NCBI RefSeq assembly: GCF_016903815.1
Contig: NZ_CP069973.1
Direction: 5' to 3' (one strand)
Length of the DNA stretch: 64,000 nt
Source of the DNA: Escherichia coli
GTDB lineage: Bacteria; Pseudomonadota; Gammaproteobacteria; Enterobacterales; Enterobacteriaceae
The notes beneath the pieces were generated by a model that was given only the letters and a program-made list of their open reading frames with translations, ran no database searches and had not been told where the DNA came from. Shown here one piece after another: positions 1 through 64,000 of this stretch. Both the position numbers and the translations under genes were made by a program. Positions within the stretch are counted from its first letter, which is position 1, and each line of letters starts with the position of its first letter.

Positions 1-33
1 AAAAGGCCAGCCTCGCTTGAGACTGGCCTTTCT
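1..33 (-). terminator. Probable rho-independent terminator 3' of rpoS
   Basis: Inverted repeat aaggccag...ctggcctt just downstream of the rpoS stop, with a T-run on the minus strand. Read directly; not energy-scored. Confidence 0.45.
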
Positions 34-46
34 GACAGATGCTTAC

Positions 47-1039
47 TTACTCGCGGAACAGCGCTTCGATATTCAGCCCCTGCGTTTGCAGGATTTCGCG
101 CAAACGGCGCAGGCCTTCAACCTGAATCTGGCGAACACGTTCACGGGTGAGGCCAATTTCACGACCTACATCTTCCAGTGTTGCCGCTTCGTACCCCAGC
201 AAACCGAATCGACGTGCCAGTACTTCACGCTGTTTGGCGTTCAGCTCGAACAGCCATTTGACGATGCTCTGCTTCATATCGTCATCTTGCGTGGTATCTT
301 CCGGACCGTTCTCTTTTTCATCGGCCAGGATGTCCAGCAACGCTTTTTCGGAATCACCACCCAGCGGGGTGTCTACCGAGGTAATGCGCTCGTTAAGACG
401 AAGCATACGGCTGACGTCATCAACTGGCTTATCCAGTTGCTCTGCGATCTCTTCCGCACTTGGTTCGTGGTCCAGTTTATGGGACAACTCGCGTGCGGTT
501 CGCAGGTAAACGTTCAGCTCCTTTACGATGTGAATCGGCAAACGAATAGTACGGGTTTGGTTCATAATCGCCCGTTCGATCGTCTGGCGAATCCACCAGG
601 TTGCGTATGTTGAGAAGCGGAAACCACGTTCCGGGTCAAACTTCTCTACCGCGCGGATCAGCCCCAGGTTGCCCTCTTCGATCAGGTCCAGCAACGCCAG
701 ACCACGATTGCCATAACGGCGGGCAATTTTTACCACCAGACGCAAGTTACTCTCGATCATCCGGCGGCGGGAGGCAACATCTCCACGCAGTGCGCGACGC
801 GCAAAATAAACTTCTTCTTCGGCCGTTAACAGTGGTGAATAACCAATCTCACCAAGGTAAAGCTGAGTCGCGTCCAACACACGCTGTGTGGCTCCCTGCG
901 ATAACAGTTCCTCTTCGGCCAAATCGTTATCACTGGGTTCCTCTTCTACTAAGGCCTTTTCGTCAAAAACCTCAACTCCGTTCTCATCAAATTCCGCATC
1001 TTCATTTAAATCATGAACTTTCAGCGTATTCTGACTCAT
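47..1039 (-). CDS. rpoS: RNA polymerase sigma factor RpoS (sigma-38)
   Basis: Track ORF 47..1075; protein recognised as RpoS. Start trimmed to internal ATG ([17 protein letters not shown]...), giving 330 aa. Codon 33 is GAG (Glu). Confidence 0.97.
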
Positions 1040-1101
1040 AAGGTGGCTCCTACCCGTGATCCCTTGACGGAACATTCAAGCAAAAGCCTGGTTCCGCCGA
1101 T

Positions 1102-2241
1102 TTATCGCTGCGGCAAATAACGCAGCGGGTTTACGGATTTCCCCTTGTAACGAATTTCAAAATGCAAGCGTGTTGAACTGGTTCCGGTGCTACCCATGGT
1201 TGCTATTTTTTGCCCCGCCTTCACTTCTTGTTGTTCCCGGACCAGCATTGTGTCGTTATGGGCGTAGGCACTCAGGTAATCATCATTATGTTTGATGATA
1301 ATCAGATTACCGTAGCCGCGCAGCGCGTTACCGGCATAAACAACGCGGCCATCTGCGGTCGCGATAATTGCCTGTCCTTTGCTGCCTGCGATATCAATCC
1401 CCTTGTTGCCCCCCTCAGAAGCGCCAAAGGTTTCGATCACTTTGCCCTCAGTCGGCCAGCGCCAGGTGGAGATAGGCGTACTGGTTGATGTACTGCTGAC
1501 AGTCGGCTCGGTTGTGCTTGCTGTTGGCACCGTTACAGGCGCTGTGACCGTGGTCGCAGTTGGCTTGTTGTTCGGCAACATTTTGTTAGCACTCTGTTCA
1601 CCCGAAGACTCAGAATACGTAATTGTCGGTTGCGACGCAACAGCAACGGTGGAATTTTGTGCAGGCTTGATCACAACTCCTTGCTCTGCTGCGTCGGCCT
1701 GGGTAATGGCATTTCCGCCAGTGATTGGCGTACCGGAAGCATTACCCACCTGCAAGGTCTGACCAACGTTCAGCGCGTATGGTGCCTGAATATTGTTGCG
1801 CTGAGCAAGGTCACGGAAATCGTTGCCAGTAATCCAGGCGATATAGAAAAGTGTGTCGCCTTTTTTCACGGTATAGGTACTGCCGCTATAACTGCCTTTC
1901 GGAATGTTCCCATACTGACGGTTATAGACGATGCGTCCGTTTTCCATCTGTACCGGCTGCTGAGCTACTGGCTGCACCGGCTGGATTTGCGGTTGTTGAG
2001 TGGCCTGAATTTGTGGCTGCTGTACCGGCTGAATTTGCGGTTGCTGAGCTGTAGACGTCGTTCCCATTTTCGGCGGCGGCGTAATCAACATACCAGAATT
2101 GGTATTTGCAGGCGCATTGCCATTAACGGAGCTGACCGGTGCCGGTGGATTTGAAGTGTCAGAACAGCCTGCCAGCCATAGCGAAACCAGTGACAAAGCC
2201 GCAATGCGGCGAACGGTGAATTTTGGGCTTCCCGCGCTCAT
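1102..2241 (-). CDS. nlpD: Murein hydrolase activator lipoprotein NlpD (LysM + M23 peptidase-like domain)
   Basis: 379-aa ORF with lipoprotein signal (LAGCS), Q/P-rich repeat linker and C-terminal M23-like domain; sits immediately upstream of rpoS. Confidence 0.95.
1948..2046 (-). repeat. Imperfect in-frame tandem repeat in nlpD encoding (QQPQIQP[V/A])n
   Basis: Protein segment [33 protein letters not shown]; DNA shows repeated ccggctg[g/a]atttg[c/t]gg units. Coordinates derived from codon positions. Confidence 0.6.
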
Positions 2242-2380
2242 TTATCCCCCAGGAAAAATTGGTTAATAACCAGTGACATAATTACCGTGCAAGGCACCAT
2301 ACTGAACACTGGAAAAGATGTTCACGATACGCTGACCTGCGGCAAAATAACCAGGAAAAATCCAGGTATTTCCTCACGTT

Positions 2381-3742
<1,362 letters not shown>

Positions 3743-3762
<20 letters not shown>

Positions 3763-4792
3763 AATCACCTGTTGTGTTGATAAGTTCCCTGACAACGCTG
3801 GTTGCAAAACTACCCGCCGGAAGCCAGAAACGGATTTCTACGGTGACGTCATCCCACCAGTTCCAGCTTAATTGTTGCGGATACAGCAGCATCGCTCTGC
3901 GCGCGGCTTCAACTTTTTCGCGCACCAGTAAGGCTTGTAATTCAGTTTCTGCGGCGACAGCTGCTTGTTCGAATGCCAGCGCTTCACGCTGAGTTCCCCA
4001 TTCGCCACTGCCCGGCAATGCGGCGGTTATCATTAGCTCTTTATCGTTGACGCGACGCTGTAATTCCGCCAGTTCTTCGGTGGTTGCGACAAACCAGCTA
4101 CCACGTCCGGCTAATTGTAGCGCATCGCCGTCAACAACTTGATTAACGTCTGCTTTTTTGAGGCGCTCAGCAACAATCTGATTAAACAACGCACTGCGGG
4201 CTGCCGACAACCAAAAACTCCGTTTATTGCGATCGCGCACCGGAGTATTGGTTTGCGCCCAGCGCAGCGCGCCCTGCAAGTTGCTACCGCCAATCCCAAA
4301 ACGTTGGGCACCAAAATAGTTAGGCACGCCTTTTACGCAAATATCGATCAGACGTTGTTCAACGTCATCGCGATTGCTCACTTCGCGCAGAACCAGGGTA
4401 AAGGCGTTACCTTTCAGCGCGCCTAAACGCAGCTTGCGCTTGTGCCGCGCATACTCCAGCACCTGGCAGCCTTCCAGTTGAAAGGCGCTCAGATCGGGCA
4501 TTTCCTTGCCCGGCACGCGAGCACATAACCACTGTTCCGTTACAGCATGTTTGTCTTTTTGCCCAGCGAAGCTGACTTCACGGGCATGAATTTTAAGGAA
4601 TTTCGCCAGTGCATCCGCCACAAAACGGGTATTGCAGCCGTTTTTGAGGATTCTAACCAGAATATGCTCACCTTCACCATCAGGCTCAAAGCCCAAATCT
4701 TCCACCACCACAAAGTCTTCCGGATTGGCTTTCAGCAGCCCAGTGCCTTGCGGTTTACCGTGGAGGTAAGTGAGATTATCAAACTCAATCAT
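3743..4792 (-). CDS. truD: tRNA pseudouridine(13) synthase TruD
   Basis: 349-aa ORF recognised as TruD; conserved synteny. Confidence 0.93.
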
Positions 4793-5268
4793 TTTGTTGC
4801 CTTAATGAGTAGCGCCACCGCTTCACAGGCAATCCCTTCCCCACGTCCGGTAAATCCAAGTTTTTCCGTAGTAGTGGCTTTCACGTTAACATCATCCATA
4901 TGGCAGCCGAGATCTTCGGCAATAAACACGCGCATTTGTGGAATGTGCGGCAACATCTTCGGTGCCTGAGCGATGATAGTGACATCGACGTTGCCCAGGG
5001 TATAACCCTTCGCCTGAATACGACGCCAGGCTTCGCGTAGCAGCTCGCGGCTGTCGGCACCTTTAAATGCCGGATCGGTATCCGGGAACAGTTTGCCGAT
5101 ATCCCCCAGCGCCGCCGCGCCAAGCAATGCATCGGTCAACGCATGGAGCGCCACGTCGCCATCAGAATGCGCCAGCAATCCTTTTTCGTAAGGAATGCGT
5201 ACGCCACCAATGATAAGTGGGCCTTCACCGCCAAAGGCGTGTACGTCAAAACCGTGTCCAATTCGCAT
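4789..5268 (-). CDS. ispF: 2-C-methyl-D-erythritol 2,4-cyclodiphosphate synthase
   Basis: 159-aa ORF ([12 protein letters not shown]...), recognised as IspF; 4-bp overlap with truD. Confidence 0.96.
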
Positions 5269-5978
5269 TATGTATTCTCCTGATGGATGGTTCGGGTGAG
5301 GTAAAACTCGGCCAGTGCCAAATCTTCCGGTCGCGTGACTTTAATGTTATCCGCGCGGCCTTCGACCAACTGCGGATGGAATCCGCAATATTCCAGCGCC
5401 GAGGCTTCGTCGGTAATGGTAGCGCCTTCATTTAGAGCGCGCGTCAGGCAGTCATGTAACAGCTCGCGAGGGAAAAATTGCGGCGTCAGCGCGTGCCATA
5501 AGCCGTTGCGATCAACGGTATGAGCAATGGCATTTTTGCCCGGTTCGGCACGTTTCATCGTATCGCGCACTGGTGCGGCGAGGATCCCCCCCGTGCGGCT
5601 GGTTTCGCTCAACGCCAACAATCGCGCGAGGTCATCCTGATGCAGACAAGGACGAGCGGCGTCATGCACCAATACCCACTGCGCGTCGCCAGCGGCTTTC
5701 AGACCTGCCAGCACCGAATCGGCACGCTCATCACCGCCATCTACAACGGTGATTTGCGGATGATTCGCCAGAGGAAGTTGTGCAAAACGGCTATCGCCAG
5801 GACTTATGGCAATGACGACACGTTTCACCCGGGGATGCGCCAGCAGCGCATGCACCGAGTGTTCAAGAATGGTTTGATTACCGATTGAGAGATATTGCTT
5901 AGGACATTCCGTTTGCATTCGACGGCCAAATCCGGCCGCCGGAACCACGGCGCAAACATCCAAATGAGTGGTTGCCAT
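5268..5978 (-). CDS. ispD: 2-C-methyl-D-erythritol 4-phosphate cytidylyltransferase
   Basis: 236-aa ORF recognised as IspD; stop overlaps ispF start by 1 bp. Confidence 0.96.
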
Positions 5979-5996
5979 GTTAATTCCCGGGCTGAT

Positions 5997-6308
5997 TTAT
6001 CGATTGTTTTGCCCCGCAGACTGTGCGCGCTTCGACGCGTCAGGCACCAGACGATAAAAAGTTTCGCCCGGCCTGGTCATGCTGAGTTCATTACGCGCAC
6101 GCTCTTCGAGCGCCTCCTGGCCGCCATTGAGATCGTCAATTTCGGCAAAAAGTTGATCGTTTCGCGCTTTAAGTTTCGCGTTTGTAGCTTGCTGTGCCGC
6201 CACATCATCATTGACGCGGGTATAGTCATGTATACCGTTCTTACCGAACCACAGCGAATACTGTAGCCAGACCAGAATAGCCAGCAACAGCAGCGTTAGT
6301 TTACCCAT
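5997..6308 (-). CDS. ftsB: Cell division protein FtsB
   Basis: 103-aa ORF with N-terminal TM segment and coiled-coil; upstream of ispDF. Confidence 0.92.
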
Positions 6309-6501
6309 CCTGCCCCCTGAAAAACGGCATCATCATCCCATGCATCCGAAGACGACTCTACATCCTCTGTTGGGGATACCGCGACAACGCGGGCAAATGT
6401 ACCACATTTGTCCATTGTTACGTATACCCAGGGCGTGCAGAACATAATCTCATTATTAGTTACGGTTTGAATTATGAACAGAGGAGACAAGAAAGTACAA
6501 A

Positions 6502-6825
6502 TTAGCCCAGTAGCCACATAAACAGTGCGCCAAACATAATGCCTACTGTCACCAGGGTGAAAACAATACTGTAGCGTAGCTTTCCGTCCATCAATGAATG
6601 CAGCGCAATCCCCACCACTACCGCGACAGGCATCAGTGCCAGAAAGAAAGGCCAGGTGTAGATAAAGAAAAACAGCGTGTTAGAGCCATAAATCAACATC
6701 GGCATCGCCAGCGCAAATAACCAGGAGATAAAACCGACCACAGCACCAGGCAGTGACCATGTGGTTTCTTCATCCTCAGTAAGGCTGTCGTTATTTGTTA
6801 GTGTAATGTTATGGCTATTACGCAT
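6502..6825 (-). CDS. ygbE: Inner membrane protein YgbE (multi-pass, function unknown)
   Basis: 107-aa strongly hydrophobic ORF at the K-12 ygbE position between cysC and ftsB. Confidence 0.8.
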   Translation of the reverse strand: MRNSHNITLTNNDSLTEDEETTWSLPGAVVGFISWLFALAMPMLIYGSNTLFFFIYTWPFFLALMPVAVVVGIALHSLMDGKLRYSIVFTLVTVGIMFGALFMWLLG

Positions 6826-6874
6826 ATTTGATCCTGTTACTTTGACGAACCGGGCATGGAAACCCGGTGGTGTC

Positions 6875-7480
6875 TCAGGATCTGATAATATCGTTCTGTC
6901 TCAACAGATCTAATAATTGCTGTACCAAATTTGTTACTAATTGTTCACCATTGAGATGAATTTCTGCCGATTCAGGCGCTTCGTAAACGGAATCTATTCC
7001 CGTAAAGTTGCGCAGTTCACCGGCACGCGCTTTCTTATATAAGCCTTTTGGATCGCGGGCTTCGCAAATCGCCAGCGGCGTATCGACAAACACTTCGATA
7101 AAGCGCCCTTCTCCTACGCGTTCACGAACCATCTGGCGTTCGGCGCGGTGTGGCGAGATGAATGCGGTCAGCACCACCAGTCCGGCTTCAACCATCAAAT
7201 TCGCCACTTCACCGACGCGACGGATATTCTCTTTACGATCGGCATCGCTAAAACCGAGATCGCTGCATAATCCGTGGCGAACATTGTCGCCATCCAGCAG
7301 ATACGTACTGACGCCGAGTTTATGTAACGCCTCCTCCAGCGCCCCGGCGACCGTTGATTTACCGGACCCGGAGAGGCCGGTAAACCACAGCACTACACCA
7401 CGATGACCGTGGTGTAGCTCGCGTTGTTGCACAGTGACCGGATGGCTATGCCAGACGACGTTTTCGTCATGCAGCGCCAT
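6875..7480 (-). CDS. cysC: Adenylyl-sulfate (APS) kinase
   Basis: 201-aa ORF with P-loop (GLSGSGKST); recognised as CysC. Confidence 0.97.
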
Positions 7481-8907
7481 TATTTATCCCCCAGCAAATC
7501 GCGTGCGCCCCAGTGCGGAAAGTGGCGACGAACCAGGGCATTCAATTCCAGTTCGAATGCACTGAATTCAGATGGCGCAGCAGTTGCCTGGCTAACTGGC
7601 TCGTGCACCATACCGGCACCCACGGTCACATTGCTCAGGCGATCGATAAAAATCAGCCCACCGGTAACCGGATTTTGCTGATAACGATCTAACACCAGTG
7701 GCTCGTCAAAAGTGAGATCCACCAGGCCGATGCCGTTCAGCGGCAGGTTTTCAACTTCGCGTTGGGTAAGGTTATTAATATCAACCTGATAACGAATGCC
7801 ATCAACACGAGCACGTGTCTTCTTACCGGCAATTTTGATGTCGTAACTCTGGCCTGGGGAAAGCGGCTGTTCCGCCATCCATACCACATCCACCGACGCG
7901 CTCTGCACAGCCGGTAACGCTTCGTCTGCCGCCAGCAGCAGATCGCCACGGCTGATGTCGATCTCATCCGTCAGCACTAGGGTGATCGCTTCTCCGGCAA
8001 AGGCTTCTTCGCGATCGCCATCAAAAGTCACGATCCGCGCGACGTTTGATTCCACACCAGAGGGCAGCACTTTGACACGTTGCCCGACTTCCACTCGACC
8101 GGATGCCAGCGTTCCGGCGTAGCCACGAAAATCGAGATTCGGGCGATTAACGTACTGCACCGGGAAGCGCATTGGCTGGGCATCCACCACTCGCTGGATC
8201 TCCACGGTTTCCAGCACTTCGAGCAGTGTCGGACCGCTGTACCACGGCATACTTTCACTTTGCGAAGCCACGTTGTCACCTTCCAGTGCAGAGAGCGGCA
8301 CAAAGCGGATATCCAGATTACCCGGCAGCTGCCCGGCAAAGGTCAGATAATCTTCGCGAATACGGGTGAACGTCTCTTCACTGTAATCCACCAGATCCAT
8401 TTTGTTGATCGCCACGACCAGATGTTTGATCCCCAACAGTGTGGAGATAAAACTGTGACGACGGGTTTGATCGAGCACGCCTTTACGGGCATCGATCAGT
8501 AAGATCGCCAGTTCACATGTCGATGCGCCAGTCGCCATATTGCGAGTGTACTGCTCGTGCCCTGGGGTATCGGCGATAATAAATTTACGCTTCTCGGTAG
8601 AGAAATAACGGTAAGCCACGTCAATGGTGATGCCCTGTTCGCGCTCAGCTTGCAGGCCGTCCACCAGCAGTGCCAGATCCAGTTTTTCGCCCTGGGTGCC
8701 GTGACGTTTACTGTCGTTATGCAGCGATGAGAGCTGATCTTCGTAGATTTGGCGGGTATCGTGCAGCAGGCGACCAATCAGGGTACTTTTGCCGTCATCG
8801 ACGCTACCACAGGTCAGAAAACGCAGCAGGCTTTTATGTTGTTGTGCAATCATCCAGGCTTCGACGCCGCCTTCATTGGCGATTTGTTGTGCAAGTGCGG
8901 TGTTCAT
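7480..8907 (-). CDS. cysN: Sulfate adenylyltransferase subunit 1 (GTPase)
   Basis: 475-aa ORF with GTP-binding motifs ([14 protein letters not shown]); stop overlaps cysC start. Confidence 0.97.
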
Positions 8908-8908
8908 C

Positions 8909-9817
8909 TTAAAAATACCCCTGACGTTTTTTCAACTCCATGGATCCCGCCTGGTCGCGGTCAATCACGCGACCCTGACGTTCACTGGTGGTGGAAACCA
9001 GCATCTCTTCGATGATTTCCGGCAGTGTTTGTGCATTTGACTCCACCGCACCGGTCAGCGGCCAGCAGCCCAGCGTACGGAAACGCACCATCCGTTTTTT
9101 AATCACTTCTCCCGGTTGCAGGTCGATACGGTTGTCATCAATCATCATCAACATACCGTCGCGTTCCAGAACCGGTCGTTCCGCAGCGAGATACAGCGGC
9201 ACAATGTCGATATTTTCCAGCCAGATGTATTGCCAGATATCCTGCTCGGTCCAGTTAGAGAGCGGGAAGACGCGAATGCTTTCGCCTTTGTTAATTTGCC
9301 CGTTGTAGTTGTGCCACAGCTCCGGGCGCTGATTTTTCGGATCCCAGCGATGGAAGCGGTCACGGAAAGAGTAGATTCGCTCTTTAGCACGGGATTTCTC
9401 TTCGTCGCGGCGTGCACCACCGAAGGCGGCATCAAAACCGTATTTATTCAGCGCCTGTTTCAGGCCTTCAGTTTTCATAATATCGGTATGTTTCGCGCTG
9501 CCATGAACGAATGGATTAATCCCCATCGCCACGCCTTCCGGGTTTTTATGCACCAGCAGCTCGCAGCCGTAGGCTTTAGCCGTACGATCGCGGAACTCAT
9601 ACATCTCGCGGAATTTCCAGCCGGTATCGACATGCAGCAACGGGAAAGGCAGCGTACCTGGATAAAACGCCTTGCGCGCCAGATGCAGCATGACGCTGGA
9701 ATCTTTACCGATAGAGTAGAGCATCACCGGATTTGAGAATTCTGCCGCCACCTCGCGAATAATGTGGATGCTTTCCGCCTCCAGTTGCCGCAGGTGAGTA
9801 AGTCGTTTTTGATCCAT
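8909..9817 (-). CDS. cysD: Sulfate adenylyltransferase subunit 2
   Basis: 302-aa ORF recognised as CysD (PAPS-reductase-like fold). Confidence 0.97.
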
Positions 9818-10068
9818 AACCGTTCCTTTGCAATACCGCTATTTTCTTGCCATCAGATGTTTCGACTATAGGGAGCGTAAGAGAACGAATGAAATTACCA
9901 ATTAGAATGAGTAGTTCCTTAACGGAATAACGATTTGGCAAAGCTAATATCAAAAAGTGCTTAAGGCACCGGATTTCGGGCGTTTAGGAAGATTTGAAAT
10001 TGTTTTAGCGCATCGGCAGTTTCATACTATGGCGGTAAAAAAATTTGCATGGTATTTAAGGACTCACT

Positions 10069-11106
10069 ATGTTTTCCGCATTGCGCCACCGTACCGCTGC
10101 CCTGGCGCTCGGCGTATGCTTTATTCTCCCCGTACACGCCTCGTCAGCTAAACCTGGCGATTTTGCTAATACTCAGGCACGACATATTGCTACTTTCTTT
10201 CCGGGACGCATGACCGGAACTCCTGCAGAAATGTTATCTGCCGATTATATTCGCCAACAGTTTCAGCAAATGGGTTATCGCAGTGATATTCGGACATTTA
10301 ATAGTCGGTATATTTATACCGCCCGCGATAATCGCAAGAGCTGGCATAACGTGACGGGAAGTACGGTGATTGCCGCTCATGAAGGCAAAGCGCCGCAGCA
10401 GATCATCATTATGGCGCATCTGGATACTTACGCCCCGCTGAGCGATGCTGACGCCGATGCCAATCTCGGCGGACTGACGTTACAAGGAATGGATGATAAC
10501 GCTGCAGGTTTAGGTGTCATGCTGGAACTGGCAGAACGCCTGAAAAATACGCCTACCGAGTATGGTATTCGATTTGTGGCGACCAGCGGCGAAGAGGAAG
10601 GGAAATTAGGCGCTGAGAATTTACTCAAGCGGATGAGTGACACCGAAAAGAAAAATACGCTGCTGGTGATTAATCTCGATAACTTAATTGTTGGCGATAA
10701 ATTGTATTTCAACAGCGGTGTAAAAACCCCTGAAGCAGTAAGGAAATTAACGCGCGACAGGGCGCTGGCAATTGCGCGTAGTCATGGAATTGCCGCAACG
10801 ACCAATCCGGGTTTGAATAAAAATTATCCGAAGGGTACTGGCTGTTGTAATGATGCCGAAGTTTTCGACAAAGCCGGTATTGCCGTACTTTCAGTAGAAG
10901 CAACAAATTGGAATCTTGGGAATAAGGATGGTTATCAGCAACGCGCAAAAACAGCTGCATTCCCTGCGGGAAATAGCTGGCATGACGTAAGACTGGATAA
11001 TCAACAACATATTGATAAGGCACTTCCTGGAAGAATAGAACGTCGCTGCCGTGATGTTATGCGGATAATGCTACCGCTGGTGAAGGAGCTGGCGAAGGCG
11101 TCTTGA
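10069..11106 (+). CDS. iap: Alkaline phosphatase isozyme conversion aminopeptidase Iap (M28 family)
   Basis: 345-aa ORF with signal peptide; directly flanks the CRISPR array as in E. coli. Confidence 0.93.
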   Translation: MFSALRHRTAALALGVCFILPVHASSAKPGDFANTQARHIATFFPGRMTGTPAEMLSADYIRQQFQQMGYRSDIRTFNSRYIYTARDNRKSWHNVTGSTVIAAHEGKAPQQIIIMAHLDTYAPLSDADADANLGGLTLQGMDDNAAGLGVMLELAERLKNTPTEYGIRFVATSGEEEGKLGAENLLKRMSDTEKKNTLLVINLDNLIVGDKLYFNSGVKTPEAVRKLTRDRALAIARSHGIAATTNPGLNKNYPKGTGCCNDAEVFDKAGIAVLSVEATNWNLGNKDGYQQRAKTAAFPAGNSWHDVRLDNQQHIDKALPGRIERRCRDVMRIMLPLVKELAKAS

Positions 11107-11126
11107 TGGGTTTGAAAATGAGAGCT

Positions 11127-11765
11127 GGGAGTTCTACCGCAGGGGCGGGGAACTCCAAGTGATGTCCATCATCGCATCCAGTGCGTCCGGTTTATCCCCG
11201 CTGACGCGGGGAACACGTCAATAGGCGGCGTCCCGTAGCCGTCCCCTTCGGTTTATCCCCGCTGGCGCGGGGAACACGTTGAGGTCGATAAGTACGAACG
11301 GTTTCCCTGCGGTTTATCCCCGCTGGCGCGGGGAACACGATCGCCTGCTCCAGCGTCACTCCCTGCCCCTCGATTTATCCCCGCTGGCGCGGGGAACACT
11401 TCTGATACGTACTGAGGCCGGTTGTGATACGCGATTTATCCCCGCTGGCGCGGGGAACACTAACCCCCAATGAAGTTAATAAAGTCTATGGCCGATTTAT
11501 CCCCGCTGGCGCGGGGAACACATGAGATTAAAATACTCAGTACTCTTACTCGCCGATTTATCCCCGCTGGCGCGGGGAACACCAGCGTGGCGCGATAAAG
11601 CAATGTGTCTGGCTCGATTTATCCCCGCTGGCGCGGGGAACACCAGAGGCAACCGACGCGGATTCAGTAGGAAAGCGATTTATCCCCGCTGGCGCGGGGA
11701 ACACCGATAGACACTTTGCGGTCATTGTCTATTCGGCGATTTATCCCCGCTGGCGCGGGGAACAC
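11127..11765 (-). CRISPR. Type I-E CRISPR array: 10 regular 29-bp repeats plus one degenerate terminal repeat, 10 spacers of 32 bp
   Basis: Plus-strand repeat cggtttatccccgctggcgcggggaacac at 61-bp period. Repeats start ~11188, 11249, 11310, 11371, 11432, 11493, 11554, 11615, 11676, 11737; degenerate repeat ~11127..11155. AT-rich leader on the cas2 side, so transcription runs toward iap. Confidence 0.97.
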
Positions 11766-11861
11766 ACTAAGCATACATAACTGTTTTTAAACAAATTTAT
11801 TCCGCATCAACAATCTACCAACTAAATTAAAACATTTCCTTATTTTTAAAGAACAGATAAC
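11766..11861 (-). promoter_or_regulatory. CRISPR leader (AT-rich) between array and cas2
   Basis: AT-rich stretch abutting the newest repeat. Assigned by position, which matches the leader location described for E. coli I-E arrays. Confidence 0.7.
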
Positions 11862-13071
<1,210 letters not shown>

Positions 13072-13075
<4 letters not shown>

Positions 13076-13722
13076 GCCTCTGCTCCGGGTTTGATCAGCA
13101 TCAGACCACAGCCGAACGCGCGGCTTTTGCCATACCCCTGGCTCAGACGTTGCAGAAATAACCCAGGATCGGTGACCGTAAGCATCCCCGTATAATCCAC
13201 GCTACTGAACTGGATCAGTTGCCGGGAGTTTTCCCGCCGCAGTTGCTGTTGTCGGTAGGCATCGACCGAGGTATCCAGTAGTGTAAAACCGCTTCTTTCC
13301 CCCTGCGCTGCCAGCCAGTCCAGCGCCGCCTGTTGTTGATGCAACCAGACATCACTTCCTTCCACCTGCCCCCTCACCTGCCGTTTCGCCTCCATCAGCA
13401 AGTCGTGGCGTTTGCCCGCTTTACAAATTGTTGGATTCGCCCGCAGGTTGAAACAAAGGGATTGTCCGGTACGCAACTCTGGCGCAAATGGTCGGCATTC
13501 GATGGTGAAAATATCACTTTCCGCCGGGCGTTCCTGCGACAGGACAAAAAAGCGAAACGCCCCCTGGAGTTCTTCCCGACGATAAAGAAATTGCCTTTCT
13601 TTGCCGCCAGGAAAAAGATCCCACAGCCACTGATGCATTACATATTCACCGCGACCCACCAAATGCAGCAACTGCGCAGGCAAAAGCTGGCCGGTATGTA
13701 AGGTTATTCTTGAGAGGTACAT
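13072..13722 (-). CDS. casE: CRISPR pre-crRNA endoribonuclease Cas6e (CasE/Cse3)
   Basis: Track ORF 13072..13860 trimmed to internal ATG (MYLSRITLHTGQ...), about 216 aa, with AGGAGG upstream. C-terminal glycine-rich G(F/M)GCGL-type motif. Start choice is inferred. Confidence 0.85.
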
Positions 13723-14450
13723 GGTTCCTCCTTGCTGAGCCACGGCCCCTGATTGATGGTGCGTTCCCCAAACAGCCACTGCTGACGATTTAAAGGAACA
13801 TCCCGGCGACGTAATATTTTGCTCGCGACCAGGCCGTCGTGTTCCCCTTCCCACCAGCATTCATCCTGAAGTTTCGGGAGTGAGACTTTCAGTTCGCGGA
13901 AACTATCCTGATACTGTTGGTATGCGTTACGTAAGACATCAGACGCGTTGCCTTCGAGCAGTAACGGCGCAAGTGGTAACGCCAGCGGATGACTTTTTCG
14001 CCCCAGATAAAGCGGAAAAACCGGATGACGTAAACCGTCCTGCAACTGTTCAAGCCTGTAAGACGCATCGGGGGTTGTTGCCACCGCCACCATCCACCAG
14101 GCATCGGTGTAGTAGTCGCGCCGGGAGATAATCGCGCTCAGAAGATCAGGGGCGCTCAACTCTTCGCGACGGCTGAAATAACGCGCTTTACGCACCTCTT
14201 TTGGCATCTGGACCGTGTGATAATCCCGTGCCCAGCGCGGGTTACGGCTGGCGCAAACCACCAGTGAATAGTGGCGGTTAAACGCGTTTAATCGTTCGGT
14301 ATCATCACGCCGAATCCCTACCCCGGCAGCCAGCAGCCCCAGCAATGCTGAGCGCGAAGGCAGTTCATGGGTATGACGCACTTCGCCGGGGGCATCGACG
14401 CCCCAGGATGCCATTGGCCCATGAAGCTGAAAAATCAAATATTGGCTCAT
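13704..14450 (-). CDS. casD: Cascade subunit Cas5e (CasD)
   Basis: 248-aa ORF at the Cas5 position between cas7 and cas6e; N-terminus (LIFQLHGPMASWG) is Cas5-like. Assigned by family resemblance and position. Confidence 0.85.
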   Translation of the reverse strand: MSQYLIFQLHGPMASWGVDAPGEVRHTHELPSRSALLGLLAAGVGIRRDDTERLNAFNRHYSLVVCASRNPRWARDYHTVQMPKEVRKARYFSRREELSAPDLLSAIISRRDYYTDAWWMVAVATTPDASYRLEQLQDGLRHPVFPLYLGRKSHPLALPLAPLLLEGNASDVLRNAYQQYQDSFRELKVSLPKLQDECWWEGEHDGLVASKILRRRDVPLNRQQWLFGERTINQGPWLSKEEPCTSQE

Positions 14451-14460
14451 TAGCCGCCCC

Positions 14461-15516
14461 TTACGCGCAGATAAAGTCCAGCACGTCCTTCATGCTTCCC
14501 TGTTTGTTCATCACGTCAAAGCTTACGCATTCGGTCTTCTGTTCATAGACCGTATTCATATTTTCGCGAAGCGTTGTAATACGCTGCACCGCCACATCTA
14601 ACTGCCGGGTGCCATTAATGGGTTCATAGAAAGCCGCCGCCAGAGAGCGTGGTTGTTCAGTGCCTTTTTCTGCCAGCGCCCAGGAGGCGTAGGCACGGCT
14701 GGCAAAGCTGTTCTGTTTGCCGGTTGGGGAGACTTTAAGTGCGGCTTCCGTAAAGGCGCGCAAGGTCTGATTAGCTAACGCTTCGTCACCGCCGAGGTTT
14801 TCGACCAGCAGATCTTTATCGATGCAGATATAGGTGTAGAACAGCGCAGAACCGAATCCGGTTTCACCAAGATGCCCGGCACCGGCATCTTCAGAAGCCT
14901 GGCGCAAATCATCAACGGCGGTGAAAAAATCATCTTCGACAATCGTTTCACTGACACCAAATGCATGCGCGACCTGGCAGGCGGCTTCAACATTAAATTC
15001 GGGTTTATTCGCCAGCATACGACCAAACATAGCGATATCTACCGCCATGCGATCTTTACGTAACAAAGCGAGATCTTCCTCTTTTGGCGCGCGCTTTTCT
15101 TCGGCCAGTTGATGGGCCAGCGCTTTTACGGCGTCAAATTCTGCCGGGCTGATATGGACTAGCTGTTCAGTTTCGGCGTTAGTGAGCGGATCTTTTGGTT
15201 TTTTGTCGTTTTTAGCTTTCCCAAGATAATCCGCAATTTTTGCCGCCCATTCGATGGCTTTTTTCTCTTCGATGCCTTTCTCAATCAGGATAGTTGCCGC
15301 CTCACGCGCAATACGCCCACTGCGAATACCAATATGGCCCGCCAGTGCCTGTTCAAAAAGTGCAGAAGTGCGCCACGCACGTTTCAGACTTTGTGAGGAA
15401 ACGCGCAGACGCGTTGCTCCACCCAGTACCACAGTTTTTGGCGCACCGGTGTCATCACGGTTAAGGTTGGCAGCAGGGTAAGCGGTTAACAAATGAAGCT
15501 GAATAAATGTCGTCAT
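14461..15516 (-). CDS. casC: Cascade backbone subunit Cas7e (CasC/Cse4)
   Basis: 351-aa ORF; N-terminus (LHLLTAYPAANLNRDDTGAPKT) resembles E. coli CasC. Confidence 0.9.
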   Translation of the reverse strand: MTTFIQLHLLTAYPAANLNRDDTGAPKTVVLGGATRLRVSSQSLKRAWRTSALFEQALAGHIGIRSGRIAREAATILIEKGIEEKKAIEWAAKIADYLGKAKNDKKPKDPLTNAETEQLVHISPAEFDAVKALAHQLAEEKRAPKEEDLALLRKDRMAVDIAMFGRMLANKPEFNVEAACQVAHAFGVSETIVEDDFFTAVDDLRQASEDAGAGHLGETGFGSALFYTYICIDKDLLVENLGGDEALANQTLRAFTEAALKVSPTGKQNSFASRAYASWALAEKGTEQPRSLAAAFYEPINGTRQLDVAVQRITTLRENMNTVYEQKTECVSFDVMNKQGSMKDVLDFICA

Positions 15517-15530
15517 GAGATAGTCCTTTA

Positions 15531-16067
15531 TTAATTTTGTTCGTTATCGGCGTCGCCAGCCTGGTAATATTCCAGCGCCCAGCGGATACGGATAAATTCT
15601 GTTGGCCGCTGCTGGCGGCGGTGATGATTGAGCAGGTCGTCGCTCTCCTGGCACCAGCGGAAAATATCTTCTGCCAAAGAGATAAGATTGACGGAACCAT
15701 TTAATAATTTGACCGCGCGACGTAACTGACGCAGTAAATCATCAGGCGTTTTTACTGCCGACAGGCGAGTAAAACGCCCCTCCGACATTACCGCCGCCAG
15801 CTGCGCGGCAAAAGGCTGCCGTTCATCAATAGCTTTAACATTGGCGCTAACTGCGGCGACCAGCGCCAGTGCGGTAAAACGCCACTCTTGTGCTTCAATT
15901 TTCCACAAAGTGTGGGTCTGCATCAGCAGAGAACGAAACCCTTCTGACAGACAAACATCATTAACCGTTGTGCTACGCCGCAGACTGGCACGATTGCCGC
16001 GTTTTTCCTGCAACTCTTCGTGCCATTTACGCAGCGTGGCTTTGTGCTCCTCTTTTACAATACTCAT
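15531..16067 (-). CDS. casB: Cascade small subunit Cse2 (CasB)
   Basis: 178-aa ORF between cse1 and cas7. Assigned by position and size; I do not recognise the sequence itself. Confidence 0.8.
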   Translation of the reverse strand: MSIVKEEHKATLRKWHEELQEKRGNRASLRRSTTVNDVCLSEGFRSLLMQTHTLWKIEAQEWRFTALALVAAVSANVKAIDERQPFAAQLAAVMSEGRFTRLSAVKTPDDLLRQLRRAVKLLNGSVNLISLAEDIFRWCQESDDLLNHHRRQQRPTEFIRIRWALEYYQAGDADNEQN

Positions 16068-17626
16068 TCAGCAGCCTCCTGCTTTTTCTCCCTGGCGGCT
16101 TTAGCATTTTGCTTCTCCGCCGATGTTGTAAAATATTTCTTGCGCGCGGTCATGACGCGTTTCAAATCAACGGGCTCATATGGATTGGTGAAGACACGCT
16201 CGTCAAAATCCTGACGCGCGAATAACCAAATTTCCTTTTGCCATTTGCTGAGTAATTCATCCGCATCCTGACCTTCTTCAATGTGGCGCACTAACCTCAG
16301 GAAGCGATGCTGAGTTTTGTTCCAGAAGTCGATATCCACAAAACTGAAATCACCCCGTGCACCTTTTGGATCGGAGAACCACGCTTCTTTCAATGCACTC
16401 CGTAACAGACTCAGAATCCGTGAAGCCGTTTGCGCAGCCAGCCGCAGCTTCGGTATCTGGCCTTCTTTTTTATCGAGCAGCAGCGGAAAATGGTGTTCGT
16501 ACCAACAGCGCGCTTTCATGTTGTCAAAATCATAACCAAATCCCCACAGGCCCACTTTTGCCTGCTTGAGACTGCTGGCATTAAAGAGTTTCACCACCAG
16601 CGCGGGAAGTTCCGTATTGTTTTCTGATTTACCCGTTTCGATAAGGCCTAACCAGTCGCGCCAGATTAAACCGCCTGGTTGTGGTTTGACCGAGTAAAAC
16701 TCGCCGCCCTCTTTAAGGGGTACACGGTAAGGCGTTAAGGGATGCTGCCACATGGCATAATTCGCGCCGTAATTTTTGGTCGTCATCAGGCTCAGGAGCG
16801 CGTCGTTCTGCTCGCCGCAAATATCGCAGTTGCCGACTGTCGTGGTATTAAAATCAATACGAATACGCCGCGGCATTCCCCAGTACGCCTGGAGTTTATT
16901 AACCTGATCATCGGTTACCACCGCACCGGCCAGTTCGCTGGTACGCGTCGGGCCAAGCCAGGGGAAAACCAGATCGTCAAATTTTTTGGGTAGCGGTAAG
17001 TCGGCTTCGTCCTGCGGCATCACATTGAGCCACAGTTTGCGCCACAAGGGCGTTTGTTGATTGCCCTGATATTCCTGTAATTCAATCAGAGTGGTCATCG
17101 GCCCACCGCCGCGTAAACCGGTGCGGTAGCCTTTACCACCTGACGGCGCATTTAACTGTAGGGAGAACAGAGCTAACGCAGAACAATGTGGGCACAGGTA
17201 TTCCGTTACACCACGCTTGATAAAGTGGTCTTTATTAAACTTCGTTGTTTGAGCGCCGGGAATCTCAGGCAGTAGCGAAGCGACCTGAACTTTATCTCCT
17301 GTGAGCGCCTCGAAATCCTGCATAAATGAAGGGGAATCTGGCCCAAACTGGAAAGCGTGTTCTAAGGACAGCAATGCTTCCCGTAGCTTTTCAGATTCCA
17401 GTCCGTCTTCCCAGATATCATCCCAACGACGATGATCTTTTGGCGCAAAGCTGGTTTGTAGTAGCCCCAGCAAAAACTGCCATGCCGCTCCCTGGAGATC
17501 TGCCCGTGGCGCAGCAATATCGACAACATTTTCATCCGCCAGATCGACAGGCGCCAGTTTGCCTGTCGTTCCGTCTTTATAACGAACGGGCAACCACGGG
17601 GTTGTCAGAAGTGAAAACGAGTTCAT
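16064..17626 (-). CDS. casA: Cascade large subunit Cse1 (CasA)
   Basis: Track ORF 16064..17695 trimmed to internal ATG (MNSFSLLTTPWLPVRY...) with GAGAGGA upstream, about 520 aa. Assigned by position and N-terminal resemblance; start uncertain (alternative ATG 6 bp upstream). Confidence 0.82.
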   Translation of the reverse strand: MNSFSLLTTPWLPVRYKDGTTGKLAPVDLADENVVDIAAPRADLQGAAWQFLLGLLQTSFAPKDHRRWDDIWEDGLESEKLREALLSLEHAFQFGPDSPSFMQDFEALTGDKVQVASLLPEIPGAQTTKFNKDHFIKRGVTEYLCPHCSALALFSLQLNAPSGGKGYRTGLRGGGPMTTLIELQEYQGNQQTPLWRKLWLNVMPQDEADLPLPKKFDDLVFPWLGPTRTSELAGAVVTDDQVNKLQAYWGMPRRIRIDFNTTTVGNCDICGEQNDALLSLMTTKNYGANYAMWQHPLTPYRVPLKEGGEFYSVKPQPGGLIWRDWLGLIETGKSENNTELPALVVKLFNASSLKQAKVGLWGFGYDFDNMKARCWYEHHFPLLLDKKEGQIPKLRLAAQTASRILSLLRSALKEAWFSDPKGARGDFSFVDIDFWNKTQHRFLRLVRHIEEGQDADELLSKWQKEIWLFARQDFDERVFTNPYEPVDLKRVMTARKKYFTTSAEKQNAKAAREKKQEAAE

Positions 17627-17723
17627 ACGCATCCTCTCGTAAAAAAGACCATCCCAGGTCGGTTGTCCATCATTCCATCCTTTTCGGTGTATCAACTATT
17701 CAGAGAGCCCTGTCGCAGGCATC

Positions 17724-20423
17724 TCAACCAACCTTGCCAGTCAATCCTTCCATAGCCGAATACCCGCAACTTTCGTCATCGGTAACTAAAATCACGTTTG
17801 CCATCTCCGGATCTTTCCGCTGTTCAATGCACCACTGCCTGAACGCTTCCCCTTCCAGTAAAGAAAACTCATCCCGATGTTTTTTCCACCAGCTTCGACG
17901 CACTCTGACAACGCTCATTTCCCATGCGTGAGCACCGTTGGCATAAGGCTTCACCACACTGGCAATACAGGTAGCCAGCCACAGGGAAACAGACTCCTCC
18001 GCCAGACGTGTCGACAGCTTTTCCGGAAGGTAATCGTTGATATTGGCGGCATAGCCAGGCCTGAAGTTCAGCACAAACTTTTTAGCCATTGCGCGATCGC
18101 AGTAATATTTGCCCACTTGCTCCTGCTCGCTGCGGGCAAATCCTTCCGGCATTACCACGTCCTCACCGTAGACTGATTCAATAAGAAGGCGGGCTGCGTG
18201 TGGCATTTGAATAGCGCCTTGCTCACGCAGTACACGCTGCGTCAGCCAGATTCGTCCATGATCGGGATAGACATATGCACTGTTACGCATGGCACTGCCG
18301 AACCATTCGTCACCTGGAGCGTCGTCCCAGACGGGGGCCAGAATCAGCAATTCAGGAGGGGAACGCTCGTCTTTTCCGTCACGCTTTAACTGACCATTAA
18401 TATCGCGGATATGCCGCTGTAATCGCCCCGCTCGCTGGATCAGCAAATCAACAGGGGCCAGGTCGGAAATCATTTCGTCCATATCGCAATCAACGCTCGA
18501 CTCTAAGACCTGAGTACAAATGAGGACTTTTCCGGCACGCTGTGAGCTATCTTCTTTACCGAAGCGTGCCAGCGTTTCCGTTTCAATTCGCTGGCGATCG
18601 CTAAAAGCAAAGCGGCTATGAAACAGAGAAAGGCTGGAAGCAGGAATGACGCCGCGGGCAAGCAACTGACGATAAACCTTAATAGCGTCATCGACAGAAT
18701 TCCGGATCCAGGCGATGCATTTCCCCTGACTTACTGCCGATTCGATACGCGCAATACATTCTTGTTCGCTATGAAGCCAACCCACGCTCACGCTACGCTC
18801 AACGTCTTTGCGCGTCGCTACCCGGTGTGAATGCACATCGGATTTCGTAACGTGCGTCAGCCAGGGGTAATCATCCTTTTCCAGGAACGGAGCTTCTTGC
18901 TGGCCCTCTGTACCACGCGCAAAGGCAGCAACGAGTTTGTCGCACTGCTGTTGAGATAACGTGGCAGAAAGCAAAATGACGCTGTTTCCGCCACGCGCCT
19001 GCCGCTCGATCAGCCCTTCAAGAATGCATGACATGTAAGCGTCACAGGCATGGATCTCATCAGCCAGCAGGATTTTGTTACTCAGTCCCAGAAGCCGCAG
19101 ATTATTATGTTTGAACGGCATCACAGCCATCATCGCCTGATCCAGCGTGCCGACGCCAATTTCAGCCAGTAGCGCCTTCTTGTTACTGTCGGCAAACCAG
19201 GCCGCACATCCCTGACTGAACGTTTGTTCATCCGGTTCTTCTGACCCGACTAAATCACCGGACCAGAGTGATTCATTAAAGCGGTCCATTAATGTTCGGG
19301 CACTGTGTGCCAGCACCAGGCTGGGGCGGGACTCTGGCGAATAGAAAGCAAGCCAGGTTTTGACCAGTCGATCGTACATGGCATTGGCCGTTGCCATTGT
19401 TGGCAGGCCAAAAAACAAACCCTGCGCTTTACCCGCAGCCATCAACCTGTGCGCCAGGATAAGCGCCGCTTCCGTTTTACCTGCGCCAGTCACATCTTCC
19501 AGAATAAATAACTGTGGCCCTGGCTGGCTGATATCCAGATCCAGCACCTTTTGCTGTAACGGTGTCGGATTCTCAATAAAAGGAAACAGCGTATTAATTC
19601 CGGTGAAAGGCGCGACTTTTGCTTTTAGAGGAAAGACGGTTAAGGCGTTTTGAGCCTGAACTAAAGTTTTCTGCCAGTAACCTTTAATATCCATTGGGTG
19701 TGCGACGCGTGGAAAAAATCGCGTTGACGAACCCGTCCAGTCTGCGAGCACGACGGTTGCAGAGATATACCAGGAAAGGTGTTTTATAAGTTCAATGCCC
19801 TCATCATCATCCCAGAATGCGGGGATCTCTATGAGCGGAAACAGTGGTTTGATTTCAAGAAGAAAATCTCGCGCGGCAGCTTTGTCTTCAGGCAGAAAAT
19901 TATCCAGTTCATCAATACGGTCAGGCGGGCGACCATGATGCCCGGTAGTTATGGGCATCCACATCTCCATCACCCGTTTAAGTTTGCGCGGAGAGAGTGA
20001 AGATGAAGGAAGCAATTCTTCGTATTCACTTAAATAATGATGCCACAGCCAGTAGCCCAGCGTTGAATGAGAGATCTTTTCGTAATTCTTTCTTGCGCCT
20101 TCCGGAACCTTGAGTTGTGGGTGCAGGTAAAGTTGCTGAAAAGAGCGGGCAAATTTTCCAGTATCGTGCCAGCACAATAGCCAGGCGAAAAATTGTGCTG
20201 CCTGCTCCGTATCAGCGAAACCTAGTTGACGAAAATAGTCAGTCAGCCCGAAGCAATTGCTTTTAACCATTAAATAGCCCATCGCGGCTACATCCAGCGA
20301 ATGCCAGCAAAGAAGGTGATAGTCGTCGCCCCCGTCTTTCTCGCCGCGTCGGGTTTTTCCCCAGAAATCAAAAAAAGTCACAATATTTTTATCCTTCAGT
20401 AAACTTAAAGGATATTTACGCAT
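17724..20423 (-). CDS. cas3: CRISPR-associated nuclease/helicase Cas3 (HD nuclease + DExH helicase)
   Basis: 899-aa ORF with N-terminal HD-like region (HSLDVAAMGY), Walker A (GAGKT) and DEIH box; ATG start. Confidence 0.95.
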   Translation of the reverse strand: MRKYPLSLLKDKNIVTFFDFWGKTRRGEKDGGDDYHLLCWHSLDVAAMGYLMVKSNCFGLTDYFRQLGFADTEQAAQFFAWLLCWHDTGKFARSFQQLYLHPQLKVPEGARKNYEKISHSTLGYWLWHHYLSEYEELLPSSSLSPRKLKRVMEMWMPITTGHHGRPPDRIDELDNFLPEDKAAARDFLLEIKPLFPLIEIPAFWDDDEGIELIKHLSWYISATVVLADWTGSSTRFFPRVAHPMDIKGYWQKTLVQAQNALTVFPLKAKVAPFTGINTLFPFIENPTPLQQKVLDLDISQPGPQLFILEDVTGAGKTEAALILAHRLMAAGKAQGLFFGLPTMATANAMYDRLVKTWLAFYSPESRPSLVLAHSARTLMDRFNESLWSGDLVGSEEPDEQTFSQGCAAWFADSNKKALLAEIGVGTLDQAMMAVMPFKHNNLRLLGLSNKILLADEIHACDAYMSCILEGLIERQARGGNSVILLSATLSQQQCDKLVAAFARGTEGQQEAPFLEKDDYPWLTHVTKSDVHSHRVATRKDVERSVSVGWLHSEQECIARIESAVSQGKCIAWIRNSVDDAIKVYRQLLARGVIPASSLSLFHSRFAFSDRQRIETETLARFGKEDSSQRAGKVLICTQVLESSVDCDMDEMISDLAPVDLLIQRAGRLQRHIRDINGQLKRDGKDERSPPELLILAPVWDDAPGDEWFGSAMRNSAYVYPDHGRIWLTQRVLREQGAIQMPHAARLLIESVYGEDVVMPEGFARSEQEQVGKYYCDRAMAKKFVLNFRPGYAANINDYLPEKLSTRLAEESVSLWLATCIASVVKPYANGAHAWEMSVVRVRRSWWKKHRDEFSLLEGEAFRQWCIEQRKDPEMANVILVTDDESCGYSAMEGLTGKVG

Positions 20424-20560
20424 ATATTAAAAATTATCTGTGATATATATCGTTCAATAAAATATTTACATTATGAATAATCAAATAATTTTCATCCGTA
20501 ATATATATGAATAATAAACATAGGCATAATATTCACATAAACAATATAAATTAAAAAAGG
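20424..20560 (-). promoter_or_regulatory. AT-rich cas3 upstream/promoter region
   Basis: About 140 bp of very AT-rich sequence directly upstream of the cas3 ATG. Role inferred from composition and position only. Confidence 0.5.
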
Positions 20561-20617
20561 GTGCAGGAGACCAAACCATCACAATTCAATACGCGGGGTT
20601 TTACCCCCGCGTGGTGG

Positions 20618-20770
20618 CTACTTCTTCGATTCGTAAGCGAGAACTGCCTTAAACTCCATACCACGTTCTCTGATACTCAACTCACACAACGAGTCGCCTA
20701 CCATCAGCGTGAATCCCAGTACTGTACAACACAGTACGATGATTGCCACAAGGGCATATTTTGTCAGCAT
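20618..20770 (-). CDS. Hok/Gef-family type I toxin (HokE-like small membrane peptide)
   Basis: 50-codon ORF not in the track (too short): [53 protein letters not shown] with GGAGG 6 nt upstream; single N-terminal TM helix; conserved Hok C-terminus (LCE...AVLAYE). Translated by hand. Confidence 0.8.
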
Positions 20771-21034
20771 GTCTTGCCTCCCTGCAAAGAAGAGACTAAC
20801 ATTCGAATTGCTTAGGTTCGAACGCTGGCCTCAGGTTGATAGAAATATCGCCTGGGGCTTTTGTCCATCTGGAACCTCGCGAATGCTTAACGCCAGACAG
20901 CCTCAAGCACCCAACGCCATTCTATACCTGATAATTCTTCCAGCGGCGTTCACGTTTAAAATCAGGAATGCTGCTCGCAAAATAAAAACGCCCCCATCAT
21001 TTCTGACAGAGGCGTTTAATTTATCCGGCAATAT

Positions 21035-21769
21035 TTACCCTTCGTGTAACCCACATTCTCTTTTTAAGCCAAAGAAACGCGTTTCTTCTTCCGCCATGCC
21101 GGGTTCCCATTTACGGGTTGTATGGGTATCACCGACCGATAAATATCCTTCATCCCATAATGGGTGATATTTCAGGCCATGTTTTTGCAGGTACTGATAA
21201 ATAGTTCGGTTATCCCAGTCGATAATCGGCAGCACTTTAAATACGCCACGCTGAATTGCCAGCACCGGTAAATTGGTGCGGCTGCCGGATTGTTCACGGC
21301 GCAGGCCAGCAAACCAGGTTTGCGCATTCAGTTCTTTCAGCGCCCGGTTCATCGGTTCGACTTTGTTGATGTCATTGTACTTTTCAATGCCTTCAACACC
21401 CTGCTCCCACAGTTTTCCGTAACGTGCTTCCTGCCAGGCGGCGCTTTCGGTAGCGCGGTACACTTTCAGGTTGAGCTTGAGTTTGTCCGTTAACTCGTCA
21501 ATAAAGCGGTAGGTTTCCGGGAACAAGTAACCCGTATCGGTGAGGATCACTGGAATATCCGGGCGAATCTGATTCACCAGATGCAGGCTCACCGCCGCCT
21601 GAATGCCGAAACTGGAAGAAAGTACATATTCACCGGGCAGATTATCCAGCGCCCAGGCAACGCGGCCTTCAGCGTCCAGTTTTTCCAGTTCGGCGTTAGT
21701 TTCTGCCAGCGCCAGAATGCGATCTACCTTCGGCAGTTCGTTCAGGGCGTTTAGATCGAGTTTGGACAT
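21035..21769 (-). CDS. cysH: Phosphoadenosine phosphosulfate (PAPS) reductase
   Basis: Track ORF 21035..21922 trimmed to internal ATG ([15 protein letters not shown]...), 244 aa; recognised as CysH. Confidence 0.96.
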
Positions 21770-21790
21770 AGATTCCTCACTGTTTGCCTT

Positions 21791-21827
21791 GCCTGATGCG
21801 ACGCTCACGCGTCTTATCAGGCCTACA
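21791..21827. repeat. REP (repetitive extragenic palindromic) element
   Basis: gcctgatgcgacgctcacgcgtcttatcaggcctaca between cysI stop and cysH start; matches the E. coli REP consensus I recognise. Confidence 0.8.
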
Positions 21828-21842
21828 AGACCGGGCTGATGG

Positions 21843-23555
21843 TTAATCCCACAAATCGCGCGCCGGATCGAGCACCGGGCGAATGATGCCCGCACGCACC
21901 GTAAAGTCGCCGAAGCCTTCACCCGCTTCGCGCTCTTTCGCCCAGCGCCCTATCAGTTCATCAAGCGACGCCAGGATTTCCGGTTCGGTGATGTTTTCTT
22001 TATACATCCGTGGGATACGTGTCCCAATGCGGTTGCCGCCAAGATGCAGGTTGTAGCGACCCGGCGCTTTACCCACCAGGCCCACTTCCGCCAGCATCGC
22101 GCGACCACAACCGTTCGGGCAGCCTGTTACACGCATCACGATATGCTCATCGCTGACACCATGTTTCGCCATTAAATTATCGATGTTGTCGATAAAAGAC
22201 GGCAGGAAACGCTCGGCTTCGGCCATCGCCAGCGGGCAAGTCGGGAATGACACGCAGGCCATTGAGTTTTCACGCTGCGGCGTGACGGCATTCATTAACC
22301 CGCTCTCTTTGGCAATCTTCTCGATCTTCGCTTTCTCGCTTTCCGGCACACCGGCGATGATCAGATTCTGGTTCGCCGTAATGCGGAAATCGCCTTTGTG
22401 GATCTTCGCGATCTCCAGCAGGCCGGTTTTCAGCGGACGCCCAGGATAATCAAGGATGCGACCATTTTCGATAAACAGCGTCAGGTGCCAGTTATCATCA
22501 ATGCCTTTAACCCAGCCAATACGATCGCCGCGTCCGGTGAACTCATATGGACGGATCGGTTCAAATTTGATCCCCGCGCGACGCTCCACTTCCGCTTTAA
22601 ACGTCTCAACCCCCACGCGCTCCAGCGTGTATTTGGTTTTGGCATTTTTACGATCGGTACGGTTACCCCAGTCGCGCTGAGTCGTCACGACGGCTTCTGC
22701 CACCGCCAGCGTATGCTCCAGCGGCAGATAGCCAAACTCACTCGCCGTGCGGGCGTAGGTTTTCTTGTTGCCGTGTTCGATAGAAAGCCCACCGCCCACC
22801 AACAGGTTAAAGCCCACCAGCTTGCCGTTTTCGGCGATTGCCACGAAGTTCATGTCGTTGGCATGCAGATCGATATCGTTCTGCGGCGGGATCACTACCG
22901 TAGTTTTGAATTTACGCGGCAAATAAGTCTGACCGAGGATCGGTTCTTCATCGGTGGTGGCGACTTTTTCCTGATCGAGCCAGATCTCCGCATACGCGCG
23001 GGTACGCGGCAGCAGATGTTCAGAGATTTTCTTCGCCCATTCATACGCTTCCGCGTGTAGCTGCGACTCGTAAGGGTTCGAGGTGCAGAGTACGTTACGG
23101 TTCATGTCGTTAGCAGTCGCCAGCGCATCAAGACCGACCGAGTGCAGCATCTGGTGCACCGGTTTGACGTTCTTTTTCAGAATGCCGTGGAACTGAAACG
23201 TCTGGCGGTTGGTCAGGCGAATGCTGCCATAGATGGTGTTTTCACCGGCAAATTTATCGATCGCCTGCCACTGTTTGGTGGTAATCACGCCACCCGGCAG
23301 ACGGCAGCGCAACAGCATTGCATGACGTGGCTCCAGCTTCTGTTCAGCACGTTCGGCGCGGATGTCGCGGTCATCCTGCTGATACATGCCGTGGAAGCGG
23401 ATCAGCAGGAAGTTATCGCCCTTAAAGCCGCCGGTCAGACCGTCGTTTAAATCTTCCGCAATGGTGCCGCGCAGGTAGTTGCTTTCAAGCTTCATGCGCT
23501 CGGCGTCTGTCAGTTTTCCTTCGACCACTAAAGGCCCTGGATGTTTTTCGCTCAT
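21843..23555 (-). CDS. cysI: Sulfite reductase [NADPH] hemoprotein beta subunit
   Basis: 570-aa ORF recognised as CysI. Confidence 0.97.
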
Positions 23556-25354
23556 TAGTAGACATCTCGCTGATAACGGCGCTCTACGCGCAGCTCACTT
23601 AAAAATTCATCCGCCGCTTCGGTGTCCATGCCACCAAATTCGGCAATCACTTCCAGAAGTGCCTGCTCAACGTCTTTCGCCATGCGATTAGCGTCGCCGC
23701 AGACATAAATGTGGGCACCGTCATTGATCCAGCGCCACAGCTCTGCGCCCTGTTCGCGCAGTTTGTCTTGTACGTAAATTTTTTCTTTTTGATCGCGCGA
23801 CCAGGCAAGATCGATACGCGTCAGCACGCCCTCTTTGACGTAGCGCTGCCATTCCACCTGGTAGAGGAAATCTTCCGTAAAGTGCGGGTTGCCAAAGAAC
23901 AGCCAGTTTTTCCCCGGCGCTTCGTCGGCGGCGCGTTGCTGCATAAAGGCGCGGAACGGCGCGATGCCGGTGCCTGGGCCAATCATAATCACCGGCGTTT
24001 CCGGATTGGCTGGCAGGCGGAAGTTATCGTTATGTTCGATAAAGACGCGGACTTCACCCTCTTCTTCCACGCGATCCGCGAGGAAGCTGGAGGCACCACC
24101 GGCACGGGCGCGGCCTTCCACGTCGTAACGCACCACGCCAACGGTGACGTGTACTTCGTTCTCGACTTCCGCCTGCGAGGAGGCGATGGAATACAGGCGC
24201 GGGGTCAGCGGGCGCAGCAGGTTAATCAGCGCTTCGGCATCCAGTTGCGCCGGAGAGAAACGCACCATGTCGACAATCGGCGTCGTCGCGGCGTAATGCT
24301 GTAACTTCGCTTTATCGCCCACCAGCGGCAGCAGCGTTTCGCTGCGGGTAAGCGTGGCATAGTTCTCAACAATGTTGGCGGTGTTGACGGTCAGTTCGAA
24401 GTGCCACTGTAGCGCTTCGTTCAGCGGCAGGGTTTTGCCCTCAACGTTGACAGGTTCATCACCTTTCAGCCACAGCAGTTCGACAAGTTCTTTCACCAGT
24501 GCCGGATCGTTCTGATACCAGACGCCCAGCGCGTCACCCGGCTGGTAACGCAGGCCCGAGTCACCTAAGTCAATTTCGATATGGCGAACGTCTTTTTCAG
24601 AGTTACGCCCGGTAATTTTCTGGTTAACAGAGAGGCTCGCCACCAGCGGCGCGTCTTTGCTGTACGGGCTGGTGTGGATTTCATTTACCGCGCCAGTAGC
24701 GACGGATTGCGAAGGTGCCGCGACAGGCGCACGCGATTTAAGCGCATCAACCACGCGGGCGCGCCACTCGATGGCAGCAGCCTGGTATTCAACGTCGGCA
24801 TCGACACGGTCGAGCAGGCGTTCACCGCCCAGTTCCGCCAGCTTGCTGTCAAAATCTTTCCCGGACTGGCAGAAAAATTCATAAGAGCTATCGCCGAGGC
24901 TAAACACGGCAAATGCGGTGTTTTCCAGCTTCGGCGCTTTTTTGGAGAACAGGAACTTATGCAGCGCGACGGCTTCTTCCGGCGGTTCCCCTTCTCCTTG
25001 CGTTGACGTCACCACGATAAGCAGTTTTTCGCTGGCGATTTGTTTGAATTTATAGTCGCCCGCGTTCACCAGCTTAACGTTCAGTTTTGCCGCCAATAAA
25101 TCATCGCGTAATGCTTCAGCAACCCGGCGCGCATTGCCGGTTTGCGAAGCGGAGATAATAGTTATACCCGGCATTTCTGCGGCGGGCGCTGGCGTCGCTG
25201 CAAGCGCAGCTGGCTGCTGGTTGAGCACGCCCCAGAAATAGCCAGAAACCCAGGCAAGCTGGGTGGGAGTTAAATCGGTCGTGGCCGCCTGAAGGCGTGC
25301 CAGTTGCTCCGGGTTCAACGGAAGCAACGCGGAAGGTGGGACCTGTGTCGTCAT
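23555..25354 (-). CDS. cysJ: Sulfite reductase [NADPH] flavoprotein alpha subunit
   Basis: 599-aa ORF recognised as CysJ; stop overlaps cysI start. Confidence 0.97.
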
Positions 25355-25669
25355 GCGTCGTTATGTTCCAGTAAGCAAAGCTGTTTCTGCGCCCTGTCAG
25401 CGCCCATAAAACAGAAGAGAAGATAAGGTTAACGGGGTGAACGGTGTGGATTAAAGACGGGATAGCGATAACTAATAACCAAATCGACTAACCTGTTTTA
25501 GCAATAGTCTTTAACAACAAAATAGATTAACCAACCCAATGAAAAACAAATGAATATTGCCCATCAATAAGATAAATCAGCGATTTTGCGCAACAAAGTC
25601 GTTTTAGATAATGCGAAAAAACAGCCTTTCCGGTACTCTACGGCGGTTTTATCGTCCTGTAGAGAAATT

Positions 25670-26035
25670 ATGATGTCCACCACGTTATTTAAAGATTTCA
25701 CCTTCGAAGCCGCTCACCGCTTACCACACGTCCCGGAAGGGCATAAATGTGGTCGCCTGCACGGGCATTCCTTTATGGTGCGACTGGAAATTACCGGGGA
25801 AGTCGATCCGCATACGGGCTGGATTATCGATTTCGCTGAACTGAAAGCGGCGTTTAAGCCAACCTACGAGCGCCTCGATCACCATTATCTCAATGATATT
25901 CCAGGTCTGGAAAACCCAACCAGCGAAGTTTTAGCAAAATGGATTTGGGATCAGGTTAAACCCGTTGTGCCGCTGTTAAGTGCGGTGATGGTAAAAGAAA
26001 CCTGTACTGCAGGCTGTATCTATCGCGGCGAATGA
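25670..26035 (+). CDS. queD: 6-carboxy-5,6,7,8-tetrahydropterin synthase
   Basis: Track ORF 25586..26035 trimmed to [20 protein letters not shown]..., 121 aa; recognised as QueD. Confidence 0.92.
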
Positions 26036-26112
26036 TAAGAGTGTGTCGGCGGTCAATTTCCCTTAAGTAACGCCATGTTAGGGTGTTGTGTTCTGGATAT
26101 CTGGGGCATGAC

Positions 26113-27384
26113 ATGGAAGACAACTGCGACATTATTATTATTGGTGCCGGTATAGCAGGTACCGCTTGTGCTTTACGCTGCGCGCGGGCAGGTTTGTCCG
26201 TTCTGTTACTGGAACGCGCTGAAATCCCCGGCAGCAAAAATCTTTCCGGCGGGCGTTTATACACCCATGCGCTCGCGGAACTCCTCCCGCAATTTCATCT
26301 GACCGCGCCTCTTGAACGACGCATCACTCACGAAAGCCTTTCTCTGCTAACGCCGGATGGCGCAACGACGTTTTCCAGCTTACAGCCCGGCGGTGAATCC
26401 TGGAGTGTATTACGTGCACGGTTCGATCCGTGGCTGGTTGCCGAAGCCGAAAAAGAAGGTGTCGAATGCATCCCCGGTGCGACGGTGGATGCGCTGTATG
26501 AAGAAAACGGCAGGGTGTGTGGTGTCATTTGTGGTGACGATATTCTCCGCGCCCGTTATGTGGTGCTGGCAGAAGGTGCCAACAGCGTCCTGGCTGAACG
26601 TCACGGGTTAGTGACTCGTCCTGCTGGCGAAGCGATGGCGTTGGGGATCAAAGAAGTGCTGTCGCTGGAAACATCCGCTATTGAAGAACGTTTTCATCTG
26701 GAGAATAACGAAGGCGCAGCGTTGCTGTTCAGCGGCGGGATCTGTGATGACTTACCCGGCGGCGCATTTCTTTATACTAATCAACAAACGCTCTCGTTAG
26801 GGATTGTTTGCCCGCTCTCTTCCCTTACGCAAAGTCGTGTTCCGGCAAGCGAGCTGCTGGCTCGCTTTAAAACGCATCCGGCAGTGCGCCCGCTTATCAA
26901 AAACACGGAATCACTGGAGTATGGTGCGCATCTGGTGCCAGAAGGTGGCTTGCACAGTATGCCGGTGCAATACGCCGGTAACGGCTGGCTGCTGCTGGGC
27001 GATGCGTTGCGCAGTTGCGTCAATACCGGAATTTCCGTGCGCGGCATGGATATGGCGCTAACTGGCGCGCAGGCGGCGGCACAAACGCTGATAAGCGCCT
27101 GCCAGCACCGCGAGCCGCAAAATCTGTTTCCGCTTTATCATCACAACGTCGAGCGCAGCCTGCTATGGGATGTTCTACAACGTTATCAGCATGTTCCGGC
27201 GCTTTTGCAACGCCCTGGCTGGTACCGTGCGTGGCCTGCGTTAATGCAGGATATTTCCCGCGATTTATGGGATCAGGGTGATAAACCTGTTCCACCGCTG
27301 CGCCAGTTATTCTGGCGTCATTTACGTCGTCACGGCCTGTGGCATCTGGCGGGCGATGTTATCAGGAGTCTGCGATGTCTGTAG
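26113..27384 (+). CDS. ygcN: FAD-dependent oxidoreductase, FixC/ETF-QO-like (YgcN)
   Basis: Track ORF 26083..27384 trimmed to MEDNCDIIIIGAGIAG... (Rossmann GxGxxG), about 423 aa. Symbol from K-12 gene order. Confidence 0.85.
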   Translation: MEDNCDIIIIGAGIAGTACALRCARAGLSVLLLERAEIPGSKNLSGGRLYTHALAELLPQFHLTAPLERRITHESLSLLTPDGATTFSSLQPGGESWSVLRARFDPWLVAEAEKEGVECIPGATVDALYEENGRVCGVICGDDILRARYVVLAEGANSVLAERHGLVTRPAGEAMALGIKEVLSLETSAIEERFHLENNEGAALLFSGGICDDLPGGAFLYTNQQTLSLGIVCPLSSLTQSRVPASELLARFKTHPAVRPLIKNTESLEYGAHLVPEGGLHSMPVQYAGNGWLLLGDALRSCVNTGISVRGMDMALTGAQAAAQTLISACQHREPQNLFPLYHHNVERSLLWDVLQRYQHVPALLQRPGWYRAWPALMQDISRDLWDQGDKPVPPLRQLFWRHLRRHGLWHLAGDVIRSLRCL

Positions 27385-27635
27385 CCCGTAATCTCTGGCG
27401 CGTTGCCGATGCGCCGCACATTGTTCCGGCTGACTCCGTTGAGCGCCAGACGGTACAACGGTTGATTAACGCTTGTCCGGCTGGTCTTTTTTCGCTCACA
27501 CCGGAAGGTGACTTACGCGTTGATTATCGCGGCTGCCTGGAGTGTGGCACCTGCCGTTTGCTGTGCGACGAATCAACACTACAACAGTGGCGCTATCCGC
27601 CTTCCGGATTCGGCATCACCTACCGCTTTGGATAA
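27375..27635 (+). CDS. ygcO: Ferredoxin-like protein, FixX-like (YgcO)
   Basis: Track ORF 27339..27635 trimmed to MSVARNLWR..., about 86 aa; Cys cluster CLECGTCRLLC; start overlaps ygcN stop. Confidence 0.8.
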   Translation: MSVARNLWRVADAPHIVPADSVERQTVQRLINACPAGLFSLTPEGDLRVDYRGCLECGTCRLLCDESTLQQWRYPPSGFGITYRFG

Positions 27636-27651
27636 ATAATAAGGATAATTT

Positions 27652-28227
27652 ATGCCCCTCTTACACCTGCTCCGCCAGAATCCGGTGATTGCTGCCGTTA
27701 AAGATAATGCCAGCCTGCAACTGGCAATCGATTCTGAATGCCAGTTTATTTCAGTGTTGTACGGCAATATCTGCACCATCAGTAATATCGTTAAAAAGAT
27801 TAAAAACGCCGGAAAATATGCCTTTATTCATGTTGATTTGCTGGAAGGCGCATCGAACAAAGAAGTGGTGATTCAGTTTCTGAAACTGGTGACCGAGGCG
27901 GACGGCATTATCAGCACGAAAGCATCGATGCTGAAAGCGGCAAGAGCGGAAGGTTTTTTCTGTATTCATCGCCTGTTTATTGTTGATTCGATTTCGTTTC
28001 ACAACATTGATAAGCAAGTTGCGCAATCGAATCCGGATTGTATTGAGATCCTGCCAGGCTGTATGCCTAAAGTGCTGGGCTGGGTGACGGAGAAAATCCG
28101 CCAACCGCTGATTGCCGGCGGGCTGGTGTGCGATGAAGAAGATGCGCGTAATGCGATTAACGCGGGTGTTGTGGCGCTTTCCACCACGAATACCGGGGTC
28201 TGGACGTTAGCGAAAAAATTGCTTTGA
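27652..28227 (+). CDS. ygcP: GlpP-like glycerol-3-phosphate-responsive antiterminator family protein (YgcP)
   Basis: 191-aa ORF at the K-12 ygcP position. Family assignment is from memory of the K-12 annotation. Confidence 0.75.
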   Translation: MPLLHLLRQNPVIAAVKDNASLQLAIDSECQFISVLYGNICTISNIVKKIKNAGKYAFIHVDLLEGASNKEVVIQFLKLVTEADGIISTKASMLKAARAEGFFCIHRLFIVDSISFHNIDKQVAQSNPDCIEILPGCMPKVLGWVTEKIRQPLIAGGLVCDEEDARNAINAGVVALSTTNTGVWTLAKKLL

Positions 28228-28290
28228 CGGGATACTCGTAACGAGTTGAATTTGTGTGATTTGTAGGCTGCACGCCACATCCGACATTCA

Positions 28291-28310
28291 GCGCCTGATG
28301 CGACGCTTGA
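28291..28310. repeat. Left half of a REP palindrome disrupted by IS insertion
   Basis: gcgcctgatgcgacgcTTGA immediately left of the IS; joined to the right half it rebuilds a typical REP. Confidence 0.75.
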
Positions 28311-28840
28311 TGAACTGCACCCCAAATGTTGGACATAATCTGACATCTGAAGGTGCAGTTTATGAAACATTCATTTGAAGTAAAACTTGCCGCTGTAAAT
28401 CATTACCTGGCTGGTCATGCAGGCATCATTTCTACGGCAAAACTCTTTCAACTTTCTCACACCAGCCTCTCACACTGGATTAATCTTTTTCTTCTTCACG
28501 GTCCTCGGGCACTGGATTGCAGACACAAGCGTAGCTATTCTCCTGAAGATAAACTTTGCGTGGTTCTTTATGCTCTCGGGCATTCTGAGTCTCTACCCCG
28601 GGTAGCTGCCCGGTTTAACATTCCCAGCCACAACACGGTTAAAAACTGGATAAAAGGCTACCGCAAATCTGGTAATGAGGCCTTTATCAGGCGCAGGAAG
28701 GAGAAAAGCATGACCCGTTCTGATGATACCCATGAAAACGAGGCAAACATGACGCCGGAAGAGATGAAGAATGAGCTACGTTATCTTCGCGCAGAAAATG
28801 CATATCTGAAAGCCATGCAGGAGCATCTCCTGGAAAAAAA

Positions 28841-29761
<921 letters not shown>

Positions 29762-29809
29762 TTACAAGTCCCCAGCCCGAAACCGTAGGCAGGATCATCC
29801 GGCTGCACG

Positions 29810-30670
29810 TTATTGGCATTCTGCGTGAATGTTTGTCACCAGTGCCTCCAGCACCACTTTCCAGTCATCAACCACGCCAACATCTGCCTGTGAAAATACC
29901 GCTGCGCTGGCGTCATGATTAATCGCCACCACAAACTTGCTATTGCGTACGCCCGCCATTAACGCTGCTGCGCCGGAAGCGCCAACAACAATACACACCT
30001 CAGGTGCCAGCAGATGTCCAGAAATACCAATCACTTTTTCGGCATCAACGCCACCGTTCATCACTCGTGCCCGACTGTAGCCCACTTCGGCTCCCAGCTT
30101 TTCTGCCAGCATAGCGATTTCCTGGTTATCTGCCTCTCCGCCCTGCCCCACCACCAGCACCCGTCTGGCCTCAGCTAATGGGTCGCGGGTAACATTTTTC
30201 AGGTTTTCTATGCTAACCAGCCAGTCGGGAAGCGCACCTGGGACAATGTTCAGTTGCTGCATACCAGAGGGCAACGTGGCGTTTTTATCTGCTCCCGCCT
30301 GACGTGCCAGCGAAAGGCATAGCGGGCGTTTTTCTGTTTGCAGCGTCGCCGTTAGCGCATTTCCCCAGTGGGATTTGCGCACGCTTACGGTTGGAATATC
30401 TAACGAAGTCACCTGGCAGATGCTTGCACCATGTAAACGCCAGGCCAGCCGGGTCGACAGTTCATCGCCAAACGTTCCCGGCGGAAAGAGAACAACGTCC
30501 GCTGGCGTTCGCTGCCACTGTTCCACCAGCGCATCCAGCACCTGTTCCGCCACAGCGGGCTGAGGTTCAATCTTCCAGTGCGCCAGGGTACAACCGCTGA
30601 AATCCTGCGCCGCCTGCCAGCTCGCTGTTGCGGCATTCTCCTGATTTATTGTCACAATTGCGATATTCAT
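29810..30670 (-). CDS. ygcQ: Electron transfer flavoprotein alpha-subunit-like (FixB-like) YgcQ
   Basis: Track ORF 29810..30703 trimmed to MNIAIVTIN..., about 286 aa. Symbol from K-12 gene order. Confidence 0.82.
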   Translation of the reverse strand: MNIAIVTINQENAATASWQAAQDFSGCTLAHWKIEPQPAVAEQVLDALVEQWQRTPADVVLFPPGTFGDELSTRLAWRLHGASICQVTSLDIPTVSVRKSHWGNALTATLQTEKRPLCLSLARQAGADKNATLPSGMQQLNIVPGALPDWLVSIENLKNVTRDPLAEARRVLVVGQGGEADNQEIAMLAEKLGAEVGYSRARVMNGGVDAEKVIGISGHLLAPEVCIVVGASGAAALMAGVRNSKFVVAINHDASAAVFSQADVGVVDDWKVVLEALVTNIHAECQ

Positions 30671-31446
30671 GGCTGCATCCTTTGGCGTAAATAGTCCTGC
30701 CATAGCTTTTGCGCTTTTTCTGCTACCGTTTGCCCATCAATCAGCGTCGCTCCGCGTTGTTGCTCTGCTCTTGCCAGTTGCAGACACTGCATCGCTGGCG
30801 ATTCGGCAGCAACAGTTTTACGGATAATTGCTGCTTTCCCCACCGCCATTCGCTGACGCATTCCCGGTACTGGCAAGGCCACTTCACCGCACTGACGCAC
30901 GGCAATCACCGCAGGCAAGCGAACCCGGCAACAGCGCAGCCCGTTTTCAGTACGCTGTTCAAGGGTGATAAACGGCGCGTCGAGAGTAAAACGCTCCACC
31001 TGGGTGAAGCAGGGCCAGCCCAGCATTTCCGCCAGCAAAAATGGCGTTTGCCCATTCTGCCCTTCGCTGCTTTGGCAGCCAGTAATTATCAGCTCCAGCG
31101 GATTCTGGTACTGCCATTCGGCAATATGGCGAGCGACAAATTCCGGCGCAAAGCGCAGATCTGCCGCCGTCTCCAGCAATACAGCTTCCTCAAACCCAAG
31201 AGCCATAAGATAGCGCAGCCAGTGCAACGCCCGTTCATCCCCCATGCTCAACGCGGTTAAAGACATCGACGTACCGTTTTTTCTCTGCGCCAACAGCAGC
31301 GCGGCGGCAGCCTGTTCATCAGCACCGAGCAAACTTCGCAGAAGCGAAACATCCGGTCCGCTATTACCCTGAGCCGCCGCCTGCCACTCTTTTTCCGCCA
31401 GCATTCCGGCATCCGGTTCGGCTTTAAACGCTAACAGAATGTTCAT
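30667..31446 (-). CDS. ygcR: Electron transfer flavoprotein beta-subunit-like (FixA-like) YgcR
   Basis: Track ORF 30667..31461 trimmed to MNILLAFKAEPD..., about 259 aa; stop overlaps ygcQ start. Confidence 0.82.
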   Translation of the reverse strand: MNILLAFKAEPDAGMLAEKEWQAAAQGNSGPDVSLLRSLLGADEQAAAALLLAQRKNGTSMSLTALSMGDERALHWLRYLMALGFEEAVLLETAADLRFAPEFVARHIAEWQYQNPLELIITGCQSSEGQNGQTPFLLAEMLGWPCFTQVERFTLDAPFITLEQRTENGLRCCRVRLPAVIAVRQCGEVALPVPGMRQRMAVGKAAIIRKTVAAESPAMQCLQLARAEQQRGATLIDGQTVAEKAQKLWQDYLRQRMQP

Positions 31447-32761
31447 TCGCACCTCCAACATTTCCCGCCGCCACCAGCGGGAGTGCTTTGGTTTCTGGTG
31501 CCCATAGCCAGGTCACGACAAAACCAACCAACAACACTGCCGCCAGGAGCAATAAGGTGACTTGCATTCCCCACTGCGCCAGCACCCACGGCAGCAGGCC
31601 AGTACTTACCGCCGCGCCCAACCGACTCATGGCGGTGGCAAAACCGACGCCCAGCGAGCGAATGTCAGTAGGAAAACTTTCCGCAGGCAAAATGCCCACC
31701 AGATTACTGACTGCCGAAATGGTGGTGCTGAAGAGAACAAAAAGCAGCAGCGTTAATGAACTGCCGGAAGGCAAACAAGCCATCACTACCAGCGTTGCCG
31801 CCAGCAGCAAAAAACTTCCCAGCAAAAATTTGCGATGTGCCAGCAGGTGCGTCAGAACTAATCCCAGCAGCGCACCCACAATTAACAACGCATTAAGCAT
31901 CAGGCTAGCGGTCAACGCATCTTCCAGACCAATAGTCTGGGCGATAGTTGGCAGCCAGGTATAAATCACAAACCATGGGATTACGAGGCAGACAAAGAAG
32001 ACGCTGTTAAACGCTGTGCGCCGCCAGTAGCGCGAAGAGAACAAGGTTTTGATGTGTTTATGGGTCGCCGTTGCCACTTCATCGCCCAGTAAAACATGGG
32101 GACCAAAATAGCGATGCACGATAGCGTGAGCTTCTGCAAAACGCCCCTGGCGCAGTAGCCAGCGTGGCGATTCTGGCGTTCCCCAGCGTAATAACGTAAT
32201 CAACAATGCGGGCAGAGCTGCCGATGCCAGCAGCCAGCGCCAGGCCTCCGGGCTTTCGCTAATAAAGTGATGTCCGGCAATACTTGCCAGCACATAGCCT
32301 ACAGTCCACACCACGCTGAACGCGCCCAGCAAAATACCGCGGTGGCGGCGCGGGGAAAATTCAGCCAGCAAGGTGTGACCGACTGAGTAATCGCCTCCCA
32401 GACCAATGCCAATCAAAATGCGCAGTCCAATAAGATGCTCTGGCGTGGTGGCAAAAAATTGTAAAAACGAAGCAAGCGTAATCAGCAAAAAGCTGAAGGT
32501 GAAGATTTTTTGTCGCCCAATATGGTCGGAGATCCAGCCCAGAACCAGGCTGCCAAGAAACAAACCAAGGAGTGCTGAGCCGCCAATCATTCCCGCCATA
32601 AACGGCGTCAGTTGCATGGCGGGCGTAAGCTGAATAATGGCGTAACCAATGACGCCGAGGACATAACCGTCGGTCAGGTGTGCGCCGAAAGTGAGCGCAG
32701 CAATGCGGCAGTGAAAACGGTTAAGTGGTAAATCATCCATTCGCACCGGTGAAGTGTTCAT
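31424..32761 (-). CDS. ygcS: MFS-superfamily transporter (sugar-porter-like) YgcS
   Basis: Track ORF 31424..32833 trimmed to MNTSPVRMDDLPLNRF..., about 445 aa; multi-pass hydrophobic. Confidence 0.85.
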   Translation of the reverse strand: MNTSPVRMDDLPLNRFHCRIAALTFGAHLTDGYVLGVIGYAIIQLTPAMQLTPFMAGMIGGSALLGLFLGSLVLGWISDHIGRQKIFTFSFLLITLASFLQFFATTPEHLIGLRILIGIGLGGDYSVGHTLLAEFSPRRHRGILLGAFSVVWTVGYVLASIAGHHFISESPEAWRWLLASAALPALLITLLRWGTPESPRWLLRQGRFAEAHAIVHRYFGPHVLLGDEVATATHKHIKTLFSSRYWRRTAFNSVFFVCLVIPWFVIYTWLPTIAQTIGLEDALTASLMLNALLIVGALLGLVLTHLLAHRKFLLGSFLLLAATLVVMACLPSGSSLTLLLFVLFSTTISAVSNLVGILPAESFPTDIRSLGVGFATAMSRLGAAVSTGLLPWVLAQWGMQVTLLLLAAVLLVGFVVTWLWAPETKALPLVAAGNVGGANEHSVSV

Positions 32762-32854
32762 CTTTATCCCTTCATTGTCCGGTAATAAGAACGGCTTCTC
32801 GCCTGAGAAGCCGAAAAGGCAACGCCCCGTCATCGCGGAACGCTGCCTGACACA

Positions 32855-34309
32855 TTATTTTTCAATCGGATAGATAGTACCCGTATTCATAATGCCGTTA
32901 GGATCGAACTGCTTTTTCAGACCTTCCAGCAACGTCCACGCGCTGCCGTGTTCCAGCTTGCTCCAGTGAACGCGATGTTTACCAATGCCGTGGTGGTGCA
33001 CCATCGAACCACCGAGGCGAATGGTTTCTTCGCAGATGATTTTGTTGAGCGGATTGTGGTACTTGTCGATTTCCTCTTCCGGCTTACAGTCAACAACGTT
33101 GTAGTCGTAAACGAAGTACATGTTGGTGCCGTTCTGGTAGCTGTGAGAGGAGTGACCGCCCAGCATGGTGATGTCGTCGGCGTGCGGGAACTCGGTACGA
33201 ATACGGTTAATAACGCTTTCGTAGATTTCGTGAATGCAGCTCCAGCAGCCGGACACTTCGGTGGTAAAGCCCATGTTGCCGGTTTTGAGGATCTGCACAC
33301 GTTCGGCAGCTACTTTATCCGGTCCCCAGTTCAGGTTGTTAAACCAGGTTTCGATCAGCTTGCTGTCCACTCGCTGGCATTGCGGGTAACGTGCCACGAT
33401 TTCAGCAATCCCTTCGCCCGTCGCCTTCGCAATGCGAGGGTTACCTTCAGCCATAAAGATCAGCACGCATTTTCCGTCAGCAAAATGGGTGAAGTGTTGG
33501 GTGCCATCTTCAGCGTCATACAAACGAGCGATCGACGGACGATACCCTTCCACCATGATTTCACGCAGGATGTTGAAGCCGGTTTTCATGTCTTCCAGGA
33601 TATAGCCGTAGAAGAGGTTGTTTTCCGGGGTGAACTTAAAGATTTTCACAGTTACTTCAGTGATATAGCACAATGCACCTTCGTTGCCGATGATGATGTG
33701 ACGAATGTCCGGGCCTGCCGCGCGGCGTGGTACGTTTTTAATGCGTGTTACGGTGCCATCAGCCAATACTGCTTCCAGACCAACGACCATATCTTCGATT
33801 GCGCCGTAGAGTGTGGAGAACTGCCCGATACTGCGGGTTGCTACCAGGCCGCCCATCTGCGCCAGCGGCTTTGACTGCGGAGAATGCCCCGTGGTGTAAC
33901 CTTTTTCACGCAACGCGTTTTCCAGCACTTCCAGCGGAACTCCGCATTGCGCCGTGGCCTGCATATTCTCAATATCAATATTAATGATTTGATTCATGGC
34001 AGAGCCGTCGAGCACCACCGAGTTTTCCACAACGGTTTCCAGCCCACCTTCGGTAGCGGAAGCACCGGTACGCGGCACACCGTTAATTTTGTGCGCATTC
34101 ATAAAATTCAGCACACGGGATACTTGTTCTGTGGAACCGAGTTTTACGACCGCTGCCGGAATCGGCAAAGTATAAATGCCATGAATATCCGGAAATTTGC
34201 GAAAACGGTCAATACTGTTCTTCTTTAATACTGTTTCATCGGTAATTACGCGATCTGCACCAACAATTTCCTTTAGCTGGTCGACAATCGCTGCGCGAGA
34301 TAAAGACAT
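32855..34309 (-). CDS. ygcU: FAD-linked oxidase (alkyl-DHAP-synthase/glycolate-oxidase-like) YgcU
   Basis: 484-aa ORF at the K-12 ygcU position. Family assignment is from memory of the K-12 annotation. Confidence 0.82.
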   Translation of the reverse strand: MSLSRAAIVDQLKEIVGADRVITDETVLKKNSIDRFRKFPDIHGIYTLPIPAAVVKLGSTEQVSRVLNFMNAHKINGVPRTGASATEGGLETVVENSVVLDGSAMNQIINIDIENMQATAQCGVPLEVLENALREKGYTTGHSPQSKPLAQMGGLVATRSIGQFSTLYGAIEDMVVGLEAVLADGTVTRIKNVPRRAAGPDIRHIIIGNEGALCYITEVTVKIFKFTPENNLFYGYILEDMKTGFNILREIMVEGYRPSIARLYDAEDGTQHFTHFADGKCVLIFMAEGNPRIAKATGEGIAEIVARYPQCQRVDSKLIETWFNNLNWGPDKVAAERVQILKTGNMGFTTEVSGCWSCIHEIYESVINRIRTEFPHADDITMLGGHSSHSYQNGTNMYFVYDYNVVDCKPEEEIDKYHNPLNKIICEETIRLGGSMVHHHGIGKHRVHWSKLEHGSAWTLLEGLKKQFDPNGIMNTGTIYPIEK

Positions 34310-34378
34310 AGTAATTCCTTCCTGATAATAAAAATGGAATAATCATTAATAAGAGAAAACAGAAACCACCGTTATGGA

Positions 34379-35164
34379 TTAGCGCACTAAATAACCACCA
34401 TCAACCACTAATAAATGTCCGTTGACATAATTCGATGCCGGACTTGCGAGGAATACGGCTGCGCCCATTAAATCCTGAGTATCGCCCCAACGGTTTGCCG
34501 GAATATGATCAAGAACGCGCTGATTGGTTTCTGGATTACTGCGTGTCGCCAGCGTAATATCTGTTGCATAATAGCCAGGGGCAATACCATTTACCTGAAT
34601 ATTATATTGACCTAGTTCATCACAGTAAGCTTTGGTGAATCCGGCAAGAGCATGTTTAGTGGCAGAATATGCAGGTGACCATTGTCCACCTAAGTAAGAG
34701 AATAATGAACAGATATTAATGATTTTACCGCTTTTCTGCGGGATCATAATTTTTGCAGCTTCATAGCTTAACTCGAATGCGGCGGTCAGGTTCACATCAA
34801 TCATCGGGTCCCAGTCGGCACGACCGAAGTCCAGCACCTTATTCAGCTTACAAATACCGGCATTGTTAATCAGAATATCGACGGTACCGAAACGTTCGCA
34901 ACAGGCGGCGATTATCTTCTGCGGCGCTCCTTCTGCGGTGATATCCACCTGCATGAAGTCCACCTCAACACCCTGTTTTTCAATCATTTCCTTTGTTTCG
35001 CCGTTATCTTTAACGAAGCTTGGAATAAAGATATTTGCGCCTGCTTTGGCCAGCGCCATGGCAAATGCCTGGCCTAAACCGCTATTCCCGCCGGTAACAA
35101 TTGCGGTTTTACCTTTCAGGGAGAAAAAATCCATTGAGAGCGCATTGAGAGATTCGATTGACAT
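34379..35164 (-). CDS. ygcW: Short-chain dehydrogenase/reductase YgcW
   Basis: Track ORF 34379..35239 trimmed to MSIESLNALSMDFF..., about 261 aa; SDR motifs TGGNSGLG and YSATKHA. Confidence 0.88.
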   Translation of the reverse strand: MSIESLNALSMDFFSLKGKTAIVTGGNSGLGQAFAMALAKAGANIFIPSFVKDNGETKEMIEKQGVEVDFMQVDITAEGAPQKIIAACCERFGTVDILINNAGICKLNKVLDFGRADWDPMIDVNLTAAFELSYEAAKIMIPQKSGKIINICSLFSYLGGQWSPAYSATKHALAGFTKAYCDELGQYNIQVNGIAPGYYATDITLATRSNPETNQRVLDHIPANRWGDTQDLMGAAVFLASPASNYVNGHLLVVDGGYLVR

Positions 35165-35482
35165 AGTTAGCTCCAATTTCCGTAAGGCAAAAAAAAAGAA
35201 AGGTAACTTCCCCCGCGAGAGGGAAGTTACCTTTCTCATTATCTCTGGTAACTGGAGATAATTTTTATCATAAGGGCATAATCGCTAATGTGATCGTAAT
35301 CACAGTGTGATATTCGAATTGTCAAATAATTTTAAAAAGCAGAAGCGTGATTACTCTCACACAACACCACTGCTTTCCATGTTATTTCTTATTGCAATTA
35401 CTAGAGACCTGAGAAAAGTAATCCACCTGAAAGGGCGGCTTACTTTTCTCTTTTTTTTGTCTATTACAAATGGGAATACGAT

Positions 35483-36760
35483 ATGCAACACAACTCATAT
35501 CGCCGTTGGATAGCCCTCGCGATAATTAGTTTTAGCGGCGGCGTTAGTTTCGACCTGGCTTATTTACGTTATATTTATCAAATTCCCATGGCGAAATTTA
35601 TGGGATTCAGCAATACCGAGATAGGTTTAATAATGAGTACATTTGGTATTGCGGCCATTATTCTTTATGCCCCCAGCGGCGTTATTGCCGATAAATTTTC
35701 ACACCGCAAAATGATTACTTCCGCGATGATCATTACCGGATTACTGGGTCTGTTAATGGCAACATATCCACCGCTGTGGGTAATGCTCTGTATTCAGGTC
35801 GCCTTTGCGATAACCACTATTTTAATGCTGTGGTCGGTGTCGATTAAAGCCGCCTCATTGCTGGGCGATCATAGCGAGCAAGGGAAAATTATGGGCTGGA
35901 TGGAAGGGCTGCGCGGCGTCGGTGTAATGTCGCTGGCGGTGTTTACCATGTGGGTCTTTTCTCGCTTCGCTCCGGATGACAGCGCCAGTCTGAAAACGGT
36001 CATCATCATCTATAGTGTGGTTTACATCTTGTTGGGGATTCTGTGCTGGTTTTTTGTTAGCGATAACAACAATCTGCGCAGTGCCAATAACGAAGAAAAA
36101 CAGTCATTCCAGCTTAGCGACATCCTGGCCGTTTTGCGCATCAGCACCACCTGGTATTGCAGCATGGTGATTTTTGGCGTCTTCACCATCTACGCCATTC
36201 TGAGTTACTCCACCAACTATCTGACCGAAATGTACGGCATGTCGCTGGTGGCGGCGAGCTACATGGGGATTGTGATCAACAAAATCTTCCGCGCGCTGTG
36301 CGGCCCACTTGGCGGCATTATCACCACCTACAGCAAAGTGAAATCCCCTACCCGCGTGATCCAAATCCTTTCCGTACTCGGCTTGCTGGCGTTAACTGCC
36401 CTGCTCGTCACGAACTCTAACCCGCAATCGGTCGCGATGGGGATTGGCCTGATTTTACTGCTGGGATTCACCTGTTACGCCTCACGCGGGCTGTACTGGG
36501 CCTGCCCTGGCGAAGCGAGAACACCGTCTTACATTATGGGCACCACGGTAGGTATTTGTTCGGTGATTGGATTCCTGCCGGATGTCTTCGTTTACCCGAT
36601 TATCGGCTACTGGCAAGACACCCTGCCCGCTGCAGAAGCCTACCGCAATATGTGGCTGATGGGCATGGCGGCGCTTGCCATGGTGATCGTCTTTACCTTT
36701 TTGCTGTTCCAAAAAATTCGTACTGCTGATAGCGCCCCTGCTATGGCTAGCAGCAAGTAA
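35483..36760 (+). CDS. yqcE: MFS-superfamily transporter YqcE
   Basis: 425-aa multi-pass hydrophobic ORF; ATG start. Confidence 0.85.
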   Translation: MQHNSYRRWIALAIISFSGGVSFDLAYLRYIYQIPMAKFMGFSNTEIGLIMSTFGIAAIILYAPSGVIADKFSHRKMITSAMIITGLLGLLMATYPPLWVMLCIQVAFAITTILMLWSVSIKAASLLGDHSEQGKIMGWMEGLRGVGVMSLAVFTMWVFSRFAPDDSASLKTVIIIYSVVYILLGILCWFFVSDNNNLRSANNEEKQSFQLSDILAVLRISTTWYCSMVIFGVFTIYAILSYSTNYLTEMYGMSLVAASYMGIVINKIFRALCGPLGGIITTYSKVKSPTRVIQILSVLGLLALTALLVTNSNPQSVAMGIGLILLLGFTCYASRGLYWACPGEARTPSYIMGTTVGICSVIGFLPDVFVYPIIGYWQDTLPAAEAYRNMWLMGMAALAMVIVFTFLLFQKIRTADSAPAMASSK

Positions 36761-36786
36761 GTCCAGAAAATTACAGGAGAAAAATC

Positions 36787-38265
36787 ATGTCGAAAAAATA
36801 CATCATAGGGATTGATGGTGGAAGTCAGAGCACAAAAGTGGTGATGTACGATCTGGAAGGTAATGTGGTTTGCGAAGGCAAAGGCTTATTGCAGCCGATG
36901 CACACGCCAGATGCCGATACCGCAGAACATCCTGACGACGATTTATGGGCATCATTATGCTTTGCCGGTCACGATTTGATGAGTCAGTTTGCCGGAAATA
37001 AAGAAGATATTGTCGGTATTGGTCTGGGATCCATCCGTTGCTGCCGTGCGTTATTGAAAGCCGATGGCACGCCAGCTGCGCCGTTGATTAGCTGGCAGGA
37101 TGCACGCGTTACACGCCCTTACGAACATACGAATCCTGACGTGGCATATGTCACCTCTTTTTCGGGTTATCTGACGCATCGCTTAACCGGCGAGTTTAAA
37201 GACAATATCGCCAACTATTTTGGTCAGTGGCCGGTGGATTATAAGACCTGGGCATGGAGTGAAGATGCCGCAGTCATGGAGAAGTTTAATATCCCCCGTC
37301 ATATGCTGTTTGATGTGCAAATGCCGGGCACTGTTCTTGGGCATATCACTCCTCAAGCCGCTCTGGCGACACATTTCCCGGCTGGGCTGCCGGTTGTTTG
37401 TACCACCAGTGATAAACCGGTAGAAGCACTGGGAGCCGGGTTACTGGATGATGAAACTGCGGTAATTTCTCTTGGCACTTACATCGCGTTGATGATGAAC
37501 GGCAAATTACTACCGAAAGATCCGGTAGCGTACTGGCCGATTATGTCTTCTATTCCGCAAACCTTGCTGTATGAAGGTTACGGTATTCGCAAAGGCATGT
37601 GGACGGTGAGCTGGCTACGCGACATGTTAGGCGAGTCGTTAATTCAGGATGCCAAAGCACAGGATCTTTCACCGGAAGATTTGCTCAACAAAAAAGCGTC
37701 TTGTGTGCCGCCAGGCTGTAATGGTCTGATGACGGTGCTGGACTGGCTGACCAATCCGTGGGAACCGTACAAACGCGGGATTATGATTGGCTTTGATTCC
37801 AGCATGGATTACGCATGGATATATCGTTCGATACTGGAAAGCGTGGCGCTGACGCTGAAGAACAATTACGACAATATGTGTAATGAAATGAATCACTTTG
37901 CAAAGCATGTGATCATTACTGGCGGCGGTTCGAACAGCGATCTGTTTATGCAGATTTTTGCCGACGTGTTCAACCTTCCGGCACGCCGTAACGCCATTAA
38001 TGGTTGTGCAAGCCTGGGGGCAGCGATTAATACGGCGGTAGGTCTGGGGCTATACCCGGATTACGCAACGGCTGTCGACAAAATGGTTCGCGTGAAAGAT
38101 ATCTTTATGCCTGTTGAGAGCAACGCCAAACGCTACAACGCGATGAATAAAGGCATTTTCAAGGAGTTAACCAAACATACTGATGTAATCCTGAAAAAAT
38201 CGTATGAAGTGATGCATGGGGAATTGGGGAATGCGGATTCGATCCAGAGCTGGTCGAATGCGTAA
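36787..38265 (+). CDS. ygcE: FGGY-family carbohydrate kinase YgcE
   Basis: 492-aa ORF with N-terminal IGIDGGSQSTK sugar-kinase motif. Coordinates taken from the track; my base count placed the ATG 1 bp earlier. Confidence 0.88.
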   Translation: MSKKYIIGIDGGSQSTKVVMYDLEGNVVCEGKGLLQPMHTPDADTAEHPDDDLWASLCFAGHDLMSQFAGNKEDIVGIGLGSIRCCRALLKADGTPAAPLISWQDARVTRPYEHTNPDVAYVTSFSGYLTHRLTGEFKDNIANYFGQWPVDYKTWAWSEDAAVMEKFNIPRHMLFDVQMPGTVLGHITPQAALATHFPAGLPVVCTTSDKPVEALGAGLLDDETAVISLGTYIALMMNGKLLPKDPVAYWPIMSSIPQTLLYEGYGIRKGMWTVSWLRDMLGESLIQDAKAQDLSPEDLLNKKASCVPPGCNGLMTVLDWLTNPWEPYKRGIMIGFDSSMDYAWIYRSILESVALTLKNNYDNMCNEMNHFAKHVIITGGGSNSDLFMQIFADVFNLPARRNAINGCASLGAAINTAVGLGLYPDYATAVDKMVRVKDIFMPVESNAKRYNAMNKGIFKELTKHTDVILKKSYEVMHGELGNADSIQSWSNA

Positions 38266-38311
38266 GTGAGGAAGACCGGGCGGGAAACTGCCCGGCCTGA
38301 ACATACCTGAA

Positions 38312-38449
38312 TGGTTATCCCCGCTGGCGCGGGGAACATAAGTTCGACAACTTAAAAAATGATAACAAGTCCGGTTTATCCCCGCTGATGCAGGGAACAT
38401 AATAAAAACTTTAACTAGTTCGGTTTATCCCTGTTTTTACAAGGAATAT
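38312..38449 (-). CRISPR. Degenerate CRISPR remnant (three decayed I-E-like repeats)
   Basis: tggttatccccgctggcgcggggaaca (~38312), cggtttatccccgctgatgcagggaacat (~38372), cggtttatccctgtttttacaaggaatat (~38421); irregular spacing; AT-rich sequence follows. Confidence 0.7.
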
Positions 38450-38902
38450 TAACTACACTCGATGTCTTTAGAATAAAAGACAATACGAATCGCACTTTAT
38501 CAATTTTCACTTAAAGTATGAACTGGATATCTTTATTCATAAGAACTATTCATCAACAGCGTATAGAGGCGATTATGTAAAACCACTCATTAGCCTCAAA
38601 ACAAAGACAAATTTCCAGATTTATTACTTAATCAATGAATAACAAGCTTAAAAAATACACTGTTATTCTAAAGAAAAAATTAACAGGCATTAATTAATAT
38701 TAAAAAAATAATATGTTAAAATTTCTTAACGGTTTAAGGATTATACAAATAACACTTTGATTAAATTTGATTTTTTGTATCGATAATTGTGAACTTCTCA
38801 TATATGGAGAGCTATTTTGAACATGAGGTGTTACGTGGATATGTTGCTTAATACGAGTACTGCTAATATAAAAACTTGAGAAAGAGATAACGGGTTATAT
38901 GG

Positions 38903-39236
38903 TGGTTTATTCCCGCTGGTGCGGGGAACTCATCAGTGATATCCAACATTGCGGAGCTAAACGCGGTTTATCCCCGCTGGCGCGGGGAACTCTAATATCC
39001 CTGGCGATAATCAACCGGCTTACTCGGTTTATCCCCGCTGGCGCGGGGAACTCGAGAGCGAGGGGAGATTCCGGCAGGGCGTGCACGGTTTATCCCCGCT
39101 GGCGCGGGGAACTCGCGGGTATGCTCCGCTCCGTGTTCGACAAACTCGGTTTATCCCCGCTGGCGCGGGGAACTCAAGGTCGCGGGGACGCCACGGGCAG
39201 TCAATGTCGGTTTATCCCCGCTGGCGCGGGGAACTC
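38903..39236 (-). CRISPR. Second type I-E CRISPR array: 6 repeats (first degenerate), 5 spacers of 32 bp
   Basis: Repeat cggtttatccccgctggcgcggggaactc at 61-bp period, starting ~38903 (degenerate tggtttattcccgctggtgcggggaactc), 38964, 39025, 39086, 39147, 39208. AT-rich leader on the queE side. Confidence 0.95.
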
Positions 39237-39574
39237 ACTAAACATAACCTATTATTAATTATTGATTTTTTAAGTCAGTCACAATCTACCAACTTAACAG
39301 AAACACACAAACAACACATCCATTATGTTAAAGAGCACTTAATTCATTGATTGAAAAGCCAAATATTTAAAGTAATTCTATACCGACTAAAATCCACCAA
39401 ACTCCGACGTAATAATTTTCACTCCAACGAAAAATTAACGCCACAGAATTTGTAGAAAATGATAATGATTAGTCCAGGATGGGCAAAATGGAGGTTTTTT
39501 AGAGGCGACAAAGAATATAAATGAGTAGAAGTCTTTACAGGTTCCACCCATTTATAACGCTTATAAATGTGTAA
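39237..39574 (-). promoter_or_regulatory. Probable CRISPR leader (AT-rich) for the second array
   Basis: About 340 bp AT-rich between the newest repeat and the queE stop; same repeat orientation as the cas-adjacent array. Confidence 0.55.
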
Positions 39575-40246
39575 TCAGGCAATATTTAAATATTTATGTG
39601 TTTGCATCGACAAACGCCAATTACGCGCAATGCAGGTTTCAATGCACAAACGTGTGGCATCATCCTTTTGGCTAATCGGCTGCAGTGCAATGACTCGCGG
39701 TTTATCATCGGTCAGCGTCGCAAGCAATTCATCCAGTGCTTCGATATCACGTACGCGTCCAACTGGGTGTTTGATTTCGTTAGCTCGCTCCAGGGCTTGC
39801 GACAATACTTCATAACCACCACGCATATTTAGCTTTGGCGACACGGTGACCCAGGTATTCGGCGTACAACGCACTTCATGAGTACCGCTGGTTTCTATCT
39901 GGCAGCTAAAACCGTTCTTTTCGAGCAGGTCAGTCAGTGGCAGCAAATCATGAATGCAAGGCTCACCACCCGTAATCACCACATGCCGCGCGGTGTATCC
40001 CTGGCGACCAATGACAGCCAGCAAGTCTTCACTGCTCGCCGCCCCCCACTTATCACTCTCTTTGGTCTTCGCCAGAATGCTGAAAAGGGAGACTTCCCGA
40101 TCCTCAAGCTTTTCCCAGGTGTGTTTGGTGTCGCACCAGGCACAGCCAACCGGGCATCCCTGTAAACGAATAAAAATGGCGGGGACGCCGGTAAAGTAAC
40201 CCTCACCTTGCAGGGTCTGGAACATCTCGTTAATCGGGTACTGCAT
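39575..40246 (-). CDS. queE: 7-carboxy-7-deazaguanine synthase (radical SAM)
   Basis: 223-aa ORF with radical-SAM Cys motif (CPVGCAWCDT); recognised as QueE (ygcF). Confidence 0.93.
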   Translation of the reverse strand: MQYPINEMFQTLQGEGYFTGVPAIFIRLQGCPVGCAWCDTKHTWEKLEDREVSLFSILAKTKESDKWGAASSEDLLAVIGRQGYTARHVVITGGEPCIHDLLPLTDLLEKNGFSCQIETSGTHEVRCTPNTWVTVSPKLNMRGGYEVLSQALERANEIKHPVGRVRDIEALDELLATLTDDKPRVIALQPISQKDDATRLCIETCIARNWRLSMQTHKYLNIA

Positions 40247-40539
40247 AGCATTCTCTGTGAAGTGGATAATTGTTAATTATTGCAGATCCTGCCACAACAA
40301 TCATGTCTTATTAACATTCTGTTACAGGCAGGTTTAAAGAAAAATGAGAAACAGATCGTTAATAATAAAAGGGAGTAACGTATTATGTCAGAAATAAATA
40401 AAGTAAAGGGATTTAATCATGTCAAAAACATTCACCAAAATTATACTTATTTTTTCTGTGTTCGTTTTTAATTATAACGAATCTCAAATTACCGATGCCG
40501 CCGTCAATTTATTTATCCAGCTTTAATGGGACATTTATA

Positions 40540-41412
40540 ATGCGCTATTTCATACTAATATTCACATTCGTGTGTTCCTTTATTGCAGCCCAACCAACTA
40601 TTGTCCCATCATTACAGCAACAAGTTACGGATCTTACGAGTAGCTTAAACTCACAAGAAAAGAAAGAACTGACGTACAAGTTAGAATCTATTTTCAATAA
40701 TACCCAAGTGCAAATTGCTGTATTAATTGTTCCCACAACCAAAGACGAGACAATTGAAAAATATGCTACACGGGTTTTTGACAATTGGCGTTTAGGAGAT
40801 GCCAAACGTAATGATGGGATACTGATCATTGTTGCCTGGTCGGATCGTACTGTCCGCATCCAGGTAGGTTATGGGCTGGAAGAAAAGGTAACCGATGCTC
40901 TGGCTGGAGATATCATCCGTAGCAACATGATACCCGCATTTAAACAACAAAAATTAGCTCAGGGATTAGAGCTAGCTATAAACGCTTTGAATAACCAACT
41001 CACTTCACAACACCAATATCCGGCTAATCCTTCAGAAATTGAATCAGCGTCTTCCAGTGATCATTATTACTTTGCTATTTTTTGGGTATTTGCAGTGATG
41101 TTCTTCCCTTTCTGGTTTTTTCATCAAGGCAGTAATTTTTGTCGCGCATGTAAAAGCAGTGTCTGTATTTCAGCAATCTATCTTTTAGATTTATTCCTGT
41201 TCTCCGATAAAACTTTTTCCATTGCTGTATTTTTCTTCTTTTTTACTTTCACCACCATTATGGTCTTTACCTGTTTATGTGTACTTCAGAAAAGAGCATC
41301 TGGTAGAAGTTATCATTCAGACAACAGCGGTTCCGCTGGAGGCTCAGATAGCGGCGGCTTCAGCGATGGTGGCGGTTCTTCTGGCGGTGGCGGCGCATCC
41401 GGTCGCTGGTAA
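40540..41412 (+). CDS. ygcG: TPM-domain protein YgcG with TM segments and Gly/Ser-rich C-terminal tail
   Basis: Track ORF 40495..41412 trimmed to [10 protein letters not shown]..., about 290 aa; signal-like N-terminus, F-rich hydrophobic segments, tail [28 protein letters not shown]. Gene visibly low in GC. Confidence 0.8.
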
Positions 41413-41425
41413 CTCCACCATAAAA

Positions 41426-41449
41426 AATGCCAGCCCGAAGGCTGGCATT
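41426..41449 (-). terminator. Rho-independent terminator 3' of eno (also positioned 3' of ygcG)
   Basis: Hairpin aatgccagcc-cgaa-ggctggcatt with a T-run on the minus strand, about 23 nt downstream of the eno stop. Confidence 0.6.
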
Positions 41450-41471
41450 ATCAAATCAGATAAAGTCAGAC

Positions 41472-42785
<1,314 letters not shown>

Positions 42786-42856
42786 TCACTAGTTAAACTG
42801 AAACTCCAGACAAACAACGCGTACCCAGGGTACGCGTTGCCGTTCTAACTTTTTTC

Positions 42857-44509
<1,653 letters not shown>

Positions 44510-44721
44510 TTAGGTTGAAAAGACGATGGAATAACCAGGACGGGAAAGCAGTATACCCGAACATGACCTATGCCACAAACTTTCATTATCCCTCCTCTTC
44601 GCCAGCGCACTATTGAAATCAGGAGTGAGAAAATAGCCCCTTTGGGGTAAATGTTTTTGACGCAAATCAAGCGCTTGTCATTTAAAAAATGACACAAATC
44701 GCGCTTGACCACGTAATTCCC

Positions 44722-45513
44722 TTAGAGATCAATTTCCTGCCGTTTTACCTGTTGCCAGACTTCTTCCATTGTTTCGAGGTCAACACCTGTCATTTCCAGT
44801 CCACGCGCGGCAACAATACGCTCCACTTCGCGAAAACGACGCTCGAATTTTTCGTTCGCTTTTTGCAATGCGATTTCCGCTTTTGTCCCTAAATGACGAG
44901 CCAGATTGACCGTGGCAAACAGCAGGTCGCCCATTTCCTCCTCCAGTTTAGCCTGGTCGATAACAGCCTGCCGTGCCTCGTACATCACCTCGTCGATCTC
45001 TTCGTAGACTTTATCGACTACCGGACCAAGCGTCGTCCAGTCAAAACCAACGTTGGCGCAACGTTTCTGGATTTTTTGCGCACGCATTAAAGCCGGTAAA
45101 CTACGAGGAATATCGTCCAGCGCCGAATGCTGCGCTTTCTGCGCGCGCTCTTCGGTTTTGATTTGCTCCCAACGGGCAAGCACTTCACTACTGTTTTCGG
45201 CAGAACTGTCAGCAAAAACATGCGGATGGCGACGTTCTAATTTATCGCTGATCGCGGCGCATATATCATTAAAGTCAAAGCGCCCTTCTTCCTGAGCCAT
45301 TTGTGCGTAAAACACCACCTGGAACAGCAGATCGCCCAGTTCACCGCGAAGATCGTCAAAATCTTCACGGGCGATGGCGTCCAGCACCTCGTAGGTTTCT
45401 TCAAGGGTGTAAGGCGCAATGGTGGCAAATGTCTGCTCTTTATCCCACGGGCAGCCGTTTTCCGGATCGCGCAGGCGCTGCATGATGGTGAGCAAACGGT
45501 CGATTTGATTCAT
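44722..45513 (-). CDS. mazG: Nucleoside triphosphate pyrophosphohydrolase MazG
   Basis: 263-aa ORF recognised as MazG; downstream of mazEF. Confidence 0.95.
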   Translation of the reverse strand: MNQIDRLLTIMQRLRDPENGCPWDKEQTFATIAPYTLEETYEVLDAIAREDFDDLRGELGDLLFQVVFYAQMAQEEGRFDFNDICAAISDKLERRHPHVFADSSAENSSEVLARWEQIKTEERAQKAQHSALDDIPRSLPALMRAQKIQKRCANVGFDWTTLGPVVDKVYEEIDEVMYEARQAVIDQAKLEEEMGDLLFATVNLARHLGTKAEIALQKANEKFERRFREVERIVAARGLEMTGVDLETMEEVWQQVKRQEIDL

Positions 45514-45584
45514 TAGAATGTCCTGAAAATTGCGGGTCCGTCAGGTGGAAACCTGTGACCAGAATAGAAGTGAGTTAGTAACAC

Positions 45585-45920
45585 CTACCCAATCAGCACG
45601 TTAATTTTGGCTTTAATGAGCTGTAATTCCTCTGGGGCAACCGTTCCTTTCTTCGTTGCTCCTCTTGCCCGCCAGGCGATACTTTTTACCTGATCAGCTA
45701 ACGCTACGCCATCACGTTCCTGACCGGATAAAACAACTTCGAACGGATATCCTTTTGATTGCGTTGTACAAGGAACACACAGACACATACCTGTTTTGTT
45801 GTTGTACATGAACGGACTCAGGACAACAGCCGGACGATGTCCGGCTTGCTCGCTACCTTTTGTCGGGTCAAAATCAACCCAAATCAGATCGCCCATATCG
45901 GGTACGTATCGGCTTACCAT
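45585..45920 (-). CDS. mazF: Type II toxin MazF (mRNA interferase, ACA-specific endoribonuclease)
   Basis: 111-aa ORF ([35 protein letters not shown]...), recognised as MazF. Confidence 0.96.
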   Translation of the reverse strand: MVSRYVPDMGDLIWVDFDPTKGSEQAGHRPAVVLSPFMYNNKTGMCLCVPCTTQSKGYPFEVVLSGQERDGVALADQVKSIAWRARGATKKGTVAPEELQLIKAKINVLIG

Positions 45921-46168
45921 TACCAGACTTCCTTATCTTTCGGCTCTCCCCAGTCGATATTCTCGTGGAGGTTTTCCGGCGTGATGTCGTTGACCAGTTC
46001 AGCAAGCGTAAATACGGGCTCTTTACGCACTGGCTCAATAATTAATTTGCCATCCACCAGGTCAATCTTCACTTCATCATCAATATTCAGATTGAGCGCC
46101 TGCATTAACGTAGCCGGGATCCGCACCGCCGGTGAATTTCCCCAACGCTTTACGCTACTGTGGATCAT
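45920..46168 (-). CDS. mazE: Type II antitoxin MazE
   Basis: 82-aa ORF ([27 protein letters not shown]...), recognised as MazE; stop overlaps mazF start. Confidence 0.96.
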
Positions 46169-46245
46169 AACCCTTTCCTCAAACCGCTATCATATGTAGA
46201 TACAGTATATATCAATCTACATTGTAGATACGAGCTAATTTCGGC

Positions 46246-48480
46246 CTAACTCCCGTGCAACCGACGCGCGTCGATAACGTCTGGCACCTGATTGAGTTTA
46301 CCCAGCACGCGGCCCAGCACTTGCAGATTGTAAATCTCAATGGTCATGTCGATAGTCGCCAGTTGCTGTTTAGTGTCGCTACGGCTGGCAACGCCAAGCA
46401 CGTTCACCTTCTCGTTGGCAAGAATGGTCGTGATATCACGCAATAATCCACTGCGATCATTGGCCATCACCCGGACCACCAGCGAATATCCGGCGGAGTA
46501 GCTCTCACCCCATACCGCGTCAACAATGCGTTCTGGCGCATGGGAGCGCAGTTCCGCCAGTTGTTCGCAATCGGCGCGGTGTACTGAAATACCGCGTCCC
46601 TGGGTAATGAAGCCGACAATCTCATCTCCAGGAATCGGCTGACAGCAGCGCGCGATGTGGTGCATCAGGTTGCCGACACCTTCTACCACCACACGACCGT
46701 TATCTTTACTGCGGTTTTGCGGCGTATAGCTTTTTTGCTGAAGTTGCTTCAGCGCGGCGGCATCCTGCTCTTCGGCACTCGGCTTATTAAATTGCGATTG
46801 CAGGAAGTTCACCATCTGATTGAGACGGATATCCCCGCCACCAATTGCCGCCAGCAACTCGTCGACATCATTGAAGTTGTAACGCGGCAGCAGATGTTTT
46901 TCTGCTTCTTTCAGGCTGATCCCCAGATGTTCCAGCTCGTCGTCAAGGATTTGCCGCCCAGCCAGAATGTTTTTGTCACGGTCCTGTTTACGGAACCAGG
47001 CGTGAATTTTCGAACGCCCACGGCTGGTTGTGACGTAACCGAGGTTTGGGTTTAACCAGTCACGGCTGGGGTTCGGCTGTTTCTGGGTGATAATTTCAAT
47101 CTGGTCGCCCATCTGCAGCTGGTAGGTGAACGGCACAATGCGCCCGCCAATTTTTGCCCCGATGCAGCGGTGTCCGACATCACTGTGGATGTGGTAAGCG
47201 AAGTCCAGCGGTGTTGATCCCGCAGGCAAATCAACGACGTCACCTTTCGGCGTAAAGACGTACACCCGGTCGTCAAAGACCTGGCTGCGTACTTCGTCGA
47301 GCATTTCGCCGGAATCAGCCATCTCTTCCTGCCACGCAATCAGTTTACGCAGCCAGGCAATTCGGTCTTCATGTCCCGAACGTGCGCCGCCAGCTGCCGC
47401 GCCTTCTTTATATTTCCAGTGCGCAGCAACACCCAACTCTGCATCTTCATGCATCTGTTTGGTGCGGATTTGGATCTCTACGGTTTTGCCACCTGGTCCC
47501 AGAACCACGGTATGAATAGACTGATAACCGTTTGGTTTCGGGTTAGCGACGTAATCGTCAAACTCATCCGGCAGGTGGCGATAGTGAGTGTGCACTATCC
47601 CCAGTGCGGCATAACAATCCTGTAAACGCTCGGCGACAATACGTACCGCACGCACATCAAACAGCTCATCGAAGGCGAGGTTCTTTTTCTGCATTTTGCG
47701 CCAGATGCTGTAGATGTGTTTCGGACGACCATACACTTCAGCTTTAACGCCTTCAGCTTTCATCTCAGCGCGCAGATGACCGACAAACTCTTCGATATAG
47801 TGTTCGCGGTCGAGACGGCGTTCATGCAACAGTTTTGCGATGCGTTTGTATTCGGTCGGGTGGAGATAACGGAAGCAGTAATCTTCCAGCTCCCATTTCA
47901 GTTGTCCAATCCCAAGACGGTTCGCCAACGGCGCGTAGATATTGGTGCACTCTTTTGCCGCCAGTACGCGTTCATCTTCCGGCGCGTCTTTTACTTCGCG
48001 CAGATGAGCAATACGCTCTGCCAGTTTAATGACCACGCAGCGAAAATCATCGACCATCGCCAATAACATCCGGCGAACGTTATCGACCTGTTCGGAGGAA
48101 ACAGAATCGGTATGCGTCGCTTTCAGCTGGCGGATCGCCGCCATATCACGCACGCCGTGAATAAGGTTAACGACCGACTTACCGACGCACTCACGCAGCA
48201 CATCTTCGCTGACTACGTTGGCATCCGCCAGAGGGAACAGCAGCGCCGCCCGCAGCGTGTCAATGTCCATACTTAATGTCGAGAGGATCTCCACCATCTC
48301 AACACCACGCCACAATAACAGACTGGCATCCGGATGTCCCTGCGTCTGTTGCAGACAATACGCCCAGGTTTCGGCTAAGCACTCACACGACTTCTGGCTG
48401 GTAATACCCAGACTTGCGATCCATTTTTCCGGATCAAATTCACCAGCCTTATTGATATGTGCACTTCTTACCGCAACCAT
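46246..48480 (-). CDS. relA: GTP pyrophosphokinase ((p)ppGpp synthetase I)
   Basis: 744-aa ORF recognised as RelA. Confidence 0.98.
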   Translation of the reverse strand: MVAVRSAHINKAGEFDPEKWIASLGITSQKSCECLAETWAYCLQQTQGHPDASLLLWRGVEMVEILSTLSMDIDTLRAALLFPLADANVVSEDVLRECVGKSVVNLIHGVRDMAAIRQLKATHTDSVSSEQVDNVRRMLLAMVDDFRCVVIKLAERIAHLREVKDAPEDERVLAAKECTNIYAPLANRLGIGQLKWELEDYCFRYLHPTEYKRIAKLLHERRLDREHYIEEFVGHLRAEMKAEGVKAEVYGRPKHIYSIWRKMQKKNLAFDELFDVRAVRIVAERLQDCYAALGIVHTHYRHLPDEFDDYVANPKPNGYQSIHTVVLGPGGKTVEIQIRTKQMHEDAELGVAAHWKYKEGAAAGGARSGHEDRIAWLRKLIAWQEEMADSGEMLDEVRSQVFDDRVYVFTPKGDVVDLPAGSTPLDFAYHIHSDVGHRCIGAKIGGRIVPFTYQLQMGDQIEIITQKQPNPSRDWLNPNLGYVTTSRGRSKIHAWFRKQDRDKNILAGRQILDDELEHLGISLKEAEKHLLPRYNFNDVDELLAAIGGGDIRLNQMVNFLQSQFNKPSAEEQDAAALKQLQQKSYTPQNRSKDNGRVVVEGVGNLMHHIARCCQPIPGDEIVGFITQGRGISVHRADCEQLAELRSHAPERIVDAVWGESYSAGYSLVVRVMANDRSGLLRDITTILANEKVNVLGVASRSDTKQQLATIDMTIEIYNLQVLGRVLGKLNQVPDVIDARRLHGS

Positions 48481-48527
48481 CGTCCTCTCCTTTAGGGACC
48501 AGACCTGCCGAAATCGGCAAATCGTAA

Positions 48528-49829
48528 CTATTTAACGCGCGAGAAAAGTACCATCGATTCCAGATGTCCCGTGTGTGGGAACATATCCAGCATCGCCAGT
48601 CGCGCAATGGTATATCCTGCTTTTAATAACGCTTCGCTATCCCGAGCCAGCGTTGCAGGGTTACAGGATACATAAACTATACGAATAGGTTCCAGTTTTA
48701 TAATTTGCTGCATAACACCTGCGGCACCTGCTCGCGCCGGGTCCAGCAACACTTTATCGAAGCCGTTTTTCGCCCACGGCTGCTTTGTGACATCTTCTTC
48801 AAGATTTTCGTGATAAAACGTCACATTGTGTAAGCCATTAAGACGCGCATTCTGCTGGCCTTTTTCCACCAGCGCCGGAACGCCTTCTACACCCACCACA
48901 CTGGCAGCTTGTGTCGCCAATGGCAGTGTAAAGTTGCCCATACCGCAGAACAGATCCAGTACGCGATCTTCAGGTTGCACATCCAGCCATTCCAACGCAC
49001 GCGCTACCATTTTTTGGTTCACACCCGCATTGACCTGAATAAAATCGCGCGGGCTAAAAGTTAAGCGCAACCCGTTTGAGTCATACCAGGGCATCTCACC
49101 AGCGACGGTTTCGAGTATCTCACTATCGGGGGCGAGATACAGATCCAGGCCTTCAGAATGCGAAAAGCGTTCCAGTTTTTCGCGATCAGCCGAACTTAGC
49201 GGTGCGGTATGGCGCAAAATCATCAGCGTGCCGCTGGTTGCCTGTACCAGTTCAACATGACCAAGATGGCGCATAGCTTGTAAGCTGTCCAGGCATGCCC
49301 TGACTTTGGGCAGCAATGCTTCAAGTTGGGGCACTAAAATGGGGCATTGTTTAACGTCGACAATGTCACTGGAGCCCGCTTTGCGAAACCCCATCTGAAG
49401 TTGCTGTGTTTTCGGTAAGTAGTTCAAACTTAAACGCGCGCGACGGCGATAGCCCCAGGGAACATCGGCGATCACTTCAGAGACTTCGTGTTTCATTAAT
49501 CGGGCGAGTGCCGCACTTTTGCTTCGCTGCTGTAAATCCACGCTGGCGTGTTGTTGCTGACAGCCGCCGCATACGCCAAAATGAGGGCAGCGTGGCGTTT
49601 CGCGTTCCGGGTTATCGCTTAACCGGCGCACGACTTTAGCGCGAGCGTACTGTTTTTTATCTTCAGTAACAGTAACTTCCGCGTTTTCCTGTGGCAGTAA
49701 TCCAGGAATAAATAACGCTTTGCCGTTATGTCGCGCCACGCCCTGACCAAAAGAGTCGAGGTCGTTGACTGAAACAGTTATGATCTGACGCGTCGTCGTG
49801 CGTCGTTTTGCAGAGTAGAATTGCGCCAT
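48528..49829 (-). CDS. rlmD: 23S rRNA (uracil1939-C5)-methyltransferase RlmD (RumA)
   Basis: 433-aa ORF with N-terminal TRAM domain, Fe-S cysteines ([11 protein letters not shown]) and SAM-MTase core. Confidence 0.93.
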
Positions 49830-49885
49830 TGGCGAGACTTTCTCAATTTAACAGTGTGACCTTAATTGTCCCATAACGGAACTCC

Positions 49886-52642
49886 ATGACCAACTACAGC
49901 CTGCGCGCACGCATGATGATTCTGATCCTGGCACCGACCGTCCTTATTGGTTTATTGCTGAGTATCTTTTTCGTTGTGCATCGCTATAACGACTTGCAGC
50001 GTCAACTGGAAGATGCCGGAGCCAGCATTATTGAGCCGCTTGCAGTTTCTACTGAATATGGCATGAGCCTGCAAAATCGCGAATCTATCGGTCAGTTAAT
50101 AAGCGTACTGCATCGTCGCCATTCCGATATTGTTCGCGCGATTTCGGTTTATGATGAAAATAACCGACTCTTTGTCACCTCCAATTTTCATCTTGATCCT
50201 TCATCAATGCAGCTCGGCAGCAACGTGCCGTTTCCTCGCCAGCTCACTGTCACTCGTGACGGCGATATTATGATCCTCCGCACGCCGATTATTTCTGAGA
50301 GTTACTCCCCCGACGAATCGCCCAGTAGCGATGCCAAAAATAGTCAAAATATGCTGGGATATATTGCGCTGGAGCTGGATCTTAAATCGGTTCGCTTGCA
50401 GCAATATAAAGAGATCTTTATTTCCAGCGTGATGATGCTGTTTTGTATCGGTATTGCGCTTATTTTTGGCTGGCGCTTAATGCGCGATGTAACCGGTCCG
50501 ATTCGCAACATGGTGAATACCGTCGACCGCATCCGTCGCGGGCAACTCGACAGCCGGGTGGAAGGATTTATGCTCGGCGAGCTGGATATGCTGAAAAACG
50601 GTATCAACTCGATGGCAATGTCGCTGGCTGCTTATCACGAAGAGATGCAGCATAATATCGACCAGGCGACGTCCGATCTGCGTGAAACGCTGGAGCAGAT
50701 GGAAATTCAGAACGTTGAGTTGGATCTGGCGAAAAAGCGCGCCCAGGAAGCGGCGCGTATTAAATCCGAGTTTCTGGCAAATATGTCACACGAGCTGCGT
50801 ACACCACTGAATGGTGTTATTGGCTTTACCCGCCTGACGCTGAAAACAGAATTAACACCAACGCAGCGCGATCACCTGAATACGATTGAACGTTCGGCAA
50901 ATAATTTGCTGGCAATTATTAATGATGTTCTCGACTTCTCGAAACTGGAAGCAGGTAAGCTGATTCTGGAAAGTATTCCATTCCCACTACGCAGCACGCT
51001 GGATGAAGTCGTTACCCTGCTGGCACATTCTTCTCACGATAAAGGGTTGGAACTGACGCTCAATATTAAGAGCGACGTGCCCGATAACGTGATCGGCGAC
51101 CCACTGCGATTACAGCAAATCATCACTAACCTGGTGGGGAATGCAATTAAATTCACCGAGAATGGCAACATTGATATTCTGGTAGAAAAACGTGCGCTGA
51201 GTAATACCAAAGTGCAGATTGAAGTGCAGATTCGGGATACCGGCATTGGTATTCCTGAACGCGATCAATCGCGCTTATTCCAGGCCTTCCGACAGGCTGA
51301 TGCCAGTATTTCCCGCCGTCATGGTGGTACCGGGCTGGGGCTGGTGATTACACAAAAACTGGTTAATGAAATGGGCGGCGATATTTCGTTCCATAGCCAG
51401 CCGAATCGCGGTTCAACTTTCTGGTTCCACATTAATCTCGATCTGAATCCGAACATTATTATCGAAGGGCCATCCACCCAGTGCCTCGCCGGCAAGCGCC
51501 TGGCCTATGTCGAACCAAACTCCGCAGCAGCGCAATGCACGCTGGATATTTTAAGTGAAACGCCGCTGGAAGTGGTTTATAGCCCAACGTTCTCCGCGCT
51601 GCCTCCCGCGCATTACGACATGATGTTGTTAGGCATCGCGGTGACCTTCCGCGAGCCGCTAACAATGCAACATGAGCGATTAGCGAAAGCAGTATCGATG
51701 ACCGATTTTCTCATGCTGGCACTTCCTTGCCATGCACAAGTCAATGCTGAAAAACTTAAGCAAGATGGTATCGGCGCGTGTCTGCTGAAACCATTAACAC
51801 CTACGCGCCTGTTACCTGCCCTGACGGAATTTTGTCATCACAAACAAAACACGCTTTTGCCTGTAACCGATGAAAGTAAGCTGGCAATGACAGTCATGGC
51901 GGTTGATGACAACCCCGCTAACCTGAAACTTATCGGCGCATTGCTGGAAGATATGGTGCAACATGTGGAACTTTGCGATAGCGGGCATCAGGCGGTTGAA
52001 CGGGCGAAACAGATGCCGTTCGATTTGATCTTAATGGATATTCAAATGCCGGACATGGACGGTATTCGGGCCTGCGAACTCATCCACCAGCTCCCCCATC
52101 AGCAACAAACGCCGGTTATCGCGGTAACGGCGCATGCAATGGCCGGGCAAAAAGAGAAGCTGCTTGGCGCAGGGATGAGCGATTATCTGGCGAAACCGAT
52201 TGAAGAAGAACGATTGCATAATTTGCTGTTGCGCTACAAGCCTGGCAGCGGTATTTCCTCTCGCGTCGTGACGCCCGAAGTCAACGAAATTGTGGTGAAC
52301 CCGAATGCGACCCTCGACTGGCAACTGGCACTACGCCAGGCAGCAGGAAAAACCGATTTAGCGCGCGATATGCTGCAAATGTTACTCGATTTCCTGCCTG
52401 AAGTTCGCAACAAAGTTGAGGAACAGCTGGTTGGAGAAAACCCGGAAGGCCTGGTTGATTTGATTCATAAACTGCATGGCAGTTGCGGCTATAGCGGTGT
52501 GCCGCGTATGAAGAATCTCTGCCAACTGATCGAACAACAGCTACGTAGCGGTACTAAAGAAGAAGATTTGGAGCCGGAGCTGCTGGAACTGTTAGACGAG
52601 ATGGATAATGTAGCGCGCGAAGCCAGCAAAATTCTCGGGTAA
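49886..52642 (+). CDS. barA: Hybrid sensor histidine kinase BarA (HAMP, HisKA/HATPase, receiver, HPt)
   Basis: 918-aa ORF with H-box (SHELRTPLN), receiver Asp region and C-terminal HPt; recognised as BarA. Confidence 0.96.
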
Positions 52643-52716
52643 CGGACGTCTTGTCGAGTAGCAATCGGCTTTTTATGACGCTGGTTTCAGATTGGTGACA
52701 AGGTGCCTGTGTTTAT

Positions 52717-52751
52717 GCCGGATGCGGCGTTAACGCCTTATCCGGCCTACA
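52717..52751. repeat. REP element
   Basis: gccggatgcggcgttaacgccttatccggcctaca downstream of barA; matches the REP consensus. Confidence 0.75.
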
Positions 52752-52834
52752 AAACCAATTAAATTCAATAAATTAAAAAGTATGTTGGCCTGATACGTAG
52801 CGCAACAGGCAATTTTGCGTTTGGTATCAGTCTC

Positions 52835-52868
52835 AAACCGGCTCCTGAAAGAGCCGGTTTTGGTTTTC
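52835..52868. terminator. Probable bidirectional rho-independent terminator between convergent barA and gudD
   Basis: Hairpin aaaccggctc-ctgaaa-gagccggttt flanked by a T-run (plus strand) and an A-run. Confidence 0.6.
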
Positions 52869-52872
52869 TGTC

Positions 52873-54213
52873 TTAACGCACCATGCACGGGCGCTTGTTA
52901 TCAAACGTCCAGCCAGGAATCAGATACTGCATTCCCATCGCATCGTCTCGCGCACCAAGCCCGTGTTTCTGATACAGCTCGTGGGCTTTCATCACCTGAT
53001 CCATATCGATTTCTACGCCCAATCCTGGTTTTTGCGGCACCTGTACCAGCCCGCCTTTGATCTCAAACGGTTCTTTGGTCAGACGCTGATTGCCTTCCTG
53101 CCAGATCCAGTGCGTATCAATAGCAGTAATTTTACCCGGTGCAGCAGCGGCTACATGGGTAAACATCGCCAGGGAAATATCGAAGTGGTTGTTAGAGTGT
53201 GAACCCCAGGTCAGGCCAAATTCATGGCACATTTGCGCCACACGTACCGAACCTTGCATCGTCCAGAAATGCGGATCCGCCAGCGGGATATCAACGGATT
53301 GTAACGAGAGCGTATGGCCCATCTGCCGCCAGTCGGTGGCGATCATATTGGTTGCGGTCGGCAGGCCAGTCGCGCGACGGAACTCCGCCATCACTTCACG
53401 CCCGGAGAAACCTTGCTCCGCACCACACGGATCTTCTGCATAAGCCAGCGAACCTTTCAGGTATTTACCGATTTTAATCGCTTCGTTCAGCGACCAGGCA
53501 CCGTTAGGATCGAGGGTAATACGCGCCTGTGGGAAGCGTTGCGCCAGTGCCACAATAGATTCTGCTTCTTCTTCCCCGGCCAGTACACCGCCCTTCAGTT
53601 TGAAATCGTTGAAGCCATATTTTTCATATGCCGCTTCCGCCAGGCGCACCACCGCATCCGGCGTCATCGCTTCTTCGTGACGCAGGCGATACCAGTCACA
53701 TTTATCATCCGGCTGGCTTTGATACGGCAGCGGTGTGGCTTTGCGATTACCGACGAAGAACAGATAACCGAGCATTTCGACTTCGCTACGCTGTTGACCA
53801 TCGCCCAGCAGCGATGCCACGTTAACCCCCAGATGCTGCCCCAGCAGATCCAGCATTGCCGCTTCTATCCCGGTAACTACATGAATAGTGGTCCGCAGGT
53901 CAAATGTCTGCAAACCGCGCCCACCGGCATCACGATCGGCAAATGTATTACGCACCAGCGTCAGAACGTTTTTGTATTCACCCAGCGTTTTACCCACCAC
54001 CAGCGGAATCGCATCTTCCAGCGTTTTACGGATTTTCTCGCCGCCGGGAATTTCCCCTACGCCAGTGTGACCAGAATTATCTTTGATAATCACAATATTA
54101 CGCGTGAAGAACGGTGCGTGTGCACCACTCAGATTCATCAGCATACTGTCATGGCCCGCCACCGGGATGACCTGCATTTCAGTAACAACAGGCGTCGTAA
54201 ATTGAGAACTCAT
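52873..54213 (-). CDS. gudD: Glucarate dehydratase
   Basis: Track ORF 52873..54237 trimmed to [22 protein letters not shown]..., about 446 aa; enolase-superfamily. Confidence 0.93.
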
Positions 54214-54233
54214 ATTTATGTCCTTTTTCAAAA

Positions 54234-55574
54234 TCAATGACGGCCGAAAACGGGACGTTTACGGTCAAAGGTCCAGCCGGGGATCAGGTACTGCATCGGG
54301 CCCGCGTCGTTACGCGCACCGCCAGGCAGACGTTTATAGGCCTCATGCGCCTTTTGTACCTGCTCCCAGTCCAGTTCCACGCCCAGACCGGGCGCATCAG
54401 GAACGGCAATTTTTCCGTTTTTAATCTCCAGCGGATTTTTGGTCAGGCGACAATCGCCCTCCTGCCAAATCCAGTGGGTATCGATAGCGGTAGGATTACC
54501 CGGTGCCGCCGCACCCACATGGGTAAACATCGCCAGAGAGATATCAAAGTGGTTATTGGAATGGCAGCCCCAGGTCAGCCCCCAGTCGTCGCAAAGCTGC
54601 GACACGCGGACTGCACCGGAAAGCGTCCAGAAGTGCGGATCGGCAAGTGGAATATCTACCGCATTGAGCATCACCGCATGGCCCATTTCGCGCCAGTTGG
54701 TGGCGATCATGTTAGTCGCGACGGGCAAGCCGGTCGCCCGTCGAAACTCCGCCATCACTTCACGTCCGGAGAAACCCTGTTCTGCGCCACATGGATCTTC
54801 GGCATAGGTGAGAACATCATTCAGCCCTTTGCACAGAGAAATAGCTTCATCAAGCAGCCATGCTCCGTTGGGATCAACGGTAATCCGCGCATCCGGGAAG
54901 CGTTTCTTCAATGCACGAACAGTGTCGATTTCTTGCTCGCCAGGTAACACGCCGCCCTTAAGTTTGAAATCTTTAAAGCCATAGCGATCCTGTGAAGCTT
55001 CCGCCAGACGCACAACGGCTTCGCTGTTCATCGCTTTCTGATGCCGCAATTGATACCACTCATGGTTGCCCGGCGTATTTTCCAGATAAGGAAGATCGGT
55101 TTTGGTCCGATCACCGATATAAAACAGATAACCGAGGACGGTAATAGCATCGCGTTGCTTGCCTGGCCCTAACAGTTCGCAGACCGGAACATTCAGCGCC
55201 TTACCTAGCAGGTCAAGCAAGGCGGCTTCCAGCGCCGCCACGGCATTAACGCGCAATTCAAAAGTCCAGGCACCTTTGCCGAAGGTATCAAAATCGGCTG
55301 CCTGATTACCTTTATGCACCTGCTGAACCACTTTATTCAGTCGTGCGATCTCCTGGCCCAACACCATCGGAATAGCATCGACCAGTGTTTGATAAATCAC
55401 CTCTCCGCCTGGCGCTTCACCAATGCCGGAATGTCCGGCATTATCGGTGAGTACCACGATATTGCGGGTGAAATATGCGTTATGTGCACCACCAATATTA
55501 AGCAACATGCTGTCATGCCCGGCCACCGGAATGACTTTCATATCAGTAATAACAGGACTGGATTGTGTCGTCAT
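54234..55574 (-). CDS. gudX: Glucarate dehydratase-related protein GudX (paralog of GudD)
   Basis: 446-aa ORF with high similarity to the adjacent gudD product (shared blocks such as [10 protein letters not shown] and LIPGWTFD). Confidence 0.93.
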
Positions 55575-55575
55575 C

Positions 55576-56928
55576 TTATTGCCCCGCGACAGGTTTCAGC
55601 TCGATACGCTTGATATCGCCCACCAGCACCAGGTAGCTCAGCACCGCGATTAAGGCATGAACACCAACATAAATCAGCGCCCCATTAAACGAGCCAGTCG
55701 TGCCAACGATATAACCAATTGCGATTGGCGTGACGATGCCAGAAATGTTACCGAACATGTTGAACAGGCCACCGGAAAGACCGCTGATCTCTTTTGGCGC
55801 GGTATCTGCCATTACTGCCCAACCCAGCGCCCCGATGCCCTTACCGAAGAAGGCCAGCGCCATAAAACCGATGATCATCCACTCAACGTTGACGTAGTTG
55901 CAGAACACCATCACCATCGACAGCAACATGCCCATTACGATCGGTGTTTTACGCGCAATGTTCAGCGATCCCGTGCGGCGCATCAGCCAGTCGGAAATAA
56001 TCCCACCCAGCACACCGCCGATAAAACCGCAAACCGCCGGAACGGAAGCCACAAAGCCCGCTTTCAGAATCGACATCCCACGCGCCTGCACCAGATAAAC
56101 CGGAAACCAGGTAATGAAAAAGTAAGTCAGGGCGTTGATACAGTACTGACCGATATAAACGCCGATCATCATCCGTGACCCGAGCAGCTGTTTGATCTGC
56201 CCCCACTTCACGCTGAACGGCACTTTAACTTTGGTATTTTGCTGATCCATATTGATCAGCGCGCCACCCGCGGCGATGTACTCCAGCTCTTTCTGATTTA
56301 CACCCGGATGTTGATTTGGCTCGTGGATGACTTTCAACCAGATAAAGCTGATGACAATGCCCAGACCGCCCATAAAGAAGAAGACGTGTGACCAGCCCAC
56401 TTCATGCGTCAGCCAGCCCATAATCGGCGCGAAGATCACCGTTGCGAAGTATTGAGCGGAGTTAAAAATCGACACCGCCGTTCCCCTTTCCTGCGCCGGA
56501 AACCAGGCCGCAACAATGCGACTGTTGCCGGGGAAAGATGGCGCTTCAGCAAGCCCGACCAGGAAGCGCAGCGTAAACAGGGCAACGATAATGCCGAATC
56601 CACTAAAAATATCGACGAAGCCTTGCAGCAAGGTAAACATCGACCAGATAAAGATCGACCAGAAGTAGACGCGTTTTGAACCAAAACGATCCAGCAACCA
56701 ACCACCAGGGATCTGTCCGATAACATAAGCCCATGAGAAAGCAGAGAACACATAGCCCATTCCCACGGGATCAAGGCCGATATCTTTGGCCATTTCCGAA
56801 CCGGCAATAGAAAGCGTAGCGCGGTCGCCGTAGTTGAAGGATGTGACGATAAACAACATCACCACTATCCAGTAACGAGCATTTGTGCGTTTTTCCACAC
56901 TGCTCGCAGCCTGACTTAAAGAACTCAT
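55576..56928 (-). CDS. gudP: MFS glucarate/galactarate transporter
   Basis: 450-aa multi-pass ORF at the head of the gudPXD operon. Confidence 0.92.
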
Positions 56929-57362
56929 TGTTGCACTCCTGAAAATTCGCGTTAGCCACGCTCACTCTGGACTGCGACATCGCCAGGAAATCAGAGGTGA
57001 CGTAGGGTGTTTTTTGCCGTTTTTATAGGTCGTTCGCCGAATACGGCGCGTGTTTATATCTGGCAATAGCAGTATAAAAAGCGCGCCATAGCGGCTCACC
57101 GTGCAACAACACAACATTAATGCGTTCAATGAGGCCCGATTTTGGCATTAGCCCTGGACGGTGGAATCCACTTCACGGAAATGAAAACAAGAACAAGAAA
57201 GGAAGGGTTAAAACGAAGAAATAAAGAAGAGTATGAAATGGATCGCTTGACTCCAGGCAAACGCCAGTAAAAATCCGCGCTATGAAGCAGTTTTTACTGG
57301 CATTTGCCTGAAAAGATTCGATTCAGCACCGCTAAAACGGCATTTACCGCTCGCTGAACGTA

Positions 57363-57812
57363 TCAGGACAACAGCGTGCCCCAATGTTCGACCCACGGAT
57401 TTGATTCCGTTTCCGGTTCCGGGTTCTCACTGGCGTCAATCAACAGCATTTCGCCAACCCGCTGAGCGCTCTGTTCCTGCAACAAGGCATCGAACTGTTT
57501 GCCGCCATTGCAGAAATTCACATAACTACTGTCGCCGAGCGCAATCACGCCATAACGCAGATTCGGCTGGAAGCCCAGACTATCTTTGATTCCCTGAAAG
57601 AGCGGCACAATGCTATCAGGAAGGTCGCCCTGCCCGGTCGTGGACGTAACCACCAGAACATACTTATCCTGATAGGGCAGCCAGTCGCTTAATTCAGGAT
57701 CTTCAAATACCGTTGCTTTGTGGCCCTGCGCGGTCAGAATTGCTTCCGCTTCTTCCGCCACTAACAGCGAATTTCCGTACATAGTGCCGACAAAAATACC
57801 AATTTCCGCCAT
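57363..57812 (-). CDS. yqcA: Flavodoxin YqcA
   Basis: 149-aa ORF with flavodoxin-like fold ([15 protein letters not shown]...). Confidence 0.88.
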
Positions 57813-57829
57813 ACCGTTTTCTCCCTGGA

Positions 57830-58612
57830 TTAGGAACTTATCTCTCCATCCTGACCCGATGGCGCACTGAACTCAACCCTTTCATTTTCAGGAAGCAGAC
57901 CCCGCCAGCCAAATTGTGATAACGCCTGCATCCAGGTGTCGTCCAGGCCCGCGTGAATAGTCAGCGGCTCGCCAGTAAAAGGATGCGTCAATGACAACTG
58001 ACTGGCATGCAGCATTAACCGCTGAAGGCCAAAATGTTCAGCACCGCTGCGATTCTGGCGTAAATCACCATGTTTGCTGTCGCCAATAATCGGGTGGCGC
58101 AAATGGGCAAGATGGCGACGGAGCTGGTGCTTACGTCCAGTTTTCGGCTCCAGTTCCACCAGGCCGTAGCGCGTGGTCGGGTAACGTCCGGTCGCTATCG
58201 GCATTTCTACGGTCGCCAGACCGCGATAATGCGTCACTGCTGGCTGTGGGCCTTTATCTTCGCGGGCAAATTTATCAGCGATTTTGTCCAGTTCTTCCAC
58301 CAGTGGATAATCCAGAACTGCTTCTTCCATCAACCAGCCGCGCACAATCGCATGGTAACGTTTCTGGATTTGGTGCTGTTCAAACTGTTGTGCCAGCAGC
58401 CGTCCGGCCTCGCTGGATAATCCCATCAACAACACACCAGAAGTGGGTCGGTCCAGACGATGAGCAGTAAACACATGCTGGCCTATCTGGTCACGCACGG
58501 TTTGCATGACCACTACTTTCTCGTCGCGATCCAGCCAGCTGCGGTGAACCAGCCAGCCGGAGGGTTTATTTACCGCAACCAGCCATTCATCCTGATAGAG
58601 TATTTCCAGCAT
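57830..58612 (-). CDS. truC: tRNA pseudouridine(65) synthase TruC
   Basis: 260-aa RluA-family ORF ([12 protein letters not shown] motif). Confidence 0.92.
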
Positions 58613-58941
58613 TAGCTCGCATCATCCGCAAAAAGAGCATCCAGTTTTTCCAGCTCAGCCAGAATAAGCGCGCGTTGCGGGTGGTCCGTCGCCAGCGCCA
58701 TTTCATAATAGGGTGCAACGGCAAAAGCGCCCGGTAACGGCTGGTTGTTATCTAACAAATCGTGCATTCGCGGGATCAGCACCCACTGCAACCACTCCAG
58801 TGGTTCCATGGTGTCCATAAAGAACGGTTGGGTACTGTTAAATTGATGCGGCTGGGGTTCATCGTTTTGCCAGTGCTGATGTTCACGCAGTAATGCTTCA
58901 AGCGCCTGCAGCTGGAGACGAACGCGGTCATGAGTGGTCAT
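58612..58941 (-). CDS. yqcC: DUF446-family protein YqcC
   Basis: 109-aa ORF; stop overlaps truC start; conserved synteny. Confidence 0.85.
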   Translation of the reverse strand: MTTHDRVRLQLQALEALLREHQHWQNDEPQPHQFNSTQPFFMDTMEPLEWLQWVLIPRMHDLLDNNQPLPGAFAVAPYYEMALATDHPQRALILAELEKLDALFADDAS

Positions 58942-58986
58942 AAAGCAACCTCAATAAGAAAAACTGCCGCGAAGGATAGCAGGAAT

Positions 58987-59352
58987 AAAAAAAGGGAGCA
59001 CTGTATTCACAGTGCTCCCGGTTCGTTTCGCAGCATTCCAGCTACTTTTGTTGCTCCCTGCTCATCCTTGACAACTTTTCCTCTGGCCTTGCGGCCAATC
59101 GTTCATCCTGAACTATTGCTTCCTGCTCACACCACCCCGATGTGATACTTCATCCTGAAGTGTCCCTGGCCTTCCTGACCCACCGAATCATCCTGACCGG
59201 TTCTCATTCTCCATCCTGGAGGTGTCCTTTAACGCGTCCTGCGTCATCCTCTTCGCTTCATCCAGAAGCCTTTCCCTGAAACACCATCCTGGTGTGTCCT
59301 TCAGAAGTGTCATCATCCTGATGTTCACTTCGTTGTCTGACTCCCTGTCGAC
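58987..59352 (-). ncRNA. csrB: CsrB small RNA (CsrA-sequestering sRNA)
   Basis: About 365-nt non-coding region on the minus strand carrying about 18 GGA motifs, many as CAGGAUG (plus-strand catcctg). 3' terminator hairpin gggagcactg...cagtgctccc plus U-run at ~58987..59019. 5' end approximate. Confidence 0.85.
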
Positions 59353-59562
59353 GAAGATAGAATCGTCTTTTTCGCGAAGACTTACAAGGCGCTTACAGAC
59401 AATGCCTTAAGGAAAATTTCATATGAAAGTTAAGAATTGACAAGCAATATATTGATTTTAAATGAAAATAACGATTCTTATCTTTTTAAGTATTCGCTTA
59501 TTTCCTGGCGATCTCCTACAGAGTCTGTAAGAGATCTCTCACAACCAGATGGGGTATTTGGA

Positions 59563-60108
59563 TTACAGAAGAGGCTTAAGTTGATTAAGGAATTCCGCAA
59601 GATTTGAGGCTAAATGCGTCCGTTTACGTGTTCCCAGCGTCTCTTTGCACACTTCACCGGAGAGATTACACACCGAGATGACCTCTAACTCTTCTTCCAG
59701 CGTCGCGATAAATAGCGTGGGCGGCAGTTTTAGCCTTTTCTGAGTCACCAGATGACCAATCAGATTTTCCTGCACCCGACGGAAATCGTCTTCACTCCAG
59801 GTTTGCAGCAATGTCAGTTTGATATCGCCAAACTGCGCGTGCATATCCCCGGCAAACTGAGTCGTATAAAAGGTATGAATCGTGGGTTGTATCACAATAT
59901 CAAAAGCGCGTTCAACCGCGTTTACATTTTGTTCCCCGGTAAACGGCTGGGGTTGCCAGTATACGGCATCTTCGGTAGTTGAAATAATGCACGGTGAAGG
60001 AACGCCGTACAGTTCCTCACTCAACGGCCAGCTTTTATGCTCTTCATGCCACGCATCGCAGTAACATGCAGTAAAATCTTTCAGGGCTTGTGCGGTCAAA
60101 TCGTCCAC
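59563..60108 (-). CDS. syd: SecY-interacting protein Syd
   Basis: 181-aa ORF recognised as Syd; conserved synteny next to queF. Confidence 0.9.
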
Positions 60109-60175
60109 TAATTTCTCTCTTCACTTAAACCAGATACACTTGTCGTTTAGTTTATCTGGTTTATGACGGTGAAAC

Positions 60176-61024
60176 ATGTCTTCTTATGCAAACCATCAGG
60201 CACTTGCGGGCCTGACTCTTGGAAAATCAACCGATTACCGGGATACCTATGACGCCAGCCTACTGCAAGGCGTTCCGCGTAGTCTGAATCGCGATCCGCT
60301 GGGTCTGAAAGCGGATAACCTGCCTTTTCACGGTACGGATATCTGGACGCTATATGAACTTTCCTGGCTGAATGCGAAAGGTTTGCCGCAGGTCGCCGTC
60401 GGTCATGTTGAACTTGATTACACCAGCGCAAATCTGATTGAGTCGAAGAGTTTTAAGCTCTATCTCAACAGTTTTAACCAGACGCGTTTTAATAACTGGG
60501 ATGAGGTGCGCCAGACGCTGGAGCGCGACTTAAGCACTTGCGCTCAGGGTAAGATTAGCGTGGCGTTATATCGTCTTGATGAACTGGAAGGCCAGCCGAT
60601 AGGTCATTTTAATGGCACTTGCATTGATGACCAGGATATCACTATCGATAACTATGAATTCACTACTGACTATCTGGAGAATGCCACCTGTGGTGAAAAA
60701 GTAGTGGAAGAGACGCTTGTCAGCCACCTGCTGAAATCAAACTGCCTGATCACCCATCAACCAGATTGGGGTTCGATCCAAATTCAGTATCGTGGACGCC
60801 AAATTGACAGAGAAAAACTGCTGCGTTACCTGGTCTCATTCCGTCATCACAACGAGTTCCACGAACAGTGCGTGGAACGCATCTTTAATGACCTGTTACG
60901 CTTCTGCCAGCCAGAAAAATTGAGCGTTTACGCACGTTATACCCGTCGTGGCGGTCTGGACATTAACCCGTGGCGCAGTAATAGCGATTTTGTCCCATCG
61001 ACCACAAGACTGGTTCGGCAATAA
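60176..61024 (+). CDS. queF: NADPH-dependent 7-cyano-7-deazaguanine reductase
   Basis: 282-aa ORF recognised as QueF. Confidence 0.94.
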
Positions 61025-61135
61025 ATTTTTTCTCAATTTTGCGTGCTGGATTCACGCAGAAGGTTGTGAAAGGTCATCAGGCAGGGCTATTGTAATCAAA
61101 GGGAATGACGATATTCGTCCCATAAGGAGTTTTTC

Positions 61136-62500
61136 TTGATTACACATATTAGCCCGCTTGGCTCCATGGATATGTTGTCGCAGCTGGAAGTGGATATGCT
61201 TAAACGCACCGCCAGCAGCGACCTCTATCAACTGTTTCGCAACTGTTCACTTGCCGTACTGAACTCCGGTAGTTTGACCGATAACAGCAAAGAATTGCTG
61301 TCTCGTTTTGAAAATTTCGATATTAACGTCTTGCGCCGTGAACGCGGCGTAAAGCTGGAACTGATTAATCCCCCGGAAGAGGCTTTTGTCGATGGGCGAA
61401 TTATTCGCGCTTTGCAGGCCAACTTGTTCGCGGTCCTGCGTGACATTCTCTTCGTTTACGGGCAAATCCATAACACCGTTCGTTTTCCCAACCTGAATCT
61501 CGACAACTCCGTCCACATCACTAACCTGGTCTTTTCCATCTTGCGTAACGCTCGCGCGCTGCATGTGGGTGAAGCGCCAAATATGGTGGTCTGCTGGGGC
61601 GGTCACTCAATTAACGAAAACGAGTATTTGTATGCCCGTCGCGTCGGAAACCAGCTGGGCCTGCGTGAGCTGAATATCTGCACCGGCTGTGGTCCGGGAG
61701 CGATGGAAGCGCCGATGAAAGGTGCTGCGGTCGGACACGCGCAGCAGCGTTACAAAGACAGTCGTTTTATTGGTATGACAGAGCCGTCGATTATCGCCGC
61801 TGAACCGCCTAACCCGCTGGTCAACGAATTGATCATCATGCCAGATATCGAAAAACGTCTGGAAGCGTTTGTCCGTATCGCTCACGGTATCATTATCTTC
61901 CCTGGCGGTGTGGGTACGGCAGAAGAGTTGTTGTATTTGCTGGGAATTTTAATGAACCCGGCCAACAAAGATCAGGTTTTACCATTGATCCTCACCGGCC
62001 CGAAAGAGAGCGCCGACTACTTCCGCGTACTGGACGAGTTTGTCGTACATACGCTGGGCGAAAACGCGCGCCGCCATTACCGCATCATCATTGATGACGC
62101 CGCTGAAGTCGCTCGTCAGATGAAAAAATCGATGCCGCTGGTGAAAGAAAATCGCCGCGACACTGGTGACGCTTACAGCTTTAACTGGTCAATGCGCATT
62201 GCACCAGATTTGCAAATGCCGTTTGAGCCGTCTCACGAGAATATGGCTAATCTGAAGCTTTACCCGGATCAACCTGTTGAAGTGCTGGCTGCCGACCTGC
62301 GCCGTGCGTTCTCCGGTATTGTGGCGGGTAACGTAAAAGAAGTCGGTATTCGCGCCATTGAAGAGTTTGGTCCTTACAAAATCAACGGCGATAAAGAGAT
62401 TATGCGTCGTATGGACGACCTGCTACAGGGTTTTGTTGCCCAGCATCGTATGAAGTTGCCAGGCTCAGCCTACATCCCTTGCTACGAAATCTGCACGTAA
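61136..62500 (+). CDS. ppnN: Pyrimidine/purine nucleotide 5'-monophosphate nucleosidase PpnN (LOG family, YgdH)
   Basis: 454-aa ORF ([14 protein letters not shown]...); apparent TTG start with AAGGAG upstream; LOG-family motif [10 protein letters not shown]. Confidence 0.9.
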
Positions 62501-63056
62501 TCTCCCCTCCCCCGGTGACGTTTGTTGCCGGGTTTTCTCGTTTTTGGTCACTTACTCATCAACTCATTTCATTTGTTATATGAATGTTTCTTACCACCCT
62601 CACGCGACAAATATCATCACAGTCAATATGTCATACAATTTATATTGCAACGCAAACGTTTCCCTATTTTCATAAACCGTATTTTATCGCTATGAAAAAG
62701 AAATTATCGCCATGATTAACTAAAAGTATTGATTTTTTCAGTTCAACCTACATATATTGCGCGCCCCGGAAGAAGTCAGATGTCGTTTAATGGGCAAATA
62801 TTGCCCTTAAATTCTCTTTTACTTTTAATTTACAGAGTAAAGCGTTGGGATAATCTATCTTCCAAGTAGATTATTGTATTTGGGATCAAGATCACTGATA
62901 GATACATAACTTGTGTGTATCTTTCCGCCCTCAAATTATTACGGCGGTAAATGATTAAGCCATCGCCGATAGACAGATTTCATTTTTACGGTCAGGCACC
63001 TTCCCGGGCTGAACTGGCTAAAAGCTGAATTATTTGCATTCCTCCAGGAGAAATAG

Positions 63057-64000
63057 ATGGAAACGACTCAAACCAGCACGATTGCGTCGAAAGACTCTCG
63101 TAGTGCCTGGCGCAAGACAGACACCATGTGGATGCTGGGCCTTTACGGCACGGCAATCGGCGCGGGCGTGCTGTTCCTGCCAATCAACGCCGGTGTTGGC
63201 GGTATGATCCCGCTGATCATCATGGCTATCCTTGCGTTCCCGATGACGTTTTTTGCTCACCGCGGCCTGACTCGCTTCGTACTGTCTGGTAAAAACCCGG
63301 GCGAAGACATCACCGAGGTTGTAGAAGAACACTTTGGTATTGGCGCAGGTAAACTGATTACCCTGCTCTACTTCTTCGCTATCTACCCGATCCTGCTGGT
63401 TTATAGCGTGGCAATCACCAATACCGTTGAAAGCTTCATGTCTCACCAGCTGGGTATGACGCCACCGCCGCGTGCGATTCTGTCGCTGATCCTGATCGTG
63501 GGTATGATGACCATCGTTCGCTTCGGTGAGCAGATGATCGTTAAAGCGATGAGTATTCTGGTATTCCCGTTTGTTGGCGTACTGATGCTGCTGGCTCTGT
63601 ACCTGATCCCGCAGTGGAACGGCGCTGCACTGGAAACGCTGTCTCTGGACACTGCATCTGCAACCGGAAACGGTCTGTGGATGACCCTGTGGCTGGCAAT
63701 TCCGGTAATGGTGTTCTCGTTCAACCACTCTCCGATCATCTCTTCTTTCGCCGTTGCGAAGCGTGAAGAGTACGGCGATATGGCAGAACAGAAATGCTCG
63801 AAGATCCTGGCATTCGCACACATCATGATGGTGCTGACCGTAATGTTCTTCGTCTTCAGCTGTGTACTGAGCCTGACTCCGGCAGACCTGGCTGCGGCTA
63901 AAGAGCAGAACATCTCGATTCTGTCTTACCTGGCTAACCACTTTAACGCACCGGTTATCGCGTGGATGGCTCCGATTATCGCGATTATCGCTATCACCAA
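63057..64000 (+). CDS. sdaC: Serine transporter SdaC (5' partial; runs off the window end)
   Basis: ATG at ~63057 opens a frame that stays open to the window end: METTQTSTIASKDSRSAWRKTDTMWMLGLYGTAIGAGVLFLPINAGVGG..., recognised as SdaC. Absent from the track because there is no stop. Confidence 0.88.
   Translation, partial: METTQTSTIASKDSRSAWRKTDTMWMLGLYGTAIGAGVLFLPINAGVGGMIPLIIMAILAFPMTFFAHRGLTRFVLSGKNPGEDITEVVEEHFGIGAGKLITLLYFFAIYPILLVYSVAITNTVESFMSHQLGMTPPPRAILSLILIVGMMTIVRFGEQMIVKAMSILVFPFVGVLMLLALYLIPQWNGAALETLSLDTASATGNGLWMTLWLAIPVMVFSFNHSPIISSFAVAKREEYGDMAEQKCSKILAFAHIMMVLTVMFFVFSCVLSLTPADLAAAKEQNISILSYLANHFNAPVIAWMAPIIAIIAIT

Follow-up and report, generated by a model that had tools for sequence, protein, structure and literature searches.

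The intergenic region between ygcE and queE in the window examined here (the whole 64,000-nucleotide stretch of Escherichia coli DNA) is, with very little doubt, CRISPR-II, a locus of this species' type I-E CRISPR-Cas system that comprises a working array, CRISPR2.3, with its leader, and a relic, CRISPR2.2. The locus, its division into CRISPR2.2 and CRISPR2.3, the A and T variants of its repeat and the elements of its leader are already known from published work on E. coli. The original prediction of a second type I-E array and a decayed remnant, arranged as described for the species, agrees with this published layout between ygcE and queE. CRISPR-II has been defined as the interval between ygcE and ygcF, in which 0.5 kb of DNA parts CRISPR2.2 from CRISPR2.3 (PMC3903273); the layout given in the literature runs from CRISPR2.2 (three repeats, two invariable spacers) through 0.5 kb of AT-rich DNA to CRISPR2.3 and its leader, and the definition of CRISPR2.2 used here follows PMC4489801. 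Open reading frames (ORFs) and annotation place our region in exactly this interval, which measures 1309 bp. On its left lies ygcE (36787..38265, plus strand), a 492-aa ORF for a carbohydrate kinase of the FGGY family that bears the name ygcE in the annotations of K-12 and of the identical strain 7/2, and on its right queE, also known as ygcF (39575..40246, minus strand), a 223-aa ORF annotated as queE. Between them we find three repeats at 38311-38449 with invariable intervening segments, a gap of 453 bp (38450-38902) and a leader, the last conserved across strains. Many E. coli chromosomes give a match of 100% identity, with ygcE, CRISPR and queE annotated under it, and outside the spacers the region aligns nearly base for base with the ygcE-queE region of K-12 MG1655. 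Rfam returned no CRISPR or other RNA family over the region, either at the gathering threshold or at E<=1, and so offers no confirmation of an RNA family.

The CRISPR2.3 array occupies 38903..39236 on the minus strand and consists of six 29-nt repeats and five spacers, repeating with a period of 61 nt five times over (repeat starts at 38903, 38964, 39025, 39086, 39147 and 39208). RefSeq annotates a CRISPR at precisely these coordinates, 38903-39236, in the 100%-identical strain 7/2. Scored against the type I-E repeat consensus of E. coli, CGGTTTATCCCCGCTGRCGCGGGGAACWC (PMC3737337), the window holds 18 matches where chance predicts 0.00. Five of the six CRISPR2.3 repeats are exact copies, CGGTTTATCCCCGCTGGCGCGGGGAACTC on the strand given (GAGTTCCCCGCGCCAGCGGGGATAAACCG in RNA sense), and the sixth, the trailer repeat at 38903-38931, is degenerate at 26/29; the leader-proximal repeat is that at 39208-39236. 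The repeat is palindromic, with a 7-bp stem and a 4-nt loop on the transcribed strand (-15.1 kcal/mol, z=-3.6). These are canonical type I-E repeats, and their hairpin is the one predicted to be recognised by Cas6e. The array of six repeats and five spacers had been proposed from the outset, and its spacers, written out on the plus strand, proved exact to the letter; the crRNA sense is given by their reverse complements. All five differ from one another and are 32 nt long, or 33 if the flanking C is counted. Read from the trailer, they are W1, the oldest (38932..38963; crRNA sense CGTTTAGCTCCGCAATGTTGGATATCACTGAT), W2 (38993..39024; AGTAAGCCGGTTGATTATCGCCAGGGATATTA), W3 (39054..39085; TGCACGCCCTGCCGGAATCTCCCCTCGCTCTC), W4 (39115..39146; AGTTTGTCGAACACGGAGCGGAGCATACCCGC) and W5, the newest and leader-proximal (39176..39207; ACATTGACTGCCCGTGGCGTCCCCGCGACCTT), each on the minus strand. 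Both arrays of the window are read on the minus strand, and their leaders accordingly lie at higher coordinates. A plus-strand description that put the remnant upstream and the leader after the array had the positions right and needs only to be turned round: the leader precedes CRISPR2.3 and the relic lies downstream of it.

The cognate cas genes are found in the same genome. A type I-E operon of eight full-length open ORFs, cas3-cse1-cse2-cas7-cas5-cas6e-cas1-cas2, spans 11862..20423 on the minus strand and is annotated as intact in strain 7/2. The seven genes from cas2 to cse1 each score above the curated cut-off of an NCBIfam type I-E model. For Cas3 the NCBIfam models whose cut-offs are passed are those of the Cas3 core helicase and the HD nuclease domain, which are not specific to type I-E. 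The start codon of cas3 is at 20423, and CRISPR2.3 begins 18.5 kb from it, close to the 19 kb first estimated. Beside the operon lies a second array, CRISPR2.1 (11127..11765, minus strand), which is annotated as a CRISPR in strain 7/2 and by consensus scoring holds ten full repeats spanning 11188-11765 and a degenerate trailer repeat at 11127 (20/29). It resembles CRISPR2.3 in repeat family, 61-nt period, strand, hairpin and a homologous leader in which a conserved 14-mer sits at the same offset, and differs in adjoining the cas genes and in its repeat variant. The contrast first noticed between the two arrays, repeats in ...AACTC at CRISPR2.3 and in ...AACAC in all ten full repeats of the cas-adjacent array, holds throughout, and these endings are the named variants CRISPR-T and CRISPR-A, respectively. 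The seven newest repeats of CRISPR2.1 carry, in addition, a G-to-A change (CGATTTATCC). Both arrays presumably depend on the proteins encoded by this one cas operon.

Leader 2.3 extends from the first repeat to the stop codon of queE (39237..39574, minus strand) and is AT-rich (GC 27-38% across 39250-39600); leader 2.1 runs from the first repeat of its array to the stop codon of cas2 (11766..11861, minus strand). Aligned with each other, the two are collinear, anchored at the repeat edge and built of shared blocks (Smith-Waterman z=3.6), the alignable part of leader 2.3 falling within about 39237-39352; outside the conserved blocks leader 2.1 diverges, and it is 11 nt shorter between them. Leader 2.3 is also near-identical in K-12 and in a B2 strain. 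Judged by this likeness, 39237-39574 and the leader of array 1 are truly homologous, which bears out the expectation that AT-rich, leader-like DNA follows the array at higher coordinates. Both leaders share the 14-mer AGTTGGTAGATTGT, which occurs only twice in 64 kb (39281-39294 and 11810-11823; chance 0.03), both times on the minus strand and at an equal distance, 45-58 nt, from the leader-repeat junction. Mapping of the leader has placed CBS2 at -46..-57 and the IAS at -50..-53 (PMC5224486), and the 14-mer sits at the place of that region, CBS2 with the IAS inside it, on which Cas1-Cas2 is anchored. Variation between strains in leader 2.3 is greatest immediately beyond it, at 39295-39306 (TTTCTGTTAA here, ATACTATAAA in K-12). 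The strict IHF consensus WATCARNNNNTTR matches each leader some 100 nt away from its repeat, at the homologous positions 39340-39352 and 11858-11870, and misses the published repeat-proximal IHF site, for which reason we make no claim for IHF sites. A consensus scan of 38200-39700 gave seven promoter-like sites against an expectation of 4.5 +/- 2.3, which is not above chance, and a scan for terminator-like sites over the same interval gave none.

Should the locus operate by the mechanism established for type I-E in E. coli, a promoter in the leader would drive transcription of pre-crRNA towards lower coordinates, and Cas6e would cleave every repeat hairpin at its 3' base to release crRNAs of 61 nt, in each of which a 32-nt spacer would be flanked by a 5' handle of 8 nt (AUAAACCG) and a 3' handle of 21 nt. 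The crRNAs would then be loaded into Cascade, which would bring in Cas3 wherever matching DNA is accompanied by a PAM, and new spacers would be inserted by Cas1-Cas2 and IHF at the leader-repeat junction with duplication of the first repeat. As in K-12, H-NS probably represses the locus and keeps its expression low.

Evidence that CRISPR2.3 has grown in this polarised manner comes from related arrays in other strains. The array of SCEC020023 reads W1,x1,x2,x3,x3,x4,W2-W5, and those of E-1246 and WP3-W18-ESBL-08 read W1,x1,x2,...,W2,W3,z1,z2, followed by the same leader. All three resemble the present array in W1-W3, the degenerate trailer repeat, the CRISPR-T repeats and the leader, and SCEC020023 shares W4 and W5 as well; at the leader end of E-1246 and WP3, z1 and z2 stand in place of W4 and W5. 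That spacers are shared at the trailer end (W1, W2 and W3) and differ at the leader end implies that they have been added at the 39236/39237 junction, and W4, whose position is taken by other spacers in E-1246 and WP3, is by the same token a lineage-specific acquisition. The three longer arrays keep between W1 and W2 the 5-11 spacers that are missing here, and we conclude that internal units have been lost in this lineage. Some other arrays in E. coli contain W1 but none of W2-W5.

Whether an array of this kind still serves immunity is a separate question, and it is possible, if on balance rather doubtful, that CRISPR2.3 is here a silent fossil, carried clonally and contributing nothing. The search for spacer targets lends this idea some weight, since no protospacer for any of the five spacers was found in the phage, plasmid and IMG/VR records: there was none for W1-W5 in 50,697 phage records (searched with concatenated spacers), none in 72,556 plasmid records, where the sole match came from a 4.9-Mb chromosome mislabelled as a plasmid, and none in IMG/VR (with N at every sixth position). 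In complete E. coli genomes, the matches listed (60 of 326 records) all fall inside annotated CRISPR arrays. All five spacers occur together in 135 complete genomes (at least one of them in 326) and the whole array is at least 99% identical in 133, which argues against ongoing acquisition; even the newest spacer recurs in SCEC020023. Work on E. coli adds that its type I-E cas genes are repressed by H-NS (PMC3497052) and that the role of the system as a barrier is uncertain (PMC4489801). Against a fossil stand the intact components, namely five perfect repeats, a leader with its anchoring block and eight open cas genes, and the differing leader-end spacers of sister lineages, which mean that spacers were still acquired after their split; silence in the laboratory, moreover, reflects regulation and not loss of function. 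We retain the reading of CRISPR2.3 as a working array.

Comparison with two better-known arrangements sets the locus in context. CRISPR-II of K-12 MG1655 has the same flanking genes, orientation, 0.5-kb AT-rich stretch and leader 2.3, and over the relic and the first 200 nt it differs from the window at two positions only, whereas it has no spacer in common with the window and counts six spacers to the window's five. Its CRISPR2.3 repeats are mostly CRISPR-A (...AACAC), and those of the window are all CRISPR-T (...AACTC); at array 1 the pairing is reversed, CRISPR2.1 being of type T with cas-EK in K-12 and of type A with cas genes not of the K-12 type in the window. In B2 strains that lack cas genes, such as APEC E19019, a single array termed 'CRISPR2.2-3' occupies the same site, with leader 2.3 and a terminal repeat resembling the first repeat of the relic (ATGGTTATCC...). 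This array has two repeats and one spacer in APEC E19019, which is without the other two relic repeats (R2 and R3 below) and the 453-bp stretch; its intergenic region measures 473 bp against 1309 bp here.

The relic itself, CRISPR2.2 (38311..38449, minus strand), was identified by consensus scoring, by its hairpins and by its conservation across genomes. It consists of R1 (38311-38339) and R2 (38372-38400), both at 24/29 to the consensus, and R3 (38421-38449), at 18/29 to the consensus and 22/29 to R2, all on the minus strand. A degenerate remnant of three irregularly spaced repeats had been predicted, and the number and the irregularity (61 nt, then 49 nt) both stood; the start required correction by one position, from 38312 to 38311. 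The intervening segments, of 32 nt (38340-38371) and 20 nt (38401-38420), are invariable. Exact scoring against the type I-E consensus sustains R1 and R2 and fails for R3, because a match of 18/29 is at chance level, being expected about 3.6 times per shuffled 64 kb, and R3 alone is not significant. A score of at least 20/29 to R2, on the other hand, is reached within the window by true repeats only, and R3 is recognisable as a repeat solely through its similarity to this neighbour. No feature is given for CRISPR2.2 in the RefSeq annotation of the identical strain 7/2.

Taken as a whole, this evidence leaves us highly confident that the three repeats of CRISPR2.2 form an inert relic, which is fixed in most E. 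coli and varies very little among them. A 195-bp query carrying it (38266-38460) is covered to at least 80% in 4125 of 5426 complete E. coli genomes, with an identity at the best place of at least 95% in nearly all matching genomes. The relic is nearly invariant across five aligned strains. Between its repeats, a 2-nt deletion in a single copy is the only difference when K-12 and three copies from among the most divergent are compared. R1, R2 and R3 all keep a 7-bp hairpin in the minus-strand RNA, in R3 by way of two double (C-G to U-A) changes and one G-U pair. These kept hairpins, together with the wide presence and near invariance of the 195-bp segment, are what prompts the very improbable alternative that the relic is no neutral fossil and has been retained for a function, either as a transcription terminator or an insulator separating ygcE from CRISPR2.3, whose transcripts converge, or as a source of orphan RNAs processed by Cas6e with two invariable AT-rich 'spacers'. 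The five aligned strains vary too little for a test of selection on the hairpin, and their sole stem substitution, in R2 of isolateD, breaks a pair. The compensatory pattern of R3 would also arise fairly often from AT-biased transitions (a rough estimate puts it at about 0.1), and hence we do not claim selection.

The inert relic is followed by the published '0.5 kb', a stretch of AT-rich DNA between CRISPR2.2 and CRISPR2.3 (38450..38902, no strand assigned) with a GC content of 17-33% across 38450-38900. It is present in single copy in 4128 of 5426 genomes, and no feature is annotated within 38450-38902. The suggestion that each array is followed by leader-like DNA fails at this point: these 453 bp are AT-rich and adjoin R3 on the side on which the true leaders lie, and show no significant similarity to leader 2.1 or 2.3. 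Smith-Waterman alignment with leaders 2.3 and 2.1 on both strands gave z values of 2.3, -0.9, -0.2 and -0.5, within the range of shuffles, a leader profile search (nhmmer) gave E=17, and the conserved 14-mer is absent even with one mismatch allowed, including from -45..-58 relative to R3, so that the block at -46..-57 is missing. Local alignment on both strands and the leader profile being without signal, we reject 38450-38902 as a demonstrable leader, and the literature, too, assigns leaders only to CRISPR2.1 and CRISPR2.3.

How the relic and this stretch arose can be told in two ways, neither of which we would put above even odds. The somewhat better placed of them holds that CRISPR2.2 was once an independent array and that the stretch is its leader, decayed beyond recognition, the single-array strains having lost the DNA from R1 to a CRISPR2.3 repeat by recombination between repeats. 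R1-R3 all end in ...A(C/T)AT instead of ...AACTC or ...AACAC, with two more derived bases common to R2 and R3, which gives them the look of a coherent array whose repeats were all copied from a single first repeat; the stretch is AT-rich and lies on the leader side of R3; and the terminal repeat of APEC E19019 joins the left end of R1 (ATGGTTATCC) to a normal right end (AACTC), as recombination of R1 with CRISPR2.3 would give. The alignments and profile search just described, the missing 14-mer and the published leaders of CRISPR2.1 and CRISPR2.3 alone all weigh against such an origin, as does the fact that R3, though leader-proximal, is the most degenerate repeat, the opposite of the usual pattern. 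The other account, which we consider rather unlikely, starts from a single array like that of the 'CRISPR2.2-3' strains, into which foreign AT-rich DNA was inserted near the trailer end; R1 would be the surviving terminal repeat of that array, R2 and R3 being of local making, R3 by a 49-bp tandem duplication of R2 and the tail of its spacer. The lack of leader homology in the stretch is in keeping with such an insertion, single-array strains with an R1-like terminal repeat do exist, 38401-38449 matches 38352-38400 at 34/49, and the 20-nt 'spacer' agrees at 12/20 positions with the end of the spacer before it (P about 0.02). Tandem duplication would also explain the spacing of 49 nt without invoking a 20-nt spacer. 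This duplication signal is weak, however, and the ...AT ending common to R1 and R2 is more simply read as a shared array history. No donor was found, either: E. coli carries the stretch in one copy, neither phage nor true plasmid records contain it, and a search for a mobile-element source of 38338-38902 yielded no phage match and only plasmid matches that are mislabelled chromosomes. Among GTDB species representatives the exact 25-mer of R3 is found only in that of E. coli, a form of matching that would miss diverged copies.

These findings have little importance beyond correct annotation, for which the coordinates of CRISPR2.2 are worth recording given the gap in the RefSeq annotation of an identical strain. 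The five spacers may be of use in typing, as they define a spacer group of about 135 complete genomes that carry all five and 326 that carry at least one. Finally, the longer sister arrays, set beside that of the window, make a clean textbook case of spacer gain at the leader end together with internal loss.

The five-spacer type I-E array CRISPR2.3 (38903-39236) was found, on reading of 37800-40200 and by repeat detection, to comprise six copies of a 29-nt repeat (starts 38903, 38964, 39025, 39086, 39147 and 39208) in a strict 61-nt period, separated by five spacers of 32 nt each. This bears out the six-repeat, five-spacer array of the original prediction, and the five spacer sequences listed there were recovered letter by letter on re-extraction. 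Repeats 2-6 are exact copies of CGGTTTATCCCCGCTGGCGCGGGGAACTC, and the repeat at 38903 matches it at 26 of 29 positions, with three changes. At three or fewer mismatches, the 27-nt repeat core has 18 matches in the window against 0.00 expected from shuffles; ten of these lie in array 1, the cas-adjacent array CRISPR2.1 (11188-11765), whose repeats carry the anticipated ...AACAC ending. The array begins 18.5 kb past the start codon of cas3, near the distance of about 19 kb from the cas operon put forward earlier.

CRISPR2.3 lies between ygcE (36787-38265, plus strand) and queE (39575-40246, minus strand), window open reading frames that agree with annotation. Many E. coli chromosomes match the 3-kb region at 100% identity, and the annotation under the match reads ygcE, a CRISPR and queE. 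Specifically, the annotated strain 7/2 has zero mismatches to 34500-43500 and an annotated CRISPR at exactly 38903-39236, with no feature annotated over the degenerate remnant CRISPR2.2 (38311-38449). The ygcE-queE intergenic region measures 1309 bp in the window and 1372 bp in K-12 MG1655, and the two align almost base for base except in the spacers, of which none is common to both. There are just two differences over the remnant and initial 200 nt, and both a 453-bp AT-rich stretch and the DNA to the right of the array are collinear. The window locus is the published CRISPR-II locus, and the claim that its arrangement is that described for E. coli agrees with both this locus and the MG1655 layout.

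On the plus strand the repeat appears reverse-complemented relative to its canonical form GAGTTCCCCGCGCCAGCGGGGATAAACCG; reading of the arrays thus proceeds along the minus strand, with leaders at higher coordinates. The same polarity is indicated by the degenerate repeat that closes each array on its low-coordinate (trailer) side (38903 in CRISPR2.3 and, as a 20/29 match, 11127 in array 1), by homology of the DNA from 39237 onward to that from 11766 onward, and by related arrays, in which low-coordinate spacers are shared and the high-coordinate end differs. A GC-rich hairpin at 38276-38295 (CCGGGC-GGGAAACT-GCCCGG), 11 nt past the ygcE stop and with a T-run on neither strand, lies where transcripts of ygcE and CRISPR2.3/2.2 would converge; it is kept in K-12 and in a B2 strain, and could be a bidirectional terminator.

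The leader of CRISPR2.3 (39237-39574; GC 27-38% across 39250-39600) aligned to that of array 1 (11766-11900) with a Smith-Waterman score of 31 (dinucleotide shuffles, 20.6 +/- 2.9; z=3.6), collinearly and from a few bases or less from the repeat in both. A five-sequence alignment of leaders 2.1 and 2.3 from the window and from K-12, plus one B2 leader 2.3, revealed common blocks, and the two leader types differ in length by 11 nt. The 14-mer AGTTGGTAGATTGT gives the clearest signal, with exactly two window copies (11810-11823 and 39281-39294, minus strand), each 45-58 nt from its own leader-repeat junction, against a chance expectation of 0.03. Its position in both leaders coincides with CBS2 (-46 to -57), whose centre, at -50 to -53, is termed the integrase anchoring site of Cas1-Cas2 (PMC5224486). 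A profile built from foreign leader-2.3 sequences only placed the array-1 leader as second-best window match, in the right place and strand, at E=0.8, and the homology claim thus rests mainly on the anchored blocks. Strict IHF-consensus matches also occur on the minus strand at 39340-39352 and 11858-11870 (AATCAATGAATTA and AATCAATAAGTTA), at positions that are homologous in the alignment, some 100 nt away from the repeat and not within the repeat-proximal IHF site of the literature; a third lies at 38750-38762, within the AT-rich stretch after the remnant.

That stretch (38450-38902, GC 17-33% across 38450-38900) lies on the leader side of the last remnant repeat, and was considered as a possible homologue of the leaders. 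Its local alignments to both leaders, on both strands, scored within shuffle range (z of 2.3, -0.9, -0.2 and -0.5), the leader profile gave E=17, and no copy of AGTTGGTAGATTGT was found in it, which speaks against such a relationship. Of the AT-rich, leader-like DNA predicted to follow each array, to be checked by aligning the leaders to each other and to K-12, the part from 39237 onward therefore stands as a homologue of the array-1 leader, and 38450-38902 is leader-like in composition and position only. A single-copy sequence, it occurs in 4128 of 5426 complete genomes and has no homologues in phage or in true plasmids.

The remnant consists, as proposed, of three degenerate repeats, R1 (38311-38339), R2 (38372-38400) and R3 (38421-38449, plus-strand coordinates), irregularly spaced at 61 and 49 nt. 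On alignment to the I-E consensus R1 and R2 held up at 24/29 each; R3 by itself did not: shuffled windows attain its 18/29 about 3.6 times each, and the real window does so at eight unrelated sites. R3 nevertheless matches R2 at 22/29, and at least 20/29 to R2 is seen only in genuine repeats; by sequence comparison, it is a true relative. All three end in ...AT rather than ...TC or ...AC, and in minus-strand sense all three fold a 7-bp hairpin, which R3 forms by way of two double changes (C-G to U-A) and one G-U pair. The exact 11-mer CGGTTTATCCC opens R3, in which the hairpin stays in register. The 20-nt segment preceding R3 resembles the tail of the preceding 32-nt segment (12/20, P about 0.02), and R3 with this 'spacer' is identical to R2 with its spacer tail at 34 of 49 positions (38352-38449), such that the 49-nt spacing may represent a 49-bp tandem duplication instead of a short spacer. 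The intergenic region of the B2 strain APEC E19019, 473 bp in all, holds a terminal repeat that is R1-like and ends in a normal ...AACTC, then one spacer, one repeat and leader 2.3. It represents the single 'CRISPR2.2-3' form of the literature, and R1, which 565 bp separate from CRISPR2.3 in the window, thus corresponds to the terminal repeat of such an array. A 195-bp query containing the relic was covered to at least 80% in 4125 of 5426 genomes, with hardly any variation among the most divergent copies aligned, and an outgroup search of GTDB species representatives for exact matches to an R3 25-mer returned E. coli alone.

Related arrays bear on the history of CRISPR2.3. From trailer end to leader, the window spacers W1, W2, W3, W4, W5 correspond to W1, x1, x2, x3, x3, x4, W2, W3, W4, W5 in SCEC020023, to W1, x1, x2, six further spacers, W2, W3, z1, z2 in E-1246, and to W1, x1, x2, nine further spacers, W2, W3, z1, z2 in WP3-W18-ESBL-08. 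Since the latter two have the same leader as the window, with z1 and z2 in place of W4 and W5, W4 and W5 were gained at the 39236/39237 junction once the z1/z2 lineage had split off; later the window lineage lost the units lying between W1 and W2, presumably through repeat-repeat recombination. One spacer occurs twice running in SCEC020023 (ACGATGTATGACCGGAAAACCTCAGACTGGCG; L008, positions 372-1010), a tandem duplication of a repeat-spacer unit, and a two-spacer block is likewise repeated in WP3-W18-ESBL-08 (L010). All five window spacers occur together in 135 genomes and at least one in 326, the whole array being at least 99% identical in 133. No protospacers were found in phage records, in plasmid records (the only match being a mislabelled chromosome) or in IMG/VR with every sixth position free, and among the E. 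coli matches listed (60 of 326 matching records) every one lies within a CRISPR.

Open reading frames are present for all eight type I-E cas genes (11862-20423, minus strand). Seven of the eight products score above the curated cut-off of their own NCBIfam I-E model, and Cas3 exceeds those of the Cas3 core and HD domain models. Within 16064-20423, CasA passes the general I-E model and falls far below the second Cse1/CasA model NF007247 (104 bits, cut-off 576), and Cas3 passes the Cas3-domain models and falls far below the full-length model NF007248 (421, cut-off 569). We take NF007247 and NF007248 to be K-12-type models, in which case the window would carry a non-K-12 cas variant. The repeat endings ...AACAC and ...AACTC mark two named variants, CRISPR-A and CRISPR-T respectively, of the consensus ...GGGGAACWC, and leader-A and a non-K-12 cas variant accompany type-A CRISPR2.1 arrays (PMC3737337). 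The window, with a type-A array 1 and these low scores, accordingly fits the published pairing; its CRISPR2.3 is type T and its array 1 CRISPR-A, whereas in K-12 the repeat-type pairing of the arrays is reversed. Within array 1 (11188-11765) the full repeats fall into two groups, CGGTTTATCC in the oldest three and CGATTTATCC in the seven nearest the leader, which looks like a first-repeat mutation copied into all later repeats during spacer acquisition.

Elsewhere in the window, a hok/sok-type toxin-antitoxin locus (20618-20912) lies between cas3 and cysH, with a sok RNA at 20755-20912 (minus strand; Rfam, 111.7 bits) and a Hok/Gef-family CDS at 20618-20770 (minus strand; strain 7/2 annotation). 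An IS3-family element (annotated IS1397 in strain 7/2; 28353-29710, transposase ORFs 28353-28883 and 28988-29710) sits between ygcP and ygcQ. In the genomes best matching 9001-33000, the query is covered by two pieces whose span exceeds its length by about 1.35 kb, and IS content at ygcP-ygcQ thus varies among otherwise identical strains. A full-length CsrB small RNA gene lies at 58984-59343 (minus strand; RF00018, 382.9 bits), and the small gene yqcG (in K-12, a cell envelope stress response protein; 40385-40526) is a frameshifted pseudogene in the strain 7/2 annotation.

The predicted feature is therefore real, correctly located and correctly interpreted in the main, and is already in the literature in every respect noted; the corrections needed concern polarity and strand, the stretch after the remnant, which lacks leader homology, and a third remnant repeat that is marginal on consensus scoring alone. 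H-NS represses E. coli I-E cas expression (PMC3497052). Evidence of recent activity is limited to the difference between W4/W5 and z1/z2, and the components needed for function are all intact.

What the first reader, a model, noticed from the sequence alone, without database searches (positions are those of the whole stretch)
40540..41412. Low-GC ygcG: TPM-domain membrane protein with a phenylalanine-rich segment and Gly/Ser tail
The gene and its upstream region are visibly more AT-rich than their neighbours queE and eno, suggesting horizontal origin. The product has a signal-like N-terminus, a TPM-like domain, F-rich hydrophobic stretches ([17 protein letters not shown] and [18 protein letters not shown]) and a flexible Gly/Ser/Asp-rich C-terminus. 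This is an odd architecture with no function I know of.
Basis: seen in the sequence. Interest (0 to 1): 0.35.

Follow-up and report, generated by a model that had tools for sequence, protein, structure and literature searches.

The report
ygcG: orphaned partner of LemA
The low-GC gene is the known E. coli gene ygcG, an ordinary member of a very large family of periplasm-facing TPM-domain membrane proteins, and here it is the survivor of a LemA–TPM operon that many other E. coli strains still carry intact at the same site.

Summary
The 290-codon ORF at 40540-41412 (+) has the lowest GC (40.9%) and GC3 (36.1%) of 48 ORFs in the window. It encodes a signal peptide, a TPM domain (Pfam E 9e-37; TM-score 0.90 to BA41), Phe-rich hydrophobic helices and a Gly/Ser tail.

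The architecture is not odd. It is the standard layout of the YgcG family: 20,870 clusters, and 94 of 104 length-matched relatives end in GGGG[AS]..W.

The new point concerns the locus. About 27% of complete E. coli genomes carry lemA plus up to three TPM paralogues between queE and eno. This window, like K-12 (about 72% of genomes), keeps only a 35-codon LemA N-terminal remnant (the yqcG small-protein gene) and one divergent TPM gene. The low-GC stretch (40454-41337) is exactly the allele-specific core. It is bounded by sharp homology breaks, which favours recombinational replacement, but no donor was found.

ygcG evolves under weak constraint (dN/dS 0.25-0.56; 4 of 21 sampled copies disrupted). 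Its function is still unknown. The most likely role is a periplasmic scaffold or assembly factor linked to envelope stress. The gene is already known and of low to moderate interest.

The parts
40247..40539 (.). Divergent queE-ygcG intergenic and regulatory region, 30% GC. Its proximal part is conserved in all E. coli locus types.
   Evidence: GC. The stretch is collinear with the lemA-type loci up to 40453 at 86% identity. Literature reports PhoP-P binding upstream of queE and a sigma-S ChIP peak here (PMC4974570; PMC4447067). The promoter-pattern scan was not above shuffle expectation.
40419..40526 (+). 35-codon ORF ([35 protein letters not shown]). It is the N-terminal remnant of lemA and this strain's allele of yqcG. 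The K-12 yqcG start corresponds to ATG 40385-40387, which is out of frame here because of an extra A in the run 40424-40428.
   Evidence: DNA alignment A2 shows collinearity with the lemA 5' ends of four strains. BLASTP against the LemA N-terminus gives 13/30 identities, E 7e-5; K-12 YqcG gives E 4e-4. RefSeq calls the equivalent ORF 'frameshifted' in near-identical strains. The LSGC lipobox of intact LemA is absent.
40540..41412 (+). ygcG coding sequence: 290 aa, a TPM-domain inner-membrane protein.
   Evidence: RefSeq annotates it as 'ygcG: TPM domain-containing protein' or 'YgcG family protein'.
40540..40590 (+). Predicted Sec signal peptide (aa 1-17, [17 protein letters not shown]|QP).
   Evidence: Kyte-Doolittle (KD) hydropathy peak at aa 4-22 and a helix at aa 2-15 in the model. 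An N-terminal hydrophobic segment is present in 95/104 relatives. The cleavage site is inferred from the I-A-A pattern and was not tested.
40624..40995 (+). TPM domain (aa 29-152), predicted to be periplasmic. It carries Gln108 where 92/95 relatives have Glu (RIEVGYGLE motif).
   Evidence: Pfam E 9.4e-37. PDB sequence hits: BA41 5anp E 1e-22, 7tbr, 2kw7. AF2 pLDDT is above 90 across the domain. Foldseek TM-score is 0.90 to 5anp and 7tbr.
41059..41292 (+). Three predicted transmembrane helices (aa 174-193, 199-221, 228-251). The region is Phe-rich and T-rich, with T at 43-46% in all three codon positions.
   Evidence: Three hydrophobic segments occur in 73/90 relatives. The K+R distribution (loop 1 0.78, loop 2 0.03, after TM3 1.93) fits an out-in-out-in topology.
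41293..41409 (+). Gly/Ser/Asp-rich tail (aa 252-290) ending in the family-invariant GGGGASGRW. It is predicted to be cytoplasmic. The coding DNA from 41301 is 60% GC, and from 41338 it is shared at 93% with the alternative allele.
   Evidence: pLDDT is below 50 for aa 252-277, but the last 10 residues average pLDDT 86, with a strand at aa 285-289. This was reproduced in a second family member.
40454..41337 (+). Allele-specific low-GC core (37.9% GC), bounded by homology breakpoints with the lemA + 3xTPM locus type. An internal mosaic junction lies at 40716/40717.
   Evidence: BLASTN breakpoints. Segment 40454-40716 is present in 3947 genomes and segment 40717-41337 in 4289 genomes.
41426..41449 (.). 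GC-rich hairpin between the convergent ygcG and eno stop codons. It is terminator-like on the eno strand.

Best explanation
40540-41412 is ygcG, a typical member of the YgcG/TPM family.

Predicted layout of the protein:
- A Sec signal peptide places an alpha-beta-alpha TPM domain in the periplasm.
- Three Phe-rich helices anchor the protein in the inner membrane.
- A disordered Gly/Ser linker carries the family-invariant GGGGASGRW end into the cytoplasm.

Genomic setting. In the family, the gene normally sits directly downstream of lemA. In E. coli the queE-eno slot holds alternative cassettes. About a quarter of genomes have lemA plus up to three TPM paralogues. This window and K-12 have a reduced form, in which lemA is cut down to its first ~30 codons (the small membrane protein gene yqcG; here a 35-codon ORF using the native lemA ATG), followed by one deeply divergent TPM allele.

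Composition. The low GC and T-richness belong to this allele-specific core, and the T-richness plausibly contributes to the Phe-rich helices. The core was most likely installed by recombination through the conserved left flank/lemA 5' end (to 40453) and the conserved tail-coding 3' end.

Function (inferred, not shown). YgcG is most likely a non-enzymatic or weakly enzymatic, possibly metal-binding, periplasmic scaffold or assembly factor for membrane complexes. It would be expressed from the PhoP/sigma-S-bound divergent region during envelope or stationary-phase stress. It is now under relaxed selection because its LemA partner is gone.
For: Shown:
- Domain and fold.
- Family-wide architecture and invariant tail.
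- Three-helix topology with positive-inside support.
- lemA lies immediately upstream, on the same strand, in 5 of 7 sampled relatives.
- Alternative cassettes at the same E. coli site: O157-type lemA + 3 TPM, mosaic forms and the K-12 type.
- Counts: 3923 genomes with the full yqcG-ygcG form, 1455 with lemA cassette DNA, and 4289 with the ygcG-type core, always single-copy and chromosomal.
- yqcG is homologous to the lemA 5' end.
- Composition.
- Weak constraint: dN/dS 0.25-0.56 (one close pair 0.09). Four of 21 spread-sampled copies are disrupted by IS1, a frameshift or a stop, with two of the 21 counted intact from their listing only. The Eno protein is identical in every sampled record in which it was listed.

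From papers:
- An IS-insertion hotspot near ygcG (10.1101/527788).
- A sigma-S ChIP peak in the queE/ygcG region (PMC4447067).
- PhoP-P binding, and a yqcG deletion effect on queE expression (PMC4974570).
- The TPM domain argued to be chaperone-like rather than a phosphatase (10.1101/2020.09.24.301986; 10.1101/2025.01.14.632903).
- TPM-fold subunits in mycobacterial respiratory supercomplexes and photosystem II assembly factors appear among the fold matches.
Against: - No experiment or paper gives a function for YgcG or for LemA-TPM pairs.
- No donor was found. The nearest clusters outside E. coli are only 39-43% identical (Brenneria, Limnobaculum, Yersinia). No plasmid or phage carrier was found, and the scan of 100,044 species representatives found the allele only in E. 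coli.
- The link between low GC and Phe-richness is only suggestive across relatives (Spearman -0.36, p 0.31, n 10).
- AlphaFold places the C-terminal motif as an ordered strand, apparently on the TPM sheet. This conflicts with a cytoplasmic tail.
- The E108Q change at a nearly invariant position could mean altered or lost activity.
Confidence: 0.6

Rival explanations
1. The low GC arose in place and not by transfer. After its LemA partner was lost, ygcG drifted under relaxed selection and AT-biased mutation. On this view the gene is a slowly decaying relic.
For: dN/dS is 0.25-0.56. Four of 21 sampled copies are disrupted. No donor or vector was found. The alternative cassette is also below the genome mean at 46.1% GC, with lemA at 41.5%. 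The nearly invariant Glu108 is replaced.
Against: - Similarity to the alternative allele drops abruptly, from 86-93% nucleotide identity in the flanks to about 45% amino-acid identity in the core, at 40453 and 41338. This is a recombination signature rather than gradual decay.
- The same low-GC core is also found as the last gene of intact four-gene operons.
- The 290-codon frame and nearly all conserved TPM and tail positions are retained, and dN/dS is well below 1.
Confidence: 0.2
2. YgcG is an enzyme: a periplasmic phosphatase or nucleotidase of the TLP18.3/BA41 type.
For: [quoted passage not shown] Its reported ATPase/ADPase activity is from my own knowledge and was not verified here. D31 is invariant and L36 nearly invariant. 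They align with the Asp/Leu positions of the metal site described for LMTP1 and Rhom172_1776, with a Glu at +9.
Against: Two comparative analyses argue that the phosphatase assignment is unlikely. There is no consensus on function across six or more solved TPM structures. The third metal ligand position is variable (E 39, Q 35 of 95), and Glu108 is changed to Gln in this allele. The NCBIfam Psb32 equivalog model scores 38.8 against a cut-off of 160.
Confidence: 0.15
3. ygcG is functionally dead in this lineage. On this view, what selection keeps at the locus is the regulatory DNA for queE and the small protein YqcG.
For: Deleting yqcG raises queE expression and PhoP-P binds this DNA. ygcG is often disrupted, and an IS-insertion hotspot near ygcG is reported.
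Against: 17 of 21 sampled copies are intact at full length (two of these, H9 and H10, are counted intact from their listing only). dN/dS is below 1 in every pair. In this window the K-12 yqcG frame is itself broken, while ygcG is intact.
Confidence: 0.1

Closest known systems
BA41 of Bizionia argentinensis (PDB 5ANP), a YgcG-family TPM protein
   Same: N-terminal hydrophobic segment, TPM domain (36% identity in the structural alignment, TM-score 0.90, rmsd 2.3 A), membrane segment, and a Gly-rich tail ending in GGGGASGGW.
   Different: BA41 appears to have a single membrane segment after the domain (my reading of its sequence; not analysed), whereas YgcG has three. YgcG has Gln at the nearly invariant Glu108 and unusually Phe-rich helices.
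LemA-TPM gene pairs (PF04011 + PF04536), e.g. Limnobaculum xujianqingii and the E. coli O157:H7 lemA + 3xTPM operon
   Same: Same family, same gene order and strand, and in E. coli the same chromosomal slot between queE and eno.
   Different: In this window lemA is reduced to a 35-codon remnant with no LemA domain and no lipobox, and only one TPM gene remains. YgcG is about 45% identical to O157 TPM1 and TPM3.
TLP18.3 / Psb32 / LMTP1 (thylakoid-lumen TPM proteins; photosystem II repair or assembly)
   Same: TPM fold on the non-cytoplasmic side of an energy-transducing membrane, with a C-terminal membrane anchor (10.1101/2024.10.28.620569).
   Different: Sequence identity is only 13-16%. There is no photosystem in E. 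coli. The Psb32 equivalog model is far below its cut-off. These proteins have no Gly-rich W-terminated tail or LemA partner.
YqcG, the K-12 'cell envelope stress response' small protein
   Same: Same locus and same DNA: the window's ORF at 40419-40526 shares the K-12 reading frame from codon 13 of YqcG onward.
   Different: One extra A puts the K-12 start codon out of frame here, so the peptide would begin at the ancestral lemA ATG and be 35 aa rather than 46 aa. RefSeq marks this allele as frameshifted.

Membership tests
TPM domain (Pfam PF04536) | Profile match above the curated gathering score | tested here: met
   126.2 bits against a cut-off of 22.1, E 9.4e-37, covering profile positions 1-124 of 125.
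TPM domain (Pfam PF04536) | Alpha-beta-alpha sandwich fold superposable on solved TPM domains | tested here: met
   AF2 model with pLDDT above 90 over aa 21-150. Foldseek: 5anp TM-score 0.90 and rmsd 2.3 A; 7tbr 0.90; 2kw7 0.77; 3pvh 0.78.
TPM domain (Pfam PF04536) | Conserved core residues (D31, Q58, E73, W83, D102, R106, E108, G110-G112, E114, D119, P132) | tested here: inconclusive
   All are retained except E108, which is Gln here and Glu in 92/95 relatives. The functional consequence is unknown.
TPM domain (Pfam PF04536) | Phosphatase, ATPase or metal-binding activity | not testable with these tools
   Activity is disputed in the literature.
YgcG family (full-length architecture) | N-terminal signal/hydrophobic segment + TPM + hydrophobic helices + Gly-rich tail ending in GGGG[AS]xG.W | tested here: met
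   End-to-end matches (query 1-290) to many clusters of 280-300 aa. Tail motif in 94/104 relatives and N-terminal segment in 95/104. Three helices in 73/90. Invariant G278, G279, G285 and S287; W290 in 94/95.
LemA-TPM operon | Intact lemA (PF04011) immediately upstream on the same strand | tested here: not met
   Only a 35-codon N-terminal remnant is present, with no Pfam hit. Intact lemA is present at the same site in 1455 other E. coli genomes.
Psb32 (NCBIfam NF047379, equivalog) | Score at or above the curated cut-off | tested here: not met
   38.8 bits against a cut-off of 160.
Horizontally acquired island | Atypical base composition and codon usage | tested here: met
   Lowest GC and GC3 of 48 ORFs; 2.3rd percentile of 873-bp windows.
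Horizontally acquired island | Variable presence or alternative content between strains, with sharp boundaries | tested here: met
   Alternative cassettes with breakpoints at 40453/40454 and 41337/41338, plus a mosaic junction at 40716/40717.
Horizontally acquired island | Mobility signature (integrase, tRNA, flanking repeats, plasmid or phage copy) or an identifiable donor | tested here: not met
   No close copy on plasmids or phages. Close copies were found only in E. coli among 100,044 species representatives. The nearest relatives outside E. coli are 39-43% identical. No flanking repeats apart from the neighbouring CRISPR array.

The most novel reading that the evidence does not exclude
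The family-invariant C-terminal GGGGASG[RS]W peptide may be a docking strand for the TPM domain. AlphaFold models it as an ordered beta-strand in two family members that are 38% identical, even though the preceding linker is disordered. If this is real, one of two things follows. Either the accepted topology (periplasmic TPM, cytoplasmic tail) is wrong, or the tail-TPM contact is a regulated event such as pre-export capping or self-inhibition. That would give this very large uncharacterised family a mechanism. A second, separate reading is that the well-known K-12 small protein YqcG is a domesticated signal-anchor fragment of LemA.
Probability: 0.15. Interest if true: 0.5.

Novelty: already known. 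Interest (0 to 1): 0.22.

Why it matters
The gene is annotated and belongs to a known, uncharacterised family, so the finding as written adds little. Three points are useful.

1. It corrects the idea that the architecture is unusual.
2. It shows that the K-12 pair yqcG-ygcG is a reduced form of a LemA-TPM operon that is intact in O157:H7 and many other strains. Functional work on this module should therefore use those strains. The small protein YqcG should be read as a LemA N-terminal fragment; I found no paper saying this.
3. It shows that the queE-eno slot is a recombination-prone, multi-allelic locus next to the CRISPR array.

Tried and rejected
1. ygcG as a recent TPM1/TPM3 deletion hybrid of the O157-type operon: rejected. 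It is only about 45% identical to either paralogue, and DNA similarity is confined to the flanks and a 179-nt stretch at 70%.

2. Donor search:
- The scan of 100,044 species genomes returned only E. coli plus a 413-nt contaminant contig.
- Plasmid and phage tblastn gave only mislabelled E. coli chromosomes and hits below 50% identity.
- The nearest protein clusters are 39-43% identical Enterobacterales.
- P0128 had no contig on record.

3. Rfam over 38000-42000: no family found.

4. Promoter-pattern scan: 4 sites against 4.5 expected, so uninformative.

5. Phe-richness as a simple function of gene GC across relatives: the trend goes the right way but is not significant (rho -0.36, p 0.31, n 10).

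6. Start codon at 40495 (305 aa): rejected on family N-termini and annotation.

7. Long homologues P0001 (459 aa) and P0005 (299 aa): these look like internal duplications or assembly chimeras. P0004 (341 aa) is a read-through call from the yqcG start.

8. Weak Pfam hits (DUF5130, MOLO1, YxzE, CCB2_CCB4) are all below their cut-offs. The YxzE hit is caused by the Gly-rich tail.

9. Literature searches linking yqcG or E. coli TPM genes with LemA found nothing relevant.

Full report
**Observation**

The window is E. coli chromosome, with the order CRISPR array, queE, ygcG, eno, pyrG. The ORF from ATG 40540 to TAA 41412 on the + strand encodes 290 aa.
- Its GC is 40.9% and its GC3 is 36.1%. The neighbours are queE 51.0/54.0, eno 50.6/51.7 and pyrG 52.3/58.1. 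The upstream intergenic region is 30.0% GC.
- It has the lowest GC and GC3 of 48 ORFs in the window and the third-lowest codon-usage score. It lies at the 2.3rd percentile of 873-bp windows, whose mean is 50.8% with sd 3.9.
- Pfam finds a TPM domain at aa 29-152 (E 9.4e-37).
- Hydropathy peaks lie at aa 4-22, 176-194, 203-221 and 230-248. Phe makes up 21% of aa 166-256. The last 34 residues contain 13 Gly and 10 Ser.

**The architecture is ordinary for its family**

An exhaustive profile search finds 20,870 clusters (50% identity level) at E <= 0.001 and 11,174 at E <= 1e-10. Many are 280-300 aa proteins that match the query end to end.
- Among 104 length-matched relatives, 95 have an N-terminal hydrophobic segment and 94 end in GGGG[AS]..W.
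- With a relaxed threshold, 73 of 90 have three hydrophobic segments after the domain. Basic residues concentrate in loop 1 and after the third segment and are almost absent from loop 2. This fits a periplasmic TPM domain and a cytoplasmic tail.
- In a 97-sequence alignment the tail positions G278, G279, G285 and S287 are invariant, and W290 is present in 94/95. The tail end is therefore the best-conserved part of the protein, not filler.
- The solved relative BA41 (5ANP) has the same layout and the same tail.
- An AlphaFold model (pLDDT 81) has a confident TPM domain that superposes on 5ANP and 7TBR at TM-score 0.90. It also has three helices at aa 174-193, 199-221 and 228-251.

What is unusual is a matter of degree. 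Phe content in the hydrophobic region is 0.264, against a family median of 0.127 and a 95th percentile of 0.207. The coding strand there is 43-46% T at all three codon positions. This suggests that composition drives the Phe-richness, but the GC-Phe trend across ten relatives with DNA in hand is not significant.

**The locus**

The region was compared with 5,426 complete E. coli genomes.
- 5,413 share the flanks, but only 3,923 carry the full yqcG-ygcG form seen here and in K-12.
- 1,455 instead carry lemA cassette DNA in the same slot. In O157:H7 the slot holds lemA (PF04011, E 5e-48) followed by three TPM genes of 224, 382 and 304 aa.
- The two locus types are alignable only up to window position 40453 on the left (86%) and from 41338 on the right (93%). 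In between, YgcG is about 45% identical to O157 TPM1 and TPM3.
- This allele-specific core, 40454-41337, has 37.9% GC, while the O157-type cassette has 46.1%.
- Mosaics exist. Strains 23CRST044 and SCPM-O-B-8794 have lemA and two TPM genes followed by a 290-294 aa last gene. That gene matches the window from 40717 onward at 95% but has an O157-TPM3-like first 59 codons.
- The core 40717-41337 is present in 4,289 genomes and the K-12-specific segment 40454-40716 in 3,947. About 340 genomes therefore carry the ygcG-type core inside a four-gene operon.
- The core is always single-copy and chromosomal.

ygcG is thus positionally the last TPM gene of a LemA-TPM operon.

**The upstream AT-rich region contains the rest of the story**

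A DNA alignment of seven strains shows the window and K-12 to be collinear with the lemA 5' region, through the lemA start codon and about 30 codons beyond it.
- In the window the native lemA ATG (40419) opens a 35-codon ORF ending at 40526. Its product aligns with the LemA N-terminus at 13/30 identities, E 7e-5.
- K-12 has one A fewer in the run at 40424-40428. This brings an upstream ATG (window 40385) into frame and gives the 46-aa YqcG, which also aligns with LemA (E 4e-4).
- RefSeq therefore labels the window-type allele 'frameshifted'.
- The LSGC lipobox of intact E. coli LemA is lost in the remnant.
- I found no paper linking yqcG with LemA.

Outside E. coli, lemA lies directly upstream on the same strand in 5 of 7 sampled relatives. 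LemA-TPM is therefore the conserved unit, and ygcG here is an orphaned partner.

**Origin**

Two things favour replacement by recombination over gradual in-place decay: the sharp homology breaks, and the presence of the same low-GC core in intact operons. The G-rich tail-coding DNA is conserved among paralogues at 79-87% and gives an obvious crossover substrate.

No donor was found.
- The nearest clusters outside E. coli are 39-43% identical Enterobacterales.
- A scan of 100,044 species representatives found the allele only in E. coli.
- No plasmid or phage carries it.

Horizontal origin is therefore plausible but unproven.

**Selective state**

- Pairwise dN/dS among seven alleles is 0.25-0.56, apart from one close pair at 0.09.
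- In a spread sample of 21 full-length matches, four copies are disrupted: two by IS1, one by a frameshift and one by an internal stop. Two of the 21 (H9, H10) were counted intact from their listing only.
- The Eno protein is the same accession in every sampled record in which it was listed, while YgcG has at least eight.
- A preprint lists an IS-insertion hotspot near ygcG.

The gene is constrained, but weakly.

One nearly invariant residue differs. Position 108 in the RIEVGYGLE motif is Glu in 92/95 relatives and Gln in all ygcG-type alleles examined here.

**Function**

Nothing is established for YgcG.
- The TPM domain was first called a phosphatase. Later comparative work argues for a chaperone-like role in assembling membrane complexes. 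A structural study states that there is no consensus.
- Fold matches include photosystem II assembly factors and subunits of mycobacterial respiratory supercomplexes.
- D31 is invariant and L36 nearly invariant. They align with the Asp/Leu of the metal site described for LMTP1 and Rhom172_1776, with a Glu at +9.
- The divergent region upstream is bound by PhoP-P and shows a sigma-S ChIP peak.
- LemA's soluble domain is predicted to be extracytoplasmic, and E. coli LemA has a lipobox. Both partners would therefore face the periplasm.

My best reading is a periplasm-facing, possibly metal-binding scaffold or assembly factor of an envelope-stress module, now partnerless in this lineage. This step is inference.

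**Unexplained**

In both AlphaFold runs (this protein, and Limnobaculum P0133 at 38% identity) the linker is disordered but the last 5-9 residues form a beta-strand with pLDDT 79-97. The only other strands in the models are in the TPM sheet. That contact conflicts with the positive-inside topology, and I could not inspect the coordinates.

**Verdict**

The gene is already known and typical of its family. The added value is the reading of yqcG-ygcG as a reduced LemA-TPM operon at a multi-allelic locus.

Noticed in passing
window 38904-39262, with degenerate copies at 38312-38450: CRISPR array of six 29-nt type I-E repeats (CGGTTTATCCCCGCTGGCGCGGGGAACTC) at 61-nt spacing. Three degenerate repeats lie further upstream, and a very AT-rich stretch (26-27% GC) lies between the two groups. 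The ORF listing 'ORFs' at 38899-39350 are read through these repeats.
   Followed up: partly
window 12152-20423 (- strand): Type I-E cas operon: Cas3 (HD domain plus C-terminal domain), Cse1 and Cas1 were confirmed by Pfam. GC is about 50-55%.
   Followed up: partly
window 41392-41409 (aa 285-290); also P0133 aa 285-293: AlphaFold models the invariant C-terminal GGASGRW as an ordered beta-strand (pLDDT 86 here; 79-97 in a 38%-identical relative) after a disordered linker. The only possible strand partners are in the periplasmic TPM sheet, whereas charge distribution places the tail in the cytoplasm.
   Followed up: partly
window 40861-40863 (codon 108): CAG (Gln) at a position where 92 of 95 family members have Glu (RIEVGYGLE motif). 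The change is shared by all ygcG-type alleles examined here.
   Followed up: partly
L004 (STEC309) 5023-5385: A third locus type, represented by about 340 genomes that match only the first 42% of the O157 cassette. In STEC309 it consists of lemA, a truncated TPM1, and a 120-aa ORF with no Pfam hit in place of TPM2 and TPM3.
   Followed up: partly
L001 (O157:H7) 5461-5693: The 233-nt gap after the 224-aa TPM1 contains a tail-coding remnant (5626-5680, 85% identical to the ygcG tail DNA). TPM1 is therefore truncated in O157:H7. The orthologue in L007 is an intact ORF of 305 aa as listed (295 aa from the family-type ATG).
   Followed up: partly
H1 (MLI106K4) and H11 (Z1323PEC0011), in the ygcG region: IS1 insertions split ygcG in two of 21 spread-sampled genomes. 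The genome with 100% identity to the window carries one, while the window itself does not. A preprint lists an IS-insertion hotspot near ygcG.
   Followed up: partly
window 41427-42656 (+): A 409-aa ORF lies entirely antisense to eno. It is most likely a by-product of eno's codon structure rather than a gene.
   Followed up: no
protein P0004 (341 aa, 207 member sequences): In some E. coli the reading frame is open from the yqcG start through ygcG, so gene callers report a 341-aa fusion. It is unknown whether this fusion is ever translated.
   Followed up: no

What the first reader, a model, noticed from the sequence alone, without database searches (positions are those of the whole stretch)
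45585..46168. mazEF type II toxin-antitoxin module in the relA-mazE-mazF-mazG arrangement
This is the classical chromosomal TA pair, with a 1-bp stop/start overlap, immediately downstream of relA and upstream of mazG. Together with the Hok-like ORF and the CRISPR-Cas locus it gives this window three defence or addiction-type modules. It is known biology, included for completeness.
Basis: established knowledge. Interest (0 to 1): 0.25.

Follow-up and report, generated by a model that had tools for sequence, protein, structure and literature searches.

The report
Ordinary E. coli mazEF toxin-antitoxin pair
This is the textbook mazE-mazF toxin-antitoxin gene pair of Escherichia coli, intact and with proteins identical to the laboratory K-12 versions, sitting in its usual place between relA and mazG, so it is ordinary and already known.

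Summary
Confirmed and already known. On the minus strand, mazE (46168..45920, 82 aa) and mazF (45920..45585, 111 aa) share one base at TAATG. They lie 77 nt downstream of relA and 71 nt upstream of mazG. Both proteins are 100% identical over their full length to the wild-type E. coli MazE and MazF of solved structures (1MVF/1UB4; 3NFC/5CK9). They carry the same RefSeq protein ids as in K-12 MG1655. No inactivating substitution exists: MazF E24, R29 and T52 and MazE K7, R8, W9 and R16 are all present. The published 50-nt 'cab' operator, which holds the alternating palindrome and the ATATAT core, matches exactly at 46234..46185. The whole window is 100% identical to E. coli strain 7/2 (NZ_CP023820.1). 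Two small corrections: the genes are on the minus strand, and the chromosomal module's role as a 'defence or addiction' system is disputed in the literature. In passing, about 19% of complete E. coli genomes lack mazEF. They carry a 60-nt hairpin spacer between relA and mazG instead, a polymorphism already described. Interest is very low.

The parts
45920..46168 (-). mazE, antitoxin, 82 aa (AbrB/SpoVT-type DNA-binding N-terminal domain, disordered MazF-binding C-terminus)
   Evidence: ORF. Pfam PF04014 E=3.5e-14. NCBIfam NF007312 196 bits, cut-off 113. 100% identical over 82 aa to PDB 1MVF_D and 1UB4_C. DNA identical to K-12 MG1655. DNA-contact residues K7, R8, W9, R16 present (residues named in PMC4333400).
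45585..45920 (-). mazF, toxin, 111 aa, ACA-specific endoribonuclease
   Evidence: ORF. Pfam PF02452 E=5.9e-24. NCBIfam NF007386 227 bits, cut-off 120. 100% identical over 111 aa to PDB 3NFC_A and 5CK9_A. Six synonymous differences from K-12 and no amino-acid change. E24, R29, T52 present.
45918..45922 (-). TAATG stop/start junction: mazE TAA at 45922-45920, mazF ATG at 45920-45918, 1-base overlap, suggesting translational coupling
   Evidence: Read directly from the sequence.
45928..45934 (-). AAGGAAG, Shine-Dalgarno-like sequence for mazF, inside the 3' end of mazE
   Evidence: Read directly from the sequence. Its function is inferred.
46176..46180 (-). GAGGA, Shine-Dalgarno-like sequence 7 nt upstream of the mazE ATG
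   Evidence: Read directly from the sequence. Its function is inferred.
46185..46234 (-). mazEF operator 'cab': three MazE-dimer binding sites c, a, b in the promoter region
   Evidence: Exact 50/50 match to the 'cab' oligonucleotide used for MazE binding in PMC4333400 (its last, non-genomic base omitted). One match in the window, 0 in 100 shuffles.
46194..46229 (-). Alternating palindrome: the middle arm TGTAGAT (46221-46215, minus strand) can pair with ATCTACA upstream (46229-46223, 1 nt apart) or downstream (46201-46195, 13 nt apart). The ATATAT core of site 'a' is at 46207-46212.
   Evidence: Inverted repeats I1, I2, I6 and direct repeat D1. Three of the six ATCTACA 7-mers in the 64-kb window lie in these 36 nt.
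46246..48480 (-). relA (GTP diphosphokinase, 744 aa), upstream neighbour
   Evidence: Pfam HD_4, RelA_SpoT, TGS, RelA_AH_RIS, ACT_4. Annotated relA in the identical strain 7/2 record. Differs from the K-12 protein at S98C and V672M.
44722..45513 (-). mazG (nucleoside triphosphate pyrophosphohydrolase, 263 aa), downstream neighbour
   Evidence: Pfam MazG E=2.3e-39. NCBIfam NF007113 370 bits, cut-off 208. V185I relative to K-12.
45555..46245 (-). The 691-nt segment that is present or absent among E. coli genomes: promoter/operator, mazE, mazF and 30 nt of 3' flank
   Evidence: BLAST of the window against mazEF-less strains breaks at 45554 and 46246.

Best explanation
The region is the intact chromosomal type II toxin-antitoxin module mazEF (chpA) of Escherichia coli, in its canonical relA-mazE-mazF-mazG setting.

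Shown here:
- Two overlapping minus-strand genes encode proteins identical to the experimentally characterised MazE and MazF.
- They are preceded by an exact copy of the characterised 'cab' operator.

Inferred from published work on these same proteins:
- MazF is a dimeric endoribonuclease that cuts single-stranded RNA at ACA and so blocks translation.
- MazE is a labile antitoxin, degraded by ClpAP and Lon. Its disordered C-terminus wraps around MazF dimers to give an inactive MazF2-MazE2-MazF2 complex.
- The AbrB-type N-terminal domain of MazE, helped by MazF, binds the three operator sites and represses the mazEF promoter.
- When MazE synthesis falls behind its degradation, free MazF cleaves cellular mRNAs, rRNA precursors and its own mRNA, which carries 8 ACA sites in this allele.
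- The TAATG overlap suggests translational coupling of mazF to mazE.

What the chromosomal copy is 'for' remains disputed. Proposals include stress-induced stasis, programmed death, phage defence, or nothing beyond its own persistence.
For: - Gene calls and the 1-base overlap.
- MazF is 100% identical over 111 aa to PDB 3NFC and 5CK9. MazE is 100% identical over 82 aa to 1MVF and 1UB4.
- The RefSeq protein ids are the same as in K-12 MG1655, in a record 100% identical to the window.
- Family scores lie above the curated cut-offs.
- No non-synonymous difference from K-12. E24 is present, and E24A is the published inactive mutant (PMC5888573). R29, T52 and the MazE DNA-contact residues are present (PMC4333400).
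- The operator matches the published 'cab' DNA exactly, and the alternating palindrome was found independently.
- The same 1-kb stretch occurs at 95-100% identity, annotated mazF/mazE/relA/mazG, in 4415 complete E. coli genomes.
- Mechanism statements come from PMC5888573, PMC4333400, PMC1626106 and PMC7167474.
Against: Nothing in the sequence argues against the identification. Three limits apply:
- Expression and activity in this strain were not, and cannot be, measured here.
- The simple sigma-70 scan did not pick out a convincing promoter: 2 sites found against 2.0 expected. The promoter positions therefore rest on the literature.
- The physiological role is contested. A five-TA deletion showed no fitness defect, and earlier programmed-death and leaderless-mRNA models have been challenged (PMC7167474).
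Confidence: 0.97

Rival explanations
1. The module is a decayed or inactivated remnant: a toxin with disabling substitutions, or an antitoxin-only relic that merely looks like mazEF.
For: No tool result supports it here.
Against: Both proteins are full length and 100% identical to wild-type proteins of proven activity. The stop and start codons and the operator are intact. All six nucleotide differences from K-12 in mazF are synonymous, as expected under purifying selection.
Confidence: 0.01
2. This rival concerns the role, not the identity. The module is a selfish insertion into the relA-mazG intercistronic region. It persists through its own addiction properties and makes no contribution to the stringent response or to host fitness.
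For: - mazEF is absent from 1008 of 5426 complete E. coli genomes, although relA and mazG are present in 5425.
- In those genomes relA and mazG are separated only by a 95-nt spacer.
- The segment has lower G+C than its flanks: 0.466 against 0.51-0.53, with mazF GC3 0.438 against 0.53-0.59.
- Relatives at 60-80% identity are carried on 147 plasmid records.
- The same argument is made in PMC7167474.
Against: - Native mazEF gave moderate protection against RNA phages (PMC12151602).
- Deleting mazEF raised P1 infection loads (cited in PMC7167474).
- The module is retained with identical protein sequence across very many lineages.
- This reading is compatible with the best explanation of mechanism.
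Confidence: 0.45
3. This rival also concerns the role. The module acts as a stress-triggered programmed-cell-death or abortive-infection device, functionally linked to relA and ppGpp through co-transcription.
For: It lies directly downstream of relA and upstream of mazG in one orientation, with short spacers. Published models describe ppGpp-dependent repression of mazEF leading to MazF-mediated death, with MazG as a modulator (PMC1626106).
Against: Later work contradicts the ppGpp dependence and the irreversibility of the effect, and finds no functional link with the neighbouring cistrons (PMC7167474). Strains without mazEF keep an undisturbed relA-mazG pair. PADLOC-DB has no matching defence model.
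Confidence: 0.25

Closest known systems
E. coli K-12 MG1655 mazEF (chpAI/chpAK; b2783/b2782)
   Same: The MazE and MazF proteins are identical (same RefSeq ids). The mazE DNA and the 50-nt cab operator are identical. The neighbours relA and mazG, the strand arrangement and the 1-base overlap are the same.
   Different: There are six synonymous changes in mazF, one of which (45642, G here, A in K-12) removes an ACA site: 8 here against the 9 reported for K-12 in PMC5888573. One base differs upstream of the operator (46236). There is a 1-nt indel immediately after the stop codon and four substitutions in the mazF-mazG spacer.
E. coli chpB (chpBI/chpBK, ChpS/ChpB), the second chromosomal PemIK homologue
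   Same: Same PemK/MazF toxin fold family and the same AbrB-type antitoxin. Weak cross-hits to the ChpB and ChpS equivalog models (55 and 35 bits).
   Different: The scores fall far below the ChpB and ChpS cut-offs (129 and 101 bits). It is a different locus and is not linked to relA.
Plasmid pemIK (R100), parD kis/kid (R1), and plasmid-borne mazEF copies
   Same: Homologous toxin: Kid PDB 1M1F, E=7.6e-9. Same antitoxin-then-toxin operon with autoregulation. Plasmid MazF relatives reach up to about 70% identity.
   Different: Those copies are plasmid-borne and have a demonstrated post-segregational killing role. The copy here is chromosomal and fixed at one site, and no plasmid record carries this allele. 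The single 98% 'plasmid' hit is a 4.8-Mb record, evidently a chromosome.

Membership tests
MazF/PemK toxin family (Pfam PF02452; NCBIfam NF007386 endoribonuclease MazF) | Sequence match above the curated family thresholds | tested here: met
   PF02452 84.8 bits against cut-off 23.1. NF007386 equivalog 227.4 bits against cut-off 120, covering 1-111 of 111.
MazF/PemK toxin family (Pfam PF02452; NCBIfam NF007386 endoribonuclease MazF) | Identity to an experimentally characterised MazF with a solved structure | tested here: met
   111/111 identical to PDB 3NFC_A and 5CK9_A; 110/110 to 1UB4_A.
MazF/PemK toxin family (Pfam PF02452; NCBIfam NF007386 endoribonuclease MazF) | Active-site residues intact (E24; R29 and T52) | tested here: met
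   E24, R29 and T52 are present. E24A is the published inactive mutant (PMC5888573). The roles of R29 and T52 come from my own knowledge of the MazF-substrate structures (the 5CR2 series) and were not checked in a paper here.
MazF/PemK toxin family (Pfam PF02452; NCBIfam NF007386 endoribonuclease MazF) | ACA-specific cleavage of single-stranded RNA | not testable with these tools
   A biochemical property. It is inferred from protein identity with the characterised enzyme.
MazE antitoxin (Pfam PF04014; NCBIfam NF007312) | Sequence match above the curated thresholds, and identity to characterised MazE | tested here: met
   PF04014 52.9 bits against cut-off 24.7. NF007312 196.2 bits against cut-off 113. 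82/82 identical to 1MVF_D and 1UB4_C.
MazE antitoxin (Pfam PF04014; NCBIfam NF007312) | DNA-binding residues of the N-terminal domain (K7, R8, W9, R16) | tested here: met
   All four are present. The residues are named in PMC4333400.
MazE antitoxin (Pfam PF04014; NCBIfam NF007312) | Proteolytic lability (ClpAP, Lon) | not testable with these tools
   Taken from the literature only (PMC5888573, PMC1626106).
Type II toxin-antitoxin operon | Two small adjacent co-oriented genes, antitoxin first, tightly coupled | tested here: met
   mazE lies upstream of mazF on the minus strand, with a TAATG 1-base overlap.
Type II toxin-antitoxin operon | Autoregulatory operator with palindromic antitoxin-binding sites in the promoter region | tested here: met
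   Exact match to the published 'cab' operator at 46185-46234. Alternating palindrome and ATATAT core found. Binding itself was not tested.
Canonical relA-mazE-mazF-mazG locus of E. coli | relA immediately upstream and mazG immediately downstream, same strand | tested here: met
   The spacers are 77 nt and 71 nt.
Catalogued anti-phage defence system (PADLOC-DB v2.0.0) | Match to a defence-system protein model | tested here: not met
   No PADLOC family at E<=0.01 for MazE, MazF or Hok. The 'defence module' label therefore rests on individual papers (PMC12151602) and not on that catalogue.

The most novel reading that the evidence does not exclude
The most novel reading still open is about origin. 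The sharp 691-nt presence/absence boundary (45555-46245) faces a 60-nt hairpin-bearing spacer in mazEF-less strains. This could record a single replacement event in which mazEF displaced a relA-proximal terminator-like hairpin and so changed relA-mazG transcriptional coupling in about 81% of E. coli. Separately, the loss of one ACA site in this mazF allele might slightly weaken MazF self-cleavage. Both would be minor refinements of known biology, and the insertion idea is already voiced in PMC7167474.
Probability: 0.3. Interest if true: 0.12.

Novelty: already known. Interest (0 to 1): 0.03.

Why it matters
It matters only as correct annotation. The window holds an intact, wild-type copy of one of the best-studied toxin-antitoxin systems, so any analysis of this strain can treat mazEF as present and presumably functional. 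It opens no new question. The one point of wider relevance is that mazEF is an accessory insertion, missing from about a fifth of E. coli. That point bears on the debate over whether chromosomal TA modules serve the host, and it has already been published.

Tried and rejected
- **Promoter and terminator scan.** It found 2 promoter-like sites against 2.0 expected. Neither is a convincing mazEF P2/P3, so I did not assign promoter coordinates.
- **Original operator paper.** Marianovsky et al. 2001, PubMed 11071896, is not held. I took the operator sequence from PMC4333400 instead.
- **RNA folding of the two spacers.** The relA-mazE and mazF-mazG spacers of the window showed no structure beyond shuffles (z -0.39 and -0.13). 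I claim no structured RNA element there.
- **First MAFFT alignment against empty-site strains.** It misplaced the relA flank. I fixed the boundaries from BLAST coordinates and by reading the sequences.
- **First Python comparison with K-12.** It used the wrong record and gave meaningless output. I repeated it correctly.
- **PADLOC scan.** No hits.
- **Tandem Repeats Finder at score 80.** It missed the first CRISPR array. A repeat-pattern search found it.
- **Tools deliberately not used.** I did not run the large protein-database, metagenome or structure-prediction tools. Full-length identity to solved, characterised proteins made them unnecessary.
- **Pseudogene or inactive-toxin reading.** Considered and rejected.

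Full report
**Observation**

The stated interval 45585-46168 holds two ORFs on the minus strand. One runs 46168 to 45920 (82 aa) and the other 45920 to 45585 (111 aa).

- On the coding strand the junction reads GTCTGGTAATGGTAAGC. The TAA stop of the first gene (45922-45920) and the ATG of the second (45920-45918) share one base.
- A GAGGA lies 7 nt upstream of the first ATG, and an AAGGAAG lies upstream of the second.
- Upstream, a 744-aa ORF ends at 46246, 77 nt before the mazE ATG. It has HD_4, RelA_SpoT, TGS, RelA_AH_RIS and ACT domains.
- Downstream, a 263-aa MazG-domain ORF starts at 45513, 71 nt after the mazF stop.

**Identity**

- The 111-aa protein hits Pfam PemK_toxin (E=5.9e-24). 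It also hits the NCBIfam equivalog 'endoribonuclease MazF' at 227 bits, against a cut-off of 120.
- The 82-aa protein hits Pfam MazE_antitoxin (E=3.5e-14). It also hits the equivalog 'antitoxin MazE' at 196 bits, against a cut-off of 113.
- Against the PDB, MazF is identical at all 111 positions to 3NFC_A and 5CK9_A. MazE is identical at all 82 positions to 1MVF_D and 1UB4_C.
- The whole 64-kb window is 100% identical, without gaps, to E. coli strain 7/2 (NZ_CP023820.1, positions 3155464-3219463).
- In that record the two genes are annotated mazF (WP_000254738.1) and mazE (WP_000581937.1). These are the same protein accessions as in K-12 MG1655.

A base-by-base comparison with K-12 shows the following:
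- mazE is identical at the DNA level.
- mazF has six differences, all synonymous.
- One base differs in the relA-mazE spacer (46236).
- There is a 1-nt indel just after the mazF stop.

It finds none: E24, R29 and T52 are present, as are the MazE DNA-contact residues K7, R8, W9 and R16. E24A is the published inactive mutant (PMC5888573), and the MazE residues are named in PMC4333400.

**Operator**

- An unbiased repeat search of 46150-46260 finds ATCTACA/TGTAGAT arms arranged so that the middle arm can pair with either neighbour. The arm pairs are 46215-46221 with 46223-46229 (1 nt apart) and 46194-46201 with 46215-46222 (13 nt apart). An ATATAT palindrome lies between them at 46207-46212.
- Three of the six ATCTACA heptamers in the whole window lie within these 36 nt.
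- The 'cab' operator oligonucleotide used for MazE binding studies (PMC4333400) matches exactly at 46234..46185. No shuffle of the window gave a match.
- The simple sigma-70 scan was uninformative, with 2 sites found against 2.0 expected. Promoter positions therefore rest on the literature.

**Mechanism**

Sequence identity is shown here. The steps below are inferred from published work on these same proteins.

- MazE is labile (ClpAP, Lon) and neutralises MazF in a MazF2-MazE2-MazF2 complex.
- MazE, aided by MazF, binds the three operator sites and represses transcription.
- MazF also cuts its own mRNA (PMC5888573, PMC4333400, PMC1626106).
- An antisense RNA, aMEF, starting inside mazF has been reported to stimulate mazEF expression (PMC8749433). 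I did not map it here.

This allele has 2 ACA sites in mazE and 8 in mazF. Nine are reported for K-12 mazF (PMC5888573). The synonymous G at 45642 removes one.

The biological role of the chromosomal copy is disputed. Programmed-death and ppGpp-linked models (PMC1626106) are contested, and a selfish-insertion view is argued in PMC7167474. Modest protection against RNA phages was reported in 2025 (PMC12151602). PADLOC-DB has no model that matches these proteins.

**Population context**

- The 1-kb stretch around the module matches 5425 of 5426 complete E. coli genomes, but only 4415 cover at least 80% of it.
- The mazEF interval itself is found in 4418 genomes, even with sensitive blastn.
- In the remaining roughly 1008 genomes (19%), relA and mazG are direct neighbours.
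- In those genomes the 691 nt at 45555-46245 are replaced by a 60-nt sequence. It forms a 12-bp hairpin, and the 95-nt spacer folds at -33.3 kcal/mol with z = -5.2.
- The mazEF segment has lower G+C (0.466) than relA (0.534) and mazG (0.513).
- Relatives at 60-80% identity occur on 147 plasmid records.

This accessory-gene status is already noted in the literature, which cites UTI89 as having an undisturbed relA-mazG pair (PMC7167474).

- A 50-aa Hok/Gef ORF (20618-20770, minus strand; Pfam E=5.7e-10) overlaps an Rfam sok match (20755-20912, 111.7 bits).
- A complete type I-E cas operon, cas3 through cas2, lies at about 11862-20423.
- CRISPR repeats occur in three clusters: 10 at 11189-11763, 2 degenerate at 38312-38398, and 6 at 38904-39234.

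**Verdict**

The finding is real, correctly interpreted and entirely ordinary. It is a wild-type copy of a textbook system in a sequenced E. coli strain. Novelty: already known. Interest: about 0.03.

Noticed in passing
window 45555-46245; L002:1615-1709 (strain G12); L003:3115-3209 (strain 1105): mazEF is a presence/absence polymorphism within E. coli. It is present in 4418 of 5426 complete genomes. In about 1008 genomes a 60-nt spacer with a strong 12-bp hairpin sits between relA and mazG instead (the 95-nt spacer folds with z = -5.2). This is already mentioned for UTI89 in PMC7167474. Which state is ancestral was not determined.
   Followed up: partly
window 20618-20912 (-): A hok/sok type I toxin-antitoxin locus lies between cas3 and cysH. 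It consists of a 50-aa Hok/Gef ORF (Pfam PF01848, E=5.7e-10) overlapped by an Rfam sok RNA match (RF01794, 111.7 bits against gathering score 59).
   Followed up: partly
window 11189-20423: A complete type I-E CRISPR-Cas locus. The cas3, casA-E, cas1e and cas2e genes are annotated in the identical strain 7/2 record, with an adjacent array of 10 repeats (11189-11763). Seven of those repeats carry GATTTATCC instead of GGTTTATCC.
   Followed up: partly
window 38312-38398 and 38904-39234: Two further CRISPR repeat clusters lie far from the cas genes, between ygcE and queE. One has 2 degenerate repeats and the other 6 repeats (5 perfect). The RefSeq record annotates only the second cluster.
   Followed up: no
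window 28362-29710 (+): An IS3-family IS1397 transposase with a programmed frameshift lies between ygcP and ygcQ, according to the annotation of the identical strain 7/2 record.
   Followed up: no
window 58984-59343 (-): A full-length CsrB sRNA (Rfam RF00018, 382.9 bits) lies in the stretch between syd and yqcC in the strain 7/2 annotation.
   Followed up: no
window 46246-48480 (relA) and 44722-45513 (mazG): RelA differs from the K-12 protein (WP_000226815.1) at S98C and V672M. MazG differs at V185I. The consequences are unknown, and these are probably neutral lineage variants.
   Followed up: no
window 45642 (mazF codon for T98): A synonymous G (A in K-12) removes one ACA site. This mazF mRNA therefore has 8 MazF target sites in its coding region, against the 9 reported for K-12.
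   Followed up: partly
window 1971-2047: An imperfect 24-nt tandem repeat (3.2 copies, 71% matches) lies inside nlpD, which is at about 1102-2196 on the minus strand. The strain's NlpD has a recent, uncommon RefSeq accession (WP_306174120.1), so it may be a repeat-number variant.
   Followed up: no
window 40385-40526 (+): A small ORF between queE and ygcG is annotated as a frameshifted hypothetical-protein pseudogene in the identical RefSeq record.
   Followed up: no

Follow-up and report, generated by a model that had tools for sequence, protein, structure and literature searches.

The tandem genes gudX and gudD of Escherichia coli form an ancient pair whose two copies have diverged independently, the peptide common to their antisense reading frames is a by-product of the frames, no gene conversion between the copies was detected, and occasionally one repeat unit has been deleted across a short identity tract; we hold this reading of the locus with high confidence. 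The pair is located in the window, i.e. the whole 64 000 nt stretch of E. coli DNA that was analysed, to which all coordinates refer.

The locus, its genes and the age of the pair

The region is the well-known gudP-gudX-gudD operon, an ordinary locus for which the gene pair, the annotation and the protein structures were already known. In the operon gudP comes first, and gudX is upstream of gudD. The following features were identified:

52642, plus strand: 3′ boundary of barA (annotation)
52873..54213, minus strand: gudD, D-glucarate dehydratase, 446 aa (TIGR03247 equivalog; RefSeq annotation)
54234..55574, minus strand: gudX, glucarate dehydratase-related paralog, 446 aa (PDB match; RefSeq gudX)
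55576..56928, minus strand: gudP, glucarate/galactarate MFS transporter (TIGR00893, 539 bits; RefSeq annotation)

The start codon of gudD is the ATG at 54213; the mechanically called ORF, which opens with a TTG, is longer and extends to 54237. GudD scored 899.3 bits against TIGR03247, the NCBIfam equivalog for glucarate dehydratase in the enolase superfamily (curated cutoff of 828.7 bits), with all 441 of the 441 profile positions covered, while GudX scored 748.2 bits, below the cutoff, and is classified as a related paralog outside the equivalog. GudX in turn matched the PDB entries 4il0 and 4gyp, “Glucarate dehydratase-related protein”, over its full length (E-value 0, >1030 bits), and 4gyp contains a GudD chain alongside the GudX chain. 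The residues which we take to be catalytic or metal-binding in GudD (Y150, K205, K207, D235, E260/E266, N289, D313, H339 and N341) were all found as expected in GudD, and the aligned residues of GudX are identical. By its sequence, GudD is predicted to be the dehydratase converting D-glucarate to 5-keto-4-deoxy-D-glucarate. PMC11775122 gives the role of gudD in the pathway and does not mention gudX.

Over 52600–55700, the window matches E. coli strain 7/2 at 100% identity and K-12 at 96.3%. The gudD/gudX allele is the rarer one, with ≥99% identity in 147 of 5 425 genomes, and the gudX and gudD pair is complete in 5 405 of the 5 426 complete E. coli genomes. In comparison to the K-12 genes (GudD, PDB 1ec7; GudX, also called GlucDRP/YgcY, PDB 4il0), gene content, order and lengths are alike, and the differences in the window copy are allelic only. 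The earlier note, which was made from the sequence alone, had called the pair a known tandem duplication, and this is borne out by the RefSeq annotation and by the NCBIfam and PDB matches.

One genome per species was scanned with a degenerate pattern for a 28-residue segment that is invariant between GudD and GudX (see below). Tandem gudX-gudD genes were found in Citrobacter, Enterobacter, Lelliottia, Mixta and two Pantoea genomes, always in the identical order, together with many single-copy gudD genes. E. coli GudD is 70–77% identical to the single-copy GudD proteins of Pseudomonas, Burkholderiales and Bacillales, and 63% identical to the neighbouring GudX. In a neighbour-joining tree, enterobacterial GudX and GudD formed separate clades with 100% bootstrap support each, and GudD grouped with the single-copy GudD of Pseudomonas, Burkholderiales and Bacillales, not with GudX. 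The tandem duplication is ancient: it predates the split of the sampled Escherichia, Citrobacter, Enterobacter, Lelliottia, Mixta and Pantoea, and the copies have been independent since.

Nucleotide divergence and natural gudX′-′gudD hybrids

When the whole genes were codon-aligned, gudD and gudX were 65.8% identical in DNA (874/1 329) and 62.8% identical in protein. The longest exact runs between them in the window were of 20, 20, 14 and 12 nt, and the repeat finder returned blocks of only 72–75% identity at a spacing of 1 364 nt, although two 90-nt sub-windows reached 80–82%. Among 11 E. coli strains, the nucleotide identity between gudD and gudX ranged from 64.4 to 66.3%, with a longest run of either 20 or 26 nt. 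Synonymous divergence (dS) was 1.60 overall, i.e. saturated, and at least 0.68 in each 40-codon window. The earlier note had read long stretches of DNA identity into the pair, to be abandoned if a pairwise nucleotide alignment gave only short, scattered identity; the alignment, run as it had proposed, gave precisely that, and with 65.8% identity overall and a longest exact run of 20 nt the claim failed.

Deletions at the locus were searched for in 5 426 complete E. coli records with a query consisting of the flanks only, 1 kb on the barA side and 1 kb on the gudP side, so that a single joined match could come only from genomes with a shortened interval. In 13 of the 5 426 records, two of them from the same strain, a single in-frame gudX′-′gudD gene of 1 338 nt was found between barA and gudP; junctions were checked directly in five of the 13, and the others were assigned by identical span, score and annotation. 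At paralog-diagnostic sites, each record examined showed a single switch from a gudX-type 5′ part to a gudD-type 3′ part. All junctions were in register, in frame and within identity tracts, which were 26 nt (twice), 20 nt and 8 nt long:

gudD 52907..52932, gudX 54271..54296: crossover site of the hybrids MS20654 and 1442; in other lineages the 26-nt exact tract ATGCAGTACCTGATCCCCGGCTGGAC
gudD 53153..53172, gudX 54517..54536: 20-nt exact tract CTGGCGATGTTTACCCATGT (sense orientation), crossover site of the hybrid of strain 2018-01-1CC
gudD 54158..54165, gudX 55522..55529: 8-nt identity CCGGTGGC (sense orientation), crossover site of the AZ147/ST540-type hybrid, i.e. Ecol_AZ147, 22F46 and six records of the same span and score
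gudD 53381..53400, gudX 54745..54764: 20-nt exact tract inside the tract singled out by the earlier note

In the window, the tract at 52907–52932 has three mismatches against gudX, and it is exact over 26 nt only in some E. coli lineages. The two hybrids that arose at this tract have different backgrounds, the gudX part of one being that of strain p11A and that of the other one mismatch away from M1/5, and their flanks also differ; they are therefore likely to be two independent events. In all, at least three independent unit-length deletions have taken place, and probably four. Among the hybrids with analysed junctions, none had its crossover at 53381–53400. Thus, of the earlier suggestion that the pair is a substrate for deletion by homologous recombination, the rare unit deletions (13/5 426) stand, while the crossovers fell in tracts of 26, 20 and 8 nt and none in the tract that had been named.

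Other deletions of the locus were not paralog-mediated. They extend over 52846–56608, 52825–55076 and 54162–55985, with junction homologies of 0–4 nt. For the gudP-gudD deletion of strain 2 HS-C, a 15-nt repeat family (D3) was considered and ruled out, as the junction is at 54162/55985 with a 4-nt overlap.

The junction positions of the hybrids and the recurrence of the deletions are shown by the records. The short identity tracts (at most 20 nt in the window strain, 26 nt in some lineages) have occasionally acted as in-register crossover points, and the crossover removed exactly one repeat unit of ca. 1 364 bp and left one in-frame gene, composed of the gudX 5′ end and the gudD 3′ end. Two pathways are conceivable, RecA-dependent exchange close to the shortest homology that it tolerates, and template switching between sister strands independently of RecA; both could explain the 20–26-nt events, and for the 8-nt event RecA-independent template switching is the more likely. 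According to PMC10343044, which cites Lovett et al., recombination in vivo is undetectable below ca. 20 bp and rises steeply from 20 to 75 bp, and the tracts used here (8–26 nt) are around or below that limit.

A RecA-independent origin of the deletions between sister strands, by template switching or by slipped misalignment, in place of RecA-mediated exchange, has in our view slightly less than an even chance. This alternative is favoured by the event with just 8 nt of identity, by the junction homologies of 0–4 nt in the other deletions of the locus, and by the recombination threshold given in PMC10343044. It is opposed by the observation that three of the four events took place at the longest tract of their own lineage (26, 26 and 20 nt), which is no shorter than the threshold of ca. 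20 bp. Since a junction of 8 nt was sufficient, long identity is not needed, and “homologous” is perhaps the wrong label, at least for the 8-nt event.

Assembly artefacts by repeat collapse are a very improbable source of the single-gene loci. The hybrids are known from database assemblies only, and the 2018-01-1CC type was found in one strain only, but repeats of ca. 66% identity are too divergent to collapse, and the hybrids come from complete genomes of unrelated laboratories and countries, with junctions that are all in frame and exactly at identity tracts. Furthermore, a strain from Israel and one from Japan share the 8-nt-junction hybrid gene without a single nucleotide difference. In a large protein collection, the exact hybrid proteins were present on 467 contigs (8-nt type), 37 contigs (26-nt type) and one contig, and the first two counts argue against an artefact.

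Hybrid genes generated by unequal crossover or direct-repeat deletion are known from haemoglobin Lepore and the red/green opsin hybrids, and tandem-repeat deletion has reportedly been assayed in E. coli by Lovett and co-workers. The gudX′-′gudD genes resemble these systems in that one unit was lost, the 5′ part is from the upstream copy and the 3′ part from the downstream copy, the junction falls in sequence common to both parents, and one tract was reused. They differ in that the repeats are just 66% identical and the tracts only 8–26 nt long, at or under the minimum normally needed for RecA exchange, and in that the reciprocal duplication junction was not found at the 26-nt or the 20-nt tract. 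For the reciprocal gudD′-′gudX junction at the 26-nt tract, no genome matched at ≥80% coverage; at the 20-nt tract, 12 records reached 90–95% identity at best and all others less than 90%, and none had a true junction.

Gene conversion and the antisense reading frames

Gene conversion was examined in a sample of 11 E. coli alleles and seven enterobacterial genomes (Escherichia included, and two of Pantoea). E. coli gudD was 65.8% identical to its own gudX (45.1% at third positions) and 66.2% identical to the gudX of other genera (45.0%), and the local excess of within-genome identity averaged 0.002 and nowhere exceeded 0.08 per 60 nt. Exact runs of 20–37 nt were also present when gudD and gudX were taken from different genera, which indicates that such runs are a product of protein constraint and codon usage, without exchange of DNA. 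Where the residue is conserved, at most 5 identical codons stood in a row, fewer than the permutation mean of 7.5. Clustering of the paralogs by species was not found in the seven-genome tree, where the gudX and gudD clades stood apart with 100% bootstrap support, and the 40-codon windows and the permutation test revealed neither low-dS tracts nor identical-codon runs of unusual length.

Polymorphisms among the 11 strains, a small panel, had at most three consecutive sites in the state of the paralog. The minor allele carried the paralog base at 31 of 56 gudD sites and at 19 of 60 gudX sites, and these matches were dropped as evidence for conversion, because silent two-fold sites force matches and the longest consecutive run was only three. 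At gudD 52907–52932, some E. coli lineages have three linked silent T/C polymorphisms in the state of gudX, which give rise to the 26-nt tract; this may be a very short, old conversion patch. The C-terminal haplotypes were compared with gudD of other genera, where both states occurred, and the sites were left unpolarised. E. coli GudD also has the GudX-type Gly in the motif PGWTFD.

As far as sequence comparison can tell, gene conversion between the copies is not detectable, and there is no sign of concerted evolution. The contrary explanation, that the paralogs keep extended tracts of nucleotide identity and are held alike by conversion, is given very little credence: although a 25-aa peptide is common to both antisense ORFs, two 90-nt sub-windows attain 80–82% identity, and the 26-nt tract owes its existence in some lineages to three linked silent changes that match gudX, the 78-nt tract encoding the peptide has 12 silent differences, dS is saturated throughout, the invariant tract included, identity within genomes equals that between genomes (maximum excess of 0.08 per 60 nt), exact runs are just as long between genera, and the clades are separated at full bootstrap support. 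With dS saturated, clustering by gene type and equal identity within and between genomes, the conversion proposed in the earlier note is unsupported. The duplicates tufA/tufB of Salmonella and E. coli, and the rrn operons, are nearly identical in DNA within a genome. The gudD/gudX genes resemble them as duplicates in one genome under strong purifying selection, and differ from them in showing no such near-identity in any test that was run.

The apparent identity between the antisense frames is explained by the reading frames themselves. The features concerned are:

53090..53443, plus strand: antisense “shadow” ORF in gudD; the shared peptide is its last 25 codons, 53366–53440
54439..54807, plus strand: antisense “shadow” ORF in gudX; the shared peptide is its last 25 codons, 54730–54804
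53359..53442, minus strand: codons of the invariant 28-aa segment in gudD, GudD residues 258–285, including E260 and E266
54723..54806, minus strand: codons of the invariant 28-aa segment in gudX, GudX residues 257–284

Both plus-strand ORFs described earlier are present, but the identical peptide of 28 residues attributed to them is complete in the first ORF only, and the common C-terminal part is 25 residues long. The 78 nt coding for this peptide and the stop codon (53366–53443 against 54730–54807) contain 12 mismatches (84.6% identity), all 12 of which are at third codon positions in the sense and the antisense frame alike. On the opposite strand, the invariant 28-aa segment is the longest identical run of the GudD and GudX proteins and lies in the barrel domain; we take it to be an active-site segment, E260 and E266 presumably being part of the metal-binding region. 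Even there, 13 of the 28 codons differ silently, with a dS of 1.37.

In this arrangement the third position of the antisense frame is that of the sense frame, and a silent change in sense is therefore mostly silent in antisense. Gene-wide, 72 of 85 sense-silent third-position differences were silent in the antisense frame too (0.85 per site), and the chance of all 11 being so is ca. 0.16. Identical antisense runs of 26 (25 aa and stop), 15 and 12 codon positions track the identical sense runs of 28, 16 and 12. An identical antisense peptide over 85%-identical DNA thus follows from the coincidence of the wobble positions of both frames on an invariant segment: the shared peptide is a reading-frame by-product of the conserved active-site segment, and no sign of DNA identity.

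The peptide recurs in the antisense frame of all 14 genes of the seven gudX-gudD genomes, often interrupted by stops. In other genera, the frame has 2–4 stops in all six gudD orthologues and 1–3 stops in five of the six gudX orthologues, i.e. 1–4 stops in 11 of the 12 pooled, some of these within the shared peptide. A Pfam search with both antisense ORFs gave no match at E≤0.1, and their N-terminal portions diverge in parallel with the sense proteins. It is therefore hardly credible that the antisense ORFs are real overlapping genes with the peptide under selection, as their being open over 117 and 122 codons on the plus strand of the window strain and the identity of their C-terminal peptide despite 11 DNA differences might suggest, when that identity is expected from the frame geometry, the frame is closed in nearly all orthologues of other genera, no Pfam family was matched, and the N-terminal portions change in step with GudD and GudX. 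Shadow ORFs opposite conserved genes are known to combine a long open frame, coinciding third positions and a peptide that mirrors the constraint on the sense protein. The same is seen here with no difference, and the gudD/gudX ORFs are a standard case.

Implications

Shadow ORFs and hybrids by unequal exchange are textbook matter, and the gudX-gudD hybrids are a new instance of a known process. A literature search retrieved no description of such hybrids and mentions of gudX in passing only; under the names GlucDRP and ygcY nothing pertinent was found, only papers on the YGCY RNA motif. For comparative analyses, the antisense peptide holds a lesson: identical antisense peptides of paralogs are no proof of DNA identity, and arise automatically when a frame that shares its wobble positions lies over a conserved sense segment. 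The hybrids indicate that tracts of 8–26 nt have been enough in nature, at least three times, for the in-frame fusion of tandem genes that are 66% identical. More tentatively, and with less than an even chance, the locus may be viewed as a weak, recurrent deletion hotspot of differing strength between lineages, the 26-nt tract being intact in only some of them and probably used twice independently, and as a natural dissection of the pair.

The hybrids divide the pair unequally. The AZ147-type hybrid consists of GudX residues 1 to ca. 18 followed by GudD and is essentially GudD only, its exact protein being the one present on 467 contigs. Two hybrid lineages have the GudX body with the last ca. 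10 residues of GudD and are essentially GudX only, and one strain has a chimera of ca. 350 and 95 residues. Glucarate use has been tied to growth in the inflamed gut (PMC11775122). The natural gudX-less and gudD-less lineages of E. coli are possible ready material for studying the role of GudX in glucarate use: if the GudX-only strains grow on glucarate, or if the GudX-less lineage shows a change in fitness, the role of GudX would be testable with existing isolates.

Natural deletions and the hybrid gene

Apart from the in-frame gudX'-'gudD hybrid that replaces the gene pair in some strains, natural deletions of the gud locus were found in other E. coli genomes, with the following extents in window coordinates.

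52846-56608, natural deletion in locus L001
52825-55076, natural deletion in locus L135
54162-55985, natural deletion in locus L136

Junction homology in these deletions was 0-4 nt, and they are not products of crossover between the paralogs. One of them produced a gudP-gudD junction, for which the PGAP label is still gudD. In the hybrid carrier MS20654 (L134, positions 1-870), barA was annotated as a partial 'response regulator' without its N-terminus, and the locus differed from that of strain 1442, also a hybrid carrier, over the first 23 nt; MS20654 thus has a second rearrangement immediately upstream. At the protein level, cluster 3 (90% identity), which holds the GudX-type hybrid, included several 450-aa GudP/MFS transporter proteins among its members, and their presence there looks like an artefact of the collection's clustering and not biology.

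Sequence features of gudD and its 3' flank

Two features were located between barA and gudD.

52714-52749, imperfect palindrome of 36 nt, REP-like, in the barA-gudD intergenic region
approx. 52838-52866, G+C-rich hairpin AAACCGGCTC..GAGCCGGTTT with T runs on both flanks, directly 3' of the gudD stop

The hairpin looks like a bidirectional terminator, and REP copies elsewhere may be the cause of the multiple megablast places per genome. Within gudD, the PGWTFD motif of the E. coli protein (window 52907-52932) has the glycine codon GGC, as in GudX, and the alignment placed N, D or E at this position in GudD of six other enterobacterial genomes. Only this glycine, taken together with the adjacent silent matches, hints that an old micro-conversion patch may exist here.

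Allelic variation and gudX pseudogenes

The gudD-gudX allele of the window (52600-55700) was uncommon, with at least 99% identity in only 147 of 5,425 genomes; the majority of the 5,425 were at 95-99%. Synonymous divergence from K-12 was 0.146 in gudD and gudX alike, and one BarA protein accession was common to many of these strains; the gud locus may be more polymorphic than its neighbour.

In E32511 and Z563, two E. coli O157:H7 strains that are not related to each other, the gudX homologue contains an internal stop and is annotated as a pseudogene.

L006 1837-3177, gudX pseudogene, homologous to window 54234-55574
L139 1737-3077, gudX pseudogene, homologous to window 54234-55574

In E32511 the stop is at codon 74. 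gudD is intact in both strains, and the interrupted gudX reading frames suggest that gudX is dispensable in this O157:H7 lineage.

Follow-up and report, generated by a model that had tools for sequence, protein, structure and literature searches.

The csrB locus between yqcC and syd

The window, that is, the whole 64-kb stretch of E. coli DNA that was analysed, is identical over its entire length (100%) to E. coli strain 7/2 (NZ_CP023820.1, positions 3155464..3219463). On its minus strand lies csrB (58984..59352), a gene for a 369-nt non-coding RNA that was delimited by a match to Rfam family RF00018 and by alignment with b4408 of K-12. It is flanked upstream by syd (59563..60108; NCBIfam NF003439, 284.6 bits) and downstream by yqcC (58612..58941), both on the minus strand and both named as in the annotations of strain 7/2 and K-12. 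The hybrid sensor kinase gene barA (49886..52642, plus strand) was recognized from NCBIfam NF008318 (1623.9 bits; cut-off 890) and from the PGAP and K-12 annotations. In the numbering used below, +1 of csrB is window position 59352, such that RNA position p equals 59353 minus the window coordinate.

Several lines of evidence identify the gene. An Rfam 15 scan of the whole window placed CsrB/RsmB (RF00018) at 58984..59343 on the minus strand with 382.9 bits (gathering score 71; E = 2.2e-111), and the match covers model positions 1-356 of 356 without truncation. The orthologous interval of K-12 MG1655, likewise flanked by yqcC and syd, carries an annotated ncRNA, csrB (b4408, 369 nt). A column-for-column alignment with this gene has coincident ends, 367 of 369 nt identical (99.5%), and two substitutions. 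The proposal of an earlier note, made from the sequence alone, that a csrB sRNA of the CsrB family occupies the yqcC-syd intergenic region therefore holds, since the full-length Rfam match, the K-12 alignment, and the flanking genes agree. Its 3′ coordinate (58987) needs to be moved, as the K-12 annotation ends csrB 3 nt further out, at 58984.

For strain 7/2, RefSeq (PGAP) has entries for syd and yqcC only, with no csrB feature between them (window 58942..59562). This is an annotation gap and not evidence of absence, and the point made earlier that an ORF-type track is blind to this gene applies to the public annotation as well. The 751-nt csrB region was found in 5425 of the 5426 complete E. 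coli genomes, and 681 complete genomes have at least 99% identity over this query. As separate observations on these searches, one of the 5426 genomes has no match, one match is located on a plasmid-typed record, and the region occurs in two places in some E. coli genomes.

The closest known system is csrB of K-12 (b4408), which shares the syd/yqcC locus, the 369-nt extent, the 22 GGA sites, the UvrY repeat centred at -183/-182, the TGTAGGAGA element, and the RNase E cleavage segment. The two substitutions in the RNA are at nt 51, where K-12 has C and this copy has A (CUGAAGGAC here and CUGCAGGAC in K-12; A is the Rfam consensus base), and at nt 340, where K-12 has G and the A found here makes the terminator stem perfect, the terminators being otherwise alike. 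The control region of K-12 differs from the window at one promoter-spacer base (-28) and at four bases of the AT-rich region; these four lie within the IHF-like site or directly downstream of it, and two of them occupy consensus N positions. None of these control-region differences changes the IHF consensus match, and the differences between the two csrB genes are allelic variation only.

We put the probability that this region is the orthologous and intact csrB gene of E. coli at about 97%, and no observation spoke against it. CsrB is a central switch in Csr, a global regulatory system that controls carbon metabolism, biofilm formation, motility, and virulence. The copy described here is an ordinary allele; the gene, its motifs, its UvrY/IHF control region, and its decay module have all been published previously, and the identification adds nothing new to the biology.

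Control region

Upstream of csrB, 20 nt after the stop codon of syd, we found the 18-nt inverted repeat TGTGAGAGATCTCTTACA (59526..59543, minus strand) at -191..-174, with its centre at -183/-182. This is an exact match to the UvrY-P binding site, which has been defined by footprinting and ChIP-exo and is centred at -183/-182 (PMC4682653). The earlier note had suggested looking for a UvrY-binding inverted repeat upstream of approximately 59352, and the exact repeat is present at the published position. It is the sole site in the window within three mismatches, with 0.04 expected by chance. Five base pairs further downstream is the extra UvrY half-site-like element TGTAGGAGA (59512..59520, minus strand; -168..-160), an accessory element that was also described in previous work (PMC4682653).

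The stretch from the UvrY site to the promoter contains AATCAATATATTG (59445..59457, minus strand; -105..-93), which matches the IHF consensus pattern WATCAANNNNTTR. A putative IHF site has been reported between two UvrY crosslink regions of csrB, and UvrY binding and csrB expression are optimal only with IHF (PMC4682653); AATCAATATATTG probably corresponds to that site. The promoter itself was placed by reading the sequence from the K-12 +1 and by conservation. It is a weak sigma-70 type promoter (59359..59387, minus strand) with TTGTAA at -35..-30, a 17-nt spacer, and GATTCT at -12..-7, matching seven of the 12 consensus positions. A sigma-70 consensus scan of 58850..59650 found no consensus promoter and nothing stronger than TTGTAA-N17-GATTCT. 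Such a weak promoter fits with activator dependence.

For comparison across species, exact matches to the 18-nt UvrY box were sought in species-representative genomes, which yielded at least 120 loci, from which the csrB RNAs of 18 species (alignment A2) and the promoter regions of 18 species (alignment A3) were aligned. The inverted repeat is invariant in A3 because the loci were selected by that exact repeat. The TGTAGGAGA element, which played no part in locus selection, has TGT..GA.AT invariant in all 18 species. The TCA....TT core of the IHF-like site is largely conserved, and the promoter has the same TTG in its -35 element, the same A-11, and the same T-7 in every species. All 17 scanned Enterobacterales loci that hold the UvrY box have a full-length CsrB match (164-380 bits) downstream of it, at a distance of 164-202 nt and mostly 180-185 nt, and the synteny syd - UvrY repeat - csrB - yqcC - truC is kept in most Enterobacterales loci.

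The exact 18-nt box was also observed in Vibrio, Photobacterium, Shewanella, and other gamma-proteobacteria, often at two or three loci per genome. Six of 13 such loci that were scanned have a CsrB-family match beside the box, and these six are from Vibrionaceae. The box loci with no CsrB match may carry Csr-type RNAs that fall below the Rfam thresholds.

In vivo, UvrY also crosslinks to a promoter-proximal region of csrB at -56 to +25; the inverted repeat is not preserved there, and whether this downstream contact is direct or indirect was left open (PMC4682653). In the window, the promoter-proximal region contains two TGTAAG half-boxes, namely, GTCTGTAAG at -48..-40 and TTGTAAG at -35..-29, the second of which overlaps the -35 element. 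In GTCTGTAAG, the right arm of the UvrY repeat recurs in inverted orientation together with three flanking bases, so that CTTACAGAC (59523..59531) and GTCTGTAAG (59392..59400) form a 9-nt perfect inverted repeat. If IHF bends the DNA at approximately -100, UvrY-P on its upstream site could contact such promoter-proximal half-sites as well. Direct binding of UvrY through these half-boxes is nevertheless doubtful. The half-box at -48..-40 is kept only in Escherichia, Citrobacter, and Kluyvera in A3, which counts against it, and for TTGTAAG, which is conserved more widely than the -48..-40 copy, a role as the -35 element is explanation enough.

The same control region bears on the question of whether the locus could instead hold the paralogue CsrC or a decayed, non-functional csrB copy. 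CsrC and the Pseudomonas RNAs RsmY, RsmZ, and RsmX lie at other loci, belong to other Rfam families, and are shorter than CsrB with fewer GGA sites. Likewise, they carry several GGA hairpins that titrate CsrA/RsmA and respond to a GacA/UvrY-type regulator acting on a TGTAAG-N6-CTTACA-like box (PMC4682653). The repeat of csrC is less symmetric than that of csrB, and IHF is not needed for csrC (PMC4682653). Membership of CsrB and CsrC in one Rfam clan, together with GGA hairpins and UvrY control in both, would make a confusion conceivable; however, CsrB, matched at full length, wins the clan competition, the csrB annotation of K-12 lies in this very intergenic region between syd and yqcC, and the repeat in the window is the near-perfect csrB palindrome and not the weaker csrC repeat quoted in PMC4682653. 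Decay is contradicted by the presence of only two substitutions in the RNA, the A at nt 51 agreeing with the Rfam consensus and the second change turning a G-U pair of K-12 into A-U in the terminator, and by the intact promoter, UvrY site, IHF-like site, and terminator. We thus regard a paralogue or a decayed copy as very improbable, and an intact csrB remains the reading followed below.

GGA motifs, structure, and conservation of the RNA

The csrB RNA contains 22 GGA triplets, which is the count published for E. coli CsrB (PMC5027483); the figure of approximately 18 given in the earlier note was too low. This is the top count for any 366-nt stretch on either strand of the 64-kb window (minus-strand mean 5.5, sd 2.6). 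The five 3′-most triplets, at RNA nt 272, 286, 296, 314, and 335, correspond to sites 18-22 of PMC5027483, and site 22 falls within the terminator stem.

Enrichment of the plain triplet is modest (22, compared with 15.2 in dinucleotide-preserving shuffles; 10 of 2000 reach 22), because these shuffles retain the GG and GA content. Longer motifs are far more distinctive. The heptamer CATCCTG on the plus strand (CAGGAUG on the transcript), whose recurrence had drawn attention to the region, has six of its 17 copies in the whole 64 kb within 58987..59352, compared with 0.10 expected from shuffles. The csrB interval also contains 14 copies of AGGA (shuffle mean 5.0), nine of CAGGA (shuffle mean 1.4), and eight of AGGATG, and none of these four counts was reached by any of the 2000 shuffles. 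The enrichment signal is carried by these longer motifs and by their placement in loops.

The minimum-energy fold of csrB has -119.9 kcal/mol (z = -4.4). In this fold, nine GGA triplets are in hairpin loops, eight others are fully unpaired, three are partly unpaired, and two are paired. The number in hairpin loops compares with 1.83 +/- 1.26 in shuffles, and the number fully unpaired (17) with 4.73 +/- 1.75; neither was reached by any of the 300 shuffles. GGA enrichment over shuffled sequence and a hairpin-loop placement of the motifs, which had both been expected of a CsrB RNA, were thus observed (nine in loops, with 1.8 expected). GGA bases have a mean unpaired probability of 0.81, compared with 0.44 overall. 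When the Rfam consensus structure is applied, all 11 non-terminator hairpins have a loop GGA in this sequence.

The RNA ends in an intrinsic terminator (58987..59019, minus strand), for which a terminator scan gave a stem at 59019..58994 followed by U7 at 58993..58987. The stem is a 100% complementary inverted repeat of 11 bp (seven G-C) with a loop of four, which substantiates the strong 3′ hairpin with a U-run that had been described from the sequence. Its helix (helix 11) has compensatory changes at four pairs among 18 species. Two terminator-like hairpins on the plus strand (59208..59222 and 59350..59367) were set aside; they have no plus-strand gene upstream and were read as by-products of CsrB hairpins and promoter-region sequence.

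The consensus structure of A2 comprises 53 pairs, 28 of which have compensatory changes among the 18 Enterobacterales species. Paired cells amount to 92.3%, compared with 35-48% when the partners are slid by one to three columns, and the covariation score of 0.316 compares with 0.07-0.09 for slid partners and was reached by none of 500 column shuffles. The 3′ third is the most conserved part of the RNA, including GAGCAGGGAGCA, GUAGCnGGA, and AAACGAA.

This pattern of conservation also decides against a small protein encoded in the region, with the AGGA motifs resembling Shine-Dalgarno sequences by coincidence. Candidate products would be a 46-aa ORF starting with GTG on the csrB strand (59188..59328) or plus-strand ORFs of 45-71 aa. 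Mechanical ORFs of 45-71 aa do overlap the csrB region on both strands, and the 46-aa frame remains open in E. albertii. However, all four overlapping ORFs are broken outside Escherichia in most of the 18 species, by lengths that are not a multiple of three or by one to five in-frame stops, and the comparison of these four ORFs across the 18 species revealed no conserved reading frame over csrB. Conservation follows the hairpin stems with their compensatory changes and not codon positions, and the full-length Rfam match accounts for the whole region. The earlier statement that the yqcC-syd region holds no ORF is accordingly true of conserved frames and does not apply to chance ORFs, and a coding function is highly unlikely. 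The remaining reading, GGA richness and hairpins as a chance feature of an intergenic spacer, has the least claim of all; the plain GGA count is attained by 10 of the 2000 dinucleotide-preserving shuffles, but the heptamer and hexamer motifs, loop placement, hairpin number, and folding energy are reached by none, and covariation in 18 species and the Rfam E value of 2e-111 also speak against it.

Predicted regulation, RNA decay, and linkage to barA

With csrB accepted as an intact gene, the mechanism can be outlined from published work in K-12 (PMC4682653; PMC5027483), the steps being carried over on the basis of 99.5% identity. The BarA kinase would phosphorylate UvrY, and UvrY-P would bind the 18-nt inverted repeat at -191..-174. 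Bending of the intervening AT-rich DNA by IHF would then bring UvrY-P to the weak sigma-70 promoter, and a 369-nt RNA ending at the strong intrinsic terminator would be transcribed. This RNA is expected to expose most of its 22 GGA motifs in loops, on approximately 11 short hairpins, or in single-stranded linkers, where they would mimic the CsrA sites on mRNA leaders. By binding many CsrA dimers, the RNA would titrate CsrA off its mRNA targets. That BarA drives csrB through UvrY, as stated in the earlier note, is a published circuit (PMC4682653; PMC5027483). For this strain, we infer from the sequence a transcript of approximately 369 nt that would sequester CsrA in a BarA/UvrY-dependent manner.

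Turnover would begin with an RNase E cut in the unstructured segment GAAACGAACC (59020..59029, minus strand; RNA nt 324-333), which holds the RNase E "necessary cleavage site" immediately before the terminator. The major RNase E cuts are at A327 and A331 (PMC5027483), corresponding to window positions 59026 and 59022, and A327, C328, G329, A330, and A331 are all invariant in the 18 species of A2. Just upstream are GGA sites 20 and 21 (59055..59057 and 59037..59039, minus strand; RNA nt 296 and 314), and GAGCAGGGAGCA...GUAGCnGGA around these sites is likewise invariant in the 18 species. In K-12, CsrA bound to sites 20 and 21 shields the RNase E site (PMC5027483). The sequence of the whole decay module, i.e., the RNase E segment after GGA sites 20 and 21, is identical to that of K-12. 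By analogy with that work (PMC5027483), CsrA at sites 20 and 21 would protect the RNase E site in this csrB as well, and CsrD would override the protection.

The barA gene converges on csrB; the distance from the barA stop codon to the 3′ end of csrB is 6,342 bp, close to the approximately 6 kb estimated earlier. The genes in the interval are gudD, gudX, gudP, yqcA, truC, and yqcC. In every cross-species locus that is long enough (L046, L011, L013, L018, L060, L083, L088, and L096), barA is on the same side of csrB and in the same orientation. The gap is approximately 1.7 kb in E. albertii (L046), in which the gud operon is absent, and approximately 6.3 kb in E. coli with gudPXD; it is 3-9 kb in Enterobacter, Cedecea, and Pantoea, with up to approximately 9.4 kb in Pantoea stewartii. 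The linkage of barA and csrB is thus old and convergent across Enterobacterales, with variable cargo in between. The annotation of the window contains no uvrY. Since the signal from BarA to csrB runs through the diffusible UvrY and no uvrY is in the window, no cis mechanism is indicated, and a mechanistic role for the proximity of the two genes was considered and dropped, as nothing suggests one. In two species, a GcvB sRNA was noticed approximately 7 kb from csrB, namely, Serratia silvae (L042, 7414..7613) and Edwardsiella ictaluri (L065, 7905..8108). In these genera, the genes for two global regulatory sRNAs are neighbours.

Several other features of the window were recorded. A complete type I-E CRISPR-Cas system (cas2e to cas3, 11862..20423) with an adjoining array (11191..11765) and a second, orphan CRISPR array between ygcE and queE (38903..39236) were taken from the annotation of strain 7/2. 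A chromosomal type I toxin-antitoxin locus of the hok/sok type lies between cas3 and cysH (20755..20912 and 20618..20770, minus strand); its sok antitoxin RNA (RF01794, 111.7 bits; cut-off 59) overlaps a gene of the Hok/Gef family (50 aa) at the 5′ end of that gene and is missing from the PGAP annotation. An IS3-family element, IS1397, has a transposase with a programmed frameshift and is located between ygcP and ygcQ (28362..29710, plus strand). The genes rpoS, mazEF, and relA are also in the window (47..1039 and 45585..48480, both minus strand). The global stress and stationary-phase regulators rpoS, relA, barA, and csrB are thus found within 60 kb, as in the known E. coli map.
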